Of a stretch of DNA of 64,000 nucleotides, positions 1 through 64,000 are shown piece after piece (within the stretch, counting starts at the first letter, position 1; each line of letters begins with the position of its first letter). The DNA is taken from assembly GCA_963755715.1 (NCBI GenBank), contig CAVWLW010000027.1, positions 128,001 to 192,000 on the forward strand. The letters run 5' to 3'. The notes beneath the pieces were generated by a model. The model was not told the origin of the DNA. It was given only the letters and a program-made list of their open reading frames with translations, and did no database searches. The DNA comes from an uncultured delta proteobacterium (lineage in GTDB: Bacteria > Desulfobacterota > Binatia > UBA9968). The position numbers and the translations under genes were made by a program.

Positions 1-1454
1 TGAAAATCGACAACGTTGAGGATTGTCTGCAGGGTTGCGCTGATGATGCGCGGCCCACCGGCCGCGCCGACGACAAGCTCAGGGCGGTTTTGTCGCAGGA
101 CGATCGTCGGCGCCATGCTGCTGAGCGGACGTTTGTCGGCTTGCAGCGAGTTCGCCTCGTTGCCGATCAAGCCGTAAACATTGCCGATGCCGGGATGAAT
201 GGCGAAATCATCCATCTCGTTGTTGAGCACGATGCCGGTTTGCGCCACGAGTAGTTTCGAGCCGAAGCGCGTATTGACCGATTGGGTGCATGCCACCGCA
301 TTGCCGAAACGATCGATCACGCTGAAGTGCGTCGTTCCGCCTTTTTCGGCATTGTAATTGTAATAACCGTAAAAAGGCGGCGGATGCGTTTTGTCGGGCG
401 AGATCCGGCCGCGAATCCAGGCGGCGTAATCCTTTGCCGTCAGTTTACGAATCGGCACATGGACGAAATCCGGATCGCCGAGAAACTGCGCCCGGTCGGC
501 GAAGGCATGTTTCATGGCCTCGGTTAGAAGGTGAAGATACTCGGCTGAGTTATGACGAAATTGATCGAGTTTATAGCCTTCAAGGATATTAAGCATCTCT
601 AAGATCGCGACGCCGCCGGAGCTCGGCGGTGGCATGGTGATGATCGTGCGATCTCGGTATGCGCCAATCAGCGGCTCGCGCCATACCGGCTTGTAGCGTT
701 TTAGATCATCCGCCGTCATCACGCCGCCGTTTTTTTGGATCGTGTCAATGATCGCCGCGCCAATCCAGCCCTGATAAAAAACTTGAGAACCTTGCGCCGC
801 GATCGCTTTGAGAGTCTCGGCCAACGCCGGCTGCCGAATAATGGCGCCTTGGGCAGGCACTGCGCCATTGGTGAGATAAATACTGCCAAGGTCGGCGAAG
901 CGCTTCATCGCCGTCTGCTGGCGCTCGATAGCGATGCGCAGGGTCGGATCCAGAGGAAAACCGTTGCTCGCGAGCTTTAGCGCGGGCGCAACGAGCGCGG
1001 CCAGCGGCAGCGTGCCAAAACGCCGGCGCGCCTCGACCAAGCCGGCGACTTCTCCGGGCACACCGACGGCCAAAGCGCCCGTGAGGCTCAGGGACGGCAC
1101 AGGTTTGCCGTCTTTCGTATATAACTCTCTGCGCGATTCTCGCGGCGCGGTTTCGCGAAAATCCAGCGCGAAGGACTTTCTATCTTGGGCTCGGTAAATC
1201 ACCATGAAGCCGCCGCCGCCCAAGCCCGAGGACGCCTGATCGACCACGGAAAGCGCGAACGCCGTTGCGACCGCCGCGTCGACAGCATTGCCGCCGCGCT
1301 TAAGAATCTCCATGCCCGCGGCGCTCGCGAGTTCGCTGTCGGCGACAACGAGGCCCGCGCTCGATTCGAGCACGCGTTCGCGGGCACTAGCGCGAAAAGA
1401 CAGAACGACGAGGAAAAAAATGACGAGTAGTCGGTTTGGTTTGGCAAATCGCAT
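1..1454 (-). CDS. ggt: Gamma-glutamyltransferase, 3' end runs off the window
   Basis: Absent from the ORF track because there is no stop in the window. Manual translation from ATG 1454: signal-like MRFAKPNRLLVIFFLVVLSF, then AGMEILKRGGNAVDAAVATAF, autocleavage motif GGTTHFSVID, LNNEMDDF, KRPLSSMAPT and GGPRIISATLQ. Confidence 0.93.
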   Translation of the reverse strand, partial: MRFAKPNRLLVIFFLVVLSFRASARERVLESSAGLVVADSELASAAGMEILKRGGNAVDAAVATAFALSVVDQASSGLGGGGFMVIYRAQDRKSFALDFRETAPRESRRELYTKDGKPVPSLSLTGALAVGVPGEVAGLVEARRRFGTLPLAALVAPALKLASNGFPLDPTLRIAIERQQTAMKRFADLGSIYLTNGAVPAQGAIIRQPALAETLKAIAAQGSQVFYQGWIGAAIIDTIQKNGGVMTADDLKRYKPVWREPLIGAYRDRTIITMPPPSSGGVAILEMLNILEGYKLDQFRHNSAEYLHLLTEAMKHAFADRAQFLGDPDFVHVPIRKLTAKDYAAWIRGRISPDKTHPPPFYGYYNYNAEKGGTTHFSVIDRFGNAVACTQSVNTRFGSKLLVAQTGIVLNNEMDDFAIHPGIGNVYGLIGNEANSLQADKRPLSSMAPTIVLRQNRPELVVGAAGGPRIISATLQTILNVVDF

Positions 1455-1621
1455 TGGCTGTTGGTTTAATGGTTTGTATTTACATTTGCAATTGCCGTCG
1501 GTGTCACGAACATCGTCCGCCCAAATGATCGACGTGCCTCTGGCGCTTGCGCTAAACGATACCTTGTTTCATATTTCGTGCTAGTTTGAGTCTGCAGGTC
1601 ATCCGAGCCCGCTAACAAATC

Positions 1622-4600
1622 ATGCAAACCATCCTCGGGCCATTTAACCCCGACCTCGAAAACAGTCTCGTCGAGGAAATCCTAAAATATAAGGACGCGG
1701 ACTTGCTCAGCCCGCTGTTGATTCTAACGCCGTCCGACTTGCTGCGCCGGCGGTTAAAAATACTTTTAAGCCGCGAGCGGCGTCTGGCGCTGCTTAATGT
1801 TCAGTTGCTGACCTTTTACCAATTGGCCCTGCGGCTCCAAGCAGAGAGCAGCGGCACAGCGCTGGAGCTACGCACCGATCTATTTCTCGAAGAAGCGCTG
1901 CGCCAAATCATCCGCACGCGCCAGCCCGGCGCGGAGCCTTTTGCCGGCATCGAAGAGCGCGCTGGCGGCTGCGCCGCGCTCTGGCAGACCCTGCGCGATC
2001 TGCGCGACGGACTCGTCGATCCAACGGTCGCGCTCGACGCGCTGGGCGAAGGGCACTTCAGCCAGCGCGCCAGCGAACGCACATCGCAGCTTTTGGTCTT
2101 ACTGCGAACCTTTCAACAATTTTGCCGCCGACAGAAAATCACCGACCAGTCCGACTTGAACCGCGCTGCCACCGAACAGGTTCCGGCATCGAGATTCTTG
2201 CAACAATTTAGTCAGATTTTCTATTATGGCTTTTATGATCTGACGCAAATTCAGGTAGACTTTTTTCACGCGGTCGCGCGCCACTATCCGACCACGCTCT
2301 ATTTTCCCTATCTGTCCGCCAAGCCGAGTCATGACGCCTGGCGCTTCGCCGAGCGCTTTTACGAGCGTTACATTCAGGGACACAACACCGAACCCGCGCA
2401 AGAGTTAGAATCTCAAGGCGTCTTGCCCGCATCAGCGCGCCTGTTCGATGACAACAAAGAGCGAAAATACGGCGACTTTCCGAAACACTGGCAGTGCCAC
2501 ATCGTCAGTACTTTCGGCATTCAAGATGAAGTCGCCGCGGCGGCGAAAGAGATCTTGCGACTTGCCGAGGACTGCAAGCTGCAACTTCATGAAATTGGCG
2601 TTGTGGCTCGAAGCTTGGAGTCTTACAGCCAAGTCGTCAAAGACATTTTTCACCAGCACCGCATCCCGCTCGCCGGCACGCTCGAAGAACCGTTGGTGCA
2701 GTTCCCGTTAACCAAGGCAGTCATTCTGCTTCTGAACTTGCCTGCAAAAGACTTCGTGCGCAGTCAGGTGATCGATCTGCTCTCTTCACCCTATTTTCAA
2801 TTTCAGAACATAGATGGGAATCCAGCTTCGGTTCGCCCCGATCTCTGGGATCTTGCGACGCGCGAGCTCGCCATCTGCAAAGGCGTGGCCGAGTGGCGCC
2901 GGCTGCGCCGTTACAGCCATCGCGATCTAGAACTGCGGCAGATGTCGGATGATGAAGAGCCGCGTAAAATCCGCATCCGCTCGGTGCAGCTAATCTGCCT
3001 GGCCAATCTTGTCGACACACTGATGGCGGATCTCCTTCGGTTGCCGGACCAAGCTTCATGGCAGGAATACGCCGCGGCCTGGAAGGACTTGCTGAAAAAA
3101 TATCTTGGCATTGCGCCCAATACTGAGACGGCGCCGCGTGACCCCAATGCAGAGATTCTCGAAATCCTGGATCAACTCGCCGGTCTGGACAGCGTGGACA
3201 ATCGCGTCGCGCGCAACGATTTTAGCCGTACCTTTCAACACTGGCTCGAACGCTCCAGCGTGACCGATGACCGCCGAAACCGCGACGGCGTCATGGTGCT
3301 AAGTGCAACTGCGGCACGTGGCCTAGCGTTCCGTGCGCTCTTTGTTCTAGGCATGAACGAAGGCGTTTTCCCGCGCACGATCCGCGAAGATGCCTTTCTG
3401 CGCGATCGCGACCGCGAAGTTCTCGACCGCGACCTGGGCTACAAGGTAAGCCAAAAACTCGCCGCCTTCGACGAAGAAAAGTTGCTGTTCACACTGCTCG
3501 TCGGCGCCGCGCGCGAGCGGCTCTATTGCTCCTTTCAAAGAGCGGACGACAGCGGCAGAGGGCTGGCACCATCCTGGTACGTCGATGAGCTCAAGCGCGC
3601 TCTCAAAGAGCACGGCCGCGAATGCGAAACGATCAATATTCCACGAAGCATGACTGAAAAAACCGCGACGCCGCCGTTCGACCGCCAGGATTTATTATTG
3701 CCGTCCGAACTAGCGATTCGCCTGACGCTCGAAGCTCAAGATCCCACCGCGCTGATCGAAGCCACGGCTTCGCTGCCGGAGCTTTACAGGCAAGGACGCC
3801 AGGTCGTCGCCGCAATCGATCAAAGCAGTGACCGCCTGCTTCCTTACGACGGCGCGCTCGCCGACTTCGATAGCTACTGGAAACATTTTTCCAAGCGCGG
3901 CCCTTCGCCCACGGCGCTCGAAACCTATGCCCGCTGCCCGTTTCAGTTTTTCGCGCGCCACGTGCTCGGCTTGGAACCGCTCGACCATCCTGAAGAAACC
4001 CTCGGACCGAGCCCCGCGGAGTTCGGCGAGCTCGGTCATGGAATTTTGCATTCGTTTTACCGCGCTTGGATTGACGCCGGTTACTTTGCCGGCAAAGCGG
4101 TAACGGTGGACATGGAAACTACGCTGCAAGCCGTCACCGTCCGCGCCTTCGCCGACTATGAAGAGAATAATCCGGTTGGCTACCCGCTCGCGTGGGAGAG
4201 CGTCAAGGACGGTCTCGTCCAACTGTTGCGCCAAGTGATCGCTCAAGATCTCGCCGAGTTGTCACAGTCAGGGTTTTCGCCCGTGAGCCTGGAGGCCGAC
4301 GTGACGACGCGCTTGCCGCCCGACTGGCCGGAACCGCTGAAAAACCTGGCGATCCGCGGCCGCATGGACCGTATCGACCGAAAAGACGACGCTCTGCGGG
4401 TAATCGACTATAAATTCAAATTCGGTGCAAACCGGGCAACCCAAGACAAGAATCTGATCCGCGCCGCCATGCGCGGCGAGAGATTGCAGCCACCCTTCTA
4501 TTACATGCTCGCGCAACGCTGGGCCGAGGAGCAACTTCTCAAGCCATTGCCAAAGACTATCGAGGCGGATTTTTACTACATTTCGCCTCGCTGGGCCGAC

Positions 4601-4873
4601 GGGCCGCTGATCTCGACGCCTTACGGCAGCGAAGGACTTGCCGACAAGGTCGGCGCGGCAACCAAACGCACGATCGCCTATCTGGTCGATGGCGTTCGGC
4701 AAGGCCGTTTCTTCATCAACCGCGGCGTCCACTGCGGCCACTGCGACGCGGCGCCGATCTGCCGCAAAAACCATCCGCCGAGCCTGTGGCGCGCCGAGAA
4801 CGATCCGCTGACCGAACCGCATCGCGCTTTACGCGCAAAAGATCCCAATGACGATGAGCCCGAGCCAGATTGA
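1622..4873 (+). CDS. addB: AddB/RexB-like helicase-nuclease subunit (inactive helicase fold plus PD-(D/E)XK nuclease with 4-Cys Fe-S staple)
   Basis: SPTALETYARCPFQFF, RGRMDRID...VIDYK and C-terminal CGHCDAAPIC. No Walker A. Overlaps the downstream UvrD gene. Confidence 0.85.
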   Translation: MQTILGPFNPDLENSLVEEILKYKDADLLSPLLILTPSDLLRRRLKILLSRERRLALLNVQLLTFYQLALRLQAESSGTALELRTDLFLEEALRQIIRTRQPGAEPFAGIEERAGGCAALWQTLRDLRDGLVDPTVALDALGEGHFSQRASERTSQLLVLLRTFQQFCRRQKITDQSDLNRAATEQVPASRFLQQFSQIFYYGFYDLTQIQVDFFHAVARHYPTTLYFPYLSAKPSHDAWRFAERFYERYIQGHNTEPAQELESQGVLPASARLFDDNKERKYGDFPKHWQCHIVSTFGIQDEVAAAAKEILRLAEDCKLQLHEIGVVARSLESYSQVVKDIFHQHRIPLAGTLEEPLVQFPLTKAVILLLNLPAKDFVRSQVIDLLSSPYFQFQNIDGNPASVRPDLWDLATRELAICKGVAEWRRLRRYSHRDLELRQMSDDEEPRKIRIRSVQLICLANLVDTLMADLLRLPDQASWQEYAAAWKDLLKKYLGIAPNTETAPRDPNAEILEILDQLAGLDSVDNRVARNDFSRTFQHWLERSSVTDDRRNRDGVMVLSATAARGLAFRALFVLGMNEGVFPRTIREDAFLRDRDREVLDRDLGYKVSQKLAAFDEEKLLFTLLVGAARERLYCSFQRADDSGRGLAPSWYVDELKRALKEHGRECETINIPRSMTEKTATPPFDRQDLLLPSELAIRLTLEAQDPTALIEATASLPELYRQGRQVVAAIDQSSDRLLPYDGALADFDSYWKHFSKRGPSPTALETYARCPFQFFARHVLGLEPLDHPEETLGPSPAEFGELGHGILHSFYRAWIDAGYFAGKAVTVDMETTLQAVTVRAFADYEENNPVGYPLAWESVKDGLVQLLRQVIAQDLAELSQSGFSPVSLEADVTTRLPPDWPEPLKNLAIRGRMDRIDRKDDALRVIDYKFKFGANRATQDKNLIRAAMRGERLQPPFYYMLAQRWAEEQLLKPLPKTIEADFYYISPRWADGPLISTPYGSEGLADKVGAATKRTIAYLVDGVRQGRFFINRGVHCGHCDAAPICRKNHPPSLWRAENDPLTEPHRALRAKDPNDDEPEPD

Positions 4874-7800
4874 ACTTGCCGACGCCGGTGATCGACAGGT
4901 CGCCACCGCCTCTTTCGATCGCAATCTCGTGGTCACGGCGGGAGCAGGCACCGGCAAAACGACGTTGTTGGTCGATCGCCTGGTTCATTTGCTGCTGCGC
5001 AATCCCCAGCCGCTAAAAATCACCGAGATCGTCGCCCTCACCTTTACTAACAAAGCCGCCGACGAAATGAAGCTTCGGCTGCGTCAACGCCTGCAGGCTT
5101 TTCTCGATGTCCAGCTCGATCGTGAAGCCGCCAACGATGCCGAGGCTAAAACCAAGAGCGACGCTGAAGCGCTGATCGCGCTCTACCAGCTCTCCAAAGA
5201 CGAATTGGACAATCGCATCCATGATGCGCTCAGAAACATGGAACGAAGCGACATCGGCACGATCCATAGCTTCGCCGCCAACTTGCTTCGCCTCTATCCG
5301 CTCGAAGCGGGCGTCGACCCGCAATTTCGTGAGGACGATGGCGCAGCGTTCGACCGGCTTTTCGACGACCACTGGAACTTGTGGTTGGATCAGGAACTTT
5401 CCTTGGACAGCGCGCACGCGGCGGACTGGCAGAAAATTCTCCCTCGCTGCGGCCTCGATCAAATCAAGGCCTTGGCCAAATCGATTGCCGCGGAAAACGT
5501 CGATCTTCGGCAGAACGCTAACCTAGCCAACGCCGTTTTCCCTGCCCTACGCGATTGGTTGGCAAGGCTCGAAGCCAAGGCCGCAGCCTTGATTGAACGT
5601 CATCCCGAGGATCGCCTGAATGAAAAGTTAGTTCGCGCGGCACGTACTGTCCTGAGCGAGTTTAGAAAAGACGGACAGCGCTCGGATACGTTAATGGACG
5701 AATACGCGCTTTTGTCCGATAAGTCGATCAATCGAGATGTTCAGGGCTGGCCTTCCGACGATGTCGCAACAGCTCAAGAGCTCGTGCGCGCCGCCAAGGG
5801 GCTCGTCAAAGTCGACGGCGAATTGACCGCCACGTTCTGGCGCTTGCTTGTTCCCTTCGCCGAGGATTTCCGCGAGCGCTTCATCCGCGAAGGGCATCTA
5901 TCTTTTGACGGCTTACTCGTGCGCGCGCGCAACCTCGTGCGCGACCAAGTGCGCGTACGCGCGGATCTCAAACGACGCTACCGCACTATTCTCATCGACG
6001 AATTTCAAGACACGGATCCGATTCAATATGAGATTCTCCTCTATTTGGCGGAACAAACCGGTCAGATAGCGTTGGACTGGCGTCAAGTTAGAGTCGTTCC
6101 GGGAAAAATATTTGTGGTCGGCGATCCGAAGCAGTCGATCTACGCTTTTCGCCGCGCGGACATCGAAGCCTACCTCGAAGTCGTCGAAAAAATTATCAAA
6201 GCGCAGGATGGCATCGAGTGCCGTCTCACCACCAACTTTCGCAGCAACGCGGCGATCCTGGACGGAGTGAACGGCGCGTTCGAAAACCTCATCCAAGCTC
6301 AAGACGGCGTGCAACCGCCCTACATCGCCATCTATCCGGCGCCCGGTCGAATCACCGAGCCGAGCGACATTCCCAAGCTCTTGGTGCGAAAGATTGTCGC
6401 GGACCGAGACGTCAATGCCGAAACCGCGCGCCATCTGGAAGGTGAAAGCCTGGCGCGCTGGCTAAAGGAGCAGGTCTTAGGCAAAGCCACAATTTTGAAC
6501 ACGCGAGGCGAAAAAGTCCAGGCGCAGCCTAAAGATGTCGCGATTCTGCTGCGCAAGCTCACCGACATCCACGACTACCTAGAACCCTTGCGCCGCCAAG
6601 AAATTCGGTACGTCGTCGAAGGCGAACGCCACTTTTACGCCGCGAAAGAAATCATCGACGCCGTCAACCTGCTGCGCGCCGTAGAAAATCCCCACGATCG
6701 GCTGGCGTTCGTCGGCGTTCTACGCGCGCCTTTGGGCGGGCTCACCGACCAGCAAATTTATGAGCTGCACCGGCAAAACCTGCTCGATTACCGCGCTGCC
6801 GCGAAACTCGCTGGAAAGGATTTTCCACCGACGCTGGTACAGCTCTATGACACGCTGGCGCGCCTACATGATGAAACCCGCAGAATGCCGATTGGCGCCG
6901 CGGTAGCCCATGTATTTGCGACGTTGCCGGTGGAACTGCTGGCGGCATGCTATTTTCACGGCGAACAGGCGGTGGCAAATTTGCAAAAGTTGGCGCAGCA
7001 GGCCGAGTTGCTTGGCCGCGAAGGATTGACCACGCTTAAGGAAGCGATCCGCCAGCTAGAACAACGCGTGCTCGACGTCAAAGATGAAGGCGAAAGCGTG
7101 CTCGCCGAAGAAAACCTCGATGCCGTACGCATCATGAGCATTCACAAATCTAAAGGCTTGGAGTTCCCCATCGTGATTCTAGCCGGCTGCCAAACCGGCA
7201 TCGAGGGCAGACACAGCGCCGCAGCCGAAGCGCTGTTCGATTGGTCGACGGGATTGACCGGCTTACGTATCGGCGCGATTTCGGATCTCGCCGGGCTATA
7301 CATCGCGGAAAAAACCAGGCTGAGAAACGCCGAAGAACAAAAGCGTCTGCTCTACGTCGCTATGACCAGAGCGAGAGAGCATCTAATTATCTCCTGCGCG
7401 CCGAGCGATCGGCGCTCGAGCGGCAGTTTTCTTTCCATGCTCGACGACACCGTGAACCACGGTATCACCGACGCAGAAGAGCCAAAGAGGGTATCGCTCG
7501 GGGCCGGCGTAGTGGAAATCGAAGTCGTCAGCGAAAGACTGACCGCGCCCGGTCGCACAAAAGGCAAATCCAAACGCGTCAAGAAAACAAACCGAGTGGA
7601 GATCCTTCATCGATACTTGGGCGCGCCGCGACGCGCGACTATGAGAAGGCGCAACAAGCCGCGCCGTTTGTCACGCCGACGCTCCTGAAACGGCAAGAGG
7701 AATCATCGACTGAATCCGGCAGCAAAATGAACGGTCAATTCTATCGGCAAACGCCGGCTCTCGTCGTCGGTGATCTTGCGCACCGTTTTCTGCAGAACTG

Positions 7801-8269
7801 GCAGTTCACCAGGGACGTCAAAGAATACAAAGGGCAACTTCACGATTTCATCACGCTCTCACTGCCGAGGGAATTCGCGTCATCCTGCCGAGAGATCGAA
7901 GCCGAGCTCGAAGACATTTTCCAGGCTTTCTTTCGCTCGAAAGTCTACGCCGAGCTCGCCGGCGCACGGATCCTCGGCCGCGAAGTGCCGCTCTTGATGC
8001 CGTGGAACGGCCAGATCATGGAAGGTGTCATCGATTTGATCTACGAAAAAAACGGCTTGCTTTACTTGGCCGACTATAAGACAGATAGGATCACGAAAGA
8101 TCAATTGATCGAAGGCGCGGCGCGCTATAACCGGCAGGCGGAAATCTATTCACAAGCGGTCAAACAGAGTCTCGGACGCGAACTCGCGGCTTTTAAAATA
8201 ATTTTCTTGCGTCTCGGCGAAGCCGTCGAGCTCGGCGCAGAAAAGAATAAGGAGTTATCGCTGTTCTGA
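4848..8269 (+). CDS. addA: AddA-like UvrD/SF1A helicase with C-terminal nuclease, frameshifted near 7590-7635
   Basis: AGAGTGKTT, LIDEFQDT, VGDPKQSIYAFRRAD, NFRS, SIHKSKGLEF and LYVAMTRA in ORF 4848-7688. The nuclease motif EGVIDLIY...ADYKTD continues in ORF 7241-8269. Confidence 0.87.
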
Positions 8270-8272
8270 TCC

Positions 8273-8887
8273 ATGGCCATGAAGATTATTTTTCTCGATA
8301 TCGAAACCGTCCCTACCGATCTATCGTTGCAGGAAAATGGTCTCCTTGAACCGCAAATCCAACTGAATGAAGCCGAGCTGATCAAAAAGCTCAGCCTATC
8401 GGCGGCAACCGCGAAGATTATTTGCCTCTGCTACGCCATCGAGCCGTCCACAGACACCGAAGTCCAAGTGCTTCAAGGAGAAGAGACCGAAATCATCAAA
8501 GGGTTTTGGAAATTGGCGGTCGAGTGCAATCTCTTCGTCGGCCACAACATCCTCGATTTCGACCTTCGCTTCATCTATCAACGCTCGATCATCCATCAAA
8601 TCAAACCGTCGCGCGATCTTCCCTTTGCTCGTTTCCGAAACGCGCCGATTTACGACACCATGCAGGAGTGGAGCAAGTGGGGCCGCGAACACGCGAGCCT
8701 CGACACACTTTCGAAAGCCCTCAGCATTCCTTCGCCGAAGGAAAGTCTCGACGGCTCTAAAGTCTACCCGTACTACCGAGCCGGCAAGCTCGCCGAAATC
8801 ATCGAATACTGTAAGCGCGACGTCGACTCGACACGGCAAGTCTATCGCCGGCTGACGTTTACGAATGGGCCGGGGCCGGCTGTATAG
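8273..8887 (+). CDS. DEDD-type 3'-5' exonuclease (PolB-exonuclease-related, RNase H-like fold)
   Basis: Exo motifs FLDIET, VGHNILDFD and EYCKRDV. Starts 3 nt after the addA stop. Confidence 0.8.
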   Translation: MAMKIIFLDIETVPTDLSLQENGLLEPQIQLNEAELIKKLSLSAATAKIICLCYAIEPSTDTEVQVLQGEETEIIKGFWKLAVECNLFVGHNILDFDLRFIYQRSIIHQIKPSRDLPFARFRNAPIYDTMQEWSKWGREHASLDTLSKALSIPSPKESLDGSKVYPYYRAGKLAEIIEYCKRDVDSTRQVYRRLTFTNGPGPAV

Positions 8888-9041
8888 ACAACCGTCTTGA
8901 CGTTTGGGGCAAGTGATGTGACAAACCGCAACAATTCTACATGCTGCACCTAACCGATTCGCTAAAGCGCATGCCTAGCGTGTATGTTATCGGCCTGTTA
9001 GATAGCAACTAACTATTGTGCCAAGACATCGAGAGAAGGAT

Positions 9042-9449
9042 ATGAACGAAGAACGAATAGCTCAAAATTTGGCGGCCGTTGTGAACCATTTTCACAGTGA
9101 GGCGCTGAACGACGTGGAGGCCGCACTTTCGACATTCACCGACGATGTCATTTGGGAGGCACCTGCACCGAACGGTCTTAACCGATCTTTCACGGGGAAG
9201 GAGGCGGTCGAGAGTAATTATCGGCAGCTCTGGGCGTCCATGCGCAATGTGACCTTTCAGCCACTCCAGCGCATCGCTACCGAGGATCGTGTGGTGGATG
9301 ACTGCACGGTTACTTTTGAGGTGGCCAAAGATGGATATTGGCATTTTCCGGTCGGCAGCAAAGTGGAAATGCGACTGGTCCACATCTTCGAGATGCGCGA
9401 CGGAAAGATCGCACGGGAGATCGTTTTCGACATGGGACGTAGCGTCTAG
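9042..9449 (+). CDS. SnoaL/NTF2-like protein
   Basis: FTDDVIWEAP and HIFEMRDGKIAREIVF. AAGGA RBS before ATG 9042. Confidence 0.8.
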   Translation: MNEERIAQNLAAVVNHFHSEALNDVEAALSTFTDDVIWEAPAPNGLNRSFTGKEAVESNYRQLWASMRNVTFQPLQRIATEDRVVDDCTVTFEVAKDGYWHFPVGSKVEMRLVHIFEMRDGKIAREIVFDMGRSV

Positions 9450-9562
9450 TTGGAAGGGCAAGATGATACCGACGACTGCTGGGATCTAGTTCGAGATTGG
9501 GAGCATATTGGCTAAGGTTTAATCTCCATTTAGTTCTTGCTCCTGCCTTCTCGACGGCTCGT

Positions 9563-9592
9563 TTGACTCCCAGTACGCCAGTCGATAATAAT
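9563..9592 (+). promoter_or_regulatory. Putative sigma70 promoter of the cupin-eutA operon
   Basis: TTGACT, 17 nt spacer, TAATAA(T), about 85 nt upstream of ATG 9677. Confidence 0.4.
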
Positions 9593-9676
9593 TGTTACAA
9601 ATCCGCTAGGCCTGAGCACGTGATCTCACGCCGATCTGCAGATTCCAACGAATTATACGAGCAAGAAGGAGGCATT

Positions 9677-10873
9677 ATGGATCATCCCGCTGAGCAATCA
9701 TTTCAGGAACCGACAGATAAAAAGACCCGGGCCGGCTATGGAAAATTTCTCCGGCCGAATACGCCTTACGACAACTTCATGGAGTCGCAGGGCATTCCGA
9801 TTTATCGCGACATCGGCGTTCGGCGCGTGCAGGATCTGCCTCGCAAGCCGTGGAAGCGCATGGGCGGCAACGGCACGTTCATTCAGCTCCTCGGCACCGA
9901 AGGTCTGTGGGGTTGCTACGTCGTCGAGGTCCCCGGCGCCGGCGCGTTGAACCCGGAAAAGCATCTGTACGAAGAGCAGTATCTCGTCGTCGACGGCCGC
10001 GGCACCACCGAGGTTTGGGTCGACGGCAATCCGAAGAAGGTCACGTTTGAATGGCAGAAAGGCTCGATCTTCGCCATTCCGATGAATGCGACGCATCGCA
10101 TCGTCAATGCGACCTCGAGCCCGGCGCTTTTGCTCGCCGGCACCACGGCGCCCAATATTATGAACAACTTTGGCAACGAGGATTTTATCTTCAACTGCCC
10201 CTATAACTTCAAAGACCGTTTCGATCCCAGCGACGACTACTACAAGTACAAAGAAGAAGTCACGCCGGACCCGCTCCGGGGTCTCGCCATGCGCCAGACG
10301 AACATCATTCCCGACGTCATGTCCTGCGAGTTACCCATGGATAACCGGCGCTCGCCGGGTTATCGGCGCATCGAGCCGCATATGGCGGGACAGCAATTCT
10401 ATATGTGGATCGGTCAGCATGAAACCGGCCGTTACTCGAAAGCGCATGCGCATGGCTCCGCGGCAGTGCTGATTTGCCTGAGCGGCAAAGGGTATACCTA
10501 CACGTGGCCGGCAAAATTGGGCACCCATCCCTGGGAAAAAGGCACGACGGAAGAAATCAGACGCCAGGACTATGAACCCGTGGGTATGGTCAGCGCGGCG
10601 CCAATGAGCGGGAACTGGTTTCATGCCCATTTTGGCGCGAGCAAAGAGCCGCTGCGTCTCACCGCCTGGTTCGGCCCCAACGCGCCAGGGCGCGATCGCG
10701 GCAAGCCTGGTGAAAAGGGCATCGACTACGGCGCCATCGACATGAAAGACGGCGGCACGGCGATCCCGTACAACGAAGAAGATCCGTATCTCCGTAAAGA
10801 GTTCGAAGAAACGCTGGCAAGTGTGGGCGCGCAATCGCGCATGGAGCCGGATCTTTACAAGCACTCCTACTAA
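9677..10873 (+). CDS. Bicupin (two cupin domains), putative metalloenzyme
   Basis: Cupin motifs PEKHLYEEQYLVVDGRG...THRIVN and SKAHAHGSAAVLICLSGKG...NWFHAHFG. GGAGG RBS before ATG 9677. Confidence 0.8.
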   Translation: MDHPAEQSFQEPTDKKTRAGYGKFLRPNTPYDNFMESQGIPIYRDIGVRRVQDLPRKPWKRMGGNGTFIQLLGTEGLWGCYVVEVPGAGALNPEKHLYEEQYLVVDGRGTTEVWVDGNPKKVTFEWQKGSIFAIPMNATHRIVNATSSPALLLAGTTAPNIMNNFGNEDFIFNCPYNFKDRFDPSDDYYKYKEEVTPDPLRGLAMRQTNIIPDVMSCELPMDNRRSPGYRRIEPHMAGQQFYMWIGQHETGRYSKAHAHGSAAVLICLSGKGYTYTWPAKLGTHPWEKGTTEEIRRQDYEPVGMVSAAPMSGNWFHAHFGASKEPLRLTAWFGPNAPGRDRGKPGEKGIDYGAIDMKDGGTAIPYNEEDPYLRKEFEETLASVGAQSRMEPDLYKHSY

Positions 10874-10888
10874 GAATCTGTCTCAGCG

Positions 10889-10935
10889 TCTAGGGTCTAG
10901 AGTTTGGGGGTTAACGCCAGACTCTAGACTCTGGA
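10889..10935. repeat. Heptamer-periodic inverted repeat (GTCTAG[AG] units)
   Basis: tctagggtctagagtttgg ... ccagactctagactctgga forms an imperfect hairpin between the cupin and eutA-like genes. Confidence 0.65.
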
Positions 10936-10968
10936 ATCCAAACGATCTTAGCTGCCCAAAGGAATTTC

Positions 10969-12453
10969 ATGGCCACCGCACCTCGAGGTTCGTTTTCCAA
11001 TGCCAACCGCCACATGCAGGAGGAAGAAAAGCTTCAGCTCACCAGCGTCGGTGTCGACATCGGCTCTTCAACATCGCACCTGGTTTTTTCCCGGCTGGAA
11101 CTGACCCTCGAAGGTTCGCGTTATCGCGTCACCAAACGCGATGTCTTGAACGAATCGCAGATCCTGCTGACGCCTTATGTCGACGATACGAGAATCGACG
11201 TGGAAGCGCTGGAAACTTTTATCAACGAACAGTACAAGACCGCCAAGATCCGGCGTGAGGATGTCGACACCGGCGCGCTCATTCTCACCGGCGTCGCCGT
11301 GCGCCGGCGCAATGCTCGCGCCATCGCCGACCTCTTCGCTGAGGAGGCGGGCAAATTCGTGGCGGTAAGCGCAGGCGACGGTTTGGAGGCCACGATGGCG
11401 GCTCACGGCTCGGGCGCGGTGGCGCACTCAGAAAAAATGGGCGGCGTCGTCCTGAACATCGATGTCGGCGGCGGCACCAGCAAGTTTGCAATCTGTAATA
11501 ACGGCAAGGTTCAGGAAGTTTCCGCCATCGACGTAGGCGCACGCCTGCTCGCCTTCGACAAAGACGGCGCCATCGTGCGTATCGAGGAAGCCGGCCGCAA
11601 GCATGCCGGCTGGGCCGGATTTTCAGTGGCGCTCGGCGAAAAAATCGCCGAAGCAAACCTGCGCAAAATGGTCTCGGGCATGGTAGATAAACTATTTGCC
11701 ATGTTGAAGCCGCAATCCATCACCGAAGATATTAAAGAGCTTCTGCGCCTGTCGCCGCTGACCTACAAAGGGGAAATCGATTGCGTAATGTTTTCCGGCG
11801 GCGTGTCGGAGTTCATCTACAATCGCACCAAGACCAGTTTCGGCGATCTCGGACCATGGATCGCAGAAGAGGTGCACAAGCGCACGGGCGATTTGGGACT
11901 CCTCGTCATGGAACCCAACGCGCGAATTCGCGCCACGGTCATAGGCGCCTCGCAATATACCGTGCAGGTGAGCGGCAACACAGTCTTCATTTCGCCGGAA
12001 GACGCCGTTCCCGTGCGCAACGTCGCGGTCGTCGCGCCGGAGTTTCCGTTAAACGAAGATGATTTCACCAAAGATGCGGTCCGCGACGCGCTGCTAAATG
12101 CGTTACGACGCTTGGACTTACTACATGGACGCCAACCCGTAGCCGTTGCGTTTCATTGGGACGGCTCAGCGACATTCTCCCGTTTGCAGTCTTTCTGCAG
12201 TGGCGTCGCCGAAGGACTCAAAGATATCTTCGTCAAAGGCCACCCGCTAGTTTTGGTGAACGACGGCGACATCGGCGGTATTGTTGGATTACATTTTCAA
12301 GAAGAACTGCAGATGCAGACCCCGATCATCTCCATCGATGGCATCGCCCTCAGCGATTTCGACTACATCGACATCGGCGCGCTGATTCAATCGTCCGGCG
12401 CAGTGCCGGTCGTGATCAAATCCCTGATCTTTCCAGCTTCACCGCAACAATAA
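10969..12453 (+). CDS. eutA: EutA-family (ethanolamine ammonia-lyase reactivase-like) ASKHA ATPase
   Basis: SVGVDIGSSTSHLVFS, TGALILTG...RRNA, AGDGLEATMAAHGSGA, VLNIDVGGGTS, FSGGVSE, IRATVIGA and DYIDIG...VPVVIKSLIF match EutA signatures. Confidence 0.88.
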   Translation: MATAPRGSFSNANRHMQEEEKLQLTSVGVDIGSSTSHLVFSRLELTLEGSRYRVTKRDVLNESQILLTPYVDDTRIDVEALETFINEQYKTAKIRREDVDTGALILTGVAVRRRNARAIADLFAEEAGKFVAVSAGDGLEATMAAHGSGAVAHSEKMGGVVLNIDVGGGTSKFAICNNGKVQEVSAIDVGARLLAFDKDGAIVRIEEAGRKHAGWAGFSVALGEKIAEANLRKMVSGMVDKLFAMLKPQSITEDIKELLRLSPLTYKGEIDCVMFSGGVSEFIYNRTKTSFGDLGPWIAEEVHKRTGDLGLLVMEPNARIRATVIGASQYTVQVSGNTVFISPEDAVPVRNVAVVAPEFPLNEDDFTKDAVRDALLNALRRLDLLHGRQPVAVAFHWDGSATFSRLQSFCSGVAEGLKDIFVKGHPLVLVNDGDIGGIVGLHFQEELQMQTPIISIDGIALSDFDYIDIGALIQSSGAVPVVIKSLIFPASPQQ

Positions 12454-12487
12454 AAAGGCCGGGAAAGGTGACTCCTTCCCGGCTTTC
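12454..12487. terminator. Probable bidirectional intrinsic terminator
   Basis: aaaagGCCGGGAAAGG-tgact-CCTTCCCGGCtttc between convergent genes. Confidence 0.7.
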
Positions 12488-12521
12488 AATGGCTTGAACG
12501 ATTTGCACCCGATGGAGTTTT

Positions 12522-13604
12522 TTAAACCCTAAAAAATCTTTTAGCATTCCCGCCCAACACCGCGGCTTTTTCTGAGTGCGTCAAATCCGGACGTTCCACG
12601 GTGTCGTGAATCATCTGCTTCGCCGCCACTAAATCGACTTCATGCGGATAGTCCGAAGCGTAGGAAAAAGCGTCGGCACCACATTGCTTGATCACGTACG
12701 GCAAAATCCATTCGTTGCCTTCGCAACCGACGAGCACCTGGCCACTGGCAAGATAGTCGTTGAGACTGCGCGAATGGCCAGTGCTGGTCGTGTAGACATT
12801 GTCGTCGCGATCCATGCGGTCCTTGAGCAGCAGAAGCCATGCGCAACCGCCTTCGAAGAACCCGATGTGCAAATCTCGATAGCGATCGAGCACGCCGTGA
12901 TAAACCAGCGACACGAATTCCAAAGCCAGCGGCACCGGATGACGCAACACCCGAGCGGCCCAGGGATCCGTAAAAGTATCGGCGCCGAGCCCGACGCTCG
13001 AGCCACCGTGAATTCCGAGAGCGCAGCCGAGACTGGCAGCTTCTTCATAGACCGGCCAGTAATAATCGTGGCCGAGATGCAGTGGCAAACCCCGCGACGG
13101 CAACATCGCGCCGGGAAGTTTTAGATCCAACACCAAGCGCCGCAGTTCTTTCACTGCTTCTTTGACGTCCTGCATGGCGATCAAACCCATCGGATGGAGC
13201 CGCGGATCGACCTTGCGGTAGCGTTCTGAAATATAATCGTTGAAGGCATGGCACACGCGTGTGGCGTAGTCGGCTTGCTGGAAGAAGCCTACCGAGAGTC
13301 CTTCGGATGGAAATAGCACGGCTTCCGAAACTCCCGCCTTTTCTAAGAAGGCGACCCAGTCCTCGCCCGAGCCTTTGCGATAGTTACTGGCATCGATCCG
13401 CGGCCGGCGTGGAGCTTCGACCTCGCCCGACTTGCGCACGTTGCGCGGGTAGTGAATATCATCGAGACTAGCGAAAACTCCCTGACGATTGCGCGACGGC
13501 GTCAGCGCCACGTCACGGTCGACGGGATCGAGAAACGGCGCCATCTCGGGGATCGATTCAATAATATGACCATCACAATCGAAGACGCTAATCGGGTCTG
13601 CCAT
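12522..13604 (-). CDS. Amidohydrolase_2 family protein
   Basis: FDCDGH, GIHGG, FFEGGCAW, YASDYPH and LGGNAKRFF. GGAGG RBS upstream. Confidence 0.85.
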   Translation of the reverse strand: MADPISVFDCDGHIIESIPEMAPFLDPVDRDVALTPSRNRQGVFASLDDIHYPRNVRKSGEVEAPRRPRIDASNYRKGSGEDWVAFLEKAGVSEAVLFPSEGLSVGFFQQADYATRVCHAFNDYISERYRKVDPRLHPMGLIAMQDVKEAVKELRRLVLDLKLPGAMLPSRGLPLHLGHDYYWPVYEEAASLGCALGIHGGSSVGLGADTFTDPWAARVLRHPVPLALEFVSLVYHGVLDRYRDLHIGFFEGGCAWLLLLKDRMDRDDNVYTTSTGHSRSLNDYLASGQVLVGCEGNEWILPYVIKQCGADAFSYASDYPHEVDLVAAKQMIHDTVERPDLTHSEKAAVLGGNAKRFFRV

Positions 13605-13913
13605 GTTACCTTCCTCCAAGATTTTTTTGTCTCCGCCAAGGATAAAATTTTTAGCACAAACCGACGGCGACAAAAAAGAGAGGCGATCGCTACTCGGATC
13701 GCGAAATGCTCGGCGGAAGCGAGCGGCCTACTGTTTTCTGAACGTCAACCTCAGCGCGTCGCGACGCTAGTCAAAATTGATTTTCGAAGGAGGCTTAAGA
13801 CCCATTCTTAGCCAATGAGAGACAATCTTTGACAAGAAATGACGGCGTCCAGCGCGAGCGGCGCAGTTTGGCGGCAAATGTTCAAATTCTTGATGAAACA
13901 GCGCTCATGCGGC

Positions 13914-13942
13914 TTGACTTTCTGGGCTGTTACGCTTAAAAC
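13914..13942 (+). promoter_or_regulatory. Putative sigma70 promoter
   Basis: TTGACT-17 nt-TAAAAC, ending 23 nt before ATG 13966. Confidence 0.35.
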
Positions 13943-13965
13943 GCGCCAAGATTGAGCACTTCACG

Positions 13966-14802
13966 ATGTCGAAGTACCGAGCGCGCCACTGCCCGAACTG
14001 CAATTATTTTGTCGGCTTCACCGTCGCGAGAAAGCATATCAAAGGCCGCCCGATCTCCATTACTAATTTTTGTTTGAATTGCAACTATAAGCTGCCGGTG
14101 TATAGTATTGTTCGCGGGATTCGAACGCCGACCCGGGTCTCGCGCCGAACCACGCTGCGTTTGGTGCGCGGCAAACCGGAATTGTCTGGGCTCGATTTTG
14201 TCGGCCGAAATCGGAACCATGCGATGGACGTAAGAATCAGCCCCGCGGATTATGCCCGCCATTTACGGGCCATCGGACAGGACTTAGAGAATCTCCATCT
14301 TACAACGTTCAACTTGGAATACGTCGGCGATGCCTATCTGGTCTGGGTGCGAGCGGACGAGCAGACTGAAAACAACAACCCACTTTTTCGGATCAGCAAG
14401 AATCGCCTGCAGAAGCTGTGGCGCAACAAAATGCCGCCGCGCACGCTTGGCCACGAAGAACCGTCCCCTCTTTCCACAACTCAAACCGGCAAACGGTTAC
14501 GCTATGCAATACCGGAATTAGATCGAATCGAAAGAGAGCAACGGGCGCGTCGTCGCCAACAAAGCGGCAATGCCGATGGCCACTGTTTATCGCAATTGCT
14601 CCGAACCGTAGGCGATCTTGTCAGCCAAAGGGGCAACCGCCTGCTGGGCATCGCCTGGCAGGAGCTTTCGGTCAGCGTGGTGATTGAAACGCCGCATGGG
14701 CGCAAAGAAATAGACGTCTTTCGGCCGGATAATTTGTACGATCTCTGGGTGAGGATGTATCTGAAGCGGGATAACCGCGCTTTCCTCGACACGCCGCACT
14801 AA
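13966..14802 (+). CDS. Hypothetical protein with an N-terminal Zn ribbon and an internally duplicated domain
   Basis: CPNC-x24-CLNC. Repeated motif YARHLRAIGQDL / LSQLLRTVGDLV. Confidence 0.7.
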   Translation: MSKYRARHCPNCNYFVGFTVARKHIKGRPISITNFCLNCNYKLPVYSIVRGIRTPTRVSRRTTLRLVRGKPELSGLDFVGRNRNHAMDVRISPADYARHLRAIGQDLENLHLTTFNLEYVGDAYLVWVRADEQTENNNPLFRISKNRLQKLWRNKMPPRTLGHEEPSPLSTTQTGKRLRYAIPELDRIEREQRARRRQQSGNADGHCLSQLLRTVGDLVSQRGNRLLGIAWQELSVSVVIETPHGRKEIDVFRPDNLYDLWVRMYLKRDNRAFLDTPH

Positions 14803-14841
14803 GTTATCGATCCGCCGGCGTGAGCCCGGCGTCTTGAACTC

Positions 14842-16731
14842 TTATCGAGAATCCGCTCCAAAGTTTTCACTGGCCGTCGGCAATAAAAGTTGCTCATGCG
14901 CCGCGGCATTGCCGTGCAAAGGTGCGGGAATTTGAAAAATGAAGGTCGTTCCCTCGCCCACGCGACTGTGGACTTCTATGTTACCGCCTAAGAGGTCGAG
15001 GTATTTCTTGACAATATACAATCCCAGTCCGACGCCGCCGTGCTCCATTCCGGTGTGCCTTTCGCCTTGTCGGAACTTTTCGAAGATTTTGGGAATATTC
15101 TCCTCGGGAATGCCTACGCCGGTATCGCTGATCTTGAACTCGAGGCGCTGTTTCCCCGCTAGATAGCGCACCGCGATCATCACTGTGCCCTGCTGGGTAA
15201 ATTTGAGCGCGTTGCCGACCAAGTTTTCCAGCATGCGTCTGAGCTTGGCCCGGTCCCCTTCTACCGAGGGCAGATCGGCCGGATAGTTCCAGACCAACTT
15301 CACCCCTGTCGCGAGCGGATAGTCGTAAAATGTTCTTAGTTCCGAGCAAAACTCCCATAGATTAATCTCATGAAGCTCGACGTGCAGCTTCTCCGCCTCC
15401 ATGCTGCTCACCTGGAGTACGGTGTTGATCAAGCCATGCAGCTCTTTGGACTGGCGCGCGACAGTTTCGATCGCCTTTTCTTGAATGGGCGTGATTTCAC
15501 CCAACAGCCCTTCCAAAAACATTTCCGAGTATCCGGTAATCACGTTTAATGGTGTCTTGAGCTGGGTCGAGACGACTTTCAAAAATTCGTCCTTGATCTT
15601 GTGCGCGTCGGTCAGCTCTTCGGATTGGCGCTGGCTGCGGTCGTAAAGCTCGGAATGATGGATTGCAATGGCCGCTTGGCCGGCGAGAGTCGATATAAAA
15701 TCAATTTCTTCCGGGTTAAACTCGTGCTCTTCTCGGGTTAGAAACAGCAAGCACCCAAGGACTTCATTGTTGGCAACGAGCGGAACACAGAGAAAAGAAA
15801 CTAGTCCCTCCCCCTCGAAGAAAGCGAGATTTGACACCTGCCGATCGGTAAAAACGTTTCGAACTTTCAGCGGAGCGGGATCGTCGAGGACACGGTCCGT
15901 GAAGGCCAGGGAATCCTTCCCGTTGCTCAGAGTCTTACTTTTAAATCCTCGCGCCGCGGTAGTTTCGAGCACGCCGGCGTGTCTGAGTCTGATAACTGCG
16001 GCGGCATAAGGCAGATGAATGAGCGCGGTCTCCAAGAAAGCCGAGAGTATATCAGCTTTGTCGATGGTCGAGGCAACCGACATATTGACTTGGTGCAGCA
16101 CTTCCAACCGTTCGCGCTGGCGGCGAATCTCCTCGGCGGCCTTTTGTTGCCTTGTTATTTGCTCTTCTTTGTCGCGCGCGGTACGGCGTATTCGCTCGAC
16201 TTGGGCGAAATAACCATAGAACAAAGAGATCACGAAGGGAAAAGGCAAACGCAAATAGACGTTCGGATCTAAATATGCGGCGCTGTTGAAAACAAAATAG
16301 GCGTAGGCGAGCGGCGCTAAGATCGTCACCATTAGCAAGCCACGAGCATCGTTGCAGATGACGCTCAGGACCACAGTCAGCAAACAAGCGATGTAAAAGT
16401 CCGGACTTGCCGCGCCGCTGGTGCTCAGAACCACGCCGAGGACGATGGTATCGAAAAGCAGAAGGGGGGCGTAAAAATAGGGCGAATCAAACAGATCGTC
16501 GGCCAAAAAATACAGAGTCGAGTGGCTGAGCAGGTAGAGAATCAGAACCGCCTGTATCTGAGTGGCCGTCAGCCATTCGCTCGGCGAATAGTAAAGCAGA
16601 TACGATGAGAGGATCACTAACGGCCAACGCAGGCGAATAACCGTATCCTTTTTCGCAACATCAAAAAACCGGTCCAAACTGCGCAGAGGCCGATCAGTCA
16701 ATGACGATTCAATGGTTGAGGTTTTTTCCAC
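14842..16731 (-). CDS. Membrane-bound GAF-HisKA-HATPase sensor whose H-box lacks His (pseudokinase candidate)
   Basis: Several N-terminal TM helices. GAF domain (SFLCVPLVANNEVLG...LAGQAAIAI). H-box reads FLKVVSTQLKTPL. N, G1, F and G2 boxes are intact (ENLVGNALKFT, DTGVGIP, IFEKF, GVGLGL). Confidence 0.88.
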   Translation of the reverse strand: MEKTSTIESSLTDRPLRSLDRFFDVAKKDTVIRLRWPLVILSSYLLYYSPSEWLTATQIQAVLILYLLSHSTLYFLADDLFDSPYFYAPLLLFDTIVLGVVLSTSGAASPDFYIACLLTVVLSVICNDARGLLMVTILAPLAYAYFVFNSAAYLDPNVYLRLPFPFVISLFYGYFAQVERIRRTARDKEEQITRQQKAAEEIRRQRERLEVLHQVNMSVASTIDKADILSAFLETALIHLPYAAAVIRLRHAGVLETTAARGFKSKTLSNGKDSLAFTDRVLDDPAPLKVRNVFTDRQVSNLAFFEGEGLVSFLCVPLVANNEVLGCLLFLTREEHEFNPEEIDFISTLAGQAAIAIHHSELYDRSQRQSEELTDAHKIKDEFLKVVSTQLKTPLNVITGYSEMFLEGLLGEITPIQEKAIETVARQSKELHGLINTVLQVSSMEAEKLHVELHEINLWEFCSELRTFYDYPLATGVKLVWNYPADLPSVEGDRAKLRRMLENLVGNALKFTQQGTVMIAVRYLAGKQRLEFKISDTGVGIPEENIPKIFEKFRQGERHTGMEHGGVGLGLYIVKKYLDLLGGNIEVHSRVGEGTTFIFQIPAPLHGNAAAHEQLLLPTASENFGADSR

Positions 16732-16764
16732 AAATTACAATCCGCTATTTTTTCAATGAATTAG

Positions 16765-16780
16765 TGCATATAACATGCCA
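16765..16780 (-). promoter_or_regulatory. Sigma54 (-24/-12) promoter upstream of the sensor gene
   Basis: Minus strand TGGCATGTTATATGCA has the exact GG-N10-GC spacing of TGGCACG-N4-TTGC and lies about 34 nt upstream of the GTG start. Confidence 0.6.
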
Positions 16781-16993
16781 GAGGCTCGCTAAAATCGCCT
16801 GTTGTCACCAGGCAATTTTTTCAAATAATTTAGATAGTTGTCTGCGCGCAAACGAAGACTGAAGGAGGTTTCCGGCTGGCCGCGGTACAAATCACCTCAG
16901 CGCAGCACAATTTTGTCGCTAGGTTTACTTTGTTGCGCGCTTAATGGAAGTGACAAGAATAAATGGGAAGAGACGAGGGAACTTTACTCGGAT

Positions 16994-17473
16994 CTATCGC
17001 GCAGAGTCTGCTATTCGTGTTTGTGCGAGCCGCACCGCGCGCAAAATATCCGCATAGCCGGCGCAGCGGCACAGGTTCCCGGACAGATACTCGCGGATTT
17101 CGTCGTCTGACGGATGTGGTTTTTCATCTAGGAACGCCTTTATGGAGAGTATAAACCCGGGTGTGCAGTAAGCGCATTGCAAGGCGCGCTCCTCGACGAA
17201 GGCTTCTTGAATGCAATGAAGTGAGCTCCCATCACCGAGACCTTCCAGTGTCGTAATCGCATGGTCCGCGGCGCGAACCGCAAGCAAGAAGCAGGAGCTG
17301 ACCGGCTTGCCGTCCAACAGCACCGTGCAACTCCCGCAAGCGCCCACTCCACAGCTCTCGCGCACGCTCCAGAGTTTTAGTCGATCGCGCAAGACTTCGA
17401 GAAGCGTATCGGCGTCGTCGACCGTCAATGTCTCCCGCCGCAGGTTCACTGTAACGACAATCTCTCGCTTCAT
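16994..17473 (-). CDS. Xanthine/CO dehydrogenase family small subunit with two [2Fe-2S] clusters (CoxS/CutS-like)
   Basis: CGVGACGSC...SSC and QCAYCTPG...GNLCRC. Confidence 0.92.
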   Translation of the reverse strand: MKREIVVTVNLRRETLTVDDADTLLEVLRDRLKLWSVRESCGVGACGSCTVLLDGKPVSSCFLLAVRAADHAITTLEGLGDGSSLHCIQEAFVEERALQCAYCTPGFILSIKAFLDEKPHPSDDEIREYLSGNLCRCAGYADILRAVRLAQTRIADSAR

Positions 17474-17591
17474 AGCACTCGGTTCTTTGTATTCATGATT
17501 ATCGCCGCTTCCCGACGCCCGCGCTTGGCCTCCGACGAGTTATATAAAGTCGCGGCTACATTCGTTTTAACGACTCAAGCCACCAATTCGC

Positions 17592-18455
17592 TCAACTGAA
17601 AGCGCTGTTCAATTGATCGATTGCCTTTTTTACAAACAATCGTGCCATTCGGCGCTTGTACCATTCCGAGCCGCGCAGATCGGCGAACGGCGATATTTGC
17701 TGCTCGACTTTTTCGAGTAGCTTCTCAGTCAGAGCGTCGTCGAGACTCTGGTCATTGGCGAAGTCCAGCCCGTCAATTAACACCGGTGTCGACGCCACGC
17801 CGCCGAGAGCGATCCGCACCTCTTGGCAGCGCCCGTTTTCTTTCCTTAAAAACGCGGCCACGCCCAAGCACGGCCAGTCATTGGCCGACAACGCGGTATA
17901 GCGCAAGTAAACCGCTCGACTATTCGGCGGCATAAAGGGAACCCTGACATCGACCAAGAGTTCGGCCGGTTCCAGGGCCGTTTCATAGATGCCGCGGAAA
18001 AAATTCTTGAGCGGAATCACCCGCGAACCTTTTGGACCGAATGCTTGGACTTCCGCGCCGAGCACCAGAAGGGCCGGGGGTGGGTCGAGACGATAATCGC
18101 CATGGGCGAGATTGCCGCCCACCGACGCCGTCTGCCGCACTCGCACATTGCCGATTTGGCAAAACGCATCAGCGACTACCGGAAGCGCCTCGCGAATCAG
18201 GGTGGAGCATTCGACCGTGCGATGTGTCGCCAGAGCGCCAATGCGCACTCCGTCCGGCTCCCGCTTGATCTCGTTTAGGCCGGGTATCGTTTGTAGATCG
18301 ACGAGGTAGGGATAATAAAGCGCGCGCTGCTTCATCAAGATGACCAGTGTCGTGCCACCGCCCAGAGCGCGGGCATTATCACCATGCTTGGCGAGCATCT
18401 CGACCGCCTCGGATAAAGAGCGCGGCCGCAAAAGATCGAAGGATCGGATCGTCAT
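17592..18455 (-). CDS. Xanthine/CO dehydrogenase family FAD-binding medium subunit (CoxM/CutM-like)
   Basis: ALGGGTTL, VRQTASVGGNLAH and DLRGSEWYKR. Confidence 0.92.
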   Translation of the reverse strand: MTIRSFDLLRPRSLSEAVEMLAKHGDNARALGGGTTLVILMKQRALYYPYLVDLQTIPGLNEIKREPDGVRIGALATHRTVECSTLIREALPVVADAFCQIGNVRVRQTASVGGNLAHGDYRLDPPPALLVLGAEVQAFGPKGSRVIPLKNFFRGIYETALEPAELLVDVRVPFMPPNSRAVYLRYTALSANDWPCLGVAAFLRKENGRCQEVRIALGGVASTPVLIDGLDFANDQSLDDALTEKLLEKVEQQISPFADLRGSEWYKRRMARLFVKKAIDQLNSAFS

Positions 18456-18628
18456 GACGGATAAGTTCGCACCTAACCTGCTTGATCGAGATAAGTCAAG
18501 TTACCTGGCATGATTTGACTCGGTCCGTCACCGTAATCCGAAAGTCCAAATTCGAAACTCCTGTCCTCGGCAGTTGACAGCCGCAACTAACTTTGAGAAG
18601 AATCCGACTCAATAGGAGGATAACGACC

Positions 18629-19441
18629 ATGTTTACCAGCATTCGACATATCGCCGTGTTGACGGAAAATTGGGACCGCGAAGCCAAGTTTTATCAAACG
18701 ATCTTCGGCATGAAGAAAATTACCAACGGCATGACCGATGAAAAGGGCGAATACAACAAAGACCGCGGCCATTTGAGCGACGGAGTCATCGGCCTCGCCC
18801 TCCTGCAGCGTCAACCCGGTTCTAGATCGGGTCTGGATCATTTCGGCTTTGCCGTGGAAAATGTCCAGACTGTCCGTGATCGCATTAAAGAATCTTACCC
18901 CGAAATCTACATTCACGAGAGCCCAGGCCATGTGCCGTTTGCCGGCTTGCGCGGCCACGACCCGGACGGCAACCAATACGACCTTTCGCAAAAAGGCATG
19001 GCCAACGTGCGCGAAGGCTACGTCGAATTCGGCTGGGAACAGCCGCGCTGGATCAATCACGTCTGCATCCGCAGCGGCCGCCCGGCGCATATCGCCGAGT
19101 TCTATCAGAAAGTTTTCGATTTGCAGCCCGTCGAGGGAATGTCCGGCGACAACAGCTACTATCTTACCGACGGTAAAGTGAATCTTGCGATCCGTCCTTG
19201 GGACATGATCCAATACCGCGGCCACATGGCGGGCCTAGATCACTTCGGTTTCAAGGTCGACGATTTAGCACAAACGAAAAAGGATCTTGACGCCCTGGCT
19301 GCCTCCTCGCCCGCTTCCGCGCCGAGAAAAATCGCCATCGGCCGCGAGGGCGAAACGCGCCAGAAAAACCTCGAAGGCTGCAAGCTGTGCAAGCAAAGTC
19401 TCGCCGATCCGGACGGCGTGCTGCTGGATTTGACGGACTGA
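18629..19441 (+). CDS. VOC/glyoxalase family protein with two domains
   Basis: IRHIAV, GLDHFGFAV, HDPDGNQYDL, INHVCI, GLDHFGFKV and ADPDGVLLDL. AGGAGG RBS. Confidence 0.85.
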   Translation: MFTSIRHIAVLTENWDREAKFYQTIFGMKKITNGMTDEKGEYNKDRGHLSDGVIGLALLQRQPGSRSGLDHFGFAVENVQTVRDRIKESYPEIYIHESPGHVPFAGLRGHDPDGNQYDLSQKGMANVREGYVEFGWEQPRWINHVCIRSGRPAHIAEFYQKVFDLQPVEGMSGDNSYYLTDGKVNLAIRPWDMIQYRGHMAGLDHFGFKVDDLAQTKKDLDALAASSPASAPRKIAIGREGETRQKNLEGCKLCKQSLADPDGVLLDLTD

Positions 19442-19515
19442 GATATCGTGGAGTTGCTAACCGGCGTGGAAGCGTTCAACTTGGCCGAAAGACACAAAGC
19501 TTGGGAGGAGGATTC

Positions 19516-19872
19516 ATGGAGTTTGCCAACATCAATGACACCATGCGCACGGCCAAGGATGAAGAGAAACGATTTATTCCGCTCTTCGGCTCAGAGACGT
19601 TTCGCTCCTGGATACTCTATTTCCGGCCGGGCGAACACACCGACATGCATTTCCATATGTCGCCGGAAACCTTTCTCGTACTCGAGGGCAAAGCGTCGGT
19701 CAAAGGGCTCAAAGGCGAAGACCGGATTTTGGAGAAAAACGAGATCGTATTTTTCGGCGCCAAAGACTATTATCAGATCACCAACGTCGGCACTGAACCG
19801 CTGGTGCTCGTGGGCAACCGTTCCGAGTCTTTCGGCGGTGCCCACGTGACCGCCGAAGAAAAGTCTTCATAG
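19516..19872 (+). CDS. Small cupin protein
   Basis: PGEHTDMHFHMSPETFLVLEG. GGAGGAGG RBS before ATG 19516. Confidence 0.82.
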   Translation: MEFANINDTMRTAKDEEKRFIPLFGSETFRSWILYFRPGEHTDMHFHMSPETFLVLEGKASVKGLKGEDRILEKNEIVFFGAKDYYQITNVGTEPLVLVGNRSESFGGAHVTAEEKSS

Positions 19873-19906
19873 CCTCCGAAAACCGCACGAAGAGCCGCGT
19901 GCCGGA

Positions 19907-20884
19907 ATGAGCAAGCGTGTCGCGTTTCCCCTGTTCTTTTCGTTAGCCCTATTCGTAATTACGCCCGCGACATCGCGCGGCATTCAGGAAATTAAAATCG
20001 CCTCGACGGGTCCCGGCGTTAGCACGCTGCCGCTCGAAATGGCCACACGAAAGGGTTTTTTCCGCGATGAGGGCCTCGATGTTCTGACGATCACGATGAG
20101 AACGAATATCGCGGTCAACGCGCTTCTAACCCGCAGCGTCGACTATGCTACGCCGAGCACTTCGGCGATCAAGGCCGCCACTGCCGGATTGCCGGTCAAA
20201 TTGATCGCTGTATTGTTGGGGCGCCCCGATTACTTTCTCACGGTAAAGAAAGAGATTAGATCGCTAAAGGACTTGAAGGGTAAACGCGTTGCCATTGGCA
20301 CTTTCGGCGCTGCCGCCGATTTGGCGCTGCGCACGGTCGCGAAACAGGATGGCTTGGACCCCGATCGCGATCTCATTCGTTTACAGATGGGCGGAGCCGC
20401 TTCTCGCTACGCTGCTCTGATCGCCGGAAGCGTAGACGCAACGATTTTAACGCTGCCGTATAACTTGCAAGCGGAAAAGGCCGGTTACAAAGACTTGCTC
20501 TGGTTCGGCGAGCGCATGGAATTGCCCTTATCCGGGCTTGTAGCCCGCGACGAAACTATTCAAAAAAATCCAAAGCAAGTTCTCGCGGTCGTGCGCGCGG
20601 TCTTTCGCGCCATGAGCTTTGCAGGCGCCAATCGCGAAGAAACCACGCAAATAATCGTCAACTGGCTCAAAGTAGACCAGGAAGTCGCCGCCAAAAGTTA
20701 CGACCTCGGCAAAAACAGTTGGTCCGCCGGCGGAATCGTCTCGGACGCAGCGGTGAAAGTATTGGTCGATCAAGCGATATTGGAGATCAAGGGCAAAGAC
20801 GCCGTCCCGCTCGACAAAGTCCGTACCTGGAGCTTCGCCGAACAAGCGCGGCGGGAGTTGGCGAACGCAGGAATAGCGCGATAA
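19907..20884 (+). CDS. NMT1/SsuA-like ABC solute-binding protein
   Basis: Signal peptide, KGFFRDEGLDV, DLKGKRVAIGTFG and ALIAGSVDA. Confidence 0.85.
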   Translation: MSKRVAFPLFFSLALFVITPATSRGIQEIKIASTGPGVSTLPLEMATRKGFFRDEGLDVLTITMRTNIAVNALLTRSVDYATPSTSAIKAATAGLPVKLIAVLLGRPDYFLTVKKEIRSLKDLKGKRVAIGTFGAAADLALRTVAKQDGLDPDRDLIRLQMGGAASRYAALIAGSVDATILTLPYNLQAEKAGYKDLLWFGERMELPLSGLVARDETIQKNPKQVLAVVRAVFRAMSFAGANREETTQIIVNWLKVDQEVAAKSYDLGKNSWSAGGIVSDAAVKVLVDQAILEIKGKDAVPLDKVRTWSFAEQARRELANAGIAR

Positions 20885-20930
20885 GCGCCTCTCGTATTCG
20901 CAGGTCGATGGATATGTAGGCCGGAGCGGA

Positions 20931-22048
20931 ATGGGACTTTCGATTCGAGAAATCATCGCAACCTATAATCCCGATGCTCATTTAAGTGAGGCGTCAACCC
21001 CGCCATCATCTTGGTACACAGATCCTCGCATTCTCGAACTCGAGCAAAAAACGGTCCTTTCGCAGTCGTGGCAGTTCGTCGGTCGCACCAATCAGCTGGG
21101 CGATCCAGGCAACTACATCACATGTGATGTCGCCGGCGAGCCAATCGTCGTCGTTGTAGGAAATGACAATGTTCCGCGTGGCTTCTTCAACGTCTGCCGT
21201 CATCACGCCGCAGCCGTAATGACGAAATCCGAGGGAAGAACAGAGAATCTGCGCTGTCCCTACCATGGCTGGACGTACAATCTGGAAGGTGCGCTGATTC
21301 TTACGCCGGAATTTGGCGGGGTCGCCAATTTCGACCGCGCCGCGAACGGGCTTGTTCCGGTTCAAACTGCGGTCTGGCAGAACTGGGTGTTCGTGAAGCT
21401 CGACGGCTGGAGATCCGTCACTCGAAGATTTTCTCGGCAAGGATCTCATCGGACGTTTAGAACGCTTGAACCTCGAACAATTAAGATGGTTCGAACGCCG
21501 CCACTATACAGTCAACTGCAACTGGAAAGTCTTCGTCGACAATTATCTCGACGGCGGCTATCACGTCCCGCATATTCACGGCGGTTTGAACAGCGTACTC
21601 GATTACAGCAACTACAAGATCGAAACTGGCGAGCGCTTTTGTGTGCAGTCGAGCCCGATCGTGCCAAATGTAGGCGAGGGTAAAACCGCCGAAGTCCGCA
21701 AAGGCGAGCGCGCATTCTATTACTGGATCTATCCGAATCTCATGATCAACATCTACGACGGCGTGATGGATACGAATCTCGTCATCCCGCGCGGCATTGA
21801 CCAAGACCGAAGTCATCTTCGATTACTATTTTGCCGACGTCTCGGAACAGGCCCGCAAGCACAACCTCGCGAGCATCGCCGTCAGCGAACAGATCCAAGC
21901 CGAAGACGTCGCGATCTGCGAATCCGTCCAGCGCGGCTTGAACTCTCGCTCGTATTCTACCGGCCGGCTGTCAGTTCGGCGCGAAGCGGGAGAGCATCTT
22001 TTTCACAAGCTGCTGCATGCGGATTTGGTGGCCGGCTTTGTTGGATGA
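20931..22048 (+). CDS. Rieske non-heme iron oxygenase alpha subunit (choline monooxygenase-like), two frameshifts near 21415 and 21800
   Basis: NVCRHH...CPYHGW, NWKVFVDNYLDGGYHVPHIH and QAEDVAICESVQRGL are spread over three consecutive frames. Confidence 0.85.
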
Positions 22049-22069
22049 CGAATCCCGACAAACTCAGTC

Positions 22070-23815
22070 TTACAGTCGCTCCTGAATGCCATATCGCGCG
22101 CTGATTTTCTGCGCGATCGACACAAGGAGGATCAAGATCGTGAACATGAGCACGCCGAAGGCGCTCAGTTGTTGAAATGAGCCGTTGGTCCAAAGATCGT
22201 AGATGATGACCGATGCGGTGCGGTTGCTCGAGCGCGCAAGCATCAACGAAATCGTCAGCTCCCGATAGGCGTGGACCATGACCCAAAACCATCCAGCCAT
22301 GAGACCGGGGCGAAGAAGCGGCAAATAAATGTGGCGAAAGTTTCTCCACCAGCCTCCGCCTGCCACCGCTGCCGCTTCTTCGAGCTCGGTATGAATTTGT
22401 ACCATGGATGCCGAGACAAAACGCAGAGCAAAGGGCAAATACCTCGTCAAATAAGCCAAGCCGATGATGCTCAACGTGCCGATGACGGGCAGCGGCACCA
22501 ATAGATAAAGCCAAAGAAATGCGGAGCCAAGCACGACGCTCGGCAGGGCGATGGGAGCGAAGGCAAGGAAGTCGAGAATTTTTCGGCCGCCGAGCCGCGT
22601 CTTGTGCACGAAATAACTGATTGCCGCAACCAACAGCATGACGATGGTGGCCGAGCCGACACCGAGCAATGTGCTGTTCCATAGCGGCTTGAGCGCGTAA
22701 CCGCCTTCGGTGAGAAGAGTTCTGTAATTAATCAATGACATCGCCTCGAACGCTTCGGCGGTCGGCGGTCGAAAGCGCGGCAACAAAGAAGCGTAAAGCA
22801 TGGTCAGAAACGGCAGTCCGGTAATGAAGAATACGAGGAAAAGACTCAACAGACAGCTGAGATATTTCCAGCCGCCGAGATCGATGCGCCGCGGCCGGTA
22901 GTCCTTGCCAGTGATCGTTTGGTAACGCTCGCCGTGGCGCACGAGGCGGAAATAAACATAGAGCAGCGCCATGGAAAGAAACAACAGCACGATCGAATAC
23001 GTGCTCGACAGACCCCAATCCGTCGGCATACGCGACGTGTTGAAATAAACTTGCGTCGTATACACCGCCACCCGAGCGCGCCCACCAAGCAAAAGCGGCA
23101 CTTCGAAGCTCTCGATCGTCTGTATGAACAAAAGCAACGCGGCCGCTGCCGCCGCGGGCACGATCAGGGGCAACGTGACGCGGCGAAAAGTCGGCCAGGT
23201 GCCGGCGCCGGCGATGGCTGACGCTTCCTCGAGGCGCGGATCGATCGACTGCATCGCGGCGGACATCAGTAGATAAGCGAGCGGCGTCATTTCCAGCGCT
23301 TGCACCCAAACCATACCCCAAAAAGAATAGATATTGAGGAATCGCGGCACACCGGTGAGGGCGTTGATCATATAGTTGAGCACGCCGATGCTCGGGCTCG
23401 CCGAGAGAATCCAAGAGATCGTGATGATTACGCCGGGAATAATAATTCGCCCCAGAGTAATCATGCCAATCAACTTTGCCAGCGGCGTATTGGTGCGCTC
23501 CACGGCCCACGCCAAGAATGTCCCGCAGATAAAGGCGCAGAAGCTCGACAAGGCCGCGAAGTAGAGCGTGTTTAGGCTCGCTTCCCAAAATTCGCTGATG
23601 CCGTACGCCCTGACGTAGTTGGCGAGCGTGAAGCTCAGTTCTAGGAAACCGGGCTCGCCGGGGCGAATCGTCTTCAGGCTGGTCCAGATGATGAGAAGAA
23701 GCGGAACGAGGACTTGGTAGCCAAGAATAACAACCAAGCCGATGACAACGATGCCGCCACCGCTCATCAACGGCGGCCGCGCTCCGGCTCCCCAACGGAG
23801 CGAGCTCGTTGCCAT
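22070..23815 (-). CDS. Fe3+/thiamine-type (FbpB-like) ABC permease with two repeats
   Basis: Two EAA loops (DPRLEEASAIAGA and ELEEAAAVAGG) and multiple TM helices. Confidence 0.9.
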   Translation of the reverse strand: MATSSLRWGAGARPPLMSGGGIVVIGLVVILGYQVLVPLLLIIWTSLKTIRPGEPGFLELSFTLANYVRAYGISEFWEASLNTLYFAALSSFCAFICGTFLAWAVERTNTPLAKLIGMITLGRIIIPGVIITISWILSASPSIGVLNYMINALTGVPRFLNIYSFWGMVWVQALEMTPLAYLLMSAAMQSIDPRLEEASAIAGAGTWPTFRRVTLPLIVPAAAAAALLLFIQTIESFEVPLLLGGRARVAVYTTQVYFNTSRMPTDWGLSSTYSIVLLFLSMALLYVYFRLVRHGERYQTITGKDYRPRRIDLGGWKYLSCLLSLFLVFFITGLPFLTMLYASLLPRFRPPTAEAFEAMSLINYRTLLTEGGYALKPLWNSTLLGVGSATIVMLLVAAISYFVHKTRLGGRKILDFLAFAPIALPSVVLGSAFLWLYLLVPLPVIGTLSIIGLAYLTRYLPFALRFVSASMVQIHTELEEAAAVAGGGWWRNFRHIYLPLLRPGLMAGWFWVMVHAYRELTISLMLARSSNRTASVIIYDLWTNGSFQQLSAFGVLMFTILILLVSIAQKISARYGIQERL

Positions 23816-23836
23816 GATGTCAAATCACCTGGGCGG

Positions 23837-24916
23837 TTACTTCATCCGGCCGATCGATTGGTTCCAGGCCTCGTGTAGCCGTTTGGTGATGTCGTCGCTG
23901 ACGATGTTATAGGTGACGAGCTTGACGCTGTCCGGCAAATACGGATGCTTGATCGTGAGCGGTCCGCGCAAGATCGAGTTGATGAGATTTTGGCTATCCG
24001 GCGACAACGTCCAGTCGACGAATAATGCCGATGCATAAGGATGCTCGGTATTTTTGTTGATCACCATGGCGCCGGCGAAGGACAGCACGGGCGCGCTCAA
24101 TACCATAGCGAAAGGCGCCTTAGGATCTTTTTTCTTGGCTTCCACGCCGGTGTAAAAATAATTGTCACCCTGCACGGCATGATCGCCTGTGAGCATGAGC
24201 TCCATGCGCTGGGTGTGGCCTTGCTGGATGATCGGTTGATTCTGCCCCATGCATTTGAACCATTCTTTGACTTTCCCTTCGCCCATCATGACGTAAAGTC
24301 CGGCCATAAAGCGCGTTTCCGGTGGATCGAAGGAAACCTGCCCCTTGAACTCGGGCTTACAAAGATCGAACCAAGCTTTTGGCGCTTTGTCCGGCTTGAC
24401 CAAATCCGTATTGTAAGAAATTCCATGTTCGGCCCAATACCAAGGCGTCCAGCGATTCTCCGGCTCGATGAACGCTTGGTACTGTTTTAAAATCCCTTTG
24501 GTCGCCGGCGTTGGATACTTGGCGACCAAATTTTGCTTGAGAATAACCGCCATATCGGGCACGCCGAGTGTGAGAATATCGGTCAGATGCCGGCCCGCGG
24601 TCTCCTCGGCGATGAAGCGCTCCGCCGCATCCTGTGAGCCGATATCGCCCATCTCGACTTTCACAAAGGGATAGCGTTTTTCAAAAAGAGCGACATGATC
24701 GCGCGCGATCTTGCCGCGCCAAGTATGAACGAAATTGAGCTTGCCCTCCTTGCGCGCACCGTCTTCGAGTTGCTTGGTTCGCTGGTCGGCCGGCAATTTA
24801 GCGAGTTTGGTGTAAAGCTGCTCCGCTGACGATTCCGCGGCAACGCTCTTGCCTACAAACGGGTGAAAGCCTATGGCTACGGCGATCAGCAGGGCAATTC
24901 GAACAAGGCGAGTCAT
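23837..24916 (-). CDS. Fe3+/thiamine-type (FbpA/AfuA-like) solute-binding protein
   Basis: Signal peptide, GARKEGKL, YNTDLVKP..APK.W.DL and HPYASALFVDWTLS. Adjacent to the permease. Confidence 0.85.
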   Translation of the reverse strand: MTRLVRIALLIAVAIGFHPFVGKSVAAESSAEQLYTKLAKLPADQRTKQLEDGARKEGKLNFVHTWRGKIARDHVALFEKRYPFVKVEMGDIGSQDAAERFIAEETAGRHLTDILTLGVPDMAVILKQNLVAKYPTPATKGILKQYQAFIEPENRWTPWYWAEHGISYNTDLVKPDKAPKAWFDLCKPEFKGQVSFDPPETRFMAGLYVMMGEGKVKEWFKCMGQNQPIIQQGHTQRMELMLTGDHAVQGDNYFYTGVEAKKKDPKAPFAMVLSAPVLSFAGAMVINKNTEHPYASALFVDWTLSPDSQNLINSILRGPLTIKHPYLPDSVKLVTYNIVSDDITKRLHEAWNQSIGRMK

Positions 24917-25060
24917 GCGAAATCCTCCCATTACGAATGGAATCAAGGTTTTCCTATATGCCAGTTGAGCGCATGTTTTCAAGGCAAGGGAGCGTTGTTT
25001 TGCGAAGCTTCTCGAATCGGCGTAGAATGTTTCCCATTAATCGAGTCGAAAAAAATTTAC

Positions 25061-26017
25061 ATGCGCTCAAAAATTTACATCGACGGTCAAGCGGGCACCA
25101 CAGCGCTGCGCATTCGCGAATGGCTCGCGGAACGGGACGATCTCGAGGTCGTGACGCTTCCTGAAGAACTGCGCAAAGATCCTGCCGCACGCAAGCAGGC
25201 ATTCGAGGGCGCCAACATTGTCTTACTCTGTCTTCCCGATGATGCGGCGAAAGAAGCCGCGAGTTGGGTGAGCGATTCGCCGGTGCGGCTTCTCGACGCT
25301 AGCACCGCGCACCGCGTTACCGAAGGTTGGGTTTATGGGCTGCCCGAATTAATCCCGGATCAGCGCGAGCGCATAGCCAAAGCTCAACGGGTGGCGAACC
25401 CCGGCTGTTATGCCTCTGCCGTGATTTTGCTGCTGCGCCCGCTCGTGGACGCGGGGCTGATCGCGCCGGACACGCCGTTGTCGATTCATGCCCTTTCCGG
25501 TTACTCCGGCGGCGGGCGTTCGCTCATAGAACGTTGGGAAGACCCCAAGCGTGGCTTGCTCAAGCTGACTTACGAAGCTCCATACAGCATTGCTAAGTTT
25601 CACAAACACATCCCGGAAATCATGCGCCATGGCGCGCTCGATACGGAACCGCATTTTCTACCCAATGTCGGTCCGTTTCGTTGCGGCATGCGCGTGGAGA
25701 TCATGATCCCGGCGAAAGCTCGGCTCAAAGCGGGCAGCGGCAAAGCCCTGTGGGAAATCCTGTCGGCGCGCTACGAGAGTGAAACATTCGTCGAAGTTGA
25801 ACCCTTGACTGACGCCAGCGAGGCGGACGAGTTCAGCTTCGATCCGCAAGCGCTCAACGATACCAACCGCATCTCGCTTCGCGTCCTGCCGCACCAGTCC
25901 GGTCACGTCCTGCTTATGGCGCGGCTCGACAACCTCGGCAAAGGCGCGGCGGGCGTGGCGATTCAGAATTTGAATCTCATGCTGGGCGTACCGGAAGACA
26001 CAGGCCTACCGCGCTAA
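25061..26017 (+). CDS. argC: N-acetyl-gamma-glutamyl-phosphate reductase (type 2)
   Basis: IYIDGQAGTTAL, DASTAHR...WVYGLPEL, VANPGCY, SGYSGGG and DNLGKGAAG. Confidence 0.93.
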   Translation: MRSKIYIDGQAGTTALRIREWLAERDDLEVVTLPEELRKDPAARKQAFEGANIVLLCLPDDAAKEAASWVSDSPVRLLDASTAHRVTEGWVYGLPELIPDQRERIAKAQRVANPGCYASAVILLLRPLVDAGLIAPDTPLSIHALSGYSGGGRSLIERWEDPKRGLLKLTYEAPYSIAKFHKHIPEIMRHGALDTEPHFLPNVGPFRCGMRVEIMIPAKARLKAGSGKALWEILSARYESETFVEVEPLTDASEADEFSFDPQALNDTNRISLRVLPHQSGHVLLMARLDNLGKGAAGVAIQNLNLMLGVPEDTGLPR

Positions 26018-26850
26018 CGCCGTTTCGCCTTTTCGGCCACGCGCGCGTTGGGCACGATCCGTAGCGGCGTGGGAACCCAGGGAAGCAAGCCGCGAATCAT
26101 GCTAGCCAGCAAAGCGAGCCTTTTTTCTTTTCGCCCGCTCCATCGTAGATCATAGCCAGCTCGAAGCGTTTCCGGCAGCAGCCCGGCTGTGACAAATCGA
26201 AACAGCGGTCCGCCGGGCTTGAAAATCCATGGACGCGGATAAAGCACATCGTGCGCGAGACGCTTCGCCAACCGTCCCACGGCGATTTTGTCACTGAGCA
26301 ACATCCGCTTCATGTACGCTTCGAATGCTTCGAGCGACACCGGAATTGTCTCTTCTTCAATCCCGAACAATGAAGCCAGTTTTTTGGAATCGTTGTAATA
26401 GGTAATTCTCTCATGCGGCGACAATGGCGCGACAAACAGGTGATAGGCGACCAGCGCCGAATCGATCAACGTAGCGTGCACCCAGAGCAGCAGTTCCTGA
26501 TCGAAAGCATCGTACGGCGCACCGCCCTGCGACGGTTCGTTCTCCGGAACAACGCCGCGCACCTGTGTGTGGCGACGCTCCACGCTTTGAAGCGCAGCCC
26601 GCGCGTCCAACTGTTCGTCAAACACGATCGACCACATCGCGTTCATAGTGCGATAAAGCCGGGCGAGCGGATCTTCTTGAAAGCGGCTGTGCTCGGCGAC
26701 ACCGGCGGCGATCTTCGGATGGGCGAGTTGCATCAGCAGCGCGCGCCCGCCGGCGAGCAGCAGGACCATTTCCCGATTGACGTGCCGGATCTTGCTGTCG
26801 CGCTCGAAAAATCCCTCGCCGCCTTTTGTCTTGTCCGGAACCGTGCTCAC
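26014..26850 (-). CDS. MpaB/DUF2236 oxygenase-family protein
   Basis: GGRALLMQLAHPKIAAGVAEHS and LLWVHATL. The start codon is uncertain. Confidence 0.85.
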   Translation of the reverse strand: MSTVPDKTKGGEGFFERDSKIRHVNREMVLLLAGGRALLMQLAHPKIAAGVAEHSRFQEDPLARLYRTMNAMWSIVFDEQLDARAALQSVERRHTQVRGVVPENEPSQGGAPYDAFDQELLLWVHATLIDSALVAYHLFVAPLSPHERITYYNDSKKLASLFGIEEETIPVSLEAFEAYMKRMLLSDKIAVGRLAKRLAHDVLYPRPWIFKPGGPLFRFVTAGLLPETLRAGYDLRWSGRKEKRLALLASMIRGLLPWVPTPLRIVPNARVAEKAKRR

Positions 26851-26861
26851 GTCGAGAACGC

Positions 26862-28096
26862 TTAGGCCAAAGTATCGGACGGCAGCGGCGCTATTTGTAA
26901 TTCTTCCGCTGAGCGCTGCGCGCCGGGCAAGATCCACCACGCAAAAGCCCCCAACGTAAATGCGCCGACGCCGCAGATCAGATAAAGCAGATCGATGCCG
27001 CTTCGATCGATCAACCAGCCGGCCGATGCGTTCGAGACAATGCCGGCGATACCCGCGCTCACCATCGAGAGAATTCCTTGCGCCGTGGAGCGCAGTTTTT
27101 CCGGCGCCACAACGTCAAGATAAAGCGGGCTACCCAAGTTGAGTCCCACGACGGTGACGCCGTGTAGCGCCTGCACAGCGAACAAAAGAGTCGTATCGGT
27201 GATCATGGCGCATAAAAACCAGCGCAAGCCGCCGACCAGGACGCCGACGCCAAGCAAGCCGCGGGCGCCGAGGCGCTTCAAGCCGCTGCCCGTTGAAAGC
27301 ACGAGCGGGATCTCGAACAGCAACATGAGGATCCACATATTGCGAATCGTGCTGAGATCGCCGCCGCGCGAGCGGACAAAGAGCGGGAACAACCACATCG
27401 GTCCGTGCATCAGGAAATGGGCGATGAGCGCGAACAACAAAAATCTCAGAAACGCGCGGTTGTGCACGAGCTCGCGCCAATCGCCGCGTTGCGCGCGCAG
27501 TGCCACGGCGCCGCTCCTAGGCAGCAGGAAAGCGATCAACGCCGCGCCAAACACCAAGCTCGCGGTGATCGGAAACATCAAACCGAGATCAGGCTGTGAT
27601 GAATTGACGGCTGGCGCATTTCCGACCGGCTGAATAAGGGTAAGCAGCCAAGGAAATAAAAGAATGAGAATGAAATAGCCGACCGTCCCCCACACGCGCA
27701 CCCGGCCAAACGCGTGGCGGCCCTCGTCGCGCAGAATCGCCAGGCTCACCGAAGTCATGATTGGAAAAATCGCAGTGCCGACTACGGCCAGCGCTGCAGT
27801 CGCGAGACCGATCGACCAAAAACCTGCCGCGCTGCCAAGTCCTAGATAACCCAGAGCCGTGCCCAAGGTGAGCAACGCCAGCATGCGGCTGCGCGCGCCG
27901 GTGCGGTCCGCCAGATTGTCCCCAGAACGGCTGAGCGAGCATGCCGATCAACGGCGAGATCGCTAAAATCAAACCCACTTCTGTGCCGGTCAGCCCGGCA
28001 TTCTCTCTCAGATAAAGAGCGAAATAAGGATAGAAGATGCCCAAGGAACCGAAGTAGACAAACCAAAACAAGCGTCAGCGGAATAGAATGCCACAT
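26862..28096 (-). CDS. MFS transporter (MFS_1-like/PPP family), frameshifts near 28072 and 27915
   Basis: YFGSLGIFYPYFALYL, FGRVRVWGTVGY and APEKLRSTAQG in successive frames. Confidence 0.82.
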
Positions 28097-28157
28097 GGCG
28101 CGATGATAACATCAGTCGGCATAAGGTTCACTGTCGGTAAACGAAGAATTTGGGAAA

Positions 28158-28704
28158 ATGCCGGACACGAGCTGCAATTCGCCGCGCACTGTCCATACCA
28201 TCGGCCACTCAACGAGAACGATTGATGCGTTGATCGAATTCTTAGGTGCGCACGCAATCGAGCTGCTCGTCGACGTGCGCCGCTGGCCGGCGTCGCGCCG
28301 CTATCCACATTTCAATCGCGAGCCGTTAGGCGCGTCGCTGCAAGCGCACGGCATCGATTATCTGTGGCGCGGTGATCTCAGGCGGTTTTCGCAAACCCGC
28401 TCCCGACTCACCTAACACTGCCTGGCGGGTTGCGACCTTTCGCGCCTATGCGGATTTCATGTTGACGGAGGAATTCGAGCGAATCATGAAGGAAATGGAA
28501 ACGAGCGCGGACCAAAACCGCATCGCCGTCATGTGCGCCGAAGCGGTTCCCTGGCGTTGTCATCGGCAGTTACTCGCCGATGCGTTTCTCGTGCGCGGTT
28601 GGGCGGTACGCCATATCCTGGACGACACTTGCCACGAGCATTCGTTGCCGGGCTTTGCCCGTGCGGATGGGACGCGAATTTATTATGGCGGCGCGAGCAA
28701 ATGA
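28158..28704 (+). CDS. DUF488 family protein, frameshift near 28379
   Basis: TIGHSTR, LVDVRRWPASRRYPHFN, GGFRKP and MCAEAVPWRCHR. Confidence 0.85.
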
Positions 28705-28719
28705 GCGCCGGCAGCAGCG

Positions 28720-29487
28720 CTAGCGGTACATCCCGCTTGGATCGAGCTCTTCGCGGATCAAGCGCAGCTCTTCTACCGATGGTGCGGAAACCTCCTCGAT
28801 CTTAGCGGCCAGCCGCAGTGGCCAGCCGACTTCTTCCTGCACATTCTTTTCGGTTATGCCGGGATAGAGCGCGTTCAGTTGCATCTCGCGCTCGGCATTG
28901 TCGAAGTTCAAGATCGCCATGTCGGTAATCACGATCTCGGGTCCGCCGCCGGGAAGGCCGAGACGGGAGCGGCTGTCCCCGCCGGTCAGATGACCCGGGC
29001 TGGTGACGAAGTCAAGCTTTTCGACGAATGCCCGGCGTTTGAGACGCATGATCATGAACGTTCGTTGAGCGTTGGTGGCGATCTCGCAGGCGCCGCCGCT
29101 CCCCGGCAGGCGCGTCTTGGGTTTGGCATAGTCGCCGATCACCGTGGAATTGAGATTGCCGTGTTTATCGATCTGGGCTCCGCCAAGCAGCGCGATTTCG
29201 ACCAAGCCCCGTTGCAAATACAAGCCAAATAGATCCGCCATCGATACCACCGAGACGGCGCCGCTGACGAGTGTCGGATCGCCGATGGAAAGCGGCAACC
29301 GCTCCGGTCGCGCGCCGTAAACACCGGACTCATAAATCAGCTCCATATCCGGAGCGACGGTGACGCGCGCCAAGTTGCAGGCGATATTGGGGAGACCGAC
29401 GCCGACGAATACGGTGCGCGCGCCCGTCAACATGCGCGCCGCCACTGCGATCATCATCTCCGACGCCGAATAAGCGGGATCGCTCAT
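28720..29487 (-). CDS. pcaJ: 3-oxoadipate CoA-transferase subunit B (GctB/CatJ type)
   Basis: FVGVGLP, LIYESG, LGGAQID..GNLNSTVIG and RLPGSGG. Lies in the pca cluster. Confidence 0.82.
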   Translation of the reverse strand: MSDPAYSASEMMIAVAARMLTGARTVFVGVGLPNIACNLARVTVAPDMELIYESGVYGARPERLPLSIGDPTLVSGAVSVVSMADLFGLYLQRGLVEIALLGGAQIDKHGNLNSTVIGDYAKPKTRLPGSGGACEIATNAQRTFMIMRLKRRAFVEKLDFVTSPGHLTGGDSRSRLGLPGGGPEIVITDMAILNFDNAEREMQLNALYPGITEKNVQEEVGWPLRLAAKIEEVSAPSVEELRLIREELDPSGMYR

Positions 29488-30416
29488 CGATACCTCCCGT
29501 AATCGACCGACGGCGCCGGATAAGGCTCCGGCTTGAGCTTGTCAAAATGGGCTTGCCCAATTTTGCCCACGTAAGCGCCGAAATTTTCCAGGCCGTAAAC
29601 CCATTCGTCGAGCCACGCGACGACCGCCGCGTGATCCTGCGAAAGTTTATCCCAGGCAAGATAGGACTCGTTGTCTCGGTCGTAATAACCCTGAACGTAC
29701 GAAGGATGCGCGCCATACGGTTCGTGCACCACCGCATCGACGATCAAGCCGGGAATCAAAGTACGATTGGGATCGGCGCGGATCACCGATTCGTCAACCA
29801 ACTCTTCCACCACGACGATGACACGCTTCGAAGCGAAAGCTACTTCTTTCTGCATGCCGAGGAGCCCCCACAATTGCGTATTGCCCTGCCGATCAGCGCG
29901 TTGGGCGTGCAGGATAGCGACGTCGGGGTTGAGCGGCGGCACCACAGCGATCTTACCCGTGCCGTAGGGATCGTCGATAAGTTTAATTAACGGATTGGCC
30001 GTTAGCATGTCTGAGCCGACGTAGCTCCGTAGGGCGAAAAACGGCATGCGCGCCGCGCCGGCGGCATAACGGCCGACCAGCCCGTAGTGCGAATACTCTT
30101 CCAGCTCCAATGGAAGGGGGACACTTTTCTCCACAGCGCGGCGAATGCAGTAAAGCGAGCCGACGCCCGGATTGCCCATATAGCTGAAAATTAATTTTTT
30201 CGCCGCCCCGGCCGCGATCATCTGATCGTAGATCAGATCGGGAGTCATCCGGATCAAGGTCAAATTGCGCCGGCGCTGCCGAATGATCTCATGGCCCGCC
30301 GCGAAACAGATGAATCCGGTGAAACCTTCGATGGCGATCGAGCAGTCATCCGCCACGTGCGTGGCGATGGCCTCTCGCATCGATACGACCTTATCGGTTT
30401 TTGCTGTGTTGCTCAT
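29484..30416 (-). CDS. pcaI: 3-oxoadipate CoA-transferase subunit A (GctA/CatI type)
   Basis: EGFTGFICFAAGHEIIRQ, RMTPDLIYDQMI, GNPGVGSL and AHPSYVQGYYDRD. 4-nt overlap with subunit B. Confidence 0.82.
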   Translation of the reverse strand: MSNTAKTDKVVSMREAIATHVADDCSIAIEGFTGFICFAAGHEIIRQRRRNLTLIRMTPDLIYDQMIAAGAAKKLIFSYMGNPGVGSLYCIRRAVEKSVPLPLELEEYSHYGLVGRYAAGAARMPFFALRSYVGSDMLTANPLIKLIDDPYGTGKIAVVPPLNPDVAILHAQRADRQGNTQLWGLLGMQKEVAFASKRVIVVVEELVDESVIRADPNRTLIPGLIVDAVVHEPYGAHPSYVQGYYDRDNESYLAWDKLSQDHAAVVAWLDEWVYGLENFGAYVGKIGQAHFDKLKPEPYPAPSVDYGRYR

Positions 30417-30435
30417 TTTCTGAAATAAGATTCTT

Positions 30436-31785
30436 TCAAACTAAAAATTTATTGGCGCTTTCAAGCACTCGATCGAGCATTCTGTTCGACTCGCCGACGT
30501 AGTTCTCCGGCTTGCCCAGAACCTGCCAGTCGACCGTGCCGTCGCCAATTTCGCCCTTCGATAAATCACGCACGACATCAATCAGCGGTTTGCCGTCAGC
30601 CACCGCCACCGCGCACGCTTTTTTTACCAGCTCTTCGGCCTTAAGCCGCGGCATCAGCTTGGCAAGGGCAAAGACCGCGGCTTCCGCGAGAATGACGTCG
30701 TTAGCGCGGGCGATATTGGCCCTCATTGCAGTGGAGTCCACTTGCAGATTCCTCGCCAGATAGAGCGCATGCTGGAGCGCGCCGCCGGTGAGAAGCATCA
30801 TTTGCGGCAGGGTCAGCCATTCCATCTGCCAACCATGCGTGGCGCGCTCTTGTTCCTGGATCTGCGCCTGGTGCATTGCTGACAACAAGGAAGCATTCGT
30901 GCGTGCCGCGGCGACGATCAGCTCGCTCGTGATCGGGTTGGCCTTCTGCGGCATCGTGCTGCTGCCGCCGCGGCCTCTCTCCGACGACTCACCGATCTCA
31001 CCGACTTCAGTCTGCGCCATGAGAATAATATCCTGCGCCATCTTGCCGAGCGTTCCCGTGACGAGACTCAGCCAGCTCGCAAACTCAACAAATGAATCGC
31101 GCTGCGCATGCCAAGGCATCGCCGGGACGCCTAATTTGAGCTCCTTAGCCAATTCTTCCGCAACGGCCAAACCCTTATCGCCCAGAGCCGCCAATGTCCC
31201 GGCGGCGCCGCCGAACTGCACGACGAGCAGGCGCGGCTGGATTTCCTCGAGACGTTGCAAGTGGCGCACAAGCGGCGCCAGCCAATTCGCGACCTTCAAG
31301 CCGAAAGTCACCGGCAACGCCTGCTGCCCGTGTGTGCGAGCGGCTAGGATCGTATTTCGATGCCGATCGGCCAGCGCGCTCAAGTGGCGCACCACCTCTT
31401 GGAGCCTCGTCTTGAATGACTTGATCGCCGCTCGAAGCTGCAAGACACAAGCGGTATCCATGATGTCCTGCGTGGTCGCGCCCCAGTGAACGAATGACGC
31501 CGCATCAGCGCTCACTTGTTTACGCAGCTCTTGAACCAACGCGATGATCGGAAAACCCGAACGCACCGTCCCCTTCGCCAGCGCAGCGACGTCAATCTTT
31601 TCTGCTTGAACATGGGCTATCTGCTCAGCCGCGTTTGTGGGGATGACGCCGGCGCGAGCCTCAGCACGAGCTAAAGCAATCTCGACTTCGACGAGAGCGC
31701 GCACCAAGGCCGCATCGCTGAGCAGCGTCGCGATCTCGTCATCGCTGAAGAGCGGACCCAAAATGGCTGAATCGAGCGCCGTCAT
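30436..31785 (-). CDS. pcaB: 3-carboxy-cis,cis-muconate cycloisomerase
   Basis: HWGATTQDIMDT and fumarate-lyase signature GGSSTMPQKANP. pca context. Confidence 0.9.
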   Translation of the reverse strand: MTALDSAILGPLFSDDEIATLLSDAALVRALVEVEIALARAEARAGVIPTNAAEQIAHVQAEKIDVAALAKGTVRSGFPIIALVQELRKQVSADAASFVHWGATTQDIMDTACVLQLRAAIKSFKTRLQEVVRHLSALADRHRNTILAARTHGQQALPVTFGLKVANWLAPLVRHLQRLEEIQPRLLVVQFGGAAGTLAALGDKGLAVAEELAKELKLGVPAMPWHAQRDSFVEFASWLSLVTGTLGKMAQDIILMAQTEVGEIGESSERGRGGSSTMPQKANPITSELIVAAARTNASLLSAMHQAQIQEQERATHGWQMEWLTLPQMMLLTGGALQHALYLARNLQVDSTAMRANIARANDVILAEAAVFALAKLMPRLKAEELVKKACAVAVADGKPLIDVVRDLSKGEIGDGTVDWQVLGKPENYVGESNRMLDRVLESANKFLV

Positions 31786-31815
31786 CGGATAAACCTAATT
31801 TGATAATTCTGTTTC

Positions 31816-31913
31816 TGTCATTCCGAACGAACGTGAGGAATCTTTCTCCAGTCCTAACGACACACCGTCTCAACGTTTAAAAAGAAAGATTTCTCCTTTC
31901 AGTCGAAATAACA
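31816..31913. repeat. Intergenic palindromic element, TGTCATT...GAATCT / AGATTTCTC...GTCGAAATAACA family
   Basis: The arm gaaagatttctc-N6-gtcgaaataaca recurs at 41104-41133. Related half-copies lie at about 33358, 42590 and 45520. Confidence 0.7.
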
Positions 31914-31976
31914 GAAGCTAAGTGATGAACGCCCGAACCATCACCCGCACGAGTACAAAATCGGCTTTCGTGTCCT

Positions 31977-32008
31977 CACTCCAACACTCCACTACTCCAT
32001 CATTCCAA
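31977..32008. repeat. Octamer tandem repeat (ACTCCA core)
   Basis: cactccaa cactccac tactccat cattccaa. Same family as 48761-48839. Confidence 0.7.
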
Positions 32009-32023
32009 TTTGCCCGCGCCCCC

Positions 32024-32596
32024 TCACATATCAAAGAAAACTGTTTCGTTGTCTCCCTGTAAGCGAATGTCGAAGCGATAAACGGTCTTGCCGTTTTCCA
32101 TTCCGGGCGACGCAATCAAAGTCTGCCGCCGCTTTTTGTTTTTGATCGAGTTCAGCACCGGATCGCTCGCATTGGCCGGCTCGTCGGCGAAATACAGCCG
32201 CGTGTACGCATGCACCAGCATACCGCGCGCAAAAACGACAACGTTGATGTGCGGCGCTTGTACCGATTCATCATTTCCCGGCACCGGACCGGGCTTGACG
32301 GTTTCAAAGGTGTAAAAACATTTTTCGTCGGTGCCTGAACGGCCCCAGCCGGTGAAAGTCGGATCGAGAGGTTTTTCTTGTTTGTCGTCGGGATGGTTGT
32401 AGCGGCCGTAGGTGTTGGCTTGCCAAATCTCGACCATGACATCGGGAATCGCCACGCCGTCGCCGTCGAAGACTTGCCCCTCAATGCGAATCCGCTGGCC
32501 TTGGGTCGCGTCCGTCGCCATGACATTCATCGGCTTGCGCGTGAGTCCGATGGAATAGAACGGCCCGACCGTCTGTGACGGGGTTTGCTTCCTCAT
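32024..32596 (-). CDS. pcaG: Protocatechuate 3,4-dioxygenase alpha subunit
   Basis: TPSQTVGPFY, EIWQAN, QAPHINVVVFARG and YRFDIRLQG..ETVFFD. Confidence 0.95.
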   Translation of the reverse strand: MRKQTPSQTVGPFYSIGLTRKPMNVMATDATQGQRIRIEGQVFDGDGVAIPDVMVEIWQANTYGRYNHPDDKQEKPLDPTFTGWGRSGTDEKCFYTFETVKPGPVPGNDESVQAPHINVVVFARGMLVHAYTRLYFADEPANASDPVLNSIKNKKRRQTLIASPGMENGKTVYRFDIRLQGDNETVFFDM

Positions 32597-33306
32597 CTAG
32601 ATTCCTCAAACGGCGTGGCCTTTCTGCCGCGCAGCACGATGTCGAAGCGATAGCCGAGTGCAAACTCGGGCTCGCTCACGTCATGAGCATAGCTCGACAT
32701 CAGACGCTCGCGCCCGCTCTTGGTCGGCACCGAATTCAAAATCGGATCGAGTGGAATCAATGGATCGCCGGGAAAGAAAAATTGCGTTACCAAGCGGGTG
32801 ACAAAGCTCGGCCCGAATAAGGAGAGATGAATATGGGCCGGCCGCCACGCGTTGGGATGATTGAGCCACGGATAAGCGCCGGGCTTGATCGTCAAGTATC
32901 GATACTCGCCTTTTTCGTCGGTCACGCAGCGCCCCGCGCCGGTGAAGTTCGGATCGAGCGGCGCGTTGTGTTGATCGACGGGGTGGCGATAGCGCCCGGC
33001 CGCGTTGGCCTGCCAGATCTCGATCAGCGTATTCGGCACCGGCTTATCGTCTTCGTCCAAGACCCGGCCGACTACGATAATGCGCTCGCCCATCGCCTCT
33101 TTTCCAGTGTCGGCATCGCGCGTGAGATCGTTCTCGCCGGGCTCCAGTTTGATATCGCTGAACAACGGCCCGGTGATTTCCGACAAAGTCTGCTGGATCG
33201 GCACGAGCCTTTTTAACGGCCCGCGTTTAACGGAAGACCCGTAGTCTTTAAACGTATAAGGCGGATGAGATTTCCAGTCGCGCGGATTGTATTCTTGAAT
33301 GCGCAT
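32593..33306 (-). CDS. pcaH: Protocatechuate 3,4-dioxygenase beta subunit
   Basis: SEITGP, EIWQANAAGRYRH, TIKPGAYPW.NH.NAWRPAHIH and YRFDIVLRG. Likely start MRIQEY at 33306. Confidence 0.95.
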   Translation of the reverse strand: MRIQEYNPRDWKSHPPYTFKDYGSSVKRGPLKRLVPIQQTLSEITGPLFSDIKLEPGENDLTRDADTGKEAMGERIIVVGRVLDEDDKPVPNTLIEIWQANAAGRYRHPVDQHNAPLDPNFTGAGRCVTDEKGEYRYLTIKPGAYPWLNHPNAWRPAHIHLSLFGPSFVTRLVTQFFFPGDPLIPLDPILNSVPTKSGRERLMSSYAHDVSEPEFALGYRFDIVLRGRKATPFEESR

Positions 33307-33394
33307 AAGAGCTTCCTTCTTTGGTCGATTACGATCCGACAACAGAAGAGGAGTGTCGATCGCTGAACGCAGTGAAGGATCTCGACCTGAATTT

Positions 33395-33784
33395 TCACTT
33401 TTTACCTTCAGCCTCCATCTCCTTATACGTCCGTTTGGCGATAGCGAAAGCCGAGTTCGCCGCCGGCGCACCCGCATAGACTGCGACTTGCAGAAGAATT
33501 TCTTTGACTTCTTCTTTCGTGACTCCGGTGTTGCGGGTCGCACGAATATGCGCGCCAAGCTCTTCAAGTCTACCCAATGACGCGAGCATGGCGATAGTCA
33601 ACATGCTGCGCGTCCGCCTTTCGAGTCCGGGCCTGCTCCACACCGCCGCCCAGGCGTGCTCCGTCACGTAACGCTGCCAGTCTTCGTCGAACTCCGTTTT
33701 GTTCGCTTCCGCGCGCGCGACGTAGTCGGCGCCGAGCACCGCTTTACGCGTCGCCATGCCCTTGTCAAATAAATCGTCAGACAA
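33395..33784 (-). CDS. pcaC: 4-carboxymuconolactone decarboxylase
   Basis: GMATRKAVLG..YV, AWAAVWSRPGL and LLQVAVYAGAPAAN. Confidence 0.92.
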   Translation of the reverse strand: MSDDLFDKGMATRKAVLGADYVARAEANKTEFDEDWQRYVTEHAWAAVWSRPGLERRTRSMLTIAMLASLGRLEELGAHIRATRNTGVTKEEVKEILLQVAVYAGAPAANSAFAIAKRTYKEMEAEGKK

Positions 33785-34571
33785 TTTGCACCTCCTGAAA
33801 GAACCGCAACATTTTCTGAGTCAGAATGTCCGGCTGTTCGATACACGGCAGATGGGCGGCGTTTTCAATCAAGGAAAACTGCGCGCCCGAAATCAATTCC
33901 GCGAGCTCGCGGCCAAGCTCCGGCGGCGTCGCGATATCTTGTGCGCCGCACAGAACCAACGTCGGACAGCGGACTGTCGCGAGGGTCGCGCGAAAATCCG
34001 CGTCTCGCAACGCGCAACAAGTTCCAATATATCCTTCCACCGAGGTTTGCAGCAGCATGTTCGAGTAACCGCGAATATCGGCGGAGCGGCGCGCCCGAAA
34101 CGTTGGCGAAAACCACCGCTCCATCGTCGGCGATTCAAGCGCTTGGAGACCGCCTGCTCGCACTATTTCGATACGTTGCCGCCAAGATTCGATGGAGCCG
34201 ATCCGCGCCCCGGTATCGCACAGAACCAGAGCGCGCACACGCTTCGGGTAATTCAATGCGAACGCCTGCGCGATCAAGCCGCCTACGGATACACCGCATA
34301 GCACCGCCTGTTCGATTTCGAGAGCATCGAGCACGCCGGCAACGTCTTGCGCGAGATCGTTGATGGAATAAGGCGACGGTGGCGCATCGCTTAAGCCATG
34401 TCCTCGTTTATCGTAGCGAACTACTCTGAAATTTTCGTCCAGGCAATTGGTTACGTCATCCCAAATCCTAAGGTCCGTGCCGAGAGAATTGGCGAACAGC
34501 AGCGCTGGCTTGCTCTTCGCCCCCGAGCTCACATAATGGTGGACGTTATTGTTAATCCGAGCGAAGGCCAC
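33777..34571 (-). CDS. pcaD: 3-oxoadipate enol-lactonase
   Basis: FANSLGTDLRIWD, YDKRGHG, GVSVGG nucleophile elbow and AHLPCIEQP. Confidence 0.92.
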   Translation of the reverse strand: MAFARINNNVHHYVSSGAKSKPALLFANSLGTDLRIWDDVTNCLDENFRVVRYDKRGHGLSDAPPSPYSINDLAQDVAGVLDALEIEQAVLCGVSVGGLIAQAFALNYPKRVRALVLCDTGARIGSIESWRQRIEIVRAGGLQALESPTMERWFSPTFRARRSADIRGYSNMLLQTSVEGYIGTCCALRDADFRATLATVRCPTLVLCGAQDIATPPELGRELAELISGAQFSLIENAAHLPCIEQPDILTQKMLRFFQEVQIV

Positions 34572-34603
34572 TTCGCTATTCCTCGTTCAGGCTGAAGCCG
34601 AAG

Positions 34604-35173
34604 CTAAATATCCCCTCGGACATAACGGATCAGCCGGTCGATCCCCGCAAACATAACCCGGCGCTCATTCGGGTCGAGCTGGGCAATCAGTCGGCGCTGG
34701 CGCTCTCGATTCATGCGCATGACAATTTCGTACTTTTTCTTTCCCTGCTTGGTAATCGCGAAAACCGCGCTGCGCTCGTCGGCGGAATCTTTACTTCGGA
34801 GCGTATAACCGCGGCGCACGAGCGCTGCCGCGGCCCGGCTAATTTGCGATTTGGCCATGTAGGTTCGCGCCGCGATGCCGCGAACCGTCGTCGGCGAATT
34901 TGTCGCCAATTGGCCCAGCACGCGCCACTCGGCGATAGACAAATCATGATGTTCGGCGAGCATCTTCTTGAGCTGCCGATCGAGCAATCGATAGAGAAGA
35001 TTGATGCGAAAGGTGAGAAAGTCCTTGATCTGCCATTTACTGGTATCGGGTCCGAGCCCGTCATCGCGGCCTAACCCCTGTTTGGAATCCGAATCGGCCG
35101 CTCCGCCGGTTCGATCGGTGAACTTCGGAAATGACTTTTGTATTGCGTGACTGCTCTTTCGCATGCCGGTCAA
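34604..35173 (-). CDS. MarR family transcriptional regulator
   Basis: LSIAEWRVL, KSQISRAAAALV.RG and DERSAVFAITKQG. The start may be ATG 35164. Confidence 0.88.
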   Translation of the reverse strand: MTGMRKSSHAIQKSFPKFTDRTGGAADSDSKQGLGRDDGLGPDTSKWQIKDFLTFRINLLYRLLDRQLKKMLAEHHDLSIAEWRVLGQLATNSPTTVRGIAARTYMAKSQISRAAAALVRRGYTLRSKDSADERSAVFAITKQGKKKYEIVMRMNRERQRRLIAQLDPNERRVMFAGIDRLIRYVRGDI

Positions 35174-35218
35174 GCTTTCTACGTAAGCGCGTATCCTAGC
35201 GAAAACCGCTTGATCATT

Positions 35219-36229
35219 TCAACCGAGGCGGAGCAGTTTGCGCGCGTTTTCCTCGTAGATTTTCTTTTTGTCCTCGATCGAAGCCGTGATGTTGTCGATG
35301 ACACGAATCGTTTCACGGATAAATCCGGGACCTTTTTCCGGATCGAACGGCATGTCGGTGCCGAAGAGCACATGGTCCGAGCCGAAGAAAGCCAAGCCGC
35401 ACTCGGTGGCCGGCAAGGCGCCGAACAAAGCCGTGTCCGCGTAAAACATTCTAAAATAGTCGAAGGGCCGTTTTTTGAGACGGCCTAGGGTCCCCACGTC
35501 GTGTTCGTCATCCGTGCGCCGGCCAAGCTGATCCAACCCCCCGCCGATGCGCCCTTCAAAATAGGGAATCATGGCGCCCATATGATGCGTGATGATTTTT
35601 AGATCGGGATTCTCGTCGAACACGCCTGACAGCGCGAGACGCCCCATGGCGACGCTCGTTTCATAAGGCCAGCCGAAAGCCCACCAGAGATCGTATTTCG
35701 AGCGGTTCTCGTTTTTGTAGTCGGCGAAGTCCGGCGATCTCGTCGGGTGCAACCAGATGGGGTAATCCAATTGAGCCATGAGCGAAAACAACGGACGGAA
35801 CTCCGGCTCGTCCAGCGGCCTGCCGTTCACGTTGGAACCGATCTGAACGCCACGCGCGCCAAGCTCTTTCACCGCCCGCTCCGCTTCGCGCAGCGTGGCA
35901 TCGGGATTGTTCAACGGCAGCGACGCAACGAACGCAGGAAAATGTTTCGGATATTTGCTCACCAGCTCGGCCATGCTGTCGTTCGCCAGCTTGGCGAGAT
36001 CCGGACTCTCCTTGGGACCCGCAACCACTTCGATCGGCGGCAAATTGAGCGTCAGCACCTGCGCGTAATCCTGATACTGCTCCATAATGCGAAAGCGAAC
36101 GTCGAGATCGTACATAACGGGAATATCCCGCACGCGCTTTTGCATGTATGCGCTCCGGCTGCTCATGGACAACATCTTGTCGAAATAAGGTTTGGGCAAG
36201 ATATGCGGAAAAACGTCGATCTTCGTCAT
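35219..36229 (-). CDS. Amidohydrolase_2 family protein (ACMSD/LigW decarboxylase-like)
   Basis: IDVFPH, IWLHP, FGWPYETS, IITHHMGAMIP, FGTDMPF and IYEENA. Confidence 0.85.
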   Translation of the reverse strand: MTKIDVFPHILPKPYFDKMLSMSSRSAYMQKRVRDIPVMYDLDVRFRIMEQYQDYAQVLTLNLPPIEVVAGPKESPDLAKLANDSMAELVSKYPKHFPAFVASLPLNNPDATLREAERAVKELGARGVQIGSNVNGRPLDEPEFRPLFSLMAQLDYPIWLHPTRSPDFADYKNENRSKYDLWWAFGWPYETSVAMGRLALSGVFDENPDLKIITHHMGAMIPYFEGRIGGGLDQLGRRTDDEHDVGTLGRLKKRPFDYFRMFYADTALFGALPATECGLAFFGSDHVLFGTDMPFDPEKGPGFIRETIRVIDNITASIEDKKKIYEENARKLLRLG

Positions 36230-36382
36230 GGTTCCCTCCCAGCTGATTTGAATGGGTTAAAGAAGATAGTCGACTTATTAACGTTCACTTTGCAACGAAT
36301 TTACCAATCCCACCTGATCCAGTCAACGACGACACGGATCCTTGTTCTCAACTTGAGATGGGAGCGAATCCAATCCTGACCT

Positions 36383-36412
36383 TTGACTTCCAGGCACGGA
36401 GGTAAGTAGAAT
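36383..36412 (+). promoter_or_regulatory. Sigma70-like promoter for the DsbA-like selenoprotein gene
   Basis: TTGACT-18 nt-TAGAAT, followed by an AAGGAG RBS and ATG 36442. Confidence 0.55.
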
Positions 36413-36441
36413 CAAAAAGCTGAGAGAGAAAGGAGACGATC

Positions 36442-37056
36442 ATGCCGGAACCGCTCGTTCTCGAAGTTTTTTCCGATTTTGTTTGACCGTGGTGCTACCT
36501 CGTCACCGGGCGTGTCGAGAAACTGAAGCAGAATTACGGTCTGGAGATTAAGTTCACTCAATTCCCACTGCATCCGGAGACTCCCGAAGAAGGCAGCGTG
36601 CGCGGGCCGGAGATCATCGCGCGCAACCAGCGCATGAAAACGAACATGGAGCAGGAGGGTTTGCCTTTCAATGCCGAACGCAACATGTCCTACAATAGCC
36701 GGCTCGCCCAGGAATTATCGAAATGGGCCGAAGGCAAAGGCAAGGGTGATGAAATCCATGACGCTCTCTTTCGCGCTTACTTTGTCGACGTGAAGAACAT
36801 CGGCAAAGCGGAGGTGCTCGCGGAGATTGCCGCGGAACGCGGTTTGCCGGCCGACGAAGCGACCGACGTCTTGTTAAGCCGGAAATTTAAAGATGCCGTC
36901 GACGAGGACTGGCGCCGTTGCGCCACCTATGGCGTCAACGCCGTGCCGACTTTTCTGGCTGGAAAATATTTAATGGTCGGGGCGCAGCCCTACGAAGAAT
37001 TGCAGCGCTTGATCGAGCATGTAGTAAAGTCACCGTCTGATCAAACCGCGGGATAA
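36442..37056 (+). CDS. DsbA/FrnE-like thioredoxin-fold selenoprotein (UPWC, Sec codon at 36484-36486)
   Basis: MPEPLVLEVFSDFV-TGA-PWCY is in frame with ORF 36598-37056 (GVNAVPTF cis-Pro, GAQPY). FPLHP lies between them. The TGA sits at the first Cys position of the family CPWC motif. Confidence 0.88.
36499..36519 (+). promoter_or_regulatory. Candidate bacterial SECIS hairpin
   Basis: CTCG-T-CAC[CGGGC]GTG-T-CGAG starts 12 nt after the UGA. The apical loop is about 20 nt downstream with G in position 2. Confidence 0.6.
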
Positions 37057-37208
37057 CAGATCCCATCGGCTAATTCCGATCGAGCGAGGCCTTCGTGATC
37101 GACGTCTGCGGCTGATTTTGATAGCGCGCTGATGGAGTCGAAATTGATTCTCGAACGGTGAAAGCTCTCAAATTCATGCGTGAGGATTAGAAAACACCTA
37201 TACTTAAG

Positions 37209-38203
37209 ATGCAACCTCTAGTCATCCGATCACTTTTCGTATTATTTTCTCTGATTCCCCTATTCAATCTTGCCGCGCAACAACGCCACCTTCATAGTAG
37301 CGCGGGTGTCGGCGGTGCGCAGATTCCCCTCTGGACCGGGAAGGACCTGGGAACATTTCGCAAATATCAATTGGACGTGGAAAGTGTTCTGATCTCGGGA
37401 GGAGCGCGCGGAATGCAAGCGCTACTCGGCGGGAGCGTTCATTCCGCGAATATGGCGGCCATGGTTCCCATCCGTACGAGTCTCGCCGGTGGAGATGTGG
37501 TCATCGTCGGCGGGTTTCTAAACAAAAATTTGCTGAAGTTCGTCGCGCAAAAAACCATCACGAAGCCTGGAGATCTTCGTGGGAAAAAAGTCGGCATTGC
37601 CAATTTCGGCGGATCAAACGAATTTGGCGTTCTGCTCGCGCTTCGAGAATGGGGCATTCCACGCGAAGCGGTAAATATCATTCCCGGCGGCGGCAGCGCT
37701 GCGCGACTAATCGCGATGGAGCGCGCGGCTTGGATGCCACTGTCATTTCGTATGACCATGCCCTCATAGCTGCGCAAAAGGGAATGACTATTTTAGGTGA
37801 CCTGGCCGAGATCGTACCGGAGTTCCCCGACAGACTGATCGTTGCGCGTCGTTCGTTTCTTGATAAGGAGCGCGATACCATCAAGCGTTTTCTCCAAGCG
37901 CTTAGCGAGTCCATCTACCAAGTCAGTACCCAGCGCGAAAAAATCCTACCCATTATTAGCAGACACCTAAAAGTGGATCGCAAAGTAGCGGAAGAGACCT
38001 ATGATCTCTACCACAACGTATTTTCTTTACCGCCTCGGGTCGGCCGTAAAGGTGTTAGAGATGTCGCTGACGTCGTTCTGCAACAGATGGGACGCCCAAA
38101 AGAGGAAGTAAATTTGAGCCGGCTCATCGACGAAAGCCTGATCGATGAACTGGAGAGAGAAGGCTTTTTTAATAAATTGCAGAAGGAATACACGCAGAGA
38201 TAA
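37209..38203 (+). CDS. NMT1/SsuA-like solute-binding protein, frameshift near 37725
   Basis: FRKYQLDVE and DLRGKKVGIANFGG, continuing as LDATVISY...IDESLIDELEREGF. Confidence 0.8.
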
Positions 38204-38280
38204 ACGACATCGGCGACTGTAATATTTTGTAGTGCCAGCGAAGTTTGCACGCGTATTAAAAATTAGAAAGGAGCTTTACA

Positions 38281-39162
38281 ATGATAGCAAAGATCAAACA
38301 TGTGGCGTTTATGAGTCACAACGCGCCCCGGCTCTGCCGATTCTATGAGTGCTTGTTTGGGCTAACTCGGGCAAGGGCAGATACCTCCCCGGCATCCGAG
38401 GAAGAGTTTGCCAAGCGTTTCGGCAATCCACTTTTATCGACCAAACGCGTTGCCAAACCTTACGATGCAACGGTGATAGCGGGCGATGGCAACGTTGGGG
38501 TGGCGTTCCTGCGCCGGCGACCGGGATATCCAGCCGGCATAGATCACTTTGGCATCGAGGTGGACGACCTGGACCGCGTTTTCAGCCGCTACAAGGAAAA
38601 ATATCCCGCAGTGGGAGTGGTGAAGAGACCAAGCAACCGACCTTTTGCGTCTTTCAGCTCACACGATCCTGAAGGCCATCTGTTCGACCTGAGCCAGCCC
38701 GGTTTGGATAACGTCCGCGGCGTTTGGGCCGAGTCCGATCGGGAGCAAGATCGCCATATCAAGCACCTGACGATACGCGCCATCAATCCGGGTGCGTTGG
38801 CGCGCTTTTATGTGGACGTCTTCGAATTTAAAGAAGAGGAAAAAGCGTTGGAAGATCCGAATTTTTACCTCACCGACGGCAAAGTCACGTTGATCCTGAC
38901 GCCGTGGAAAATCGAGGACTATCACGGCGCCGAACACCGGGGTCCTGGACTCGACCACGTCGGATTCAAGGTAGAAAACATGGAGATGTTTAGAAAAGAC
39001 TTCGATGTTTTGACCAGCGTGGATCCTGAGTGGATGACTCCGAAGGCTCCCAATCAGGCTTCTGAACACGATGTCGTACTGCGACTACTCTCGGCTTGTC
39101 GTTACGGCCGACATCAACTGGCCGATCCGGACGGGAATTTCATAGACGTAACCGATCAATAA
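38281..39162 (+). CDS. VOC/glyoxalase family protein with two domains, paralog of 18629-19441
   Basis: IKHVAF, GIDHFGIEV, HDPEGHLFDLSQ, YLTDGKV, GLDHVGFKV and LADPDGNFIDV. Confidence 0.85.
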   Translation: MIAKIKHVAFMSHNAPRLCRFYECLFGLTRARADTSPASEEEFAKRFGNPLLSTKRVAKPYDATVIAGDGNVGVAFLRRRPGYPAGIDHFGIEVDDLDRVFSRYKEKYPAVGVVKRPSNRPFASFSSHDPEGHLFDLSQPGLDNVRGVWAESDREQDRHIKHLTIRAINPGALARFYVDVFEFKEEEKALEDPNFYLTDGKVTLILTPWKIEDYHGAEHRGPGLDHVGFKVENMEMFRKDFDVLTSVDPEWMTPKAPNQASEHDVVLRLLSACRYGRHQLADPDGNFIDVTDQ

Positions 39163-39209
39163 ATTGTTTGGCGAGAATAACGATGCCGCTCACTTTTCGG
39201 AGGACCTGG

Positions 39210-40204
39210 ATGAGCATGGAAAGATGTATCGCTACTTTAATCGCGCTTTCATTCATCCTGTTAAGTCCCACGGCTGAAACTGCGTTTTCTGCCGATAAAG
39301 CGGACAAACTAACGCAGGTCCGCATGGGCTTGGCAGCAAGAAGCACGACTTCCATGCCCTTCTTCGTTGCCAAGGAGCGCGGCTTTTTCCGCGAGGAAGG
39401 ATTAGACGTCGAGCTGATCGTCATGCAGGCGATTCAAACCATTCAGGCGACGATGGGGAAAAGCTTACAATTTGCCTCAGCAACCGGCTCGGCGGTGAGC
39501 GCCGCGGTCAACGGCGCCGACATCAAAGTGATCTTGGCCGTCACGGACCGGCCGTCGTTCGATCTCATCGCTCAGCCGAATATTACCAGCATCCAACAAT
39601 TGCGCGGCAAGAAAATCGGCACCGGCGGTGTCGGCTCTTTGGCGGAAATTCTCTCGCGCCGCATTTTGACCGCTAACAACGTTCGCCCCGAAGAGGTGAC
39701 TATTCTGGCTACCGGCCCAAGCCACGTCACCTACATGTCTTTGAAAGCGAAAGTGATCGATGCCGCGCCGCTGCAGATGCCCCTGACCTTCACCGCGCAA
39801 GACGAAGGTTTTCGCAAGCTCGCAGCCGCCGGGCGACGTCTATCAATCCGTGCAGGGCGGTCTCGCGACGACCAAAGCCGTCCTAACGGAACAGCCCGAA
39901 ATGGTGACCAAAGTAGTCCGCGCCATGCTGCGTGCGATTCGGCTTATCAAAAACGACAGAAAGTACGGCATCGAATTCATCAAAGGACCGTGGCTCGATC
40001 TCGGCAAAGAGCGCGGACAAGATCGCCGCGCGCGTCTATGACGTCGCGGCGCCGGATCTTTTGGAAAACGGCATAGTCAGCGACGAAATTCAGCGGCAGA
40101 TGATCGCAGATGCGTCATCGCGGATAAAGCCGGCGCATCCGGTGCTGCCCGAGCAGGCTTTCGACTTTAGCATCGCCCGTAAGGTCAGCGCGACGTTGAA
40201 GTAG
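39210..40204 (+). CDS. NMT1/SsuA-like solute-binding protein, frameshifts near 39835 and 40010
   Basis: Signal peptide, RGFFREEGLDVELI, LRGKKIGTGG and C-terminal FDFSIARKV. Confidence 0.8.
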
Positions 40205-40208
40205 CTGA

Positions 40209-41069
40209 TTAATGATTGAGCAGCGCCACGGCAATCGAGCCCACGGCCAAGCCGATCGTTTTTTGCTTCGACAACCGTTCCCGAAAGAGTAACACCGCCA
40301 AGACCGCGCTCACCGCGACTACGCCCACGCTATAAATCGGAAAGAGCTGCGAGCTTTGCCAGCCTTTCAACGCCAAGACTTGCAGCAACGCATAAACTGC
40401 GACGTAGTTTACTACGCCGAGAAATATCCCCGCCCAGATATGCTTCAAGCAAAAATCGGCCGAAGAGAAAACGCTTTTGACGGTACCGATCACAATGCTC
40501 GATAAAAACGCGAAGACAAACGCCGACATGACGTAGCTGTGATACGACGAATCATCGAGATAGTAAGTCTGCAGATATTTGAGAATCGTAAAGTAGACGC
40601 CAAAGGTTGCGAAAACAAGAAGCGGCAGCAACTGGAACAACCGCGATCCGCCCGCGCCTTTCTCCGGCGCGGTGCAGAGATAGAGCGCCATGAGCGCAGT
40701 TAATAACCCGGCAAGTTTAATTGCCGTCAGAGAATCGCCGTAGAGCGCAAACGCCAGGAGCGACGGTATCACCACCGACAATCGGCTCGCCAACGCGGCA
40801 AGCGCCACCCCTGCGCGCTGCGCCGTTTGGGCAAGCAGGTAAAAGTTCACTGCCAGGAGGATTCCTTGAACAGCGGCGAGCCAGAGCCAAGGCTTTGCGG
40901 TCACGCTCAGAACACCAACTGAGTTTCCCGTCAAAAGGCTTCCAACCAAAACGCAAGTTACGTAATTCGCCGGGATCGCCCAAAAAAGATTGATGCCGAA
41001 TTTATCGAAGGCGCGAAAGATAACCGGGATGACGCCCGAGCCAAAAATGGCGAGAAGTAAGTAAATCAT
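40209..41069 (-). CDS. EamA/DMT-superfamily membrane transporter
   Basis: About 10 TM helices, two-repeat architecture, LLFRERLS motif. Confidence 0.75.
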   Translation of the reverse strand: MIYLLLAIFGSGVIPVIFRAFDKFGINLFWAIPANYVTCVLVGSLLTGNSVGVLSVTAKPWLWLAAVQGILLAVNFYLLAQTAQRAGVALAALASRLSVVIPSLLAFALYGDSLTAIKLAGLLTALMALYLCTAPEKGAGGSRLFQLLPLLVFATFGVYFTILKYLQTYYLDDSSYHSYVMSAFVFAFLSSIVIGTVKSVFSSADFCLKHIWAGIFLGVVNYVAVYALLQVLALKGWQSSQLFPIYSVGVVAVSAVLAVLLFRERLSKQKTIGLAVGSIAVALLNH

Positions 41070-41103
41070 GGGCGGCGCTGTTGTGCTGTCGATGCGTTTT
41101 AGA

Positions 41104-41189
41104 GAAAGATTTCTCCCAGAGGTCGAAATAACAAAGGCGAGACAAACACGCTGTCATTTCGAAGGAGCGAAGCGACTGAGAAATCTTTC
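41104..41189. repeat. Intergenic palindromic element, same family as 31816-31913 with the arms in swapped order
   Basis: gaaagatttctcccagaggtcgaaataaca ... tgtcatttcgaaggagcgaagcgactgagaaatctttc. Confidence 0.7.
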
Positions 41190-41213
41190 TTCGACTCTCC
41201 CCTCCAAATGGCG

Positions 41214-42567
41214 TTAAAACAACAACTCGCTCACCCGCTCCATGAGGTCGCGGTGGGCTCACCTTTGCGTCGGCAAGGATCTTTTTCTCATCGAGCTGTG
41301 TGAGCGCGCGATCACGCATTAAGATTTCCCCGTTGACGATCACCGTCTGCACGTCGCTCGCTTTGGCGCAGTGAACTATTTGGCTGAAAATATCGTTCAC
41401 CGGCTGGTTATGAATCGTGTTCATGTCGAGAAGAATCAAGTCCGCCTGCTTGCCGACTTCGATCGTGCCGCACGTAGAATCGAGCCCCAACGCCTTGGCG
41501 CCGCCGATCGTCGCCATGCGCAGGACAGAATACGGATCGATGACGCCCGCGTCTTGGTGATGCACTTTCTGCAGCAGTGACGCCGCCTTCATCGTGTCGA
41601 AGAGATCCTGCGAGTGGTTGCTCGCGGCGCCGTCGGTGCCAAGGGCGACGTTCACCCCTTCACGCAACATCTCCACCACCGGGGCAACACCGTCGCCGAG
41701 CATCATATTGCTCACCGGGTTATGCGACACGGATGTGCCGGTTTCTTTCAGTATCTCAATTTCATCCTTCGACACGTGCACCGAGTGGGCGAAGATCGAA
41801 TTTTTTCCCGGGATGCCGAACTCTTGCAAAAATTCTATGACGCCGTTCTTGCCGTGATCGCGCCGCACGCACTCTACCACCGACTTCGATTCCGCCACGT
41901 GCGCGCTGATGCCGAGAGAATGATCGTCGGCAAAGCGGCGCAGCTCGCGAAGTAAATCCCGCGTGGTGTTGATCGGCGGCGTGTTCGGTCCGGTCATGAA
42001 TGAGAGCCGAGCGTCGTTTCGGTGCTTGGCTAAAATTGCCTCGATGGAATGAAACGCTTGCTCGGGCTTTTCTTTCGTACAGTCCGGAACGATCTCGCCG
42101 GTGTCCATAATCGTGCGCGCGAAAACCGCGCGCAAACCGGACTGTTGAATCGCGCCGATAGTCGCAAACGCACACTCAGCGCTAGGATTGAGGAAATTAT
42201 GCTCGCACACGGTCGTCACGCCGCTGCGGATCGCCTCGACACAGCCGAGCAAGCTGCCGGTGTAAAAATGTTCCGGCCGCAGCACTCGAGCGCAGCCGTA
42301 GATGCGCTTGAGCCACGGCATCAGCTCGAGATCTTCCCAGACCGCGCGCAGTAAAACCTGATACAGATGCGTGTGCGCGTTGATTAATCCCGGCATGAGC
42401 ATGCAACCGGAGGCGTCGATGATTCGTTCCGTCTCTGTGTTTTTTGGCGGCGCGCCGGTTCCGATCTCGGTAATCACGCCGTCTTTTGTACCGACGTAAC
42501 CGTTAAACGACCGGCGTTCATCGGTCATCGGAATGATGAGCGCATTGGTGATAATCAGATTACTCAT
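41214..42567 (-). CDS. Amidohydrolase_1 deaminase (MtaD/SsnA/AtzA-like), frameshift near the C-terminus (about 41258)
   Basis: MPGLINAHTH, SAHVAES, AHSVH, HNPVSNM, LGTDGAASN and GKQADL. The corrected end reads AHRDLMERVSELLF*. Confidence 0.88.
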
Positions 42568-42742
42568 TCGTCCCTTGTATCAGTTGTGCCGTCCTGAGCA
42601 AAAGCGAAGGATCTCGCCTTGGTCAACCTTTGGATCGGGCGGGATTGATTTTCCGATTGCGATGCCGTCTCACACGCGGAAGAAATTCTCTGAGCCGTAT
42701 CCCGCAGAAACCACCAAAGCGGAAAATAATTGTCTCACTGAC

Positions 42743-43726
42743 TCAGCCGGCTTTTCCGAACAGCTTATCCACGAACCCGCTTTTGCGGATTTCTTCCATG
42801 AGGCTCCCATCGATGAAGTCTTCAGCTTTCGCGCCGCGGGCTTTGGGCATGGGCAGCGAATCGATGACGTTTTGAATGCCGCGGGTTTCGGGCGACGGAA
42901 AGTCGCGAAAGGATTTGGACAGCCTTTCATAAAGCGCAGTCACGTCAGCGTCGCCGTTACTCTGGCGCAAGACGGCGCGCGCCACGTCGGGCTTGGACTT
43001 GAAGGTGTAAATTCCTTCGATCAACGCCTGCAAAAATCGCTTGACGTTGTCTCTTTGGTTTTTGAGCAAGGAGCCGGAAACCACCACGCCGTAGTTGGCG
43101 AACTCGAGCGGCAGCTCGGAAAGATCCGCCAGCACGCGGCAGCAACCCGTGGCGACGATCTTCGCCACACCCGTCGAGCTAACCAGCGCGGCATCCATGT
43201 GGCCGGCGATCAGCGCGGCGGTGCGCGTCGGTGTGTTGCCGGATTGGAAGAAGCTCACGTCTTTATCCGGGTCGAGCTTCCAGTAGCGCAGTGCCACGCG
43301 AGTCATAATATCCGAGCCCGAGCCGAAGCGGCTGATCGTGATCTTTTTGCCCTTGAGATCGGCCGGCGTCTTAATGCTGCTGCGCACGACAAAAAACGGC
43401 TCGAGACGATTGATCGGCACGGCGATGACCTTGAGACTGTGACCGGCCAAAGCCAGGCTGAGCATTGCCGGAGTGTCGAAACCGGCGATGCCGATGTCCC
43501 CCGACGACAGCGTCTGCGCCATCAAGCTTCCACTGGAAAGGTAAATTGTGCGCACGTCGATGCCATGCTTGCGCCAGAGCCCGTTGCGCTCGATCACTTT
43601 GAGCAGATCCGAACCGATGCCAGCGCCGCTGAAGCCCATATTGAGGATCGGAACATTTTGCGCTGACGCCGGCACACTCAACCACAAAAGCAAAGCCGCG
43701 CTGAGCTTGATCAGCCATTTTTGCAT
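42743..43726 (-). CDS. NMT1/SsuA-like solute-binding protein
   Basis: Signal peptide, DLKGKKITISRFGSGSD and FIDGSLMEEI. Confidence 0.85.
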   Translation of the reverse strand: MQKWLIKLSAALLLWLSVPASAQNVPILNMGFSGAGIGSDLLKVIERNGLWRKHGIDVRTIYLSSGSLMAQTLSSGDIGIAGFDTPAMLSLALAGHSLKVIAVPINRLEPFFVVRSSIKTPADLKGKKITISRFGSGSDIMTRVALRYWKLDPDKDVSFFQSGNTPTRTAALIAGHMDAALVSSTGVAKIVATGCCRVLADLSELPLEFANYGVVVSGSLLKNQRDNVKRFLQALIEGIYTFKSKPDVARAVLRQSNGDADVTALYERLSKSFRDFPSPETRGIQNVIDSLPMPKARGAKAEDFIDGSLMEEIRKSGFVDKLFGKAG

Positions 43727-43905
43727 GATGTCCTCCATACGATCGCCGATCCGCTTGAACGCATAAGTATTATAGTCCAGTACGAACCGTCAATGCGCAG
43801 CGGTCATGAAACGAAGCCGCCGTCGAATCAATCGATCTTTCTTCCCCTTGACCCGTGCAACCGAACGGGATTAAGCTTCAGGAAATTTCAAACCCGAGGT
43901 GATCC

Positions 43906-44313
43906 ATGGCACAAGATGCGAAAGAATTTAGATATCAGACTCCCCAATTCGAAGGTGTCAAAAAAACGTTGCAAGTTTGCAACAGCGACCTGATGAAGGT
44001 CCAGGTGCAGGTAGTCAAAAACGGCGGCGAAAATAATCTGCATACGCACACCGGCGATGACGCATTCTGGTATGTCATCAACGGCGCCGCCAAATTTTAC
44101 GGCGAAGGCGACAAGCTAATCGGAGAATACAAGAAGGGCGAAGGGATTTTGGTCCCGCGCGGCTTCAAATACTGGTTTGAAAGTTCCTCGAGCGAAGCGC
44201 TGGAAGTACTGCGCGTGACCGCCAAAGATCAAAACGTCGAAAACAAGCGCGTCGACCTCTCGCCCCAGAAGCAGTGGATGGTCGAGCAAAACACCTTCGG
44301 CACCCGCCAGTAA
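43906..44313 (+). CDS. Small cupin protein
   Basis: GGENNLHTHTGDDAFWYVING...VPRGFKYWF. Confidence 0.82.
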   Translation: MAQDAKEFRYQTPQFEGVKKTLQVCNSDLMKVQVQVVKNGGENNLHTHTGDDAFWYVINGAAKFYGEGDKLIGEYKKGEGILVPRGFKYWFESSSSEALEVLRVTAKDQNVENKRVDLSPQKQWMVEQNTFGTRQ

Positions 44314-44347
44314 ATCGGTCCGAGCGCAATCATTCGTTTCGCACCAT

Positions 44348-44377
44348 CGTAGGGGACGGTCGTGACCGTCCCCTACG
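44348..44377. repeat. GTAG-type REP-like perfect palindrome
   Basis: cgtaggggacggtc-gt-gaccgtcccctacg has perfect 14-bp arms. Confidence 0.75.
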
Positions 44378-44479
44378 TGCTTTCTCACGGCGCTGGGGCG
44401 CCGCTTGCGGCAAATTTGAGCTGGCAGAGAAATTCTTTTTTTAATATAACCTCAAGCAATTTCTGTAAGAGGTGAACGC

Positions 44480-45469
44480 ATGCGGTTAAGTAGATCTCAG
44501 CAAATTCTCTTGGCTTTGTTTCTGATCGTGATGTGGCCGCTCAAGATTGCCTCGGCTGCCGAGCTATTGCCGTTGCGTGCGAGTTACTCGTCGATCGGCG
44601 GGGCTTTTGCGCCGCTCTGGCTCGCGCAAGATAAAGGGCTTTTCACCAAATACGGCCTCGCAGTAGAGCTAAAGTATATTCTCTCGGCTACGGGAACCCA
44701 GGCGCTTTTTTCCGGTAGCATCGATATCGTCAATCCCGCCACGGAGATCGTTGAAGCCGGCCTGGGCGGTCAGCGCGTAGCTTTTATAATAGGAATTCTC
44801 AATCGCGCCGTGCTTTCCGTTTACAGCAAAGCGGAATTGCGCCAATTGACCGATCTGCGCGGCAAGGTCATGGGAGTTACATTACCGGGATCGACCACCG
44901 ACCTCACCGCGAAGATACTTTTTCAACAAGCCGGCATGGTTCCGGGCAAAGACGTGCAGGTGACTCACTTGCAAGGCATGCCGGATATCATCACCGCGTT
45001 AACGCAAGGACGGATCGACGCCGGCGTTGTCTCCGCGCCGACGACGTTGAAGCTGCGCCAAGCCGGCTTTAAAGAGCTCGTCGATGTCGCCGCTCGAAAC
45101 GTGCCGATGATACACGCCGGGCTCGCGACGACAAAGGATTTTATCAAGAACAATCCTGAAAAAGTGCGCCGCTACGTGCAAGCGTACATCGAAGGCACAA
45201 AGATCGCGCGCACCGACCCGGAGACAACCAAACAGATAATCGGCAAGTATACCAAGACCGACAACAAAGAAGACTTGGACGAGACGTACAACACCTACGC
45301 CAAGGTTTGGGAGCAAGCGCCGTACGTCTCCGCCGCCGGCATGCAGACGCTGCTCAATTTTGCCGTCAATCCAGCCGGCAAAACCGCGAAACCGGAACAG
45401 TTCATCGACAACTCGTTCGTCGCCGAGTTGGAAAAGTCCGGCTTTATTGAAAAGCTCTACAAACCGTAA
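44480..45469 (+). CDS. NMT1/SsuA-like solute-binding protein
   Basis: Signal peptide, GLFTKYGLAVE, DLRGKVMGVT.PGSTTD and FIDNSFVAELEKSGF. Confidence 0.87.
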   Translation: MRLSRSQQILLALFLIVMWPLKIASAAELLPLRASYSSIGGAFAPLWLAQDKGLFTKYGLAVELKYILSATGTQALFSGSIDIVNPATEIVEAGLGGQRVAFIIGILNRAVLSVYSKAELRQLTDLRGKVMGVTLPGSTTDLTAKILFQQAGMVPGKDVQVTHLQGMPDIITALTQGRIDAGVVSAPTTLKLRQAGFKELVDVAARNVPMIHAGLATTKDFIKNNPEKVRRYVQAYIEGTKIARTDPETTKQIIGKYTKTDNKEDLDETYNTYAKVWEQAPYVSAAGMQTLLNFAVNPAGKTAKPEQFIDNSFVAELEKSGFIEKLYKP

Positions 45470-45575
45470 GTAGAACAAAATTCCTATCACGTTGATCGCT
45501 GCGACTATGTGCGTAAATATCATCCTGAGCAACGCGAAGGATCTCGCATTATTGCGCTCGGAAGGAATATTCCCT

Positions 45576-46716
45576 GTGGATTTCGGCTTTACCCAAGAGC
45601 AACAAAAGCTAATTGATCGAGTCAATCAACTGGTGCAAGAGCGCATCGCACCCCGGGCCGCTCAGTACGATCAATCTTTCGAAGCGCCGATTGAGGACGT
45701 TCAAGATCTCCATCGAGAAGGCTGGCTGCTGGCAAATCTCGATAAGCGACGCGGCGGTCTCGGCTACGGTTTACACGGCGATGATCCATTGTCTTTTTTT
45801 CTCATCGACGAGCATCTGGCCTACGGTAATCCTTCGACGGCGCACTGTTTCCAGGTGCACAACAACGCGCTCATGATGATCGATGCCATGGCCGCCGACG
45901 CGCAAATCCAACGCTGGATCGAGCCGACGGTCAAGCATGGCGCTTTGATTCCCGGCGCCGGCGCTGAACCGCACGGAAGCGCGCCGACCACGGCAAAACG
46001 CGCTACCGGTGGCTTTCGGGTAAGCGGCACCAAACATTACGCAACCAATGCAAGTTTGGCGGAGTGGCTGTGGATCGGCCGCGTCGACTTCGGACTCGCA
46101 CGCCAAACCGATCATGTTCATGATGCACAGAGACACGCAGGGGTTGAAAATCGATACCGAGGTCTGGCGCCCGACCGGAATGCGCGCCTGTGTCAGTCCG
46201 TGGCTCTATCTTGACGACTGCTTCGTGCCGGAGGAAAACTTGCTCGGCCAACCGGGGCAATTTCTCGGTGAGAACTGGATGGGCAAGATCAACTTCGCTT
46301 TTACGGCGAATTATTTAGGTTCGGCGCGGGCGATGTACGACTGGGCTTTGAATTACATCCGCGAGCGCGGCGGCGGCAAGGATTCCTACCGCCAGCTCCG
46401 CTTCGGCGAGCTAAAAAGTATGCTCGATGCCTCGCGCCTGCTGCTCTACAATACCGTTCGAATGTTCAAGACCAACCCCGATGGCGCGATGGTTGCCGCC
46501 CACGAGGCCAAATGGATGGCCAAAGAAACCCTGGAAAAAATCATGTGGAGCGCCGCCGAAGTTTGTGGCTCAACTTCGTTATTCGAAAAACACCCGCTGG
46601 AGCGCTTTTATCGCGATATGCATCTGCACATGATGCACGGCCGGCACGACATCGCCGCGCAAATCGTCGGCGCGTCGGAGCTAGGCGAGCCCTACGACGT
46701 CAATCGGACACACTAG
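45576..46716 (+). CDS. Acyl-CoA dehydrogenase-fold flavoprotein (DszC/SfnB-like subgroup possible), frameshift near 46095
   Basis: MDFGFTQEQQ, SGTKHYATNA, W..TGMRA..S and LERFYRD. Confidence 0.8.
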
Positions 46717-46719
46717 AGG

Positions 46720-46800
46720 AAAGGATAAAGGCAAAGGGATAAAGGATAAAAAAGCGAGTCCCAGTAAATTTTATCCTTTTGCCTTTATCCTTCATCCTTT
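46720..46800. repeat. Heptamer-periodic inverted repeat (AAGGATA / TATCCTT) between convergent genes
   Basis: aaaggataaaggcaaagggataaaggataaaa ... ttttatccttttgcctttatccttcatccttt. Confidence 0.8.
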
Positions 46801-47768
46801 ATTTTCCCGCTTCCAACTCTTTCATCGCCTGGCGCGCGAAGGAAAAGTCTCTGACTTCATCCAGTGGCCGCTTTTTTTCGCCGACGCGCGCGATGATCGC
46901 TTCGATTTCCGCATCGGTCATTGTGCCGTCTTTGCTGAGGGTTTTGAGCTCGCCGTCGTAGGAATGCTCGGCGATGTCGAGCGGCTGGGGTAGCCATTTG
47001 ATCAGAGTTTGAATCGTCTCTTGGCGGTTGTCGAGAATATACAAGTGTGCTCGCAGCAGCGCCTTGAGCGTGCGCCTGACCACCTGCGGATTTTCCTTGA
47101 TGAGACGATCGGAAGTGAGCATACCGGCGGAGGGCAAGCCTACTTCGGGCGGGCCGGCCAACGCCGGATAACCCATTTTTTTGAGCATTAAATCGTGCGG
47201 CGGCGCGACACAGATCGCTTCCACCGCGCCGCTGATAAGCGCTTGCATGCGCACTGGCCCGTCGCCGATGGCGACCGCTTGCAGCAGATTTGGATTGAAT
47301 CCCTTCGCTTGCAGCATTTCTTCGGCGACCAACTGGTCCGTGCCTTTGATCGTAGCGACGCCGATGCGCTTGCCTTTGAACTGCTGCACATCTTTGATGT
47401 CGGGACGAACCATCACGTAGTACGGACCTTTTTTGAGATGAATGAAAACAAGCTTCATCGGAAAACCCTGGAGCACGCCGCGAAATACGCTGGTGAACGG
47501 CGTGGCAAAGGACACATCGCCGTTGACCACCGCCGTCGCGCCAAGCCGCGGGTTCATCTGAATGATCTCCACCTCCAAGCCTTCGCCTTTGAAGTAGCCC
47601 TTTTGCAACGCCATATACTGCGGCATCGCCGAGCTGCTGCGGCTCGCGTAAGCGATCCGCACTTTTTGCGGCGCCTCAGCGCTGAAAATCGGCGTCGCGA
47701 TGCCGAGCACGAAAGCAACATGAAACATCAACGACAGAAAGACGATGAGCGCGGTTACTCGCCAACAT
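46799..47768 (-). CDS. NMT1/SsuA-like solute-binding protein, probable frameshift in the signal peptide (about 47760)
   Basis: KGYFKGEGLEVE, FKGKRIGVAT, ALISGAVEA and DFSFARQA. Confidence 0.83.
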
Positions 47769-47782
47769 AAGGCTCCGTCCTT

Positions 47783-48749
47783 TCACTGCACGCCCAATTC
47801 TTTTTGCACTTCTCTTAACAAGCGTGTAATCGACCAATCGCTCGGGCGGAAAGTCGACATTCTTGCCGACCGCCGTGCCGAGTGTCTCGATCATGACTTT
47901 CAATCCTTTGTCCGTGGCCAGCCCGTTTTCGCTCATCGCCGGCAGCAGCGAAGCATAAACTTTATCCGCCACCGCGTCCTGCAGTTTGTAATCCTTGGCG
48001 ATGAAACGTACCGTCTCGGCGCGATTTTTGAGCGTGAATTGCAAACCGCGCAGCGTACCGCGCAAAAGTTTCTTGATCAGCTCTCGCTTGTTCTTGAGCG
48101 TCGCGTCGGAAACCGTAAAGCCGCTCTGAGGAAATTCGAGAAAATCGCCGACGTAAGCGAGCACACGCAACCCCATTTGCTCGGCATACACGTTAAAGGG
48201 CGGCGACAACGTCGTCGCGTCAAATGAGCCGGCCTTGAGTCCCTGGAGACGCGTTGACGTCGAACCGGCGACGATGCGTTTCATATCCTTGTCCGGATCC
48301 AATTTTCCGCTCGCAGCGTAGATTTTCATGGACAAATCGGTGTCGCTGCCAAAGGAGCTGATGCCGATCGTCTTGATTTTTAGATCGGCGGCGGATTTTA
48401 TCTCCGGCCGTGCGACGACGTAAAACGTCGGTTTTTTGAAAAGCCAGATGACTGTGCGCACCGGCACGTTCTGACTCGCGATAAAGCGCGACGCCGAACC
48501 GACGCAGCCGGTCGCCTGCAGATCGCCCGTCAAGAGAGCCGTCACCGCAATATCGCATTTGGTATTGAGCAGCTTGACGTCCAATCCAAGTTCCTTGAAA
48601 AAGCCTCTTTCAATGGCGAGATCGAAGTGAAAAAAATTGAGACTCTTGCCCGGATTGCCGATGAAGACTTCTTGGCCCACCGCCAAAGACGCGAGCAGAA
48701 GGTTTAAAGCGATCAGCACCACACAGATTGAACAATTGAATCTCATCAT
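47783..48749 (-). CDS. NMT1/SsuA-like solute-binding protein, frameshift near the C-terminus (about 47815)
   Basis: RGFFKELGLDV, IGISSFGSDTD and DATTLSPPF. The corrected end reads DYTLVKEVQKELGVQ*. Confidence 0.83.
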
Positions 48750-48760
48750 CACCCCGCCCC

Positions 48761-48839
48761 GGAGTGATGGAGTACTGGAGGGGTGGAGTGATGGGTTTCC
48801 GAGCCAATACCCCAGTACTCCAACACGCCATTACTCCAG
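48761..48839. repeat. Octamer-periodic inverted repeat (TGGAGT / ACTCCA)
   Basis: ggagtgat ggagtact ggaggggt ggagtgat ... ccaatacc ccagtact ccaacacg ccattact cca. Confidence 0.78.
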
Positions 48840-48851
48840 TTCCCGCTATCC

Positions 48852-49952
48852 TTACAAAGCATAGAACGCCCGCGGATTATCGATCATGATTTTTTGCCGC
48901 AACTGCGGCGATAAGTCCTGCCGAGCGTTGAGGACGTTGACGAATTGATCTTCGCGCGACGGATCGCTGTGCGGATAGTCCGAGCCGATCAGCAGATGAT
49001 CATCGCCGGTGTATTTCGCCAGATACGGAATATCCTCGTCGGCTTCGCACGCGACGTAGAGCCGATACTCGCGAAACAGCTCTGCGCTCGAGCCGAAACG
49101 AAATTTGTCCTTCTGCAAGCGCCGCACGATGTGAATCAAAAACGGCACCCAGCCGGCCGCCGCCTCGATGAAGCCGAAGCGGAGCTCGGGAAACTGTTCG
49201 GGAATCTTATTGGCGATGAGGTCGCGGAAGGCGAGCAGCGGCATCACCCGAGTGTGGCCGAAGGTGTGATTCCGAGATAGCTCGAACATTTCGAGAATCG
49301 CCCTGACGCCGCAGCCGGTGTGAACGCAAATCGACAGGTTCTGTTTCTGCGCTTCCTCGTAAATCGGAAAGAGGTACGGATTGTCGAGGGTGTAGTCGCC
49401 TTCGATGCCGCGAAAGAAAATACCGACGGCGCCATTTTGTTTGGCGAAGCGGATTTCGTCGACTGCTTCGCTCATCGACTGAAACGGCAAAACCGCGACC
49501 CAGTTCATCCGATCCGACGCCTGGGCGCAGGCCTGCGCGAGGAAACGGTTGTAGGCACGGCACAGCGCGATCTCCAGGTCACGGTCCTTGGTGTTATAAA
49601 CGAGAAAAAGCGTAGGATAAACGACCTGCTTGGCGGTATGGAGCTTATCCATATCGGCGAGGCGACCCTTGATGTCGGTCATTTCCCTCGTCGCCGGCGT
49701 GGAGTCTTTGCGGCCCGCCTGGACTTTTTGCGCAGAGGGGGTGACGAGAGCAAAACTCCCCTTGCCCGCCGGCTTGGGGTAGATTTCGCCGTCGATCAGC
49801 CAAAACGCATTGCGGTTGCCGTACCAAGTGTCTTCGGGCACCGACAGCATGATGGGCCGGCGCGGCTGCATCGCCTTCTCCATCATCGCCCACATCGCTT
49901 CGCCTTCGGAAATGTGCGTATCGGCATCGATAATTCCTTGCATAGCTTTCAC
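48852..49952 (-). CDS. Amidohydrolase_2 family protein
   Basis: IDADTH, CVHTG, FIEAAAGW, GSDYPH and DNPRAFY. Confidence 0.86.
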   Translation of the reverse strand: MKAMQGIIDADTHISEGEAMWAMMEKAMQPRRPIMLSVPEDTWYGNRNAFWLIDGEIYPKPAGKGSFALVTPSAQKVQAGRKDSTPATREMTDIKGRLADMDKLHTAKQVVYPTLFLVYNTKDRDLEIALCRAYNRFLAQACAQASDRMNWVAVLPFQSMSEAVDEIRFAKQNGAVGIFFRGIEGDYTLDNPYLFPIYEEAQKQNLSICVHTGCGVRAILEMFELSRNHTFGHTRVMPLLAFRDLIANKIPEQFPELRFGFIEAAAGWVPFLIHIVRRLQKDKFRFGSSAELFREYRLYVACEADEDIPYLAKYTGDDHLLIGSDYPHSDPSREDQFVNVLNARQDLSPQLRQKIMIDNPRAFYAL

Positions 49953-49976
49953 CTCGAATAATGAATTTGTGCTCGG

Positions 49977-50828
49977 CTAATAGAAATTGTGCTCGATGGA
50001 AAGATAGAGCAGCGCGCCATAATTGCCCGCGTTGCGATTAAGGCCGATCGGCGCCCCAGCACCAACAACGACCTGCAATTTCTCCTCGTTCACCACTGCC
50101 GTCCGAAAGCCCGGCGAGATCACCGGCAGGAATTCCCGCCTGGCCTTGCCCGCATCATTGATGCTTTCCTGGAACACGCCAATCCATTCGAGCATCAGGT
50201 GAAACCGCGGCAATAACGCGAATATCCCGCTCGCTCCAAGGTTATATGTAACCAGTGAATGACGCGGCGAAAGAGGCCCCGTGCTGCCGCCCAGGCGCTC
50301 CCGTACACCGGGAAGATAAGTGACGCCCAGATTGGCGTTCGTCGCGAATCGCGGGCCGAGCTTCTTGCTGAAAGGAAGCGCCCATTGATAGCCGACCACG
50401 CCATTGCCGGTGCCGCGATCGCGGTTGCCGGTCGGCAGGATCAGACTAAAACGCGGCGCGAAAGCAGGCTTGAACTCCCCCTCTTCCAGCGCCTGGTAAC
50501 GATAATTGAGCAGCATATCGCCGATACCGTAAATGCGGTCTGGCTCTTGGATCAGATGGCCCGACAGAATCGTATATGAGAACTGATGCTCTTGGGAAAA
50601 GACCGGCCATTCCTGCGTGAAATTGAATAGCCATCCGTGCTGTGCTCCGCTCGTCGTGTACGATGCATTGAAAATATGCTGCACGACTCCCGGCTCTTGG
50701 TTGTAGGCCTCTTCGATGAGAAAACTGTTGTCTTCAATCACCTCGATCGGCGTCTCCTCTGCGGCGCGGGCCATAGAACAAAGCAAAACTGCCCACAAGA
50801 TTACAGTCCATAGACCCGTTACTCTCAT
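49977..50828 (-). CDS. Putative outer-membrane beta-barrel (MetA-pathway-of-phenol-degradation-like)
   Basis: Signal peptide, DNSFLIEEAYNQEPGVVQHI, GIGD.LLNYRYQ, LILPTG, alternating beta-strand pattern and C-terminal aromatic residue. Confidence 0.65.
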   Translation of the reverse strand: MRVTGLWTVILWAVLLCSMARAAEETPIEVIEDNSFLIEEAYNQEPGVVQHIFNASYTTSGAQHGWLFNFTQEWPVFSQEHQFSYTILSGHLIQEPDRIYGIGDMLLNYRYQALEEGEFKPAFAPRFSLILPTGNRDRGTGNGVVGYQWALPFSKKLGPRFATNANLGVTYLPGVRERLGGSTGPLSPRHSLVTYNLGASGIFALLPRFHLMLEWIGVFQESINDAGKARREFLPVISPGFRTAVVNEEKLQVVVGAGAPIGLNRNAGNYGALLYLSIEHNFY

Positions 50829-50853
50829 CCAGTTTTCCCCCGACGCGAAAATC

Positions 50854-51802
50854 TTAAGGTATGTACCGCAAATCTATCAGTTGTTGAACCGTCAATCCCT
50901 TGGCTTTGGAATTCTCCTTGGCAGCAGCATCGAGCACCACTTCCATGCCTTTTAAAGTCGGTTTGCCGTCATCGGGAGTCGCCCGCAGAGAGCCGTCATA
51001 AATCACTTCGCCCATTTGCCGGTCGGGAAGTTTGCTCAAAAAAATGATTTTCTTCACCGCCTCATCTCGATGGCTTTTAAAATAGCGCACCGATTCCACA
51101 TAAGCGCGCATGAAACTCCGCGCCGTTTGCGACTGGCTTTCGAGATAATCATCGCGCACGACAACGTTTACATGGGGAAACTCGATGCCCTTCTCGATAA
51201 AATCGAGCAAAACTCCATAGCCCATTTTTTGCGCTACCGCGGTTTCCTCCGGGCTTAGCACCGTCGCTTGGATCGCTCCCGATTTCATCGCCACCAGCCG
51301 CGCTTGCGATCCACCTACCTGGATGACTTGCACGTCGTTGGTCGCCAGCGCAAATTGATTCAACGCGAGACGGACAACGTAATCGGTATTGCTGCCAAAG
51401 CGGCTGATGCCGATCTTTTTCCCCTTCAGTTGCTCCGGGTTACGAATGCCCGCCGTCGCAATAAAAGTGTAGGGCAGCAAGTTCACCGCGCCGCCGATGA
51501 TTTTGATCTTGGCGCCTTGCAAATAGGCATTGACGACCGGCGGTCCGCCGGTCATGAGTATATCGAGGCTCTTGCCGATCAGGGCTTGGAGCGACAAAGA
51601 CCCGCCGGGGATAAATATCATCTCCAGATTAAGTCCCTGCTTCTTGAAAATCCCGGCGTCTTGACCCAGATAAATCGGCGCGATCCCGCCAAAGCCGTTG
51701 AACGCAACCCGCACGTTAGTGGTCTGGGCAAACGAGCGTACGTCAGCGCCGATGATGACACCGACCAGCAGTACTACGATGCAAATCGTTCTTAAATGTC
51801 AT
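50854..51802 (-). CDS. NMT1/SsuA-like solute-binding protein, frameshift just after the start (about 51793)
   Basis: GIFKKQGLNLE and LKGKKIGISRFGSNTD. A hydrophobic leader ICIVVLLVGVIIGA lies in frame upstream of 51714. Confidence 0.83.
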
Positions 51803-51874
51803 TCTCTTCGCTTTCCGCTGAGAAAAGCGAAATCCGAGAGCGAAACGTTTTGAACGATTGGAACGGATTTTTAT

Positions 51875-52930
51875 TCAGTTCCAAAGCGAAACCGCCATGC
51901 GTAACTTGCCGTGCTCTAAATCCGCCAGCGCTTCGTTGATCTGATCGTAGCGGTAATTTCTCGTGATCAGGCCCTTCAGCTCGATCCGGCCGAGCGTCGC
52001 CATCTGAAAAACTTCTTCGACGTCATTGGCCTGGCGGCTCGATACGCCCGTGATGGTGATTTCGCTGGTCACGAACCGCCCGCTGCTGATCGTGAAAGGC
52101 CCGTTGCCTAAACCGCCGATGATCGTTGCCGTGCCACCGGGACGGGTCGCCTGGATGATTTGATCGGAAGTCTTTGGGTTACCGATCGCCTCGAAGGCTT
52201 TGTCGACACCGCCGTCGGTGAGTTTGATCACGGCTTTCACCGGATCTTCCGCCGTTGCGTTGATCGTATGCGTCGCACCGAAATTTTTGGCTGCCGCTAA
52301 TTTTTCATCCGCGATATCGACCGCGATGATCGGATAGGCTCCGAAGCATTTGAGAAACTGAATCGTATTGAGGCCGATGCCACCGCAACCGATCACCAGC
52401 GCCGAATCCCCTGGCTCCAGGCGGGCGCGATGTTTGACCGCATTGTAAGCCGTCGTGACGCGGCAACCGACCACGCTCGCCTCTTCCATCGACATGCCGT
52501 CGGGAATTTTGAAAGCCATGTAAGCTGGCACGGATACATACTCGGCAAACCCGCCGACGTTCCAACGGGTGACAATGGTTCCGTCAATCGTTTTCAGCGT
52601 CGGTGGCGCCGGCCGACGCTCGCAGAGATTTTCCCGCGCGCTCAAACAATAGCGGCAGCGCCCGCACTTATAGCGCATGCCGATGATCACCCGGTCACCC
52701 GACTTGAAGTCTTTGCAGTACGCTCCGACCTGCTCGACAGTTCCAGCAACTTCATGGCCAAGGATCGTCGGCGGCGTAAAACGGGTCCTGCCTTCGACAA
52801 CTTTCAAGTCGGTATGGCAAACACCGCACGACGCAACCTTGATCAACACGTCCTCGTCGTCCACATCCGGCATTTTGAGCTCTTCGATCTTTAGCGGTTG
52901 GCGCGCTTCATAGAGAACGGCGGCTTTCAT
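51875..52930 (-). CDS. Zn-dependent alcohol dehydrogenase (MDR family)
   Basis: CGVCHTD, GHEVAG, CGRCRYC...C and GCGGIG. Confidence 0.92.
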   Translation of the reverse strand: MKAAVLYEARQPLKIEELKMPDVDDEDVLIKVASCGVCHTDLKVVEGRTRFTPPTILGHEVAGTVEQVGAYCKDFKSGDRVIIGMRYKCGRCRYCLSARENLCERRPAPPTLKTIDGTIVTRWNVGGFAEYVSVPAYMAFKIPDGMSMEEASVVGCRVTTAYNAVKHRARLEPGDSALVIGCGGIGLNTIQFLKCFGAYPIIAVDIADEKLAAAKNFGATHTINATAEDPVKAVIKLTDGGVDKAFEAIGNPKTSDQIIQATRPGGTATIIGGLGNGPFTISSGRFVTSEITITGVSSRQANDVEEVFQMATLGRIELKGLITRNYRYDQINEALADLEHGKLRMAVSLWN

Positions 52931-53043
52931 AAATCCTCGCTTTCAGTCGTTCTTGGCTGGTGCACGGTGGTATTTACGCCACGCAAAGACGAGCCGTCAA
53001 GCGTACCAGTTCCGCTTGGCGCAGGCATTGGCGCGATTATTTC

Positions 53044-53796
53044 TTACGGCAACGTCTTCAGCTTCTCGCGCATCTCCTGGGCGCTCATCTCCGCTCCGTA
53101 GAGCGGCCCGCCCTGCTCAAAAAGCTTTGAACGCTGCAGCGAGCCGATTTCTACCGGATCGAAGCCGGCATCACGCACCAGCCGCGATGCAATCTTCAGC
53201 GCCTGCGCGTCATCTCCCGCTATGGGGATGGCGAGTCGCGGCTCGGGACGATTGGAGAAGCTGGAAACCTTACGAGAGCTCAAGATGTTGAAGGCGCGGA
53301 CGATGCGCGCGCCGGCGAGCAGCTTTGCCGACGTGAGCGCAACGCCATTTTCCCGAGCTTGCTTGCCAATCTCACCGTCGCGGGCTAGGACCGCATTCCC
53401 GGCGTCGAGCACGATCTTGCCGGCGAATTGCTTGCCGTAATCCTTGGCAATTTGCGGATAAGCGCCGTACGGCACGCCGATGAAAACCACGTCACCAAAG
53501 CTCAAAGCTTCATCCACGGTGCCGGCGCGAGCCAGCGGACCCAGGCCGTCGACCAGTTGCTTCAAGTTCTCCGGATGGCGCGAAGAAAACAAAACTTGAT
53601 GGCCGGCCTTCACCCACAACGTGCCCACCGCGCTGCCGATATTTCCCGAGCCAATGACGCCAATTTTCATCGGCGAAGCTCCCGGTGTCGGTTGCGCAAG
53701 GGTTCCCTTGGGAAGGACTCCCAATACAACGCTCAAACCGAAGATAACCGCCAGACTGCCAAAAAACTGTCGACTCAAAAAATTAGCAGACATCAT
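53044..53796 (-). CDS. NAD(P)-binding oxidoreductase (F420-dependent NADP reductase-like) with an export-signal-like N-terminus
   Basis: IGVIGSGNIG, SSRHP, VLDAGN, VRAFN and IAGDD. Hydrophobic leader ending TLA-QP. Confidence 0.82.
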   Translation of the reverse strand: MMSANFLSRQFFGSLAVIFGLSVVLGVLPKGTLAQPTPGASPMKIGVIGSGNIGSAVGTLWVKAGHQVLFSSRHPENLKQLVDGLGPLARAGTVDEALSFGDVVFIGVPYGAYPQIAKDYGKQFAGKIVLDAGNAVLARDGEIGKQARENGVALTSAKLLAGARIVRAFNILSSRKVSSFSNRPEPRLAIPIAGDDAQALKIASRLVRDAGFDPVEIGSLQRSKLFEQGGPLYGAEMSAQEMREKLKTLP

Positions 53797-53875
53797 GACA
53801 AGCTCCTTTCCATAGAACTGTTTCGCGGCGATACCGCCTCCACGATTTGCCAACATTTGAACGTCTCCTAAAACT

Positions 53876-54919
53876 CTAGCGCGGATAAAGCTCTTTGATA
53901 AATCCTTCCTTCGCCAGCTGCTCCAGCGGCGCCGGATCGTAGAACTGCCGAGTGTCGATTCCCTTTGCTTTGGGATTTCGTGTGGCGATGTCTTCCATCA
54001 TCGCTTCGATTTCCGGCAGTGTCACCGTCGGAACGTTGCGAATGTAGCCGAGAACGTAACTTTTAAACGCGCTCGCCAGCAGCTTGGTATCCGCGGTGCG
54101 GGTATACTTGCCGAGAATTCGAATCGTGAAGTCCGGATTGGCCTTGGCGTATTTGATTCCCTCCAGTGTCGCTTTGAGAAAGCGATTCACCGTCTGCGGT
54201 CGGCCGCGAATGAAAGAATCCGTCGTGATGAGCGCGGTTCCCGGATAGCGAAATTTAACTTCGCTCAAATTCATGAATTCCTTGTAGCCAAGCTCTTTGG
54301 CTTTCTCCAAGGTCGGCGACGAGATCAGACCGCCTTTGATGACGCCCTGCTGCATAAAAAGCAAGATCTCCGGCACGCCGCCGGTTTGAATCATTTTGAT
54401 GTCTTTGTTGGCGTCTAAACCCAGTTCGGTGACGGCCTTTCTCAAGCCGAGATCGGTCAACGAACCGAATCGGCTGACGCCGAAAGTTTTTCCTTTGAGA
54501 TCTTGCGCCGTGGCGATATCGGGAGCGGTCACGAGACTCATGGGAATAACGTTGATCGTCGTGCCGATCACGGTCGCATCCGAGCCCGACAATCGCGACA
54601 ATGCCGCGGCGGCGCCCGAGCCTTGCACGATATGCGCGTCGCCGGAAAGTAAGGTCGTGATCGCTTGGGCCCCGGAAACATAAATGATGTTCACGTCGAG
54701 TCCGTATTTCTTGAAGATGCCGGCTTCGTGCGGCACCCAGGTGGTAATCGACGTCGCAGCAATCGACGAATAGCACACATTGAGTTTTTCCAGCTCGCCG
54801 ACTTGTGCGCCGCGCGCGCTCCCGTTGATAGAAACAGCGAAAATGAGCGAAAACAAAGTTAATGCGGTTGCTGTACTTCGTAGCTTCATCGAATGCATCC
54901 TCCGGCTCGGCACATTCAT
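53876..54919 (-). CDS. NMT1/SsuA-like solute-binding protein
   Basis: GIFKKYGLDV, DLKGKTFGVSRFGSLTD and LAKEGFIKELY. Confidence 0.87.
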   Translation of the reverse strand: MNVPSRRMHSMKLRSTATALTLFSLIFAVSINGSARGAQVGELEKLNVCYSSIAATSITTWVPHEAGIFKKYGLDVNIIYVSGAQAITTLLSGDAHIVQGSGAAAALSRLSGSDATVIGTTINVIPMSLVTAPDIATAQDLKGKTFGVSRFGSLTDLGLRKAVTELGLDANKDIKMIQTGGVPEILLFMQQGVIKGGLISSPTLEKAKELGYKEFMNLSEVKFRYPGTALITTDSFIRGRPQTVNRFLKATLEGIKYAKANPDFTIRILGKYTRTADTKLLASAFKSYVLGYIRNVPTVTLPEIEAMMEDIATRNPKAKGIDTRQFYDPAPLEQLAKEGFIKELYPR

Positions 54920-55060
54920 AAAAACCTGCCGTTTTAGTCGTCGCGGCTGACGTTAGAGAAGGCGCTTCGACAAGTCAAGGTAGTGATTATGCCGCGTTGA
55001 GTTGGGTTTTTCGCTGTGATATCTCCGGTGAAGTCCGAGCTTTGCCGTGAAAGTTGAATT

Positions 55061-56269
55061 ATGAGCAAAGAGATTGAATCTGTCGGCGTCGTCGGCCTCG
55101 GCGTCATGGGCTTCGACATCGCGTTTCTGTACGCGATGAAAGGTTTTCCCACTGCCGTATTTGACGCCTCCCAAGCGGCCATGGACGCTCTCGACAATCG
55201 CCGGGAACAAACCATTGAGCGGCTCAACAAACGAAATCGGATCAGTGAAAGCGAGTGTGACAATGTTCGAAGGCTGTTGGTAAAATCCTCGGCCATTGAG
55301 GGATTAGCAAGCACGGATTTGGTGACGGAAGCAGTTTCGGAGAACGCGCGAACCAAACTGGCGGTTTACCGCTCTCTCAAAGCCGCCGGGTTCACGGGGC
55401 TGTTAACGACCAATACTTCTTCCGTAGCTCGCGCTACTTTGCTCGCTGACGGAGTTTGCGATCCAAAGAATTTCGCCCTGACCCATTTCTTCAATCCGGT
55501 GCTTCACACGCAGATGGTCGAAGTCGTGAAGGGCGATATGGCAGAGGCGCAGGGCAACACCGTGATTGGGTTTTTGAAAGGAATCGGCCGCCAGCCCGTG
55601 GAGACCCGCGACATTTCAGGCTTCGTCTCCAACAGCATCCTGATGATTTACGCCGTGATGGCGCTCCGCTTGTTGGAATGTGGCGCGCGCATCGAGCAAG
55701 TCGACCAAGCCGCGCGAGAGCTCAAGCTGCTCCCACCTTTGTTTAGCTTCGACAGTTGGAAGCCGTCCATCGTCGAAGATGTCACTCGCGTCATGTTCGA
55801 GCATCGAGGTGACGCTTTCTTGCGTTCTTCAAAACTGCTCGCCCGATTGGCAAAAGACAATCCCGCATTCTATGTCGACCGATTACCCAATGCGAAAATC
55901 TACGACCTCGCCGAAGCGCACGGCCGATCGATCGATGACGAGAGTATAAAGCACGCGCTGCGCGCGTCCATGATCATCGCCGCCGCGCGCGTTGCCGAGC
56001 TTGGCGAATCGCCCGCGACCATCGATTTCGTCGCGACCGAAGGGATCAAACTGCCCCAGCCGCCGTTAAAAGAGATCGACGGCGTCGGCGCTGCGACGGT
56101 CCTCGACGAATTGGCACGAACAAACCGGCAACTGGGGAGCGCGCCGTTGGCGCCGCCCAAACTTCTCATCGCGATGTCGGCGGAGAGTCAAACTTTCTAC
56201 AAGAACGGCCAGCCGAATCCTTGGCTGTCGGCTTACACGGAACGGGCGACAACCCATGCGCGCCATTGA
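55061..56269 (+). CDS. 3-hydroxyacyl-CoA dehydrogenase family protein
   Basis: GVVGLGVMG, EAVSE, TNTSS, HFFNP and GFVSN. The C-terminal half is divergent. Confidence 0.85.
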   Translation: MSKEIESVGVVGLGVMGFDIAFLYAMKGFPTAVFDASQAAMDALDNRREQTIERLNKRNRISESECDNVRRLLVKSSAIEGLASTDLVTEAVSENARTKLAVYRSLKAAGFTGLLTTNTSSVARATLLADGVCDPKNFALTHFFNPVLHTQMVEVVKGDMAEAQGNTVIGFLKGIGRQPVETRDISGFVSNSILMIYAVMALRLLECGARIEQVDQAARELKLLPPLFSFDSWKPSIVEDVTRVMFEHRGDAFLRSSKLLARLAKDNPAFYVDRLPNAKIYDLAEAHGRSIDDESIKHALRASMIIAAARVAELGESPATIDFVATEGIKLPQPPLKEIDGVGAATVLDELARTNRQLGSAPLAPPKLLIAMSAESQTFYKNGQPNPWLSAYTERATTHARH

Positions 56270-57092
56270 CGTTCACGTCCATCCGAGCACACGGGGACTC
56301 GATACCCATGCGTGCAGTTATTTCCGCCGAAATCTCAGCGAAGTTCCACAAACGCCGGAAACGTTCGCTGAATTATATATTAAGCACGACGTGAAAGCGC
56401 CGCTGATCGGCTGGCATCCTTCTACCGTCAACGAAGGTAGCCGGAACAGCAACGACCACGTCCTCGACCTCGCAACGAGATTTCCGAACGCGTTTTTGGG
56501 AATTCTCGCGTCGCTCGATACCGGCGCCGAGAATCTCGACGCTGTCGCGCATTATGCGCAGGAACTAGTCCGCAATGCCAAAGTTCTCGGCTTCAAATTC
56601 CATCCACCCGACCAAGGTTTTTACCCCAACGATCGAAAGTTCTACCCGATTTGGGAAGTGCTTCAGGCCAGCGGCAAACCGGTGATGTTTCACGTCGGCT
56701 TTACCGTGCTCGGCGCCAACACCGACGGCGGCAGCGGCATCGCCCTCGACTACGGCCGGCCGATCCATCTCGATACTCTCGCCCGCGATTTTCCGCTCAT
56801 GAAGATCATCGCCGCGCATCCCGGTTGGCCTTGGGAGCAAGAGCTCATCGGCGTCGTGACCCACAAGAAAAACCTATTCGTCGACACCTCCGGCTATCTC
56901 GCCGAACAATTGCCGGAGATTTTTCTCAAGGCAATCGGCGGCCGCCTTCAGGACAAGGCGCTCTTCGGCACCGACTTTCCATACGTTGATTTAGAGAGGG
57001 CGCTCATCAGCTTCGATAAACTGAATTTCAAGCAGTCGGTAAAAGACAAAATCCTCTTCGCCAATGCGCAGTCGTTATTCGGATTAAAGTAG
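56256..57092 (+). CDS. Amidohydrolase_2, CouO-like (aryl-beta-ketoacyl-CoA hydrolase) subfamily
   Basis: IDVHVH, GFKFHP..Q.F.PND, GG.GI.L.Y..P, DFP...IIAAHP.WPW, HK.N...D.SG and LFGTDFP. Overlaps the upstream gene by 14 nt. Confidence 0.75.
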   Translation: MRAIDVHVHPSTRGLDTHACSYFRRNLSEVPQTPETFAELYIKHDVKAPLIGWHPSTVNEGSRNSNDHVLDLATRFPNAFLGILASLDTGAENLDAVAHYAQELVRNAKVLGFKFHPPDQGFYPNDRKFYPIWEVLQASGKPVMFHVGFTVLGANTDGGSGIALDYGRPIHLDTLARDFPLMKIIAAHPGWPWEQELIGVVTHKKNLFVDTSGYLAEQLPEIFLKAIGGRLQDKALFGTDFPYVDLERALISFDKLNFKQSVKDKILFANAQSLFGLK

Positions 57093-57112
57093 ACGCCGTG
57101 CCGGCGCTTCTT

Positions 57113-57150
57113 ACCCTCGCCCGCTTGCGGGAGAGGGCGAGGGTGAGGGT
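57113..57150. repeat. Intergenic palindromic element (CCCTC..CC..GGGAGAGGG..GGGTGAGGG type)
   Basis: accctcgcccgcttgcgggagagggcgagggtgagggt. Confidence 0.6.
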
Positions 57151-57183
57151 TCTTCGACAGCTCAGCGAAAAAGAGGTCGAGCA

Positions 57184-58176
57184 ATGAAGCGAGTCTTGAT
57201 CTTCCTGATTCTCAATTTTCCATTATCCATTCTCCATTTCTCCCCCGCTCAAAGCGCCGCGCTCGAGCGTCTGAGAGTAGGATATCCGTCCCCGAGCGCC
57301 AATTTCTATCCGCTCTTCGCGACTAAAGAGGCAAATCTATTTGAGAAGTACGGCTTCGAACCCGAAATGATCTATGTCCAAGGAGTTCAATTGATCGCGG
57401 TCCAAGTGGCCGGTCAGTTGGATTTCTCGTCGGTCTCCGGTCTGGTGTTTCTCCAAGCATCGGTCGAAGGATCGGACCTCATTCTCCTCGCCAGCTCCAA
57501 CGACAGTCAGCCGATGAAGCTCATGGTTCACAGCGGCATCACCGGTCCGAAAGATCTCCGCGGCAAGACCGTGGCGGTTACACGCTTCGGTTCTCTTACC
57601 GATTTGCTGCTTCGTCCGGTGCTCAAAAATTGGGGATTGGAACCACAGAAGGACGTGAACCTGCTGCAGATCGGCAGATTGCCCGACATGGTTTTGGCCA
57701 TTGCACAGAAGAAAGTCGATGGCGGCGTAATCTCTTTTCCGAATTCATTGCAGGCCGAGAAAATGGGTGTCAAAACGCTTCTCGACTTCGCCGAGTCGGG
57801 TTTGGACATTCCCTCCACCACGGTGGTGGCAAGCCGCAAATACGCCACCTCTCACCGGGAGGTTGTTTTGAGATTTCTCAAAGCATACATCGAGGGCACG
57901 CGCCGTCTTCTCACCGACAAAGAACTCGGCATTCGCGCGCTCAGAAAGTACGGCGGAGTCAATGACCGGGAACTTCTGACGACAACCTATGATCTTTTCA
58001 CCACTCGCTACACCAAGAAGGTGCCGAAGATCAATCCAAAGACGGTGGAAACAGCGTTGAACCTGCTTGCGGAGGGTAATCCTAAAGCAAAAGGCCGTAA
58101 AGCCGAAGAATTTATGGACACGAGCTTTATGGACGAGCTGGAATCAACGGGATTTATCAACGCGGTTTGGAAATGA
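57184..58176 (+). CDS. NMT1/SsuA-like solute-binding protein
   Basis: LFEKYGFEPE, DLRGKTVAVTRFGSLTD and FMDTSFMDELESTGF. Confidence 0.87.
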   Translation: MKRVLIFLILNFPLSILHFSPAQSAALERLRVGYPSPSANFYPLFATKEANLFEKYGFEPEMIYVQGVQLIAVQVAGQLDFSSVSGLVFLQASVEGSDLILLASSNDSQPMKLMVHSGITGPKDLRGKTVAVTRFGSLTDLLLRPVLKNWGLEPQKDVNLLQIGRLPDMVLAIAQKKVDGGVISFPNSLQAEKMGVKTLLDFAESGLDIPSTTVVASRKYATSHREVVLRFLKAYIEGTRRLLTDKELGIRALRKYGGVNDRELLTTTYDLFTTRYTKKVPKINPKTVETALNLLAEGNPKAKGRKAEEFMDTSFMDELESTGFINAVWK

Positions 58177-58179
58177 GAC

Positions 58180-58208
58180 CGTAGCGGCGGACCTCTGTGT
58201 CCGCCCTT
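58180..58208. repeat. GTAG-type REP-like hairpin
   Basis: cgtagcGGCGGAC-ctctgt-GTCCGCCct immediately after a stop codon. Confidence 0.55.
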
Positions 58209-58257
58209 GCTCGGAATCGCAGCGAGGGAGTACGTAAGAAGAAGGAGCGATTAAAGC

Positions 58258-59943
58258 ATGCCTCAAGAAAAAATCGCGTCACAAGCATACCTCGAAGTCG
58301 CGGCGGCACATGGCGTCGAATATGTTTTCGGTTTGCCCGGCACCAGCGGCCAGGAATTTATCGGCACCATCGCCGATCAGGAAAAAATCCGCTTCATCCT
58401 CGCTCTCCATGAAACCTGCGTAGTCTCCATGGCCGATGGTCACGCGCGCGTGACCGGCCGGCCCCAGCTCGCCCAAGTAAGCACCTTGCCCGGCTCCTGC
58501 AATGCGGTCGGCGCGCTTTACGACGCCTATCGCGACCGCTCGCCGGTCATCGTCACGTCGACCAACGTCGACACGAGAATCGTCGGGCGTGACTCGCACA
58601 CGGAAGGCAAAGACCTGGTTGAAATGACCAAGCAGTTCACCAAGTGGAGCGCCGAGGTTCATCGCGCCGACCGTATTCCGGAATATTTAAATCGCGCTTT
58701 CAAAGTCGCCGCGACGCCGCCGACCGGGCCGGTTTATCTGGCGCTGCCGAGCAACTTGCTCGGCGAATCGATCAGCGTCGAGAATCCTTTCGCCGAGCGC
58801 TCGCGCATCGCGCCGCGCATCGGCGCCGATCCCGAAGCGCTGGCTGAAGCCGCCAAGCTGCTTACGCAAGCCAAGCGCCCGGTGATCGTCGCCGGCAGCG
58901 GCGTTGCCAAAGCCGGCGCGGTCGACGAGCTGATCAAGTTCGCTGAGATGATCGCCGCGCCGGTAGTCATGGAGCCACGCTACTCGTTTCTGAGTTTTCC
59001 GACCGATCACGCGCAGAGCTTTCAAGTCGCCGAGCGCCAGCCGTCGTTCAATCTACCGGTTTGGGGCGAGCCGGATTTGTTGCTCGCCATCGGCTGCCGG
59101 CTGATCCGCGAGTATCGCTACCTGTCGGAGCCGGTGATCAAACCGGAAACTCGCTGCATTCACATCGAGGAAGATCCCTGGGAGATCGGCAAAATATTCC
59201 CCGTCGACGTCGGCATCATCGCCGACGCGCGCAGCGCGCTGCGCTCTCTGCTCGATGTTTATCCACGGATTGCCTCGGACACGAACGGAAAAAGAAACGA
59301 GCGGCTCGACTGTATCAAAAAAGCCAAGGAACAAGTGAACACCGAGTTGGAAACACGAGTCAAACAGGGCTGGGACGCAACGCCAATCAACACGGCGCGG
59401 CTTGCTCGAACCATGGATCGGTTGATCGAGAAGGACGCCCTGATCGTCAACGAAAGCCCGACCAGCAAAGATATTCTGATGGCCAATTTTCAGTTCTCCA
59501 AAAGCCGCTCTTACTTTTCCAATTCTTCCGGCGGTTATCTTGGCTGGGGCCTCGGTGCCGCGATCGGCGCCAAACTCGCCTCGCGCAATCGCCGCGTGGT
59601 TGCCTGCCTCGGCGACGGCAGCACCATGTTCGGTCTGCAGGGTTTGTGGACGCTGGCAAAATACCGCGTGCCGTTAACGGTCATCGTGTTCAACAACCGC
59701 GCCTACATGGCGGTGAAGAATCAGTTCCGCGGCTCCGAAGAGCGCGTGAGAATTGCCGCCGAAATGGGCGCCGAACTGGTTGGACCCGATTTAAATTTTG
59801 CCCGGCTTGCCGACACCTTCGGCATCTTCGGCCAACGTGTCGAACAACCCGACGCCATCGAGCCCGCGCTCAAGCGCGCCTTGGAACAAAACGGACCCGC
59901 GCTCGTCGACGTCGTGATCGCGCAAAACACGAGGAAAGATTGA
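58258..59943 (+). CDS. ThDP-dependent enzyme, benzoylformate decarboxylase-like
   Basis: VFGLPGT, LHE...SMADG, NESPTS, GGYLGWGLGAAIG and GDGS...VFNN ThDP motif. Confidence 0.85.
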   Translation: MPQEKIASQAYLEVAAAHGVEYVFGLPGTSGQEFIGTIADQEKIRFILALHETCVVSMADGHARVTGRPQLAQVSTLPGSCNAVGALYDAYRDRSPVIVTSTNVDTRIVGRDSHTEGKDLVEMTKQFTKWSAEVHRADRIPEYLNRAFKVAATPPTGPVYLALPSNLLGESISVENPFAERSRIAPRIGADPEALAEAAKLLTQAKRPVIVAGSGVAKAGAVDELIKFAEMIAAPVVMEPRYSFLSFPTDHAQSFQVAERQPSFNLPVWGEPDLLLAIGCRLIREYRYLSEPVIKPETRCIHIEEDPWEIGKIFPVDVGIIADARSALRSLLDVYPRIASDTNGKRNERLDCIKKAKEQVNTELETRVKQGWDATPINTARLARTMDRLIEKDALIVNESPTSKDILMANFQFSKSRSYFSNSSGGYLGWGLGAAIGAKLASRNRRVVACLGDGSTMFGLQGLWTLAKYRVPLTVIVFNNRAYMAVKNQFRGSEERVRIAAEMGAELVGPDLNFARLADTFGIFGQRVEQPDAIEPALKRALEQNGPALVDVVIAQNTRKD

Positions 59944-59969
59944 CGCAGCGAGAGAGCAAAATAAGACTC

Positions 59970-60046
59970 ACCACGAAGGACACGAAGAGCACGAAGGTCG
60001 AGTCTCAATTATCAAAACCCTTCGTGTCCTTCGTGATCTTCGTGGT
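59970..60046. repeat. Nonamer-periodic inverted repeat (CACGAAG / CTTCGTG)
   Basis: accacgaagga cacgaagag cacgaagg ... ccttcgtgtc cttcgtgat cttcgtggt. Confidence 0.8.
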
Positions 60047-60091
60047 AAAACTCTTTCTGCTCGACCTCGCAACGCAAACTTAGGAGGGAGT

Positions 60092-60466
60092 ATGACACAA
60101 GAGTCCAAAGACGCCTTCGAGAAAACCTCGCTCGGCGCCGAGAACAAAGCTTACAACATCATCGCCAAGCTCGATCCGGAATATTTCGAGAAGCTCAAAG
60201 GCCTCTACGTCGACGGCACCTTCGGCCGTGAAGGCGCATTGCCGCGTCAAACAAAGGAATTGATCATGGTGGGCATCTGCTGCGCGCTCAACCGTCCGCG
60301 CGGCGTGCGTTTGCACAGTGAGCGCGCGCTGACCCTGGGCGCGAGCCCGCGCGAAGTTCTCGAAGCCGTCGAGGTCGCCGCTATTCCCGGCGGCATGCCC
60401 GGCCTCTGGCTCGGTGTCGAAACCTTGGAAGAAGTTCTTAAGGCCAAAGGCATAGAATTCAAATGA
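60092..60466 (+). CDS. Carboxymuconolactone decarboxylase/AhpD-like protein
   Basis: GALPRQTKELIMVG and HSERALTLGASPREVLEA. Confidence 0.82.
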   Translation: MTQESKDAFEKTSLGAENKAYNIIAKLDPEYFEKLKGLYVDGTFGREGALPRQTKELIMVGICCALNRPRGVRLHSERALTLGASPREVLEAVEVAAIPGGMPGLWLGVETLEEVLKAKGIEFK

Positions 60467-60481
60467 ATCTACAGATTCCGT

Positions 60482-60509
60482 GTAGGGGCGATTCATGAAT
60501 CGCCCCTGC
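60482..60509. repeat. GTAG-type REP-like palindrome
   Basis: gtAGGGGCGATTC-at-GAATCGCCCCTgc. Confidence 0.7.
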
Positions 60510-60555
60510 CGAACGGAGCGAAGCGATTGAACGATTTGAACCGAATCTAAGATCC

Positions 60556-61758
60556 ATGAGCGAATTCAACACAGGACCCCTCGCCGGCATCCGCGTGCTC
60601 GATTTGACGCGCGTTCTCGCTGGCCCTTACTGCACGATGTTTCTCGGCGACCTCGGCGCCGAGGTGGTCAAAGTGGAACAACCCGGCGTCGGCGACGATA
60701 CGCGCGGCTGGGGTCCACCGTTCGCCGGCGGCGAAAGCGCCTACTTTCTTTGCATCAATCGCAACAAAAAAAGCCTCACCGTCGATCTGAAATCGCCCGA
60801 GGGCATTTCGTTGGTGCGCCAACTCGCCGAACGCGCGGATGTCTTAATCGAAAACTTTCGCCCCGGCGCAATGGAACGATTGGGCCTCGGCGACGATCAA
60901 CTGCGCGGTGCCAATCCGAAACTGATTTACGCCTCGCTCTCCGGATTCGGTGCGGACGGTCCAATGGCGGATGTTCCCGGTTATGATCTGATCGTTCAAG
61001 CCTGGGGCGGCTTGATGAGCATTACCGGCACGGCGGAGAGCGGGCCGTTGAAAGTCGGCGTGGCGATCATCGATCTCGTCGCCGGCTTGATGCTCGGCAA
61101 ATCGATCGCCGCTGCGCTCTATGCCCGAGAAAAAACCGGCCTGGGACAAAAAATCGACACCTCGCTGCTCGAAGCGGAAGTTGCCGTGCTGATCAACGCC
61201 GGCAGCAATTATCTCATGAACGGCAAAGTTCCCGGCCGTTGGGGCAACGCCCATCCGACCATCGTGCCGTACCAAAGTTTTCAGACGGCGGATAGCTATC
61301 TGGTTATCGGCGTTGCCAGCGAAGGAATTTGGCAACGCTTCTGCAAGGCGATCGGCAAGACCGATCTCGTCGACGATGCGCGCTTTGAGAAGAACGCCAA
61401 TCGCGTCGAGAACCGCGACGCCTTGATCCGTCTCCTGACCGAAATCTTTCGCAGCCGTGATAATGATACGTGGCTCCAAATTCTGAATGAAGCCGAAGTT
61501 CCCTGCGCGCCGATTCAAACCATCGATCAAGTGTTCCATGCGCCGCAAGTTCTTCACCGCGACATGCTCGTGGAAGTCGCGCATCCGACGGCAGGCACCG
61601 TGCGCATGGCTGGATTACCGGTAAAGCTATCCGCGACGCCGGCGTCGGTGCGGTTGCCGCCGCCTTTGCTCGGTGAGCATTCCGAGCAGGTGCTGTCTTC
61701 GTGGCTCGACATGAGCGCCGACGCCATCGAGCGCCTGAAAAAGAAGGGCGTGATATGA
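60556..61758 (+). CDS. Family III (CaiB/BaiF) CoA-transferase
   Basis: PLAGIRVLDLTRVLAGP, LGDLGAEVVKVE, NRNKKS, ENFRPG and PPLLGEH. Confidence 0.93.
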   Translation: MSEFNTGPLAGIRVLDLTRVLAGPYCTMFLGDLGAEVVKVEQPGVGDDTRGWGPPFAGGESAYFLCINRNKKSLTVDLKSPEGISLVRQLAERADVLIENFRPGAMERLGLGDDQLRGANPKLIYASLSGFGADGPMADVPGYDLIVQAWGGLMSITGTAESGPLKVGVAIIDLVAGLMLGKSIAAALYAREKTGLGQKIDTSLLEAEVAVLINAGSNYLMNGKVPGRWGNAHPTIVPYQSFQTADSYLVIGVASEGIWQRFCKAIGKTDLVDDARFEKNANRVENRDALIRLLTEIFRSRDNDTWLQILNEAEVPCAPIQTIDQVFHAPQVLHRDMLVEVAHPTAGTVRMAGLPVKLSATPASVRLPPPLLGEHSEQVLSSWLDMSADAIERLKKKGVI

Positions 61759-62206
61759 ACGGCAAAACATTCGAACAGTTCAAACCTGGCGACCGCTACG
61801 TCACCGGCCGGCGCACGATTACCGAGCATGATATCTTGCAGTTTGTCGGGCTCGTCGGGTTGACCGAGCCGCTCTTCTTGGATCTGGAATACATTCGCAA
61901 GGAAAGTTTATACGGCGAGCGCATCGCGCCGGGGAGCTTGACCTTCGGCATGGCCGAAGGCCTCACGGTGCAAACAGGGATCATTCACGGCACCGGCATG
62001 GCGTTCGCCGGCCTAGACAAGATGCGGCTTTTCGGTCCGGTGAAAGTCGGCGACACGATCCAAGTCGAGATCGAAGTTCTCGATGCAAGCCGGTGCCCGC
62101 GCGCGGCGGCGGTATCGTGCGTTATCGCCAGTGGGTAAAGAATCAACGCGGCGAAACGATCATGGAATACGACGTGGCACGCTTGATCCGTGGCGCCACG
62201 GAGTGA
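61755..62206 (+). CDS. MaoC-like (R)-hydratase/dehydratase, frameshift(s) near 62090-62100
   Basis: RTITEHD, YGERIAPG and F..PVKVGDTI, continuing as VKNQRGETIMEY. ATGA overlap with the CoA-transferase. Confidence 0.82.
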
Positions 62207-62213
62207 GAACACG

Positions 62214-63173
62214 ATGACCCGTTCAACAATAAACTTTGGTGTCTTGCTACCGACGCGCGAAGCCGTGATGTCCGGCCGATCCGATCCGTCAACCTTGATG
62301 CAAATTGCGGAGCGCGCCGAAGCGCTGGGATTTAGTTCCGTGTGGGTCGGCGACAGCCTCACGGCGCGCCCACGAATCGACGCGCTCACAACCCTCGCAG
62401 CCGTCGGCGCGCGCACGCGCCGGGTACGCCTCGGCACGGCGATTTTTCTTGCCGCGCTGAGAAATCCGATCATGCTCGCCTATCAGCTGGCCAGTCTTGA
62501 CTGGATCACCGGCGGACGGATCGATCTCGGCATCGGCTACGGACGTCCGAAGGAGCCGGCGGCAGAACACGAATTCAAAATCCTCGGTCTCGACCCCAGC
62601 GCGCGCATGAAAATGAGCGAAGAATTGATCCAAGTAATGCGCCGGCTCTGGCTCGAGAAGGACGTTTCTTACGCAGGCAAATTCACTAGCTTCGAACACG
62701 TCACCCTCGAACCGAAACCCGTCCAACCTAAGGGCGTGCCGATCTGGATCGCTTCGAACAACGTGGAGCCGGGGCTCAAGCGCGTCGCTCGCCTCGGTGA
62801 CGCTTGGATCAATAACATCAAGAGCCCTGATATTTTCGCTGAATGTTGGCAGAAGATCCGCGCTTACGCCGCGGATGCTGGACGTGATCCGAGTTCAATC
62901 CACGCAAGCATCTACTTTACCCTCGCCGCCGGGGGCAAGGATGCGGTCATCGAAGGCCAAACTTTTCTCGCGCAATATTACAATCGTTCCTATGAAGCGG
63001 TCGCCAACGCCATGCTATGTGTCACTGGGACTTGGGATGAAGTGATCGACTGGATGGAGAAATACGTCGAAGCCGGCGCGCGCACCGTCGTCCTGCGCTT
63101 CGCCGCGAATGATCAGCTCCGCACTCTCGAAGCGTGCGCCGAGGCGCTCCATCGGCGCGGGTTGCTCGGCTAA
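62214..63173 (+). CDS. LLM-class (luciferase-like) flavin/F420-dependent oxidoreductase
   Basis: AEALGFSSVWVGDS, TRRVRLGT, GGRIDLGIG.G, PKPVQ..GVPIWI and RVARLGDAW. Confidence 0.9.
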   Translation: MTRSTINFGVLLPTREAVMSGRSDPSTLMQIAERAEALGFSSVWVGDSLTARPRIDALTTLAAVGARTRRVRLGTAIFLAALRNPIMLAYQLASLDWITGGRIDLGIGYGRPKEPAAEHEFKILGLDPSARMKMSEELIQVMRRLWLEKDVSYAGKFTSFEHVTLEPKPVQPKGVPIWIASNNVEPGLKRVARLGDAWINNIKSPDIFAECWQKIRAYAADAGRDPSSIHASIYFTLAAGGKDAVIEGQTFLAQYYNRSYEAVANAMLCVTGTWDEVIDWMEKYVEAGARTVVLRFAANDQLRTLEACAEALHRRGLLG

Positions 63174-63246
63174 ATCGCCGATTCGGGCCAATGACCCGCA
63201 TTAAACGATTTTGAACTGCTTTAACCCTTGGAACGGCCTGACCTTT

Positions 63247-64000
63247 TCAAGACTCCGATCCATCCGGTATGCTCAGAACAACTTTACCAAATTGCCGCGC
63301 CTCTTCGACGTAGCGTTGCGCCGCTGCCGTTTTCTCGAGCGAAAAAACTCTATCGATGATCGGCTTGATTTTGGCTGCGGTCAAAAAACTGATCAGTTGA
63401 CGAAACTCTTCTCGGCTGCCGAGAGTTGAACCGTAGATTTTAAGTTCCTTCGAACAAATCGCCGCGATATCGTCGATCGGTTGGCCGCCCGCCGTGGCGC
63501 CGCAGGTCACCAGACGCCCGCCGCGCGTCAAAGATGCAAGGCTTTTCTGCCAGACTTCGCCGCCGACGGAATCGAGGACAACATCGACACCGCGATTTCC
63601 AGTCAGCGCCTGCACCGCACCGACAATGTCCGTGTTCCGATGATTGATGCCGTGATCCGCGCCCAAACTCCGAGCGCGTTCCAGCTTCGCATCACTGCCG
63701 GAGGTGACGATCACGCGCGCGCCGATGTCTTTTTGCCAACTGCATCGATGCGCTCGCCACGCCGCCGCCGATGCCGATGATAAGAATGGTTTCCCCCGGT
63801 TTCAGCTCGGCGTTGGTGATCAACATTCGCCACAGCGTGATGAACACCAGCGGGAAGGCAGCGGCTTCTTCGAATGAATAATTTTGCGGAATAGGAAAAC
63901 AATTTTGCGCCGGCAGCTTCACGTATTGCGCGTAAGTGCCTTCCATTCTTTCGCCGAGGACGCGCAAACGAAAACACAGGAAGTCGCGATCCGTCAAGCA
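63247..64000 (-). CDS. Zn-binding dehydrogenase/quinone reductase (MDR), 5' end outside the window, frameshift near 63728
   Basis: GTYAQYV, EAAAFPLVF.T, GIGGGVA, GGRLVTCGAT and FGKVVL. Confidence 0.85.

Follow-up and report, generated by a model that had tools for sequence, protein, structure and literature searches.

Canonical EutA is the reactivase of ethanolamine ammonia-lyase, and uses ATP to drive the release of damaged cobalamin from EutBC. In DdrAB and GdrAB, an ASKHA or Hsp70-like ATPase opens the partner enzyme and swaps its dead cofactor. HgdC and HadI, the activators of 2-hydroxyacyl-CoA dehydratases, are ASKHA ATPases as well and likewise act on another enzyme; with a length of about 260 aa, they lack the C-terminal domain of EutA, and they bridge a [4Fe-4S] cluster through Cys. 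A dedicated helper exists for one ring-cleaving dioxygenase as well: XylT-type ferredoxins, which are small [2Fe-2S] proteins, reactivate catechol 2,3-dioxygenase by reduction, without ATP. Gentisate and salicylate 1,2-dioxygenases are bicupin, three-His Fe(II) ring-cleaving enzymes. To our knowledge, no gentisate dioxygenase has an ATPase partner, and cupins with nickel or iron, acireductone dioxygenase and quercetinase for example, have no known requirement for a chaperone. The locus described here, in a 64-kb stretch of Binatia DNA (the window), pairs a bicupin gene with a EutA-like gene. A literature search gave no publication on such a pairing, as judged by titles and the first lines of abstracts; two papers naming EutA concern the unrelated ectoine EutA.

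Table 1. Features of the bicupin/EutA-like locus, in window coordinates.
Feature	Position	Strand	Description	Basis
Sigma-70-like promoter candidate	9563..9592	+	TTGACT-18 nt-AATAAT	10/12 matches
Ribosome-binding site	9665..9672	+	GAAGGAGG, 4 nt 5′ of the bicupin ATG	Direct sequence reading
Clade-1 bicupin	9677..10873	+	398 aa; ORF 9497-10873, ATG at 9677	ORF, Pfam, AlphaFold2 model, structure comparison, alignment, tree
Intercistronic stem-loop	10889..10935	+	19-pair stem, between the bicupin and EutA-like genes	Intergenic fold
EutA-like ASKHA ATPase, non-canonical clade	10969..12453	+	494 aa	ORF, Pfam, NCBIfam, alignment, fold search, tree
G+C-rich hairpin	12458..12483		Lies between the EutA-like gene and the convergent amidohydrolase gene; minus-strand T-run; followed on the plus strand by TTTCAATGG	

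The two proteins encoded by this locus (Table 1) are those of the original prediction, which announced a two-cupin protein and a full-length EutA homolog with intact ASKHA loops. In the bicupin, Pfam detects Cupin_2 at residues 85-153 (E 5.8e-9), and the second barrel is the best stretch of no Pfam family at E ≤ 0.01. The AlphaFold2 model (pLDDT 93.5) has two barrels, the second one included, and whole-length bicupin structures align to its residues 8-365 with Z-scores of 17-20, as expected for a bicupin architecture. The top whole-length matches are gentisate and salicylate 1,2-dioxygenases (2phd, Z 19.9; 3bu7, Z 19.7; 2d40, Z 19.1), and oxalate decarboxylase and seed globulins score within 2 Z units of them. 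Among the sequence-based searches, a single-sequence PDB search gave 0 matches, and a profile search retained 3bu7 as the best solved structure (E 4e-10), over short stretches only, the AHRH metal motif of 3bu7 being aligned with AHAH of the bicupin. Foldseek returned generic bicupins only (TM 0.43-0.45), and the ESM Atlas nothing but ‘cupin domain-containing’ clusters. In NCBIfam the sole match was 5-aminosalicylate 1,2-dioxygenase, which belongs to this class of enzymes, with 17.5 bits for a cut-off of 650, and no model for gentisate or salicylate dioxygenase matched at E ≤ 0.01, so that membership in these families is not found at the sequence level.

The motifs announced for the bicupin were all recovered, at residues 94-100 (EKHLYEE), 255-260 (KAHAHG) and 314-319 (WFHAHF), together with THRIVN at 139-144. 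They make up two sites, H257-x-H259…H316-x-H318 in the C-terminal barrel, and a second, Glu-His-Glu-His site in the N-terminal one (E94-x-H96-x3-E100…H140). Across the 73 members of the family alignment, H257 and H259 are found in all, and H316 in 71. The bicupin has therefore the three-His signature (His-x-His…His) of gentisate and salicylate 1,2-dioxygenases, but it differs from these enzymes in that identity is around 10% and the invariant His site is that of the C-terminal barrel. We conclude, from sequence and model, that the bicupin is a member of a small uncharacterised family, distantly akin to these dioxygenases. The ligands of the catalytic metal are probably the invariant His257, His259 and His316 (plus His318) in the C-terminal barrel. 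Genes around the pair belong mostly to aromatic catabolism, a setting shared with gentisate and salicylate dioxygenases; the catabolic neighbours include Amidohydro_2, a Rieske LigXa-like oxygenase, a class II aldolase and TctC transporters. The bicupin is most likely an oxygen-dependent dioxygenase acting in aromatic catabolism, of the ring-cleaving or a related type. Bicupins of this family are present in 9 to 29 copies per genome in the source genome and five other carriers. The source genome itself has ∼26 bicupin loci, with one single clade-1 member, and ∼20 of the other paralogs, those on contigs C55 and C35 among them, have no adjoining ATPase.

The EutA-like protein matches PF06277 over its full length (profile positions 2-474 of 475, E 1.1e-117, 394.3 bits for a cut-off of 27). 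Compared with E. coli EutA it shows 33% identity from end to end, C-terminal domain included, and it shares with the E. coli and Salmonella proteins the ASKHA phosphate and adenosine motifs. DIGSSTS and DVGGGTS are both present, and D30, G32, D165, G167-G169, T170 and G277-G278 are invariant in an alignment of 36 relatives, as expected for an ASKHA ATPase. It departs from canonical EutA in sequence as well: it misses the cut-offs of all four NCBIfam EutA equivalogs, NF007991 to NF007994 (331.2/598 at best, then 256/769, 222/952 and 207/799 bits), and its clade has a conserved N-terminal peptide of ∼20 residues, disordered in the model, which is missing from E. coli EutA. Some database entries choose another start for the gene, M16 (11014). 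Ahead of the first ASKHA motif, the 63 rows of the clade contain 0 to 3 His, and not a His-rich tail; no Cys is invariant in the 36-sequence alignment either, and a metal-binding site is therefore not visible in the ATPase. The lack of an invariant Cys also separates the clade from HgdC and HadI. Other EutA-like clades do have His/Asp-rich N-termini.

The model of the ATPase has the two-lobed ASKHA fold, matching Ppx/GppA (Z 17.8) and FtsA (Z 15.3) over residues 22-336. Its closest solved structures are a mix of Ppx/GppA, FtsA, PilM, pantothenate kinase and 2-hydroxyacyl-CoA dehydratase activators. One of these activators, 1hux, is the top Foldseek match (E 9e-10, TM 0.57 on the target), and a single-sequence PDB search gave weak Ppx/MreB matches only. 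The reactivase DdrA (2d0o) aligns over 245 residues with Z 11.4 and an rmsd of 4.2, so that the fold search does not favour reactivases over other ASKHA proteins as relatives of the ATPase. DdrAB and GdrAB resemble the mode of action that we propose below, but they belong to a different family, no beta subunit gene is found at the pair, and many other ASKHA proteins match the ATPase equally well.

A promoter-like element and a terminator had also been announced on either side of the pair. The promoter candidate does resemble a sigma-70 site and is the sole one in 5 kb, but shuffled sequence gives 2.7 ± 1.5 such sites, and taken alone it is therefore no better than chance. The terminator did not hold: the hairpin downstream of the EutA-like gene has its T-run on the minus strand, and scores as a terminator for the convergent amidohydrolase gene. 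Between the two genes of the pair, folding of the entire intergenic stretch gave −38.2 kcal/mol, and 13 of 17 loci have a strong hairpin at this position, although the hairpins are unrelated in sequence. In 4 soil RNA libraries, drawn from 4 studies, contigs were found over both genes, with two of them bridging the intergenic region. The contigs start at 9502-9581, none is seen at 9300-9413, and most of 12378-12491 is uncovered, with the proviso that such contigs cannot define transcript starts or ends and that RNA libraries can contain DNA. The EutA-like gene is probably co-transcribed downstream of the bicupin gene.

Canonical EutA serves EutBC, and we looked for these proteins at several scales. 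As originally stated for the window, none of the 57 ORFs scanned there belongs to the eutB, eutC, cobalamin or microcompartment families. EutB and EutC gave 0 matches genome-wide, in an assembly that is 93.6% complete, and EutB was found in none of 41 relatives and none of 5 carriers from other phyla. Canonical EutA genes do lie beside EutB, in 6 of 6 plasmid-borne cases and in 2 of 2 from Burkholderiales. In the tree, seven EutBC-linked EutAs were split from 38 EutA-like proteins with 100/100 support. Pfam EutA matches had also suggested a EutA without EutBC in B. subtilis, Caulobacter, Thermus and Deinococcus. This reading was rejected, because 142 of the 145 matching Burkholderiales genomes contain only weak partial ASKHA cross-matches (E ∼1e-6, profile positions 132-267).

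The five EutA paralogs of the source genome might instead reactivate another adenosylcobalamin enzyme encoded elsewhere, the cupin adjacency being meaningless. EutA-family proteins are known only as reactivases of B12 enzymes, and the genome does encode one methylmalonyl-CoA mutase-family protein (C74:26596-28134); diol dehydratase large subunit gave 0 matches in this genome, but none in control genomes either. We regard this explanation as very improbable, since no B12 enzyme adjoins any of the 5 paralogs, EutB and EutC are not found, five paralogs would face a single mutase, and the adjacency, the specificity of the partner clade and the genome co-occurrence described below would be left unexplained.

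Of 80 related loci, all found through their EutA-like proteins, 42 have a bicupin gene immediately beside the EutA-like gene and in the same orientation; 34 have no adjoining bicupin, and 4 have no flanking sequence. Paired loci span Binatia, Chloroflexota, Alpha- and Betaproteobacteria, and no other gene family recurs across phyla beside the pair. Within the source genome, 3 of the 5 EutA paralogs directly adjoin a bicupin, and 1 more lies within 2 kb of one. The partnered bicupins form one clade (44 of 73 rows, support 100/100), and a second, distinct bicupin clade is paired with a second EutA-like clade (contig C18 of the source genome, and locus L042). Identities to the two proteins of the window co-vary over 39 pairs (Spearman 0.81), a value to which shared ancestry contributes. 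When the EutA-like gene lies apart from the bicupin, the genome keeps a bicupin 60-71% identical to that of the window (5 of 5 genomes). Burkholderiales illustrate the two situations: a full-length EutA-family gene is present in 3 of 151 genomes, and EutB adjoins it in 2; in the third, which has no EutB, the bicupin adjoins it, and none of the other Burkholderiales genomes has this bicupin. In all, the comparison of genomes covered 151 Burkholderiales, 41 relatives and 10 others. We conclude that the gene pairing is not due to chance, and that the two genes form a conserved, self-contained module. The idea of a EutA clade re-partnered with a cupin stands as far as the clade is concerned: these data, which bear out each check suggested for this part by the original prediction, support a non-canonical EutA clade, found in genomes without eutBC and consistently cupin-linked. 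The reactivase, chaperone or kinase-like role attached to it stays conjectural.

Bicupins are not the only neighbours. Some EutA-like genes without a bicupin adjoin an aldo-keto reductase and an amidase, or an alpha/beta-hydrolase, and four EutA homologs, 42-44% identical to the ATPase of the window, are fused to an MFS_3 transporter, the EutA part being N-terminal. No bicupin-EutA fusion was seen among 12 longer EutA homologs. From the 34 non-adjacent genes among 80, the other neighbours and the MFS_3 fusions, it follows that the EutA-like family is not tied to cupins alone.

Such neighbours would suit a catabolic role for the EutA-like protein itself, as an ATP-dependent kinase, or as an ATP-coupled hydrolase or carboxylase-like ASKHA enzyme, turning over either the bicupin's substrate or its product in a consecutive step of a pathway. 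The catabolic surroundings of the pair point the same way, as does the mix of phosphatases, cytoskeletal proteins, kinases and enzyme activators among the nearest structures, and the MFS_3 fusions fit the handling of a small molecule. But among relatives only EutA has been characterised, a reactivase directed at a protein, and homology to it runs from end to end with the C-terminal domain. Moreover, a specific bicupin clade is the partner in four phylum-level groups while the other neighbours vary, a pattern that suits a protein pair better than a pathway, and neither the intercistronic hairpins nor the several loci with two bicupins per ATPase are in favour of consecutive enzymes. A catabolic role of this kind is in our opinion unlikely.

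Transporters other than MFS_3 fusions are found near some of these genes. Dehalococcoidia and Beijerinckiaceae have loci where MFS genes adjoin EutA-like genes. Behind the pair of Phyllobacterium zundukense come a nickel/cobalt transporter of the HoxN/NixA (NiCoT) type and NikR, and locus L088 has a NicO-family gene 1.2 kb upstream of its pair. Together with the fusions and the His/Asp-rich N-termini of other clades, this could mean that a membrane transporter and the EutA-like protein cooperate, the latter passing on an imported metal, metal chelate or substrate, and that the bicupin is only one of several recipients. This we consider quite improbable. Most pair-bearing loci, the window included, have no adjoining MFS, NiCoT or NicO-type transporter, and the MFS_3-fused proteins are distant from the ATPase of the window at the identities given above; the proposal also overlaps with the loading of a metal into the cupin, considered next. 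A nickel link was seen in 2 of 45 pair-bearing loci, and in the source genome NicO matches are confined to contig C1 and NikR to C75, neither being near a bicupin.

We tentatively favour a role of the ATPase in maturation or reactivation: as an ATP-dependent factor dedicated to the cupin, it would load or swap the metal of that enzyme. We rate this role as a serious candidate, falling a little short of probable. By analogy with canonical EutA on EutBC, whose gene also sits beside the enzyme presumably served, the ATPase would bind its partner cupin and open the buried metal site, upon which the correct metal (iron, nickel or cobalt) may be loaded, or a wrong or oxidised one exchanged. We infer here the physical interaction, its direction (the ATPase acting on the cupin), the metal and the substrate. 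The arrangement of XylT is comparable, a dedicated helper gene beside a ring-cleaving dioxygenase restoring an inactivated metal centre, but XylT uses no ATP and has no homology to the ATPase. An accessory factor is hinted at by the intercistronic hairpin, the double bicupins, the conserved N-terminal peptide, and the His/Asp-rich N-termini of other clades. Points against a helper are the lack of fusions with the bicupin, the 34 non-adjacent loci and the ∼20 bicupin paralogs without ATPase. To these are added the absence of a visible metal site in the ATPase, the rarity of the nickel link, a fold search without preference for reactivases, and the nickel or iron cupins named at the outset, for which no chaperone requirement is known.

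A bolder version of this maturation proposal would make of the EutA family general ATP-driven enzyme reactivases, not specific for cobalamin. The ATPase would then pry open the cupin barrel so that a kinetically trapped metal can be put in or replaced; the NiCoT and NikR neighbours in Phyllobacterium hint that this metal may be nickel or cobalt. A cupin dioxygenase would then have an ATP-dependent maturation or repair system dedicated to it, the first of its kind. We find this version somewhat unlikely.

Automatic pipelines label these proteins ‘ethanolamine ammonia-lyase reactivating factor EutA’ even when the lyase was not found in the organism, and the label is probably wrong for the whole superclade in soil Binatia, Chloroflexota and Proteobacteria. 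That the pair occurs in bacteria without the B12 ethanolamine enzyme suggests a helper, ATP-driven and so far undescribed, that serves a cupin enzyme. Sinorhizobium mexicanum and Phyllobacterium zundukense, two cultured and tractable rhizobia isolated from root nodules, carry the gene pair, and its function is therefore directly testable. If the ATPase services the bicupin, ATP-driven enzyme reactivation would reach past cobalamin enzymes, and the pair would offer a way into the question of how a buried metal site in a cupin gains the right metal. It would also point to an uncharacterised dioxygenase family, probably important for the turnover of aromatic carbon in soil.

The start assigned to the bicupin (a protein with two cupin barrels) agrees with the database predictions P0001 and P0002, which are likewise 398 aa long. 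Pfam sees one Cupin_2 domain in it (residues 85-153, E 5.8e-9), and its AlphaFold2 model, built with 58 homologs, has two beta-barrels (pLDDT 93.5, pTM 0.92). The full-length EutA homolog of the original prediction was confirmed downstream: its ASKHA motifs are kept, and Pfam EutA spans the ATPase end to end (E 1.1e-117). The flanking signals held only in part. The promoter-like site matches well, but at a frequency no higher than in shuffled sequence, and the G+C-rich hairpin taken for a terminator exists, but has its T-run on the minus strand.

RNA contigs from four soil RNA libraries, belonging to four studies, fall on both genes. The intergenic region is bridged by two RNA-library contigs (10738-11014 and 10822-11012), which is compatible with a single transcript, given that RNA libraries can hold DNA and that contigs do not show transcript ends. 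One intergenic base, at 10885, is absent from the contigs of all four runs, reflecting either strain variation or an assembly error. A strong stem-loop separates the bicupin and EutA-like genes in 13 of the 17 loci examined, at the same position as in the window for loci L022-L026, L033, L041, L045, L052, L075, L080 and L098; the stem sequences are unrelated between lineages, so that the structure persists without the sequence. Since it lacks a T-run, this stem-loop is not an intrinsic terminator. Intercistronic structures often lower the dose of the downstream gene, and this one may serve mRNA stability or dosage.

Coordinates of the gene pair, its flanking signals and other features (window positions unless stated; G000 is the source genome, C its contigs, L103 a compared locus, P database proteins)
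Feature	Position	Strand	Remarks
Promoter-like site	9563-9592	+	good match
Ribosome-binding sequence GAAGGAGG	four bases before ATG 9677	+	sequence reading
Bicupin gene	9677-10873	+	398 aa; ATG 9677 inside ORF 9497-10873 of the mechanical listing
Intercistronic stem-loop	10889-10935	+	19-pair stem, folded from the 95 bases between the genes
EutA-like ATPase gene	10969-12453	+	494 aa; Pfam EutA match
G+C-rich hairpin	12458-12483		separates the ATPase gene from a convergent Amidohydro_2 gene
Protocatechuate branch, beta-ketoadipate pathway	28720-34571		complete-looking
NMT1/THI5-like proteins	19907-20884, 39096-40076, 44480-45469, 46799-48752, 50854-51714, 53876-54919, 57184-58176		
Apparently disrupted bicupin paralogs (multi-frame; in-frame TGA)	G000:C33:256625-257758 and G000:C35:11334-12422		
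L103	plasmid NZ_CP104971.1 444910-449292		bicupin, EutA-like, convergent HoxN/NixA, NikR
Fusion proteins (EutA-like-MFS_3; EutA-EutB)	P0391-P0394 and P0399-P0402		

The window ATPase shares 33% identity with E. coli EutA from end to end, and scores under the cut-offs of all four NCBIfam EutA equivalogs. As the original prediction required, it lies outside the canonical proteins: in a careful tree, a 100/100 branch parts 7 EutBC-linked EutAs (from Enterobacteria, Fusobacteria, Firmicutes and Haloarchaea) from 38 EutA-like proteins. In a plasmid collection, EutA-family matches were bimodal, with 4 records at 52-53% and 22 at 27-31% identity. The former four, all from Sinorhizobium and Phyllobacterium, are also the records in which the bicupin occurs, and eutB and eutC were adjacent in all 6 of the latter that were opened. 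Whereas E. coli EutA starts at the first ASKHA strand, the window's clade has a conserved peptide of ~20 residues ahead of it (roughly G-x-F-F-S-N-x-x-R-H/S-x-x-E-E-D-E-I). This peptide is disordered in the predicted structure (pLDDT 85.6), in which an ASKHA core (residues 22-336) is followed by a further alpha/beta domain to about residue 485; structural neighbours are generic ASKHA proteins. Other EutA-like clades (the paralogs on contigs C69, C32, C18 and C51, and the relatives at loci L063-L100) bear acidic, His/Asp-rich N-terminal extensions, such as H-E-G-H-D-D-D ... H-P-M-W, which are absent from E. coli EutA and are candidate metal-binding tails.

No ethanolamine ammonia-lyase accompanies the pair. 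The absence of eutB, eutC, cobalamin and microcompartment genes from the 64 kb was upheld, with no match to these families among the 57 window ORFs scanned, and the entire assembly (7.4 Mb in 76 contigs, 93.6% complete) likewise gave none for EutB and EutC. Nor was EutB found in 41 other members of the order, each with EutA-family matches (unpublished G005 included), or in 5 genomes of other phyla that carry the pair. The methylmalonyl-CoA mutase family is represented by one gene in the source genome, on another contig and far from every EutA paralog.

Is the bicupin a regular neighbour? The five EutA paralogs of the source genome were aligned and used to collect the best 80 loci, one genome per species, and adjacency was scored with a profile of that genome's bicupins. 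The cupin adjacency was found directly and on the same strand in 42 loci (19 labelled Binatia or 'Deltaproteobacteria', 17 Pseudomonadota of the Alpha and Beta classes, 6 Chloroflexota), but not in 34 others, 5 of which have a bicupin within 5 kb; 4 had no flanking sequence. When all neighbouring ORFs were clustered, the bicupin, at 34 loci, was alone in recurring across phyla. No other family exceeded 15 loci (TctC-type receptor 15, alpha/beta-hydrolase 9), and two clusters of 11-12 loci were an antisense ORF artefact and an ABC-type protein. Pfam was run on chosen subsets of the neighbours (48, 22 and 58 ORFs). Around the pair in other genomes, functions vary and are mostly catabolic: Amidohydro_2, LigXa-type Rieske oxygenase with ferredoxin, class II aldolase, RraA-family protein, FAA hydrolase, UbiD and alpha/beta-hydrolases.

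This sample is biased, as loci were found via the ATPase and most orphan bicupins derive from a single genome; the bias was addressed by two independent checks. Five of five genomes in which the clade ATPase is not beside a bicupin encode one elsewhere, 60-71% identical to that of the window. Among 151 Burkholderiales genomes (unpublished G076 included), 3 have a full-length EutA-family gene: two with EutB immediately downstream, the third with the bicupin immediately upstream and no EutB, this being the sole genome of the 151 with this bicupin. The other 142 Burkholderiales 'matches' were rejected as weak, partial ASKHA cross-hits.

Phylogenies tie the ATPase to one type of bicupin. In the EutA-family tree (90 rows from the loci, outgroup E. 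coli), the window ATPase falls in a 63-row clade (SH-aLRT 100) whose members are bicupin-adjacent in 41 cases, non-adjacent in 20 and undecidable in 2, and all 19 members of its Binatia subclade are adjacent. The C18-type pair is adjacent as well; none of the 15 C69-type proteins is (14 non-adjacent, 1 without flank). These counts were unchanged in the careful version. In the bicupin tree (50 rows from the loci and 23 from the source genome), EutA-adjacent bicupins form one 44-row clade, delimited on the quick tree and supported at 100/100 in the careful one. The adjacent label is on 40 of the 44; of the others, one has its ATPase truncated by a contig end, another is a tandem duplicate, and the last two sit at a distance of 1.9-2.3 kb. 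C18-type bicupins form a second small clade, pairing with the C18-type ATPase.

The source genome has five full-length EutA paralogs and a contig-end fragment that probably duplicates one of them, alongside some 26 bicupin loci (27 places by tblastn; 29 ORF hits, 23 full length). A bicupin gene touches three of the five: the window's, C32 and C18, the last having one on either side. At C51 it lies 2 kb downstream, beyond two Haem_oxygenas_2 genes, and at C69 there is none within 17 kb. The C69 gene (within locus C69:94781-112202, L017) is divergent beside a DUF4175 protein, a TPR/peptidase-MA protein and a MoxR AAA+ ATPase, a context kept in 11 Binatia-type loci. Only the window's bicupin belongs to the partnered clade, and its six next-nearest paralogs are orphans. 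The nearest paralog, 55% identical at the N-terminus, is spread across three or four frames, and another has an in-frame TGA; both may be pseudogenes or assembly errors.

The bicupin family is small and unnamed (a set of 1.84 billion yielded 285 cluster representatives at E <= 1e-30, rising to 983 at E <= 1e-10), its members being labelled 'cupin domain-containing protein' or with generic cupin names only. Compared over the whole length, the structure of the bicupin is most similar to those of salicylate and gentisate 1,2-dioxygenases (Z 19.9, 19.7, 19.1). Oxalate decarboxylase and seed globulins come within about 2 Z, so the fold alone is indecisive. By family profile the best solved relative is gentisate 1,2-dioxygenase 3bu7 (E 4e-10), whose A-H-R-H metal motif aligns with A-H-A-H in the bicupin. 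The C-barrel histidines are near-invariant in 73 family members (H257 and H259 in 73, H316 and H318 in 71). Bicupins of the partnered clade retain the N-barrel site E94-H96-E100-H140 (39-44 of 44), which is degenerate elsewhere; they are further set apart by an insertion at 282-290 and by 42 signature residues, mostly in the C-terminal half.

Aromatic catabolism is abundant in the window, with five Amidohydro_2 genes, a Rieske protein, glyoxalase-fold proteins, and a segment encoding protocatechuate 3,4-dioxygenase alpha and beta, cycloisomerase, an enol-lactonase-like hydrolase, CoA-transferase A/B and a MarR regulator. Because of the dioxygenase matches, the histidine sites and these neighbours, the bicupin is most likely an oxygen-dependent, ring-cleaving metalloenzyme of aromatic breakdown. 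Elsewhere in the window, NMT1/THI5-like ABC solute-binding proteins show an extreme expansion (9 of 53 ORFs; one Phyllobacterium binding protein is matched by several hundred ORFs of the genome at E < 1e-5). An AddA-like helicase-nuclease (4848-8269) is seemingly split into overlapping frames (4848-7688 and 7241-8269), through a frameshift or an assembly error; its homolog in locus L022 is a single 1181-aa ORF with UvrD and PD-(D/E)XK domains.

The sole known function of the EutA family is the ATP-dependent release of dead cofactor from a partner enzyme. By analogy, the simplest model, which we propose tentatively, is that the ATPase would be a dedicated helper servicing the buried metal centre of the bicupin, because it is genuinely homologous to EutA and stays linked to a single bicupin clade in distant phyla, whereas the surroundings change. 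Against it we count the 34 of 80 homologs without adjacent bicupin, the about 20 orphan bicupins that apparently manage without a neighbouring ATPase, and the lack of a visible metal-binding motif in the window's ATPase clade. Moreover, no cupin fusion was found among 12 longer homologs, whereas canonical EutA-EutB fusions (4 proteins, about 907 aa) and fusions of an N-terminal EutA-like part to an MFS_3 transporter (4 proteins, 880-898 aa; sole source name Pseudonocardiaceae) exist. The main rival, which we consider less likely, is that the ATPase is itself an enzyme acting on a small molecule in the bicupin's pathway. In favour of the dedicated helper, we count the conserved hairpin of unrelated sequence, the two bicupins per ATPase at some loci, the His/Asp-rich tails of sister clades, and nickel/cobalt neighbours at 2 of 45 pair-bearing loci: in Phyllobacterium zundukense the pair is directly followed by a HoxN/NixA transporter and NikR, both absent from the orthologous Sinorhizobium locus, and one Burkholderiales MAG has a NicO gene close to it.

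A full-text search, whose reach largely excludes subscription journals, returned no publication on this pairing. We read the module as a EutA-family ATPase whose partner has become a cupin enzyme that does not depend on B12, and the current database name EutA is probably wrong for the whole EutA-like superclade.
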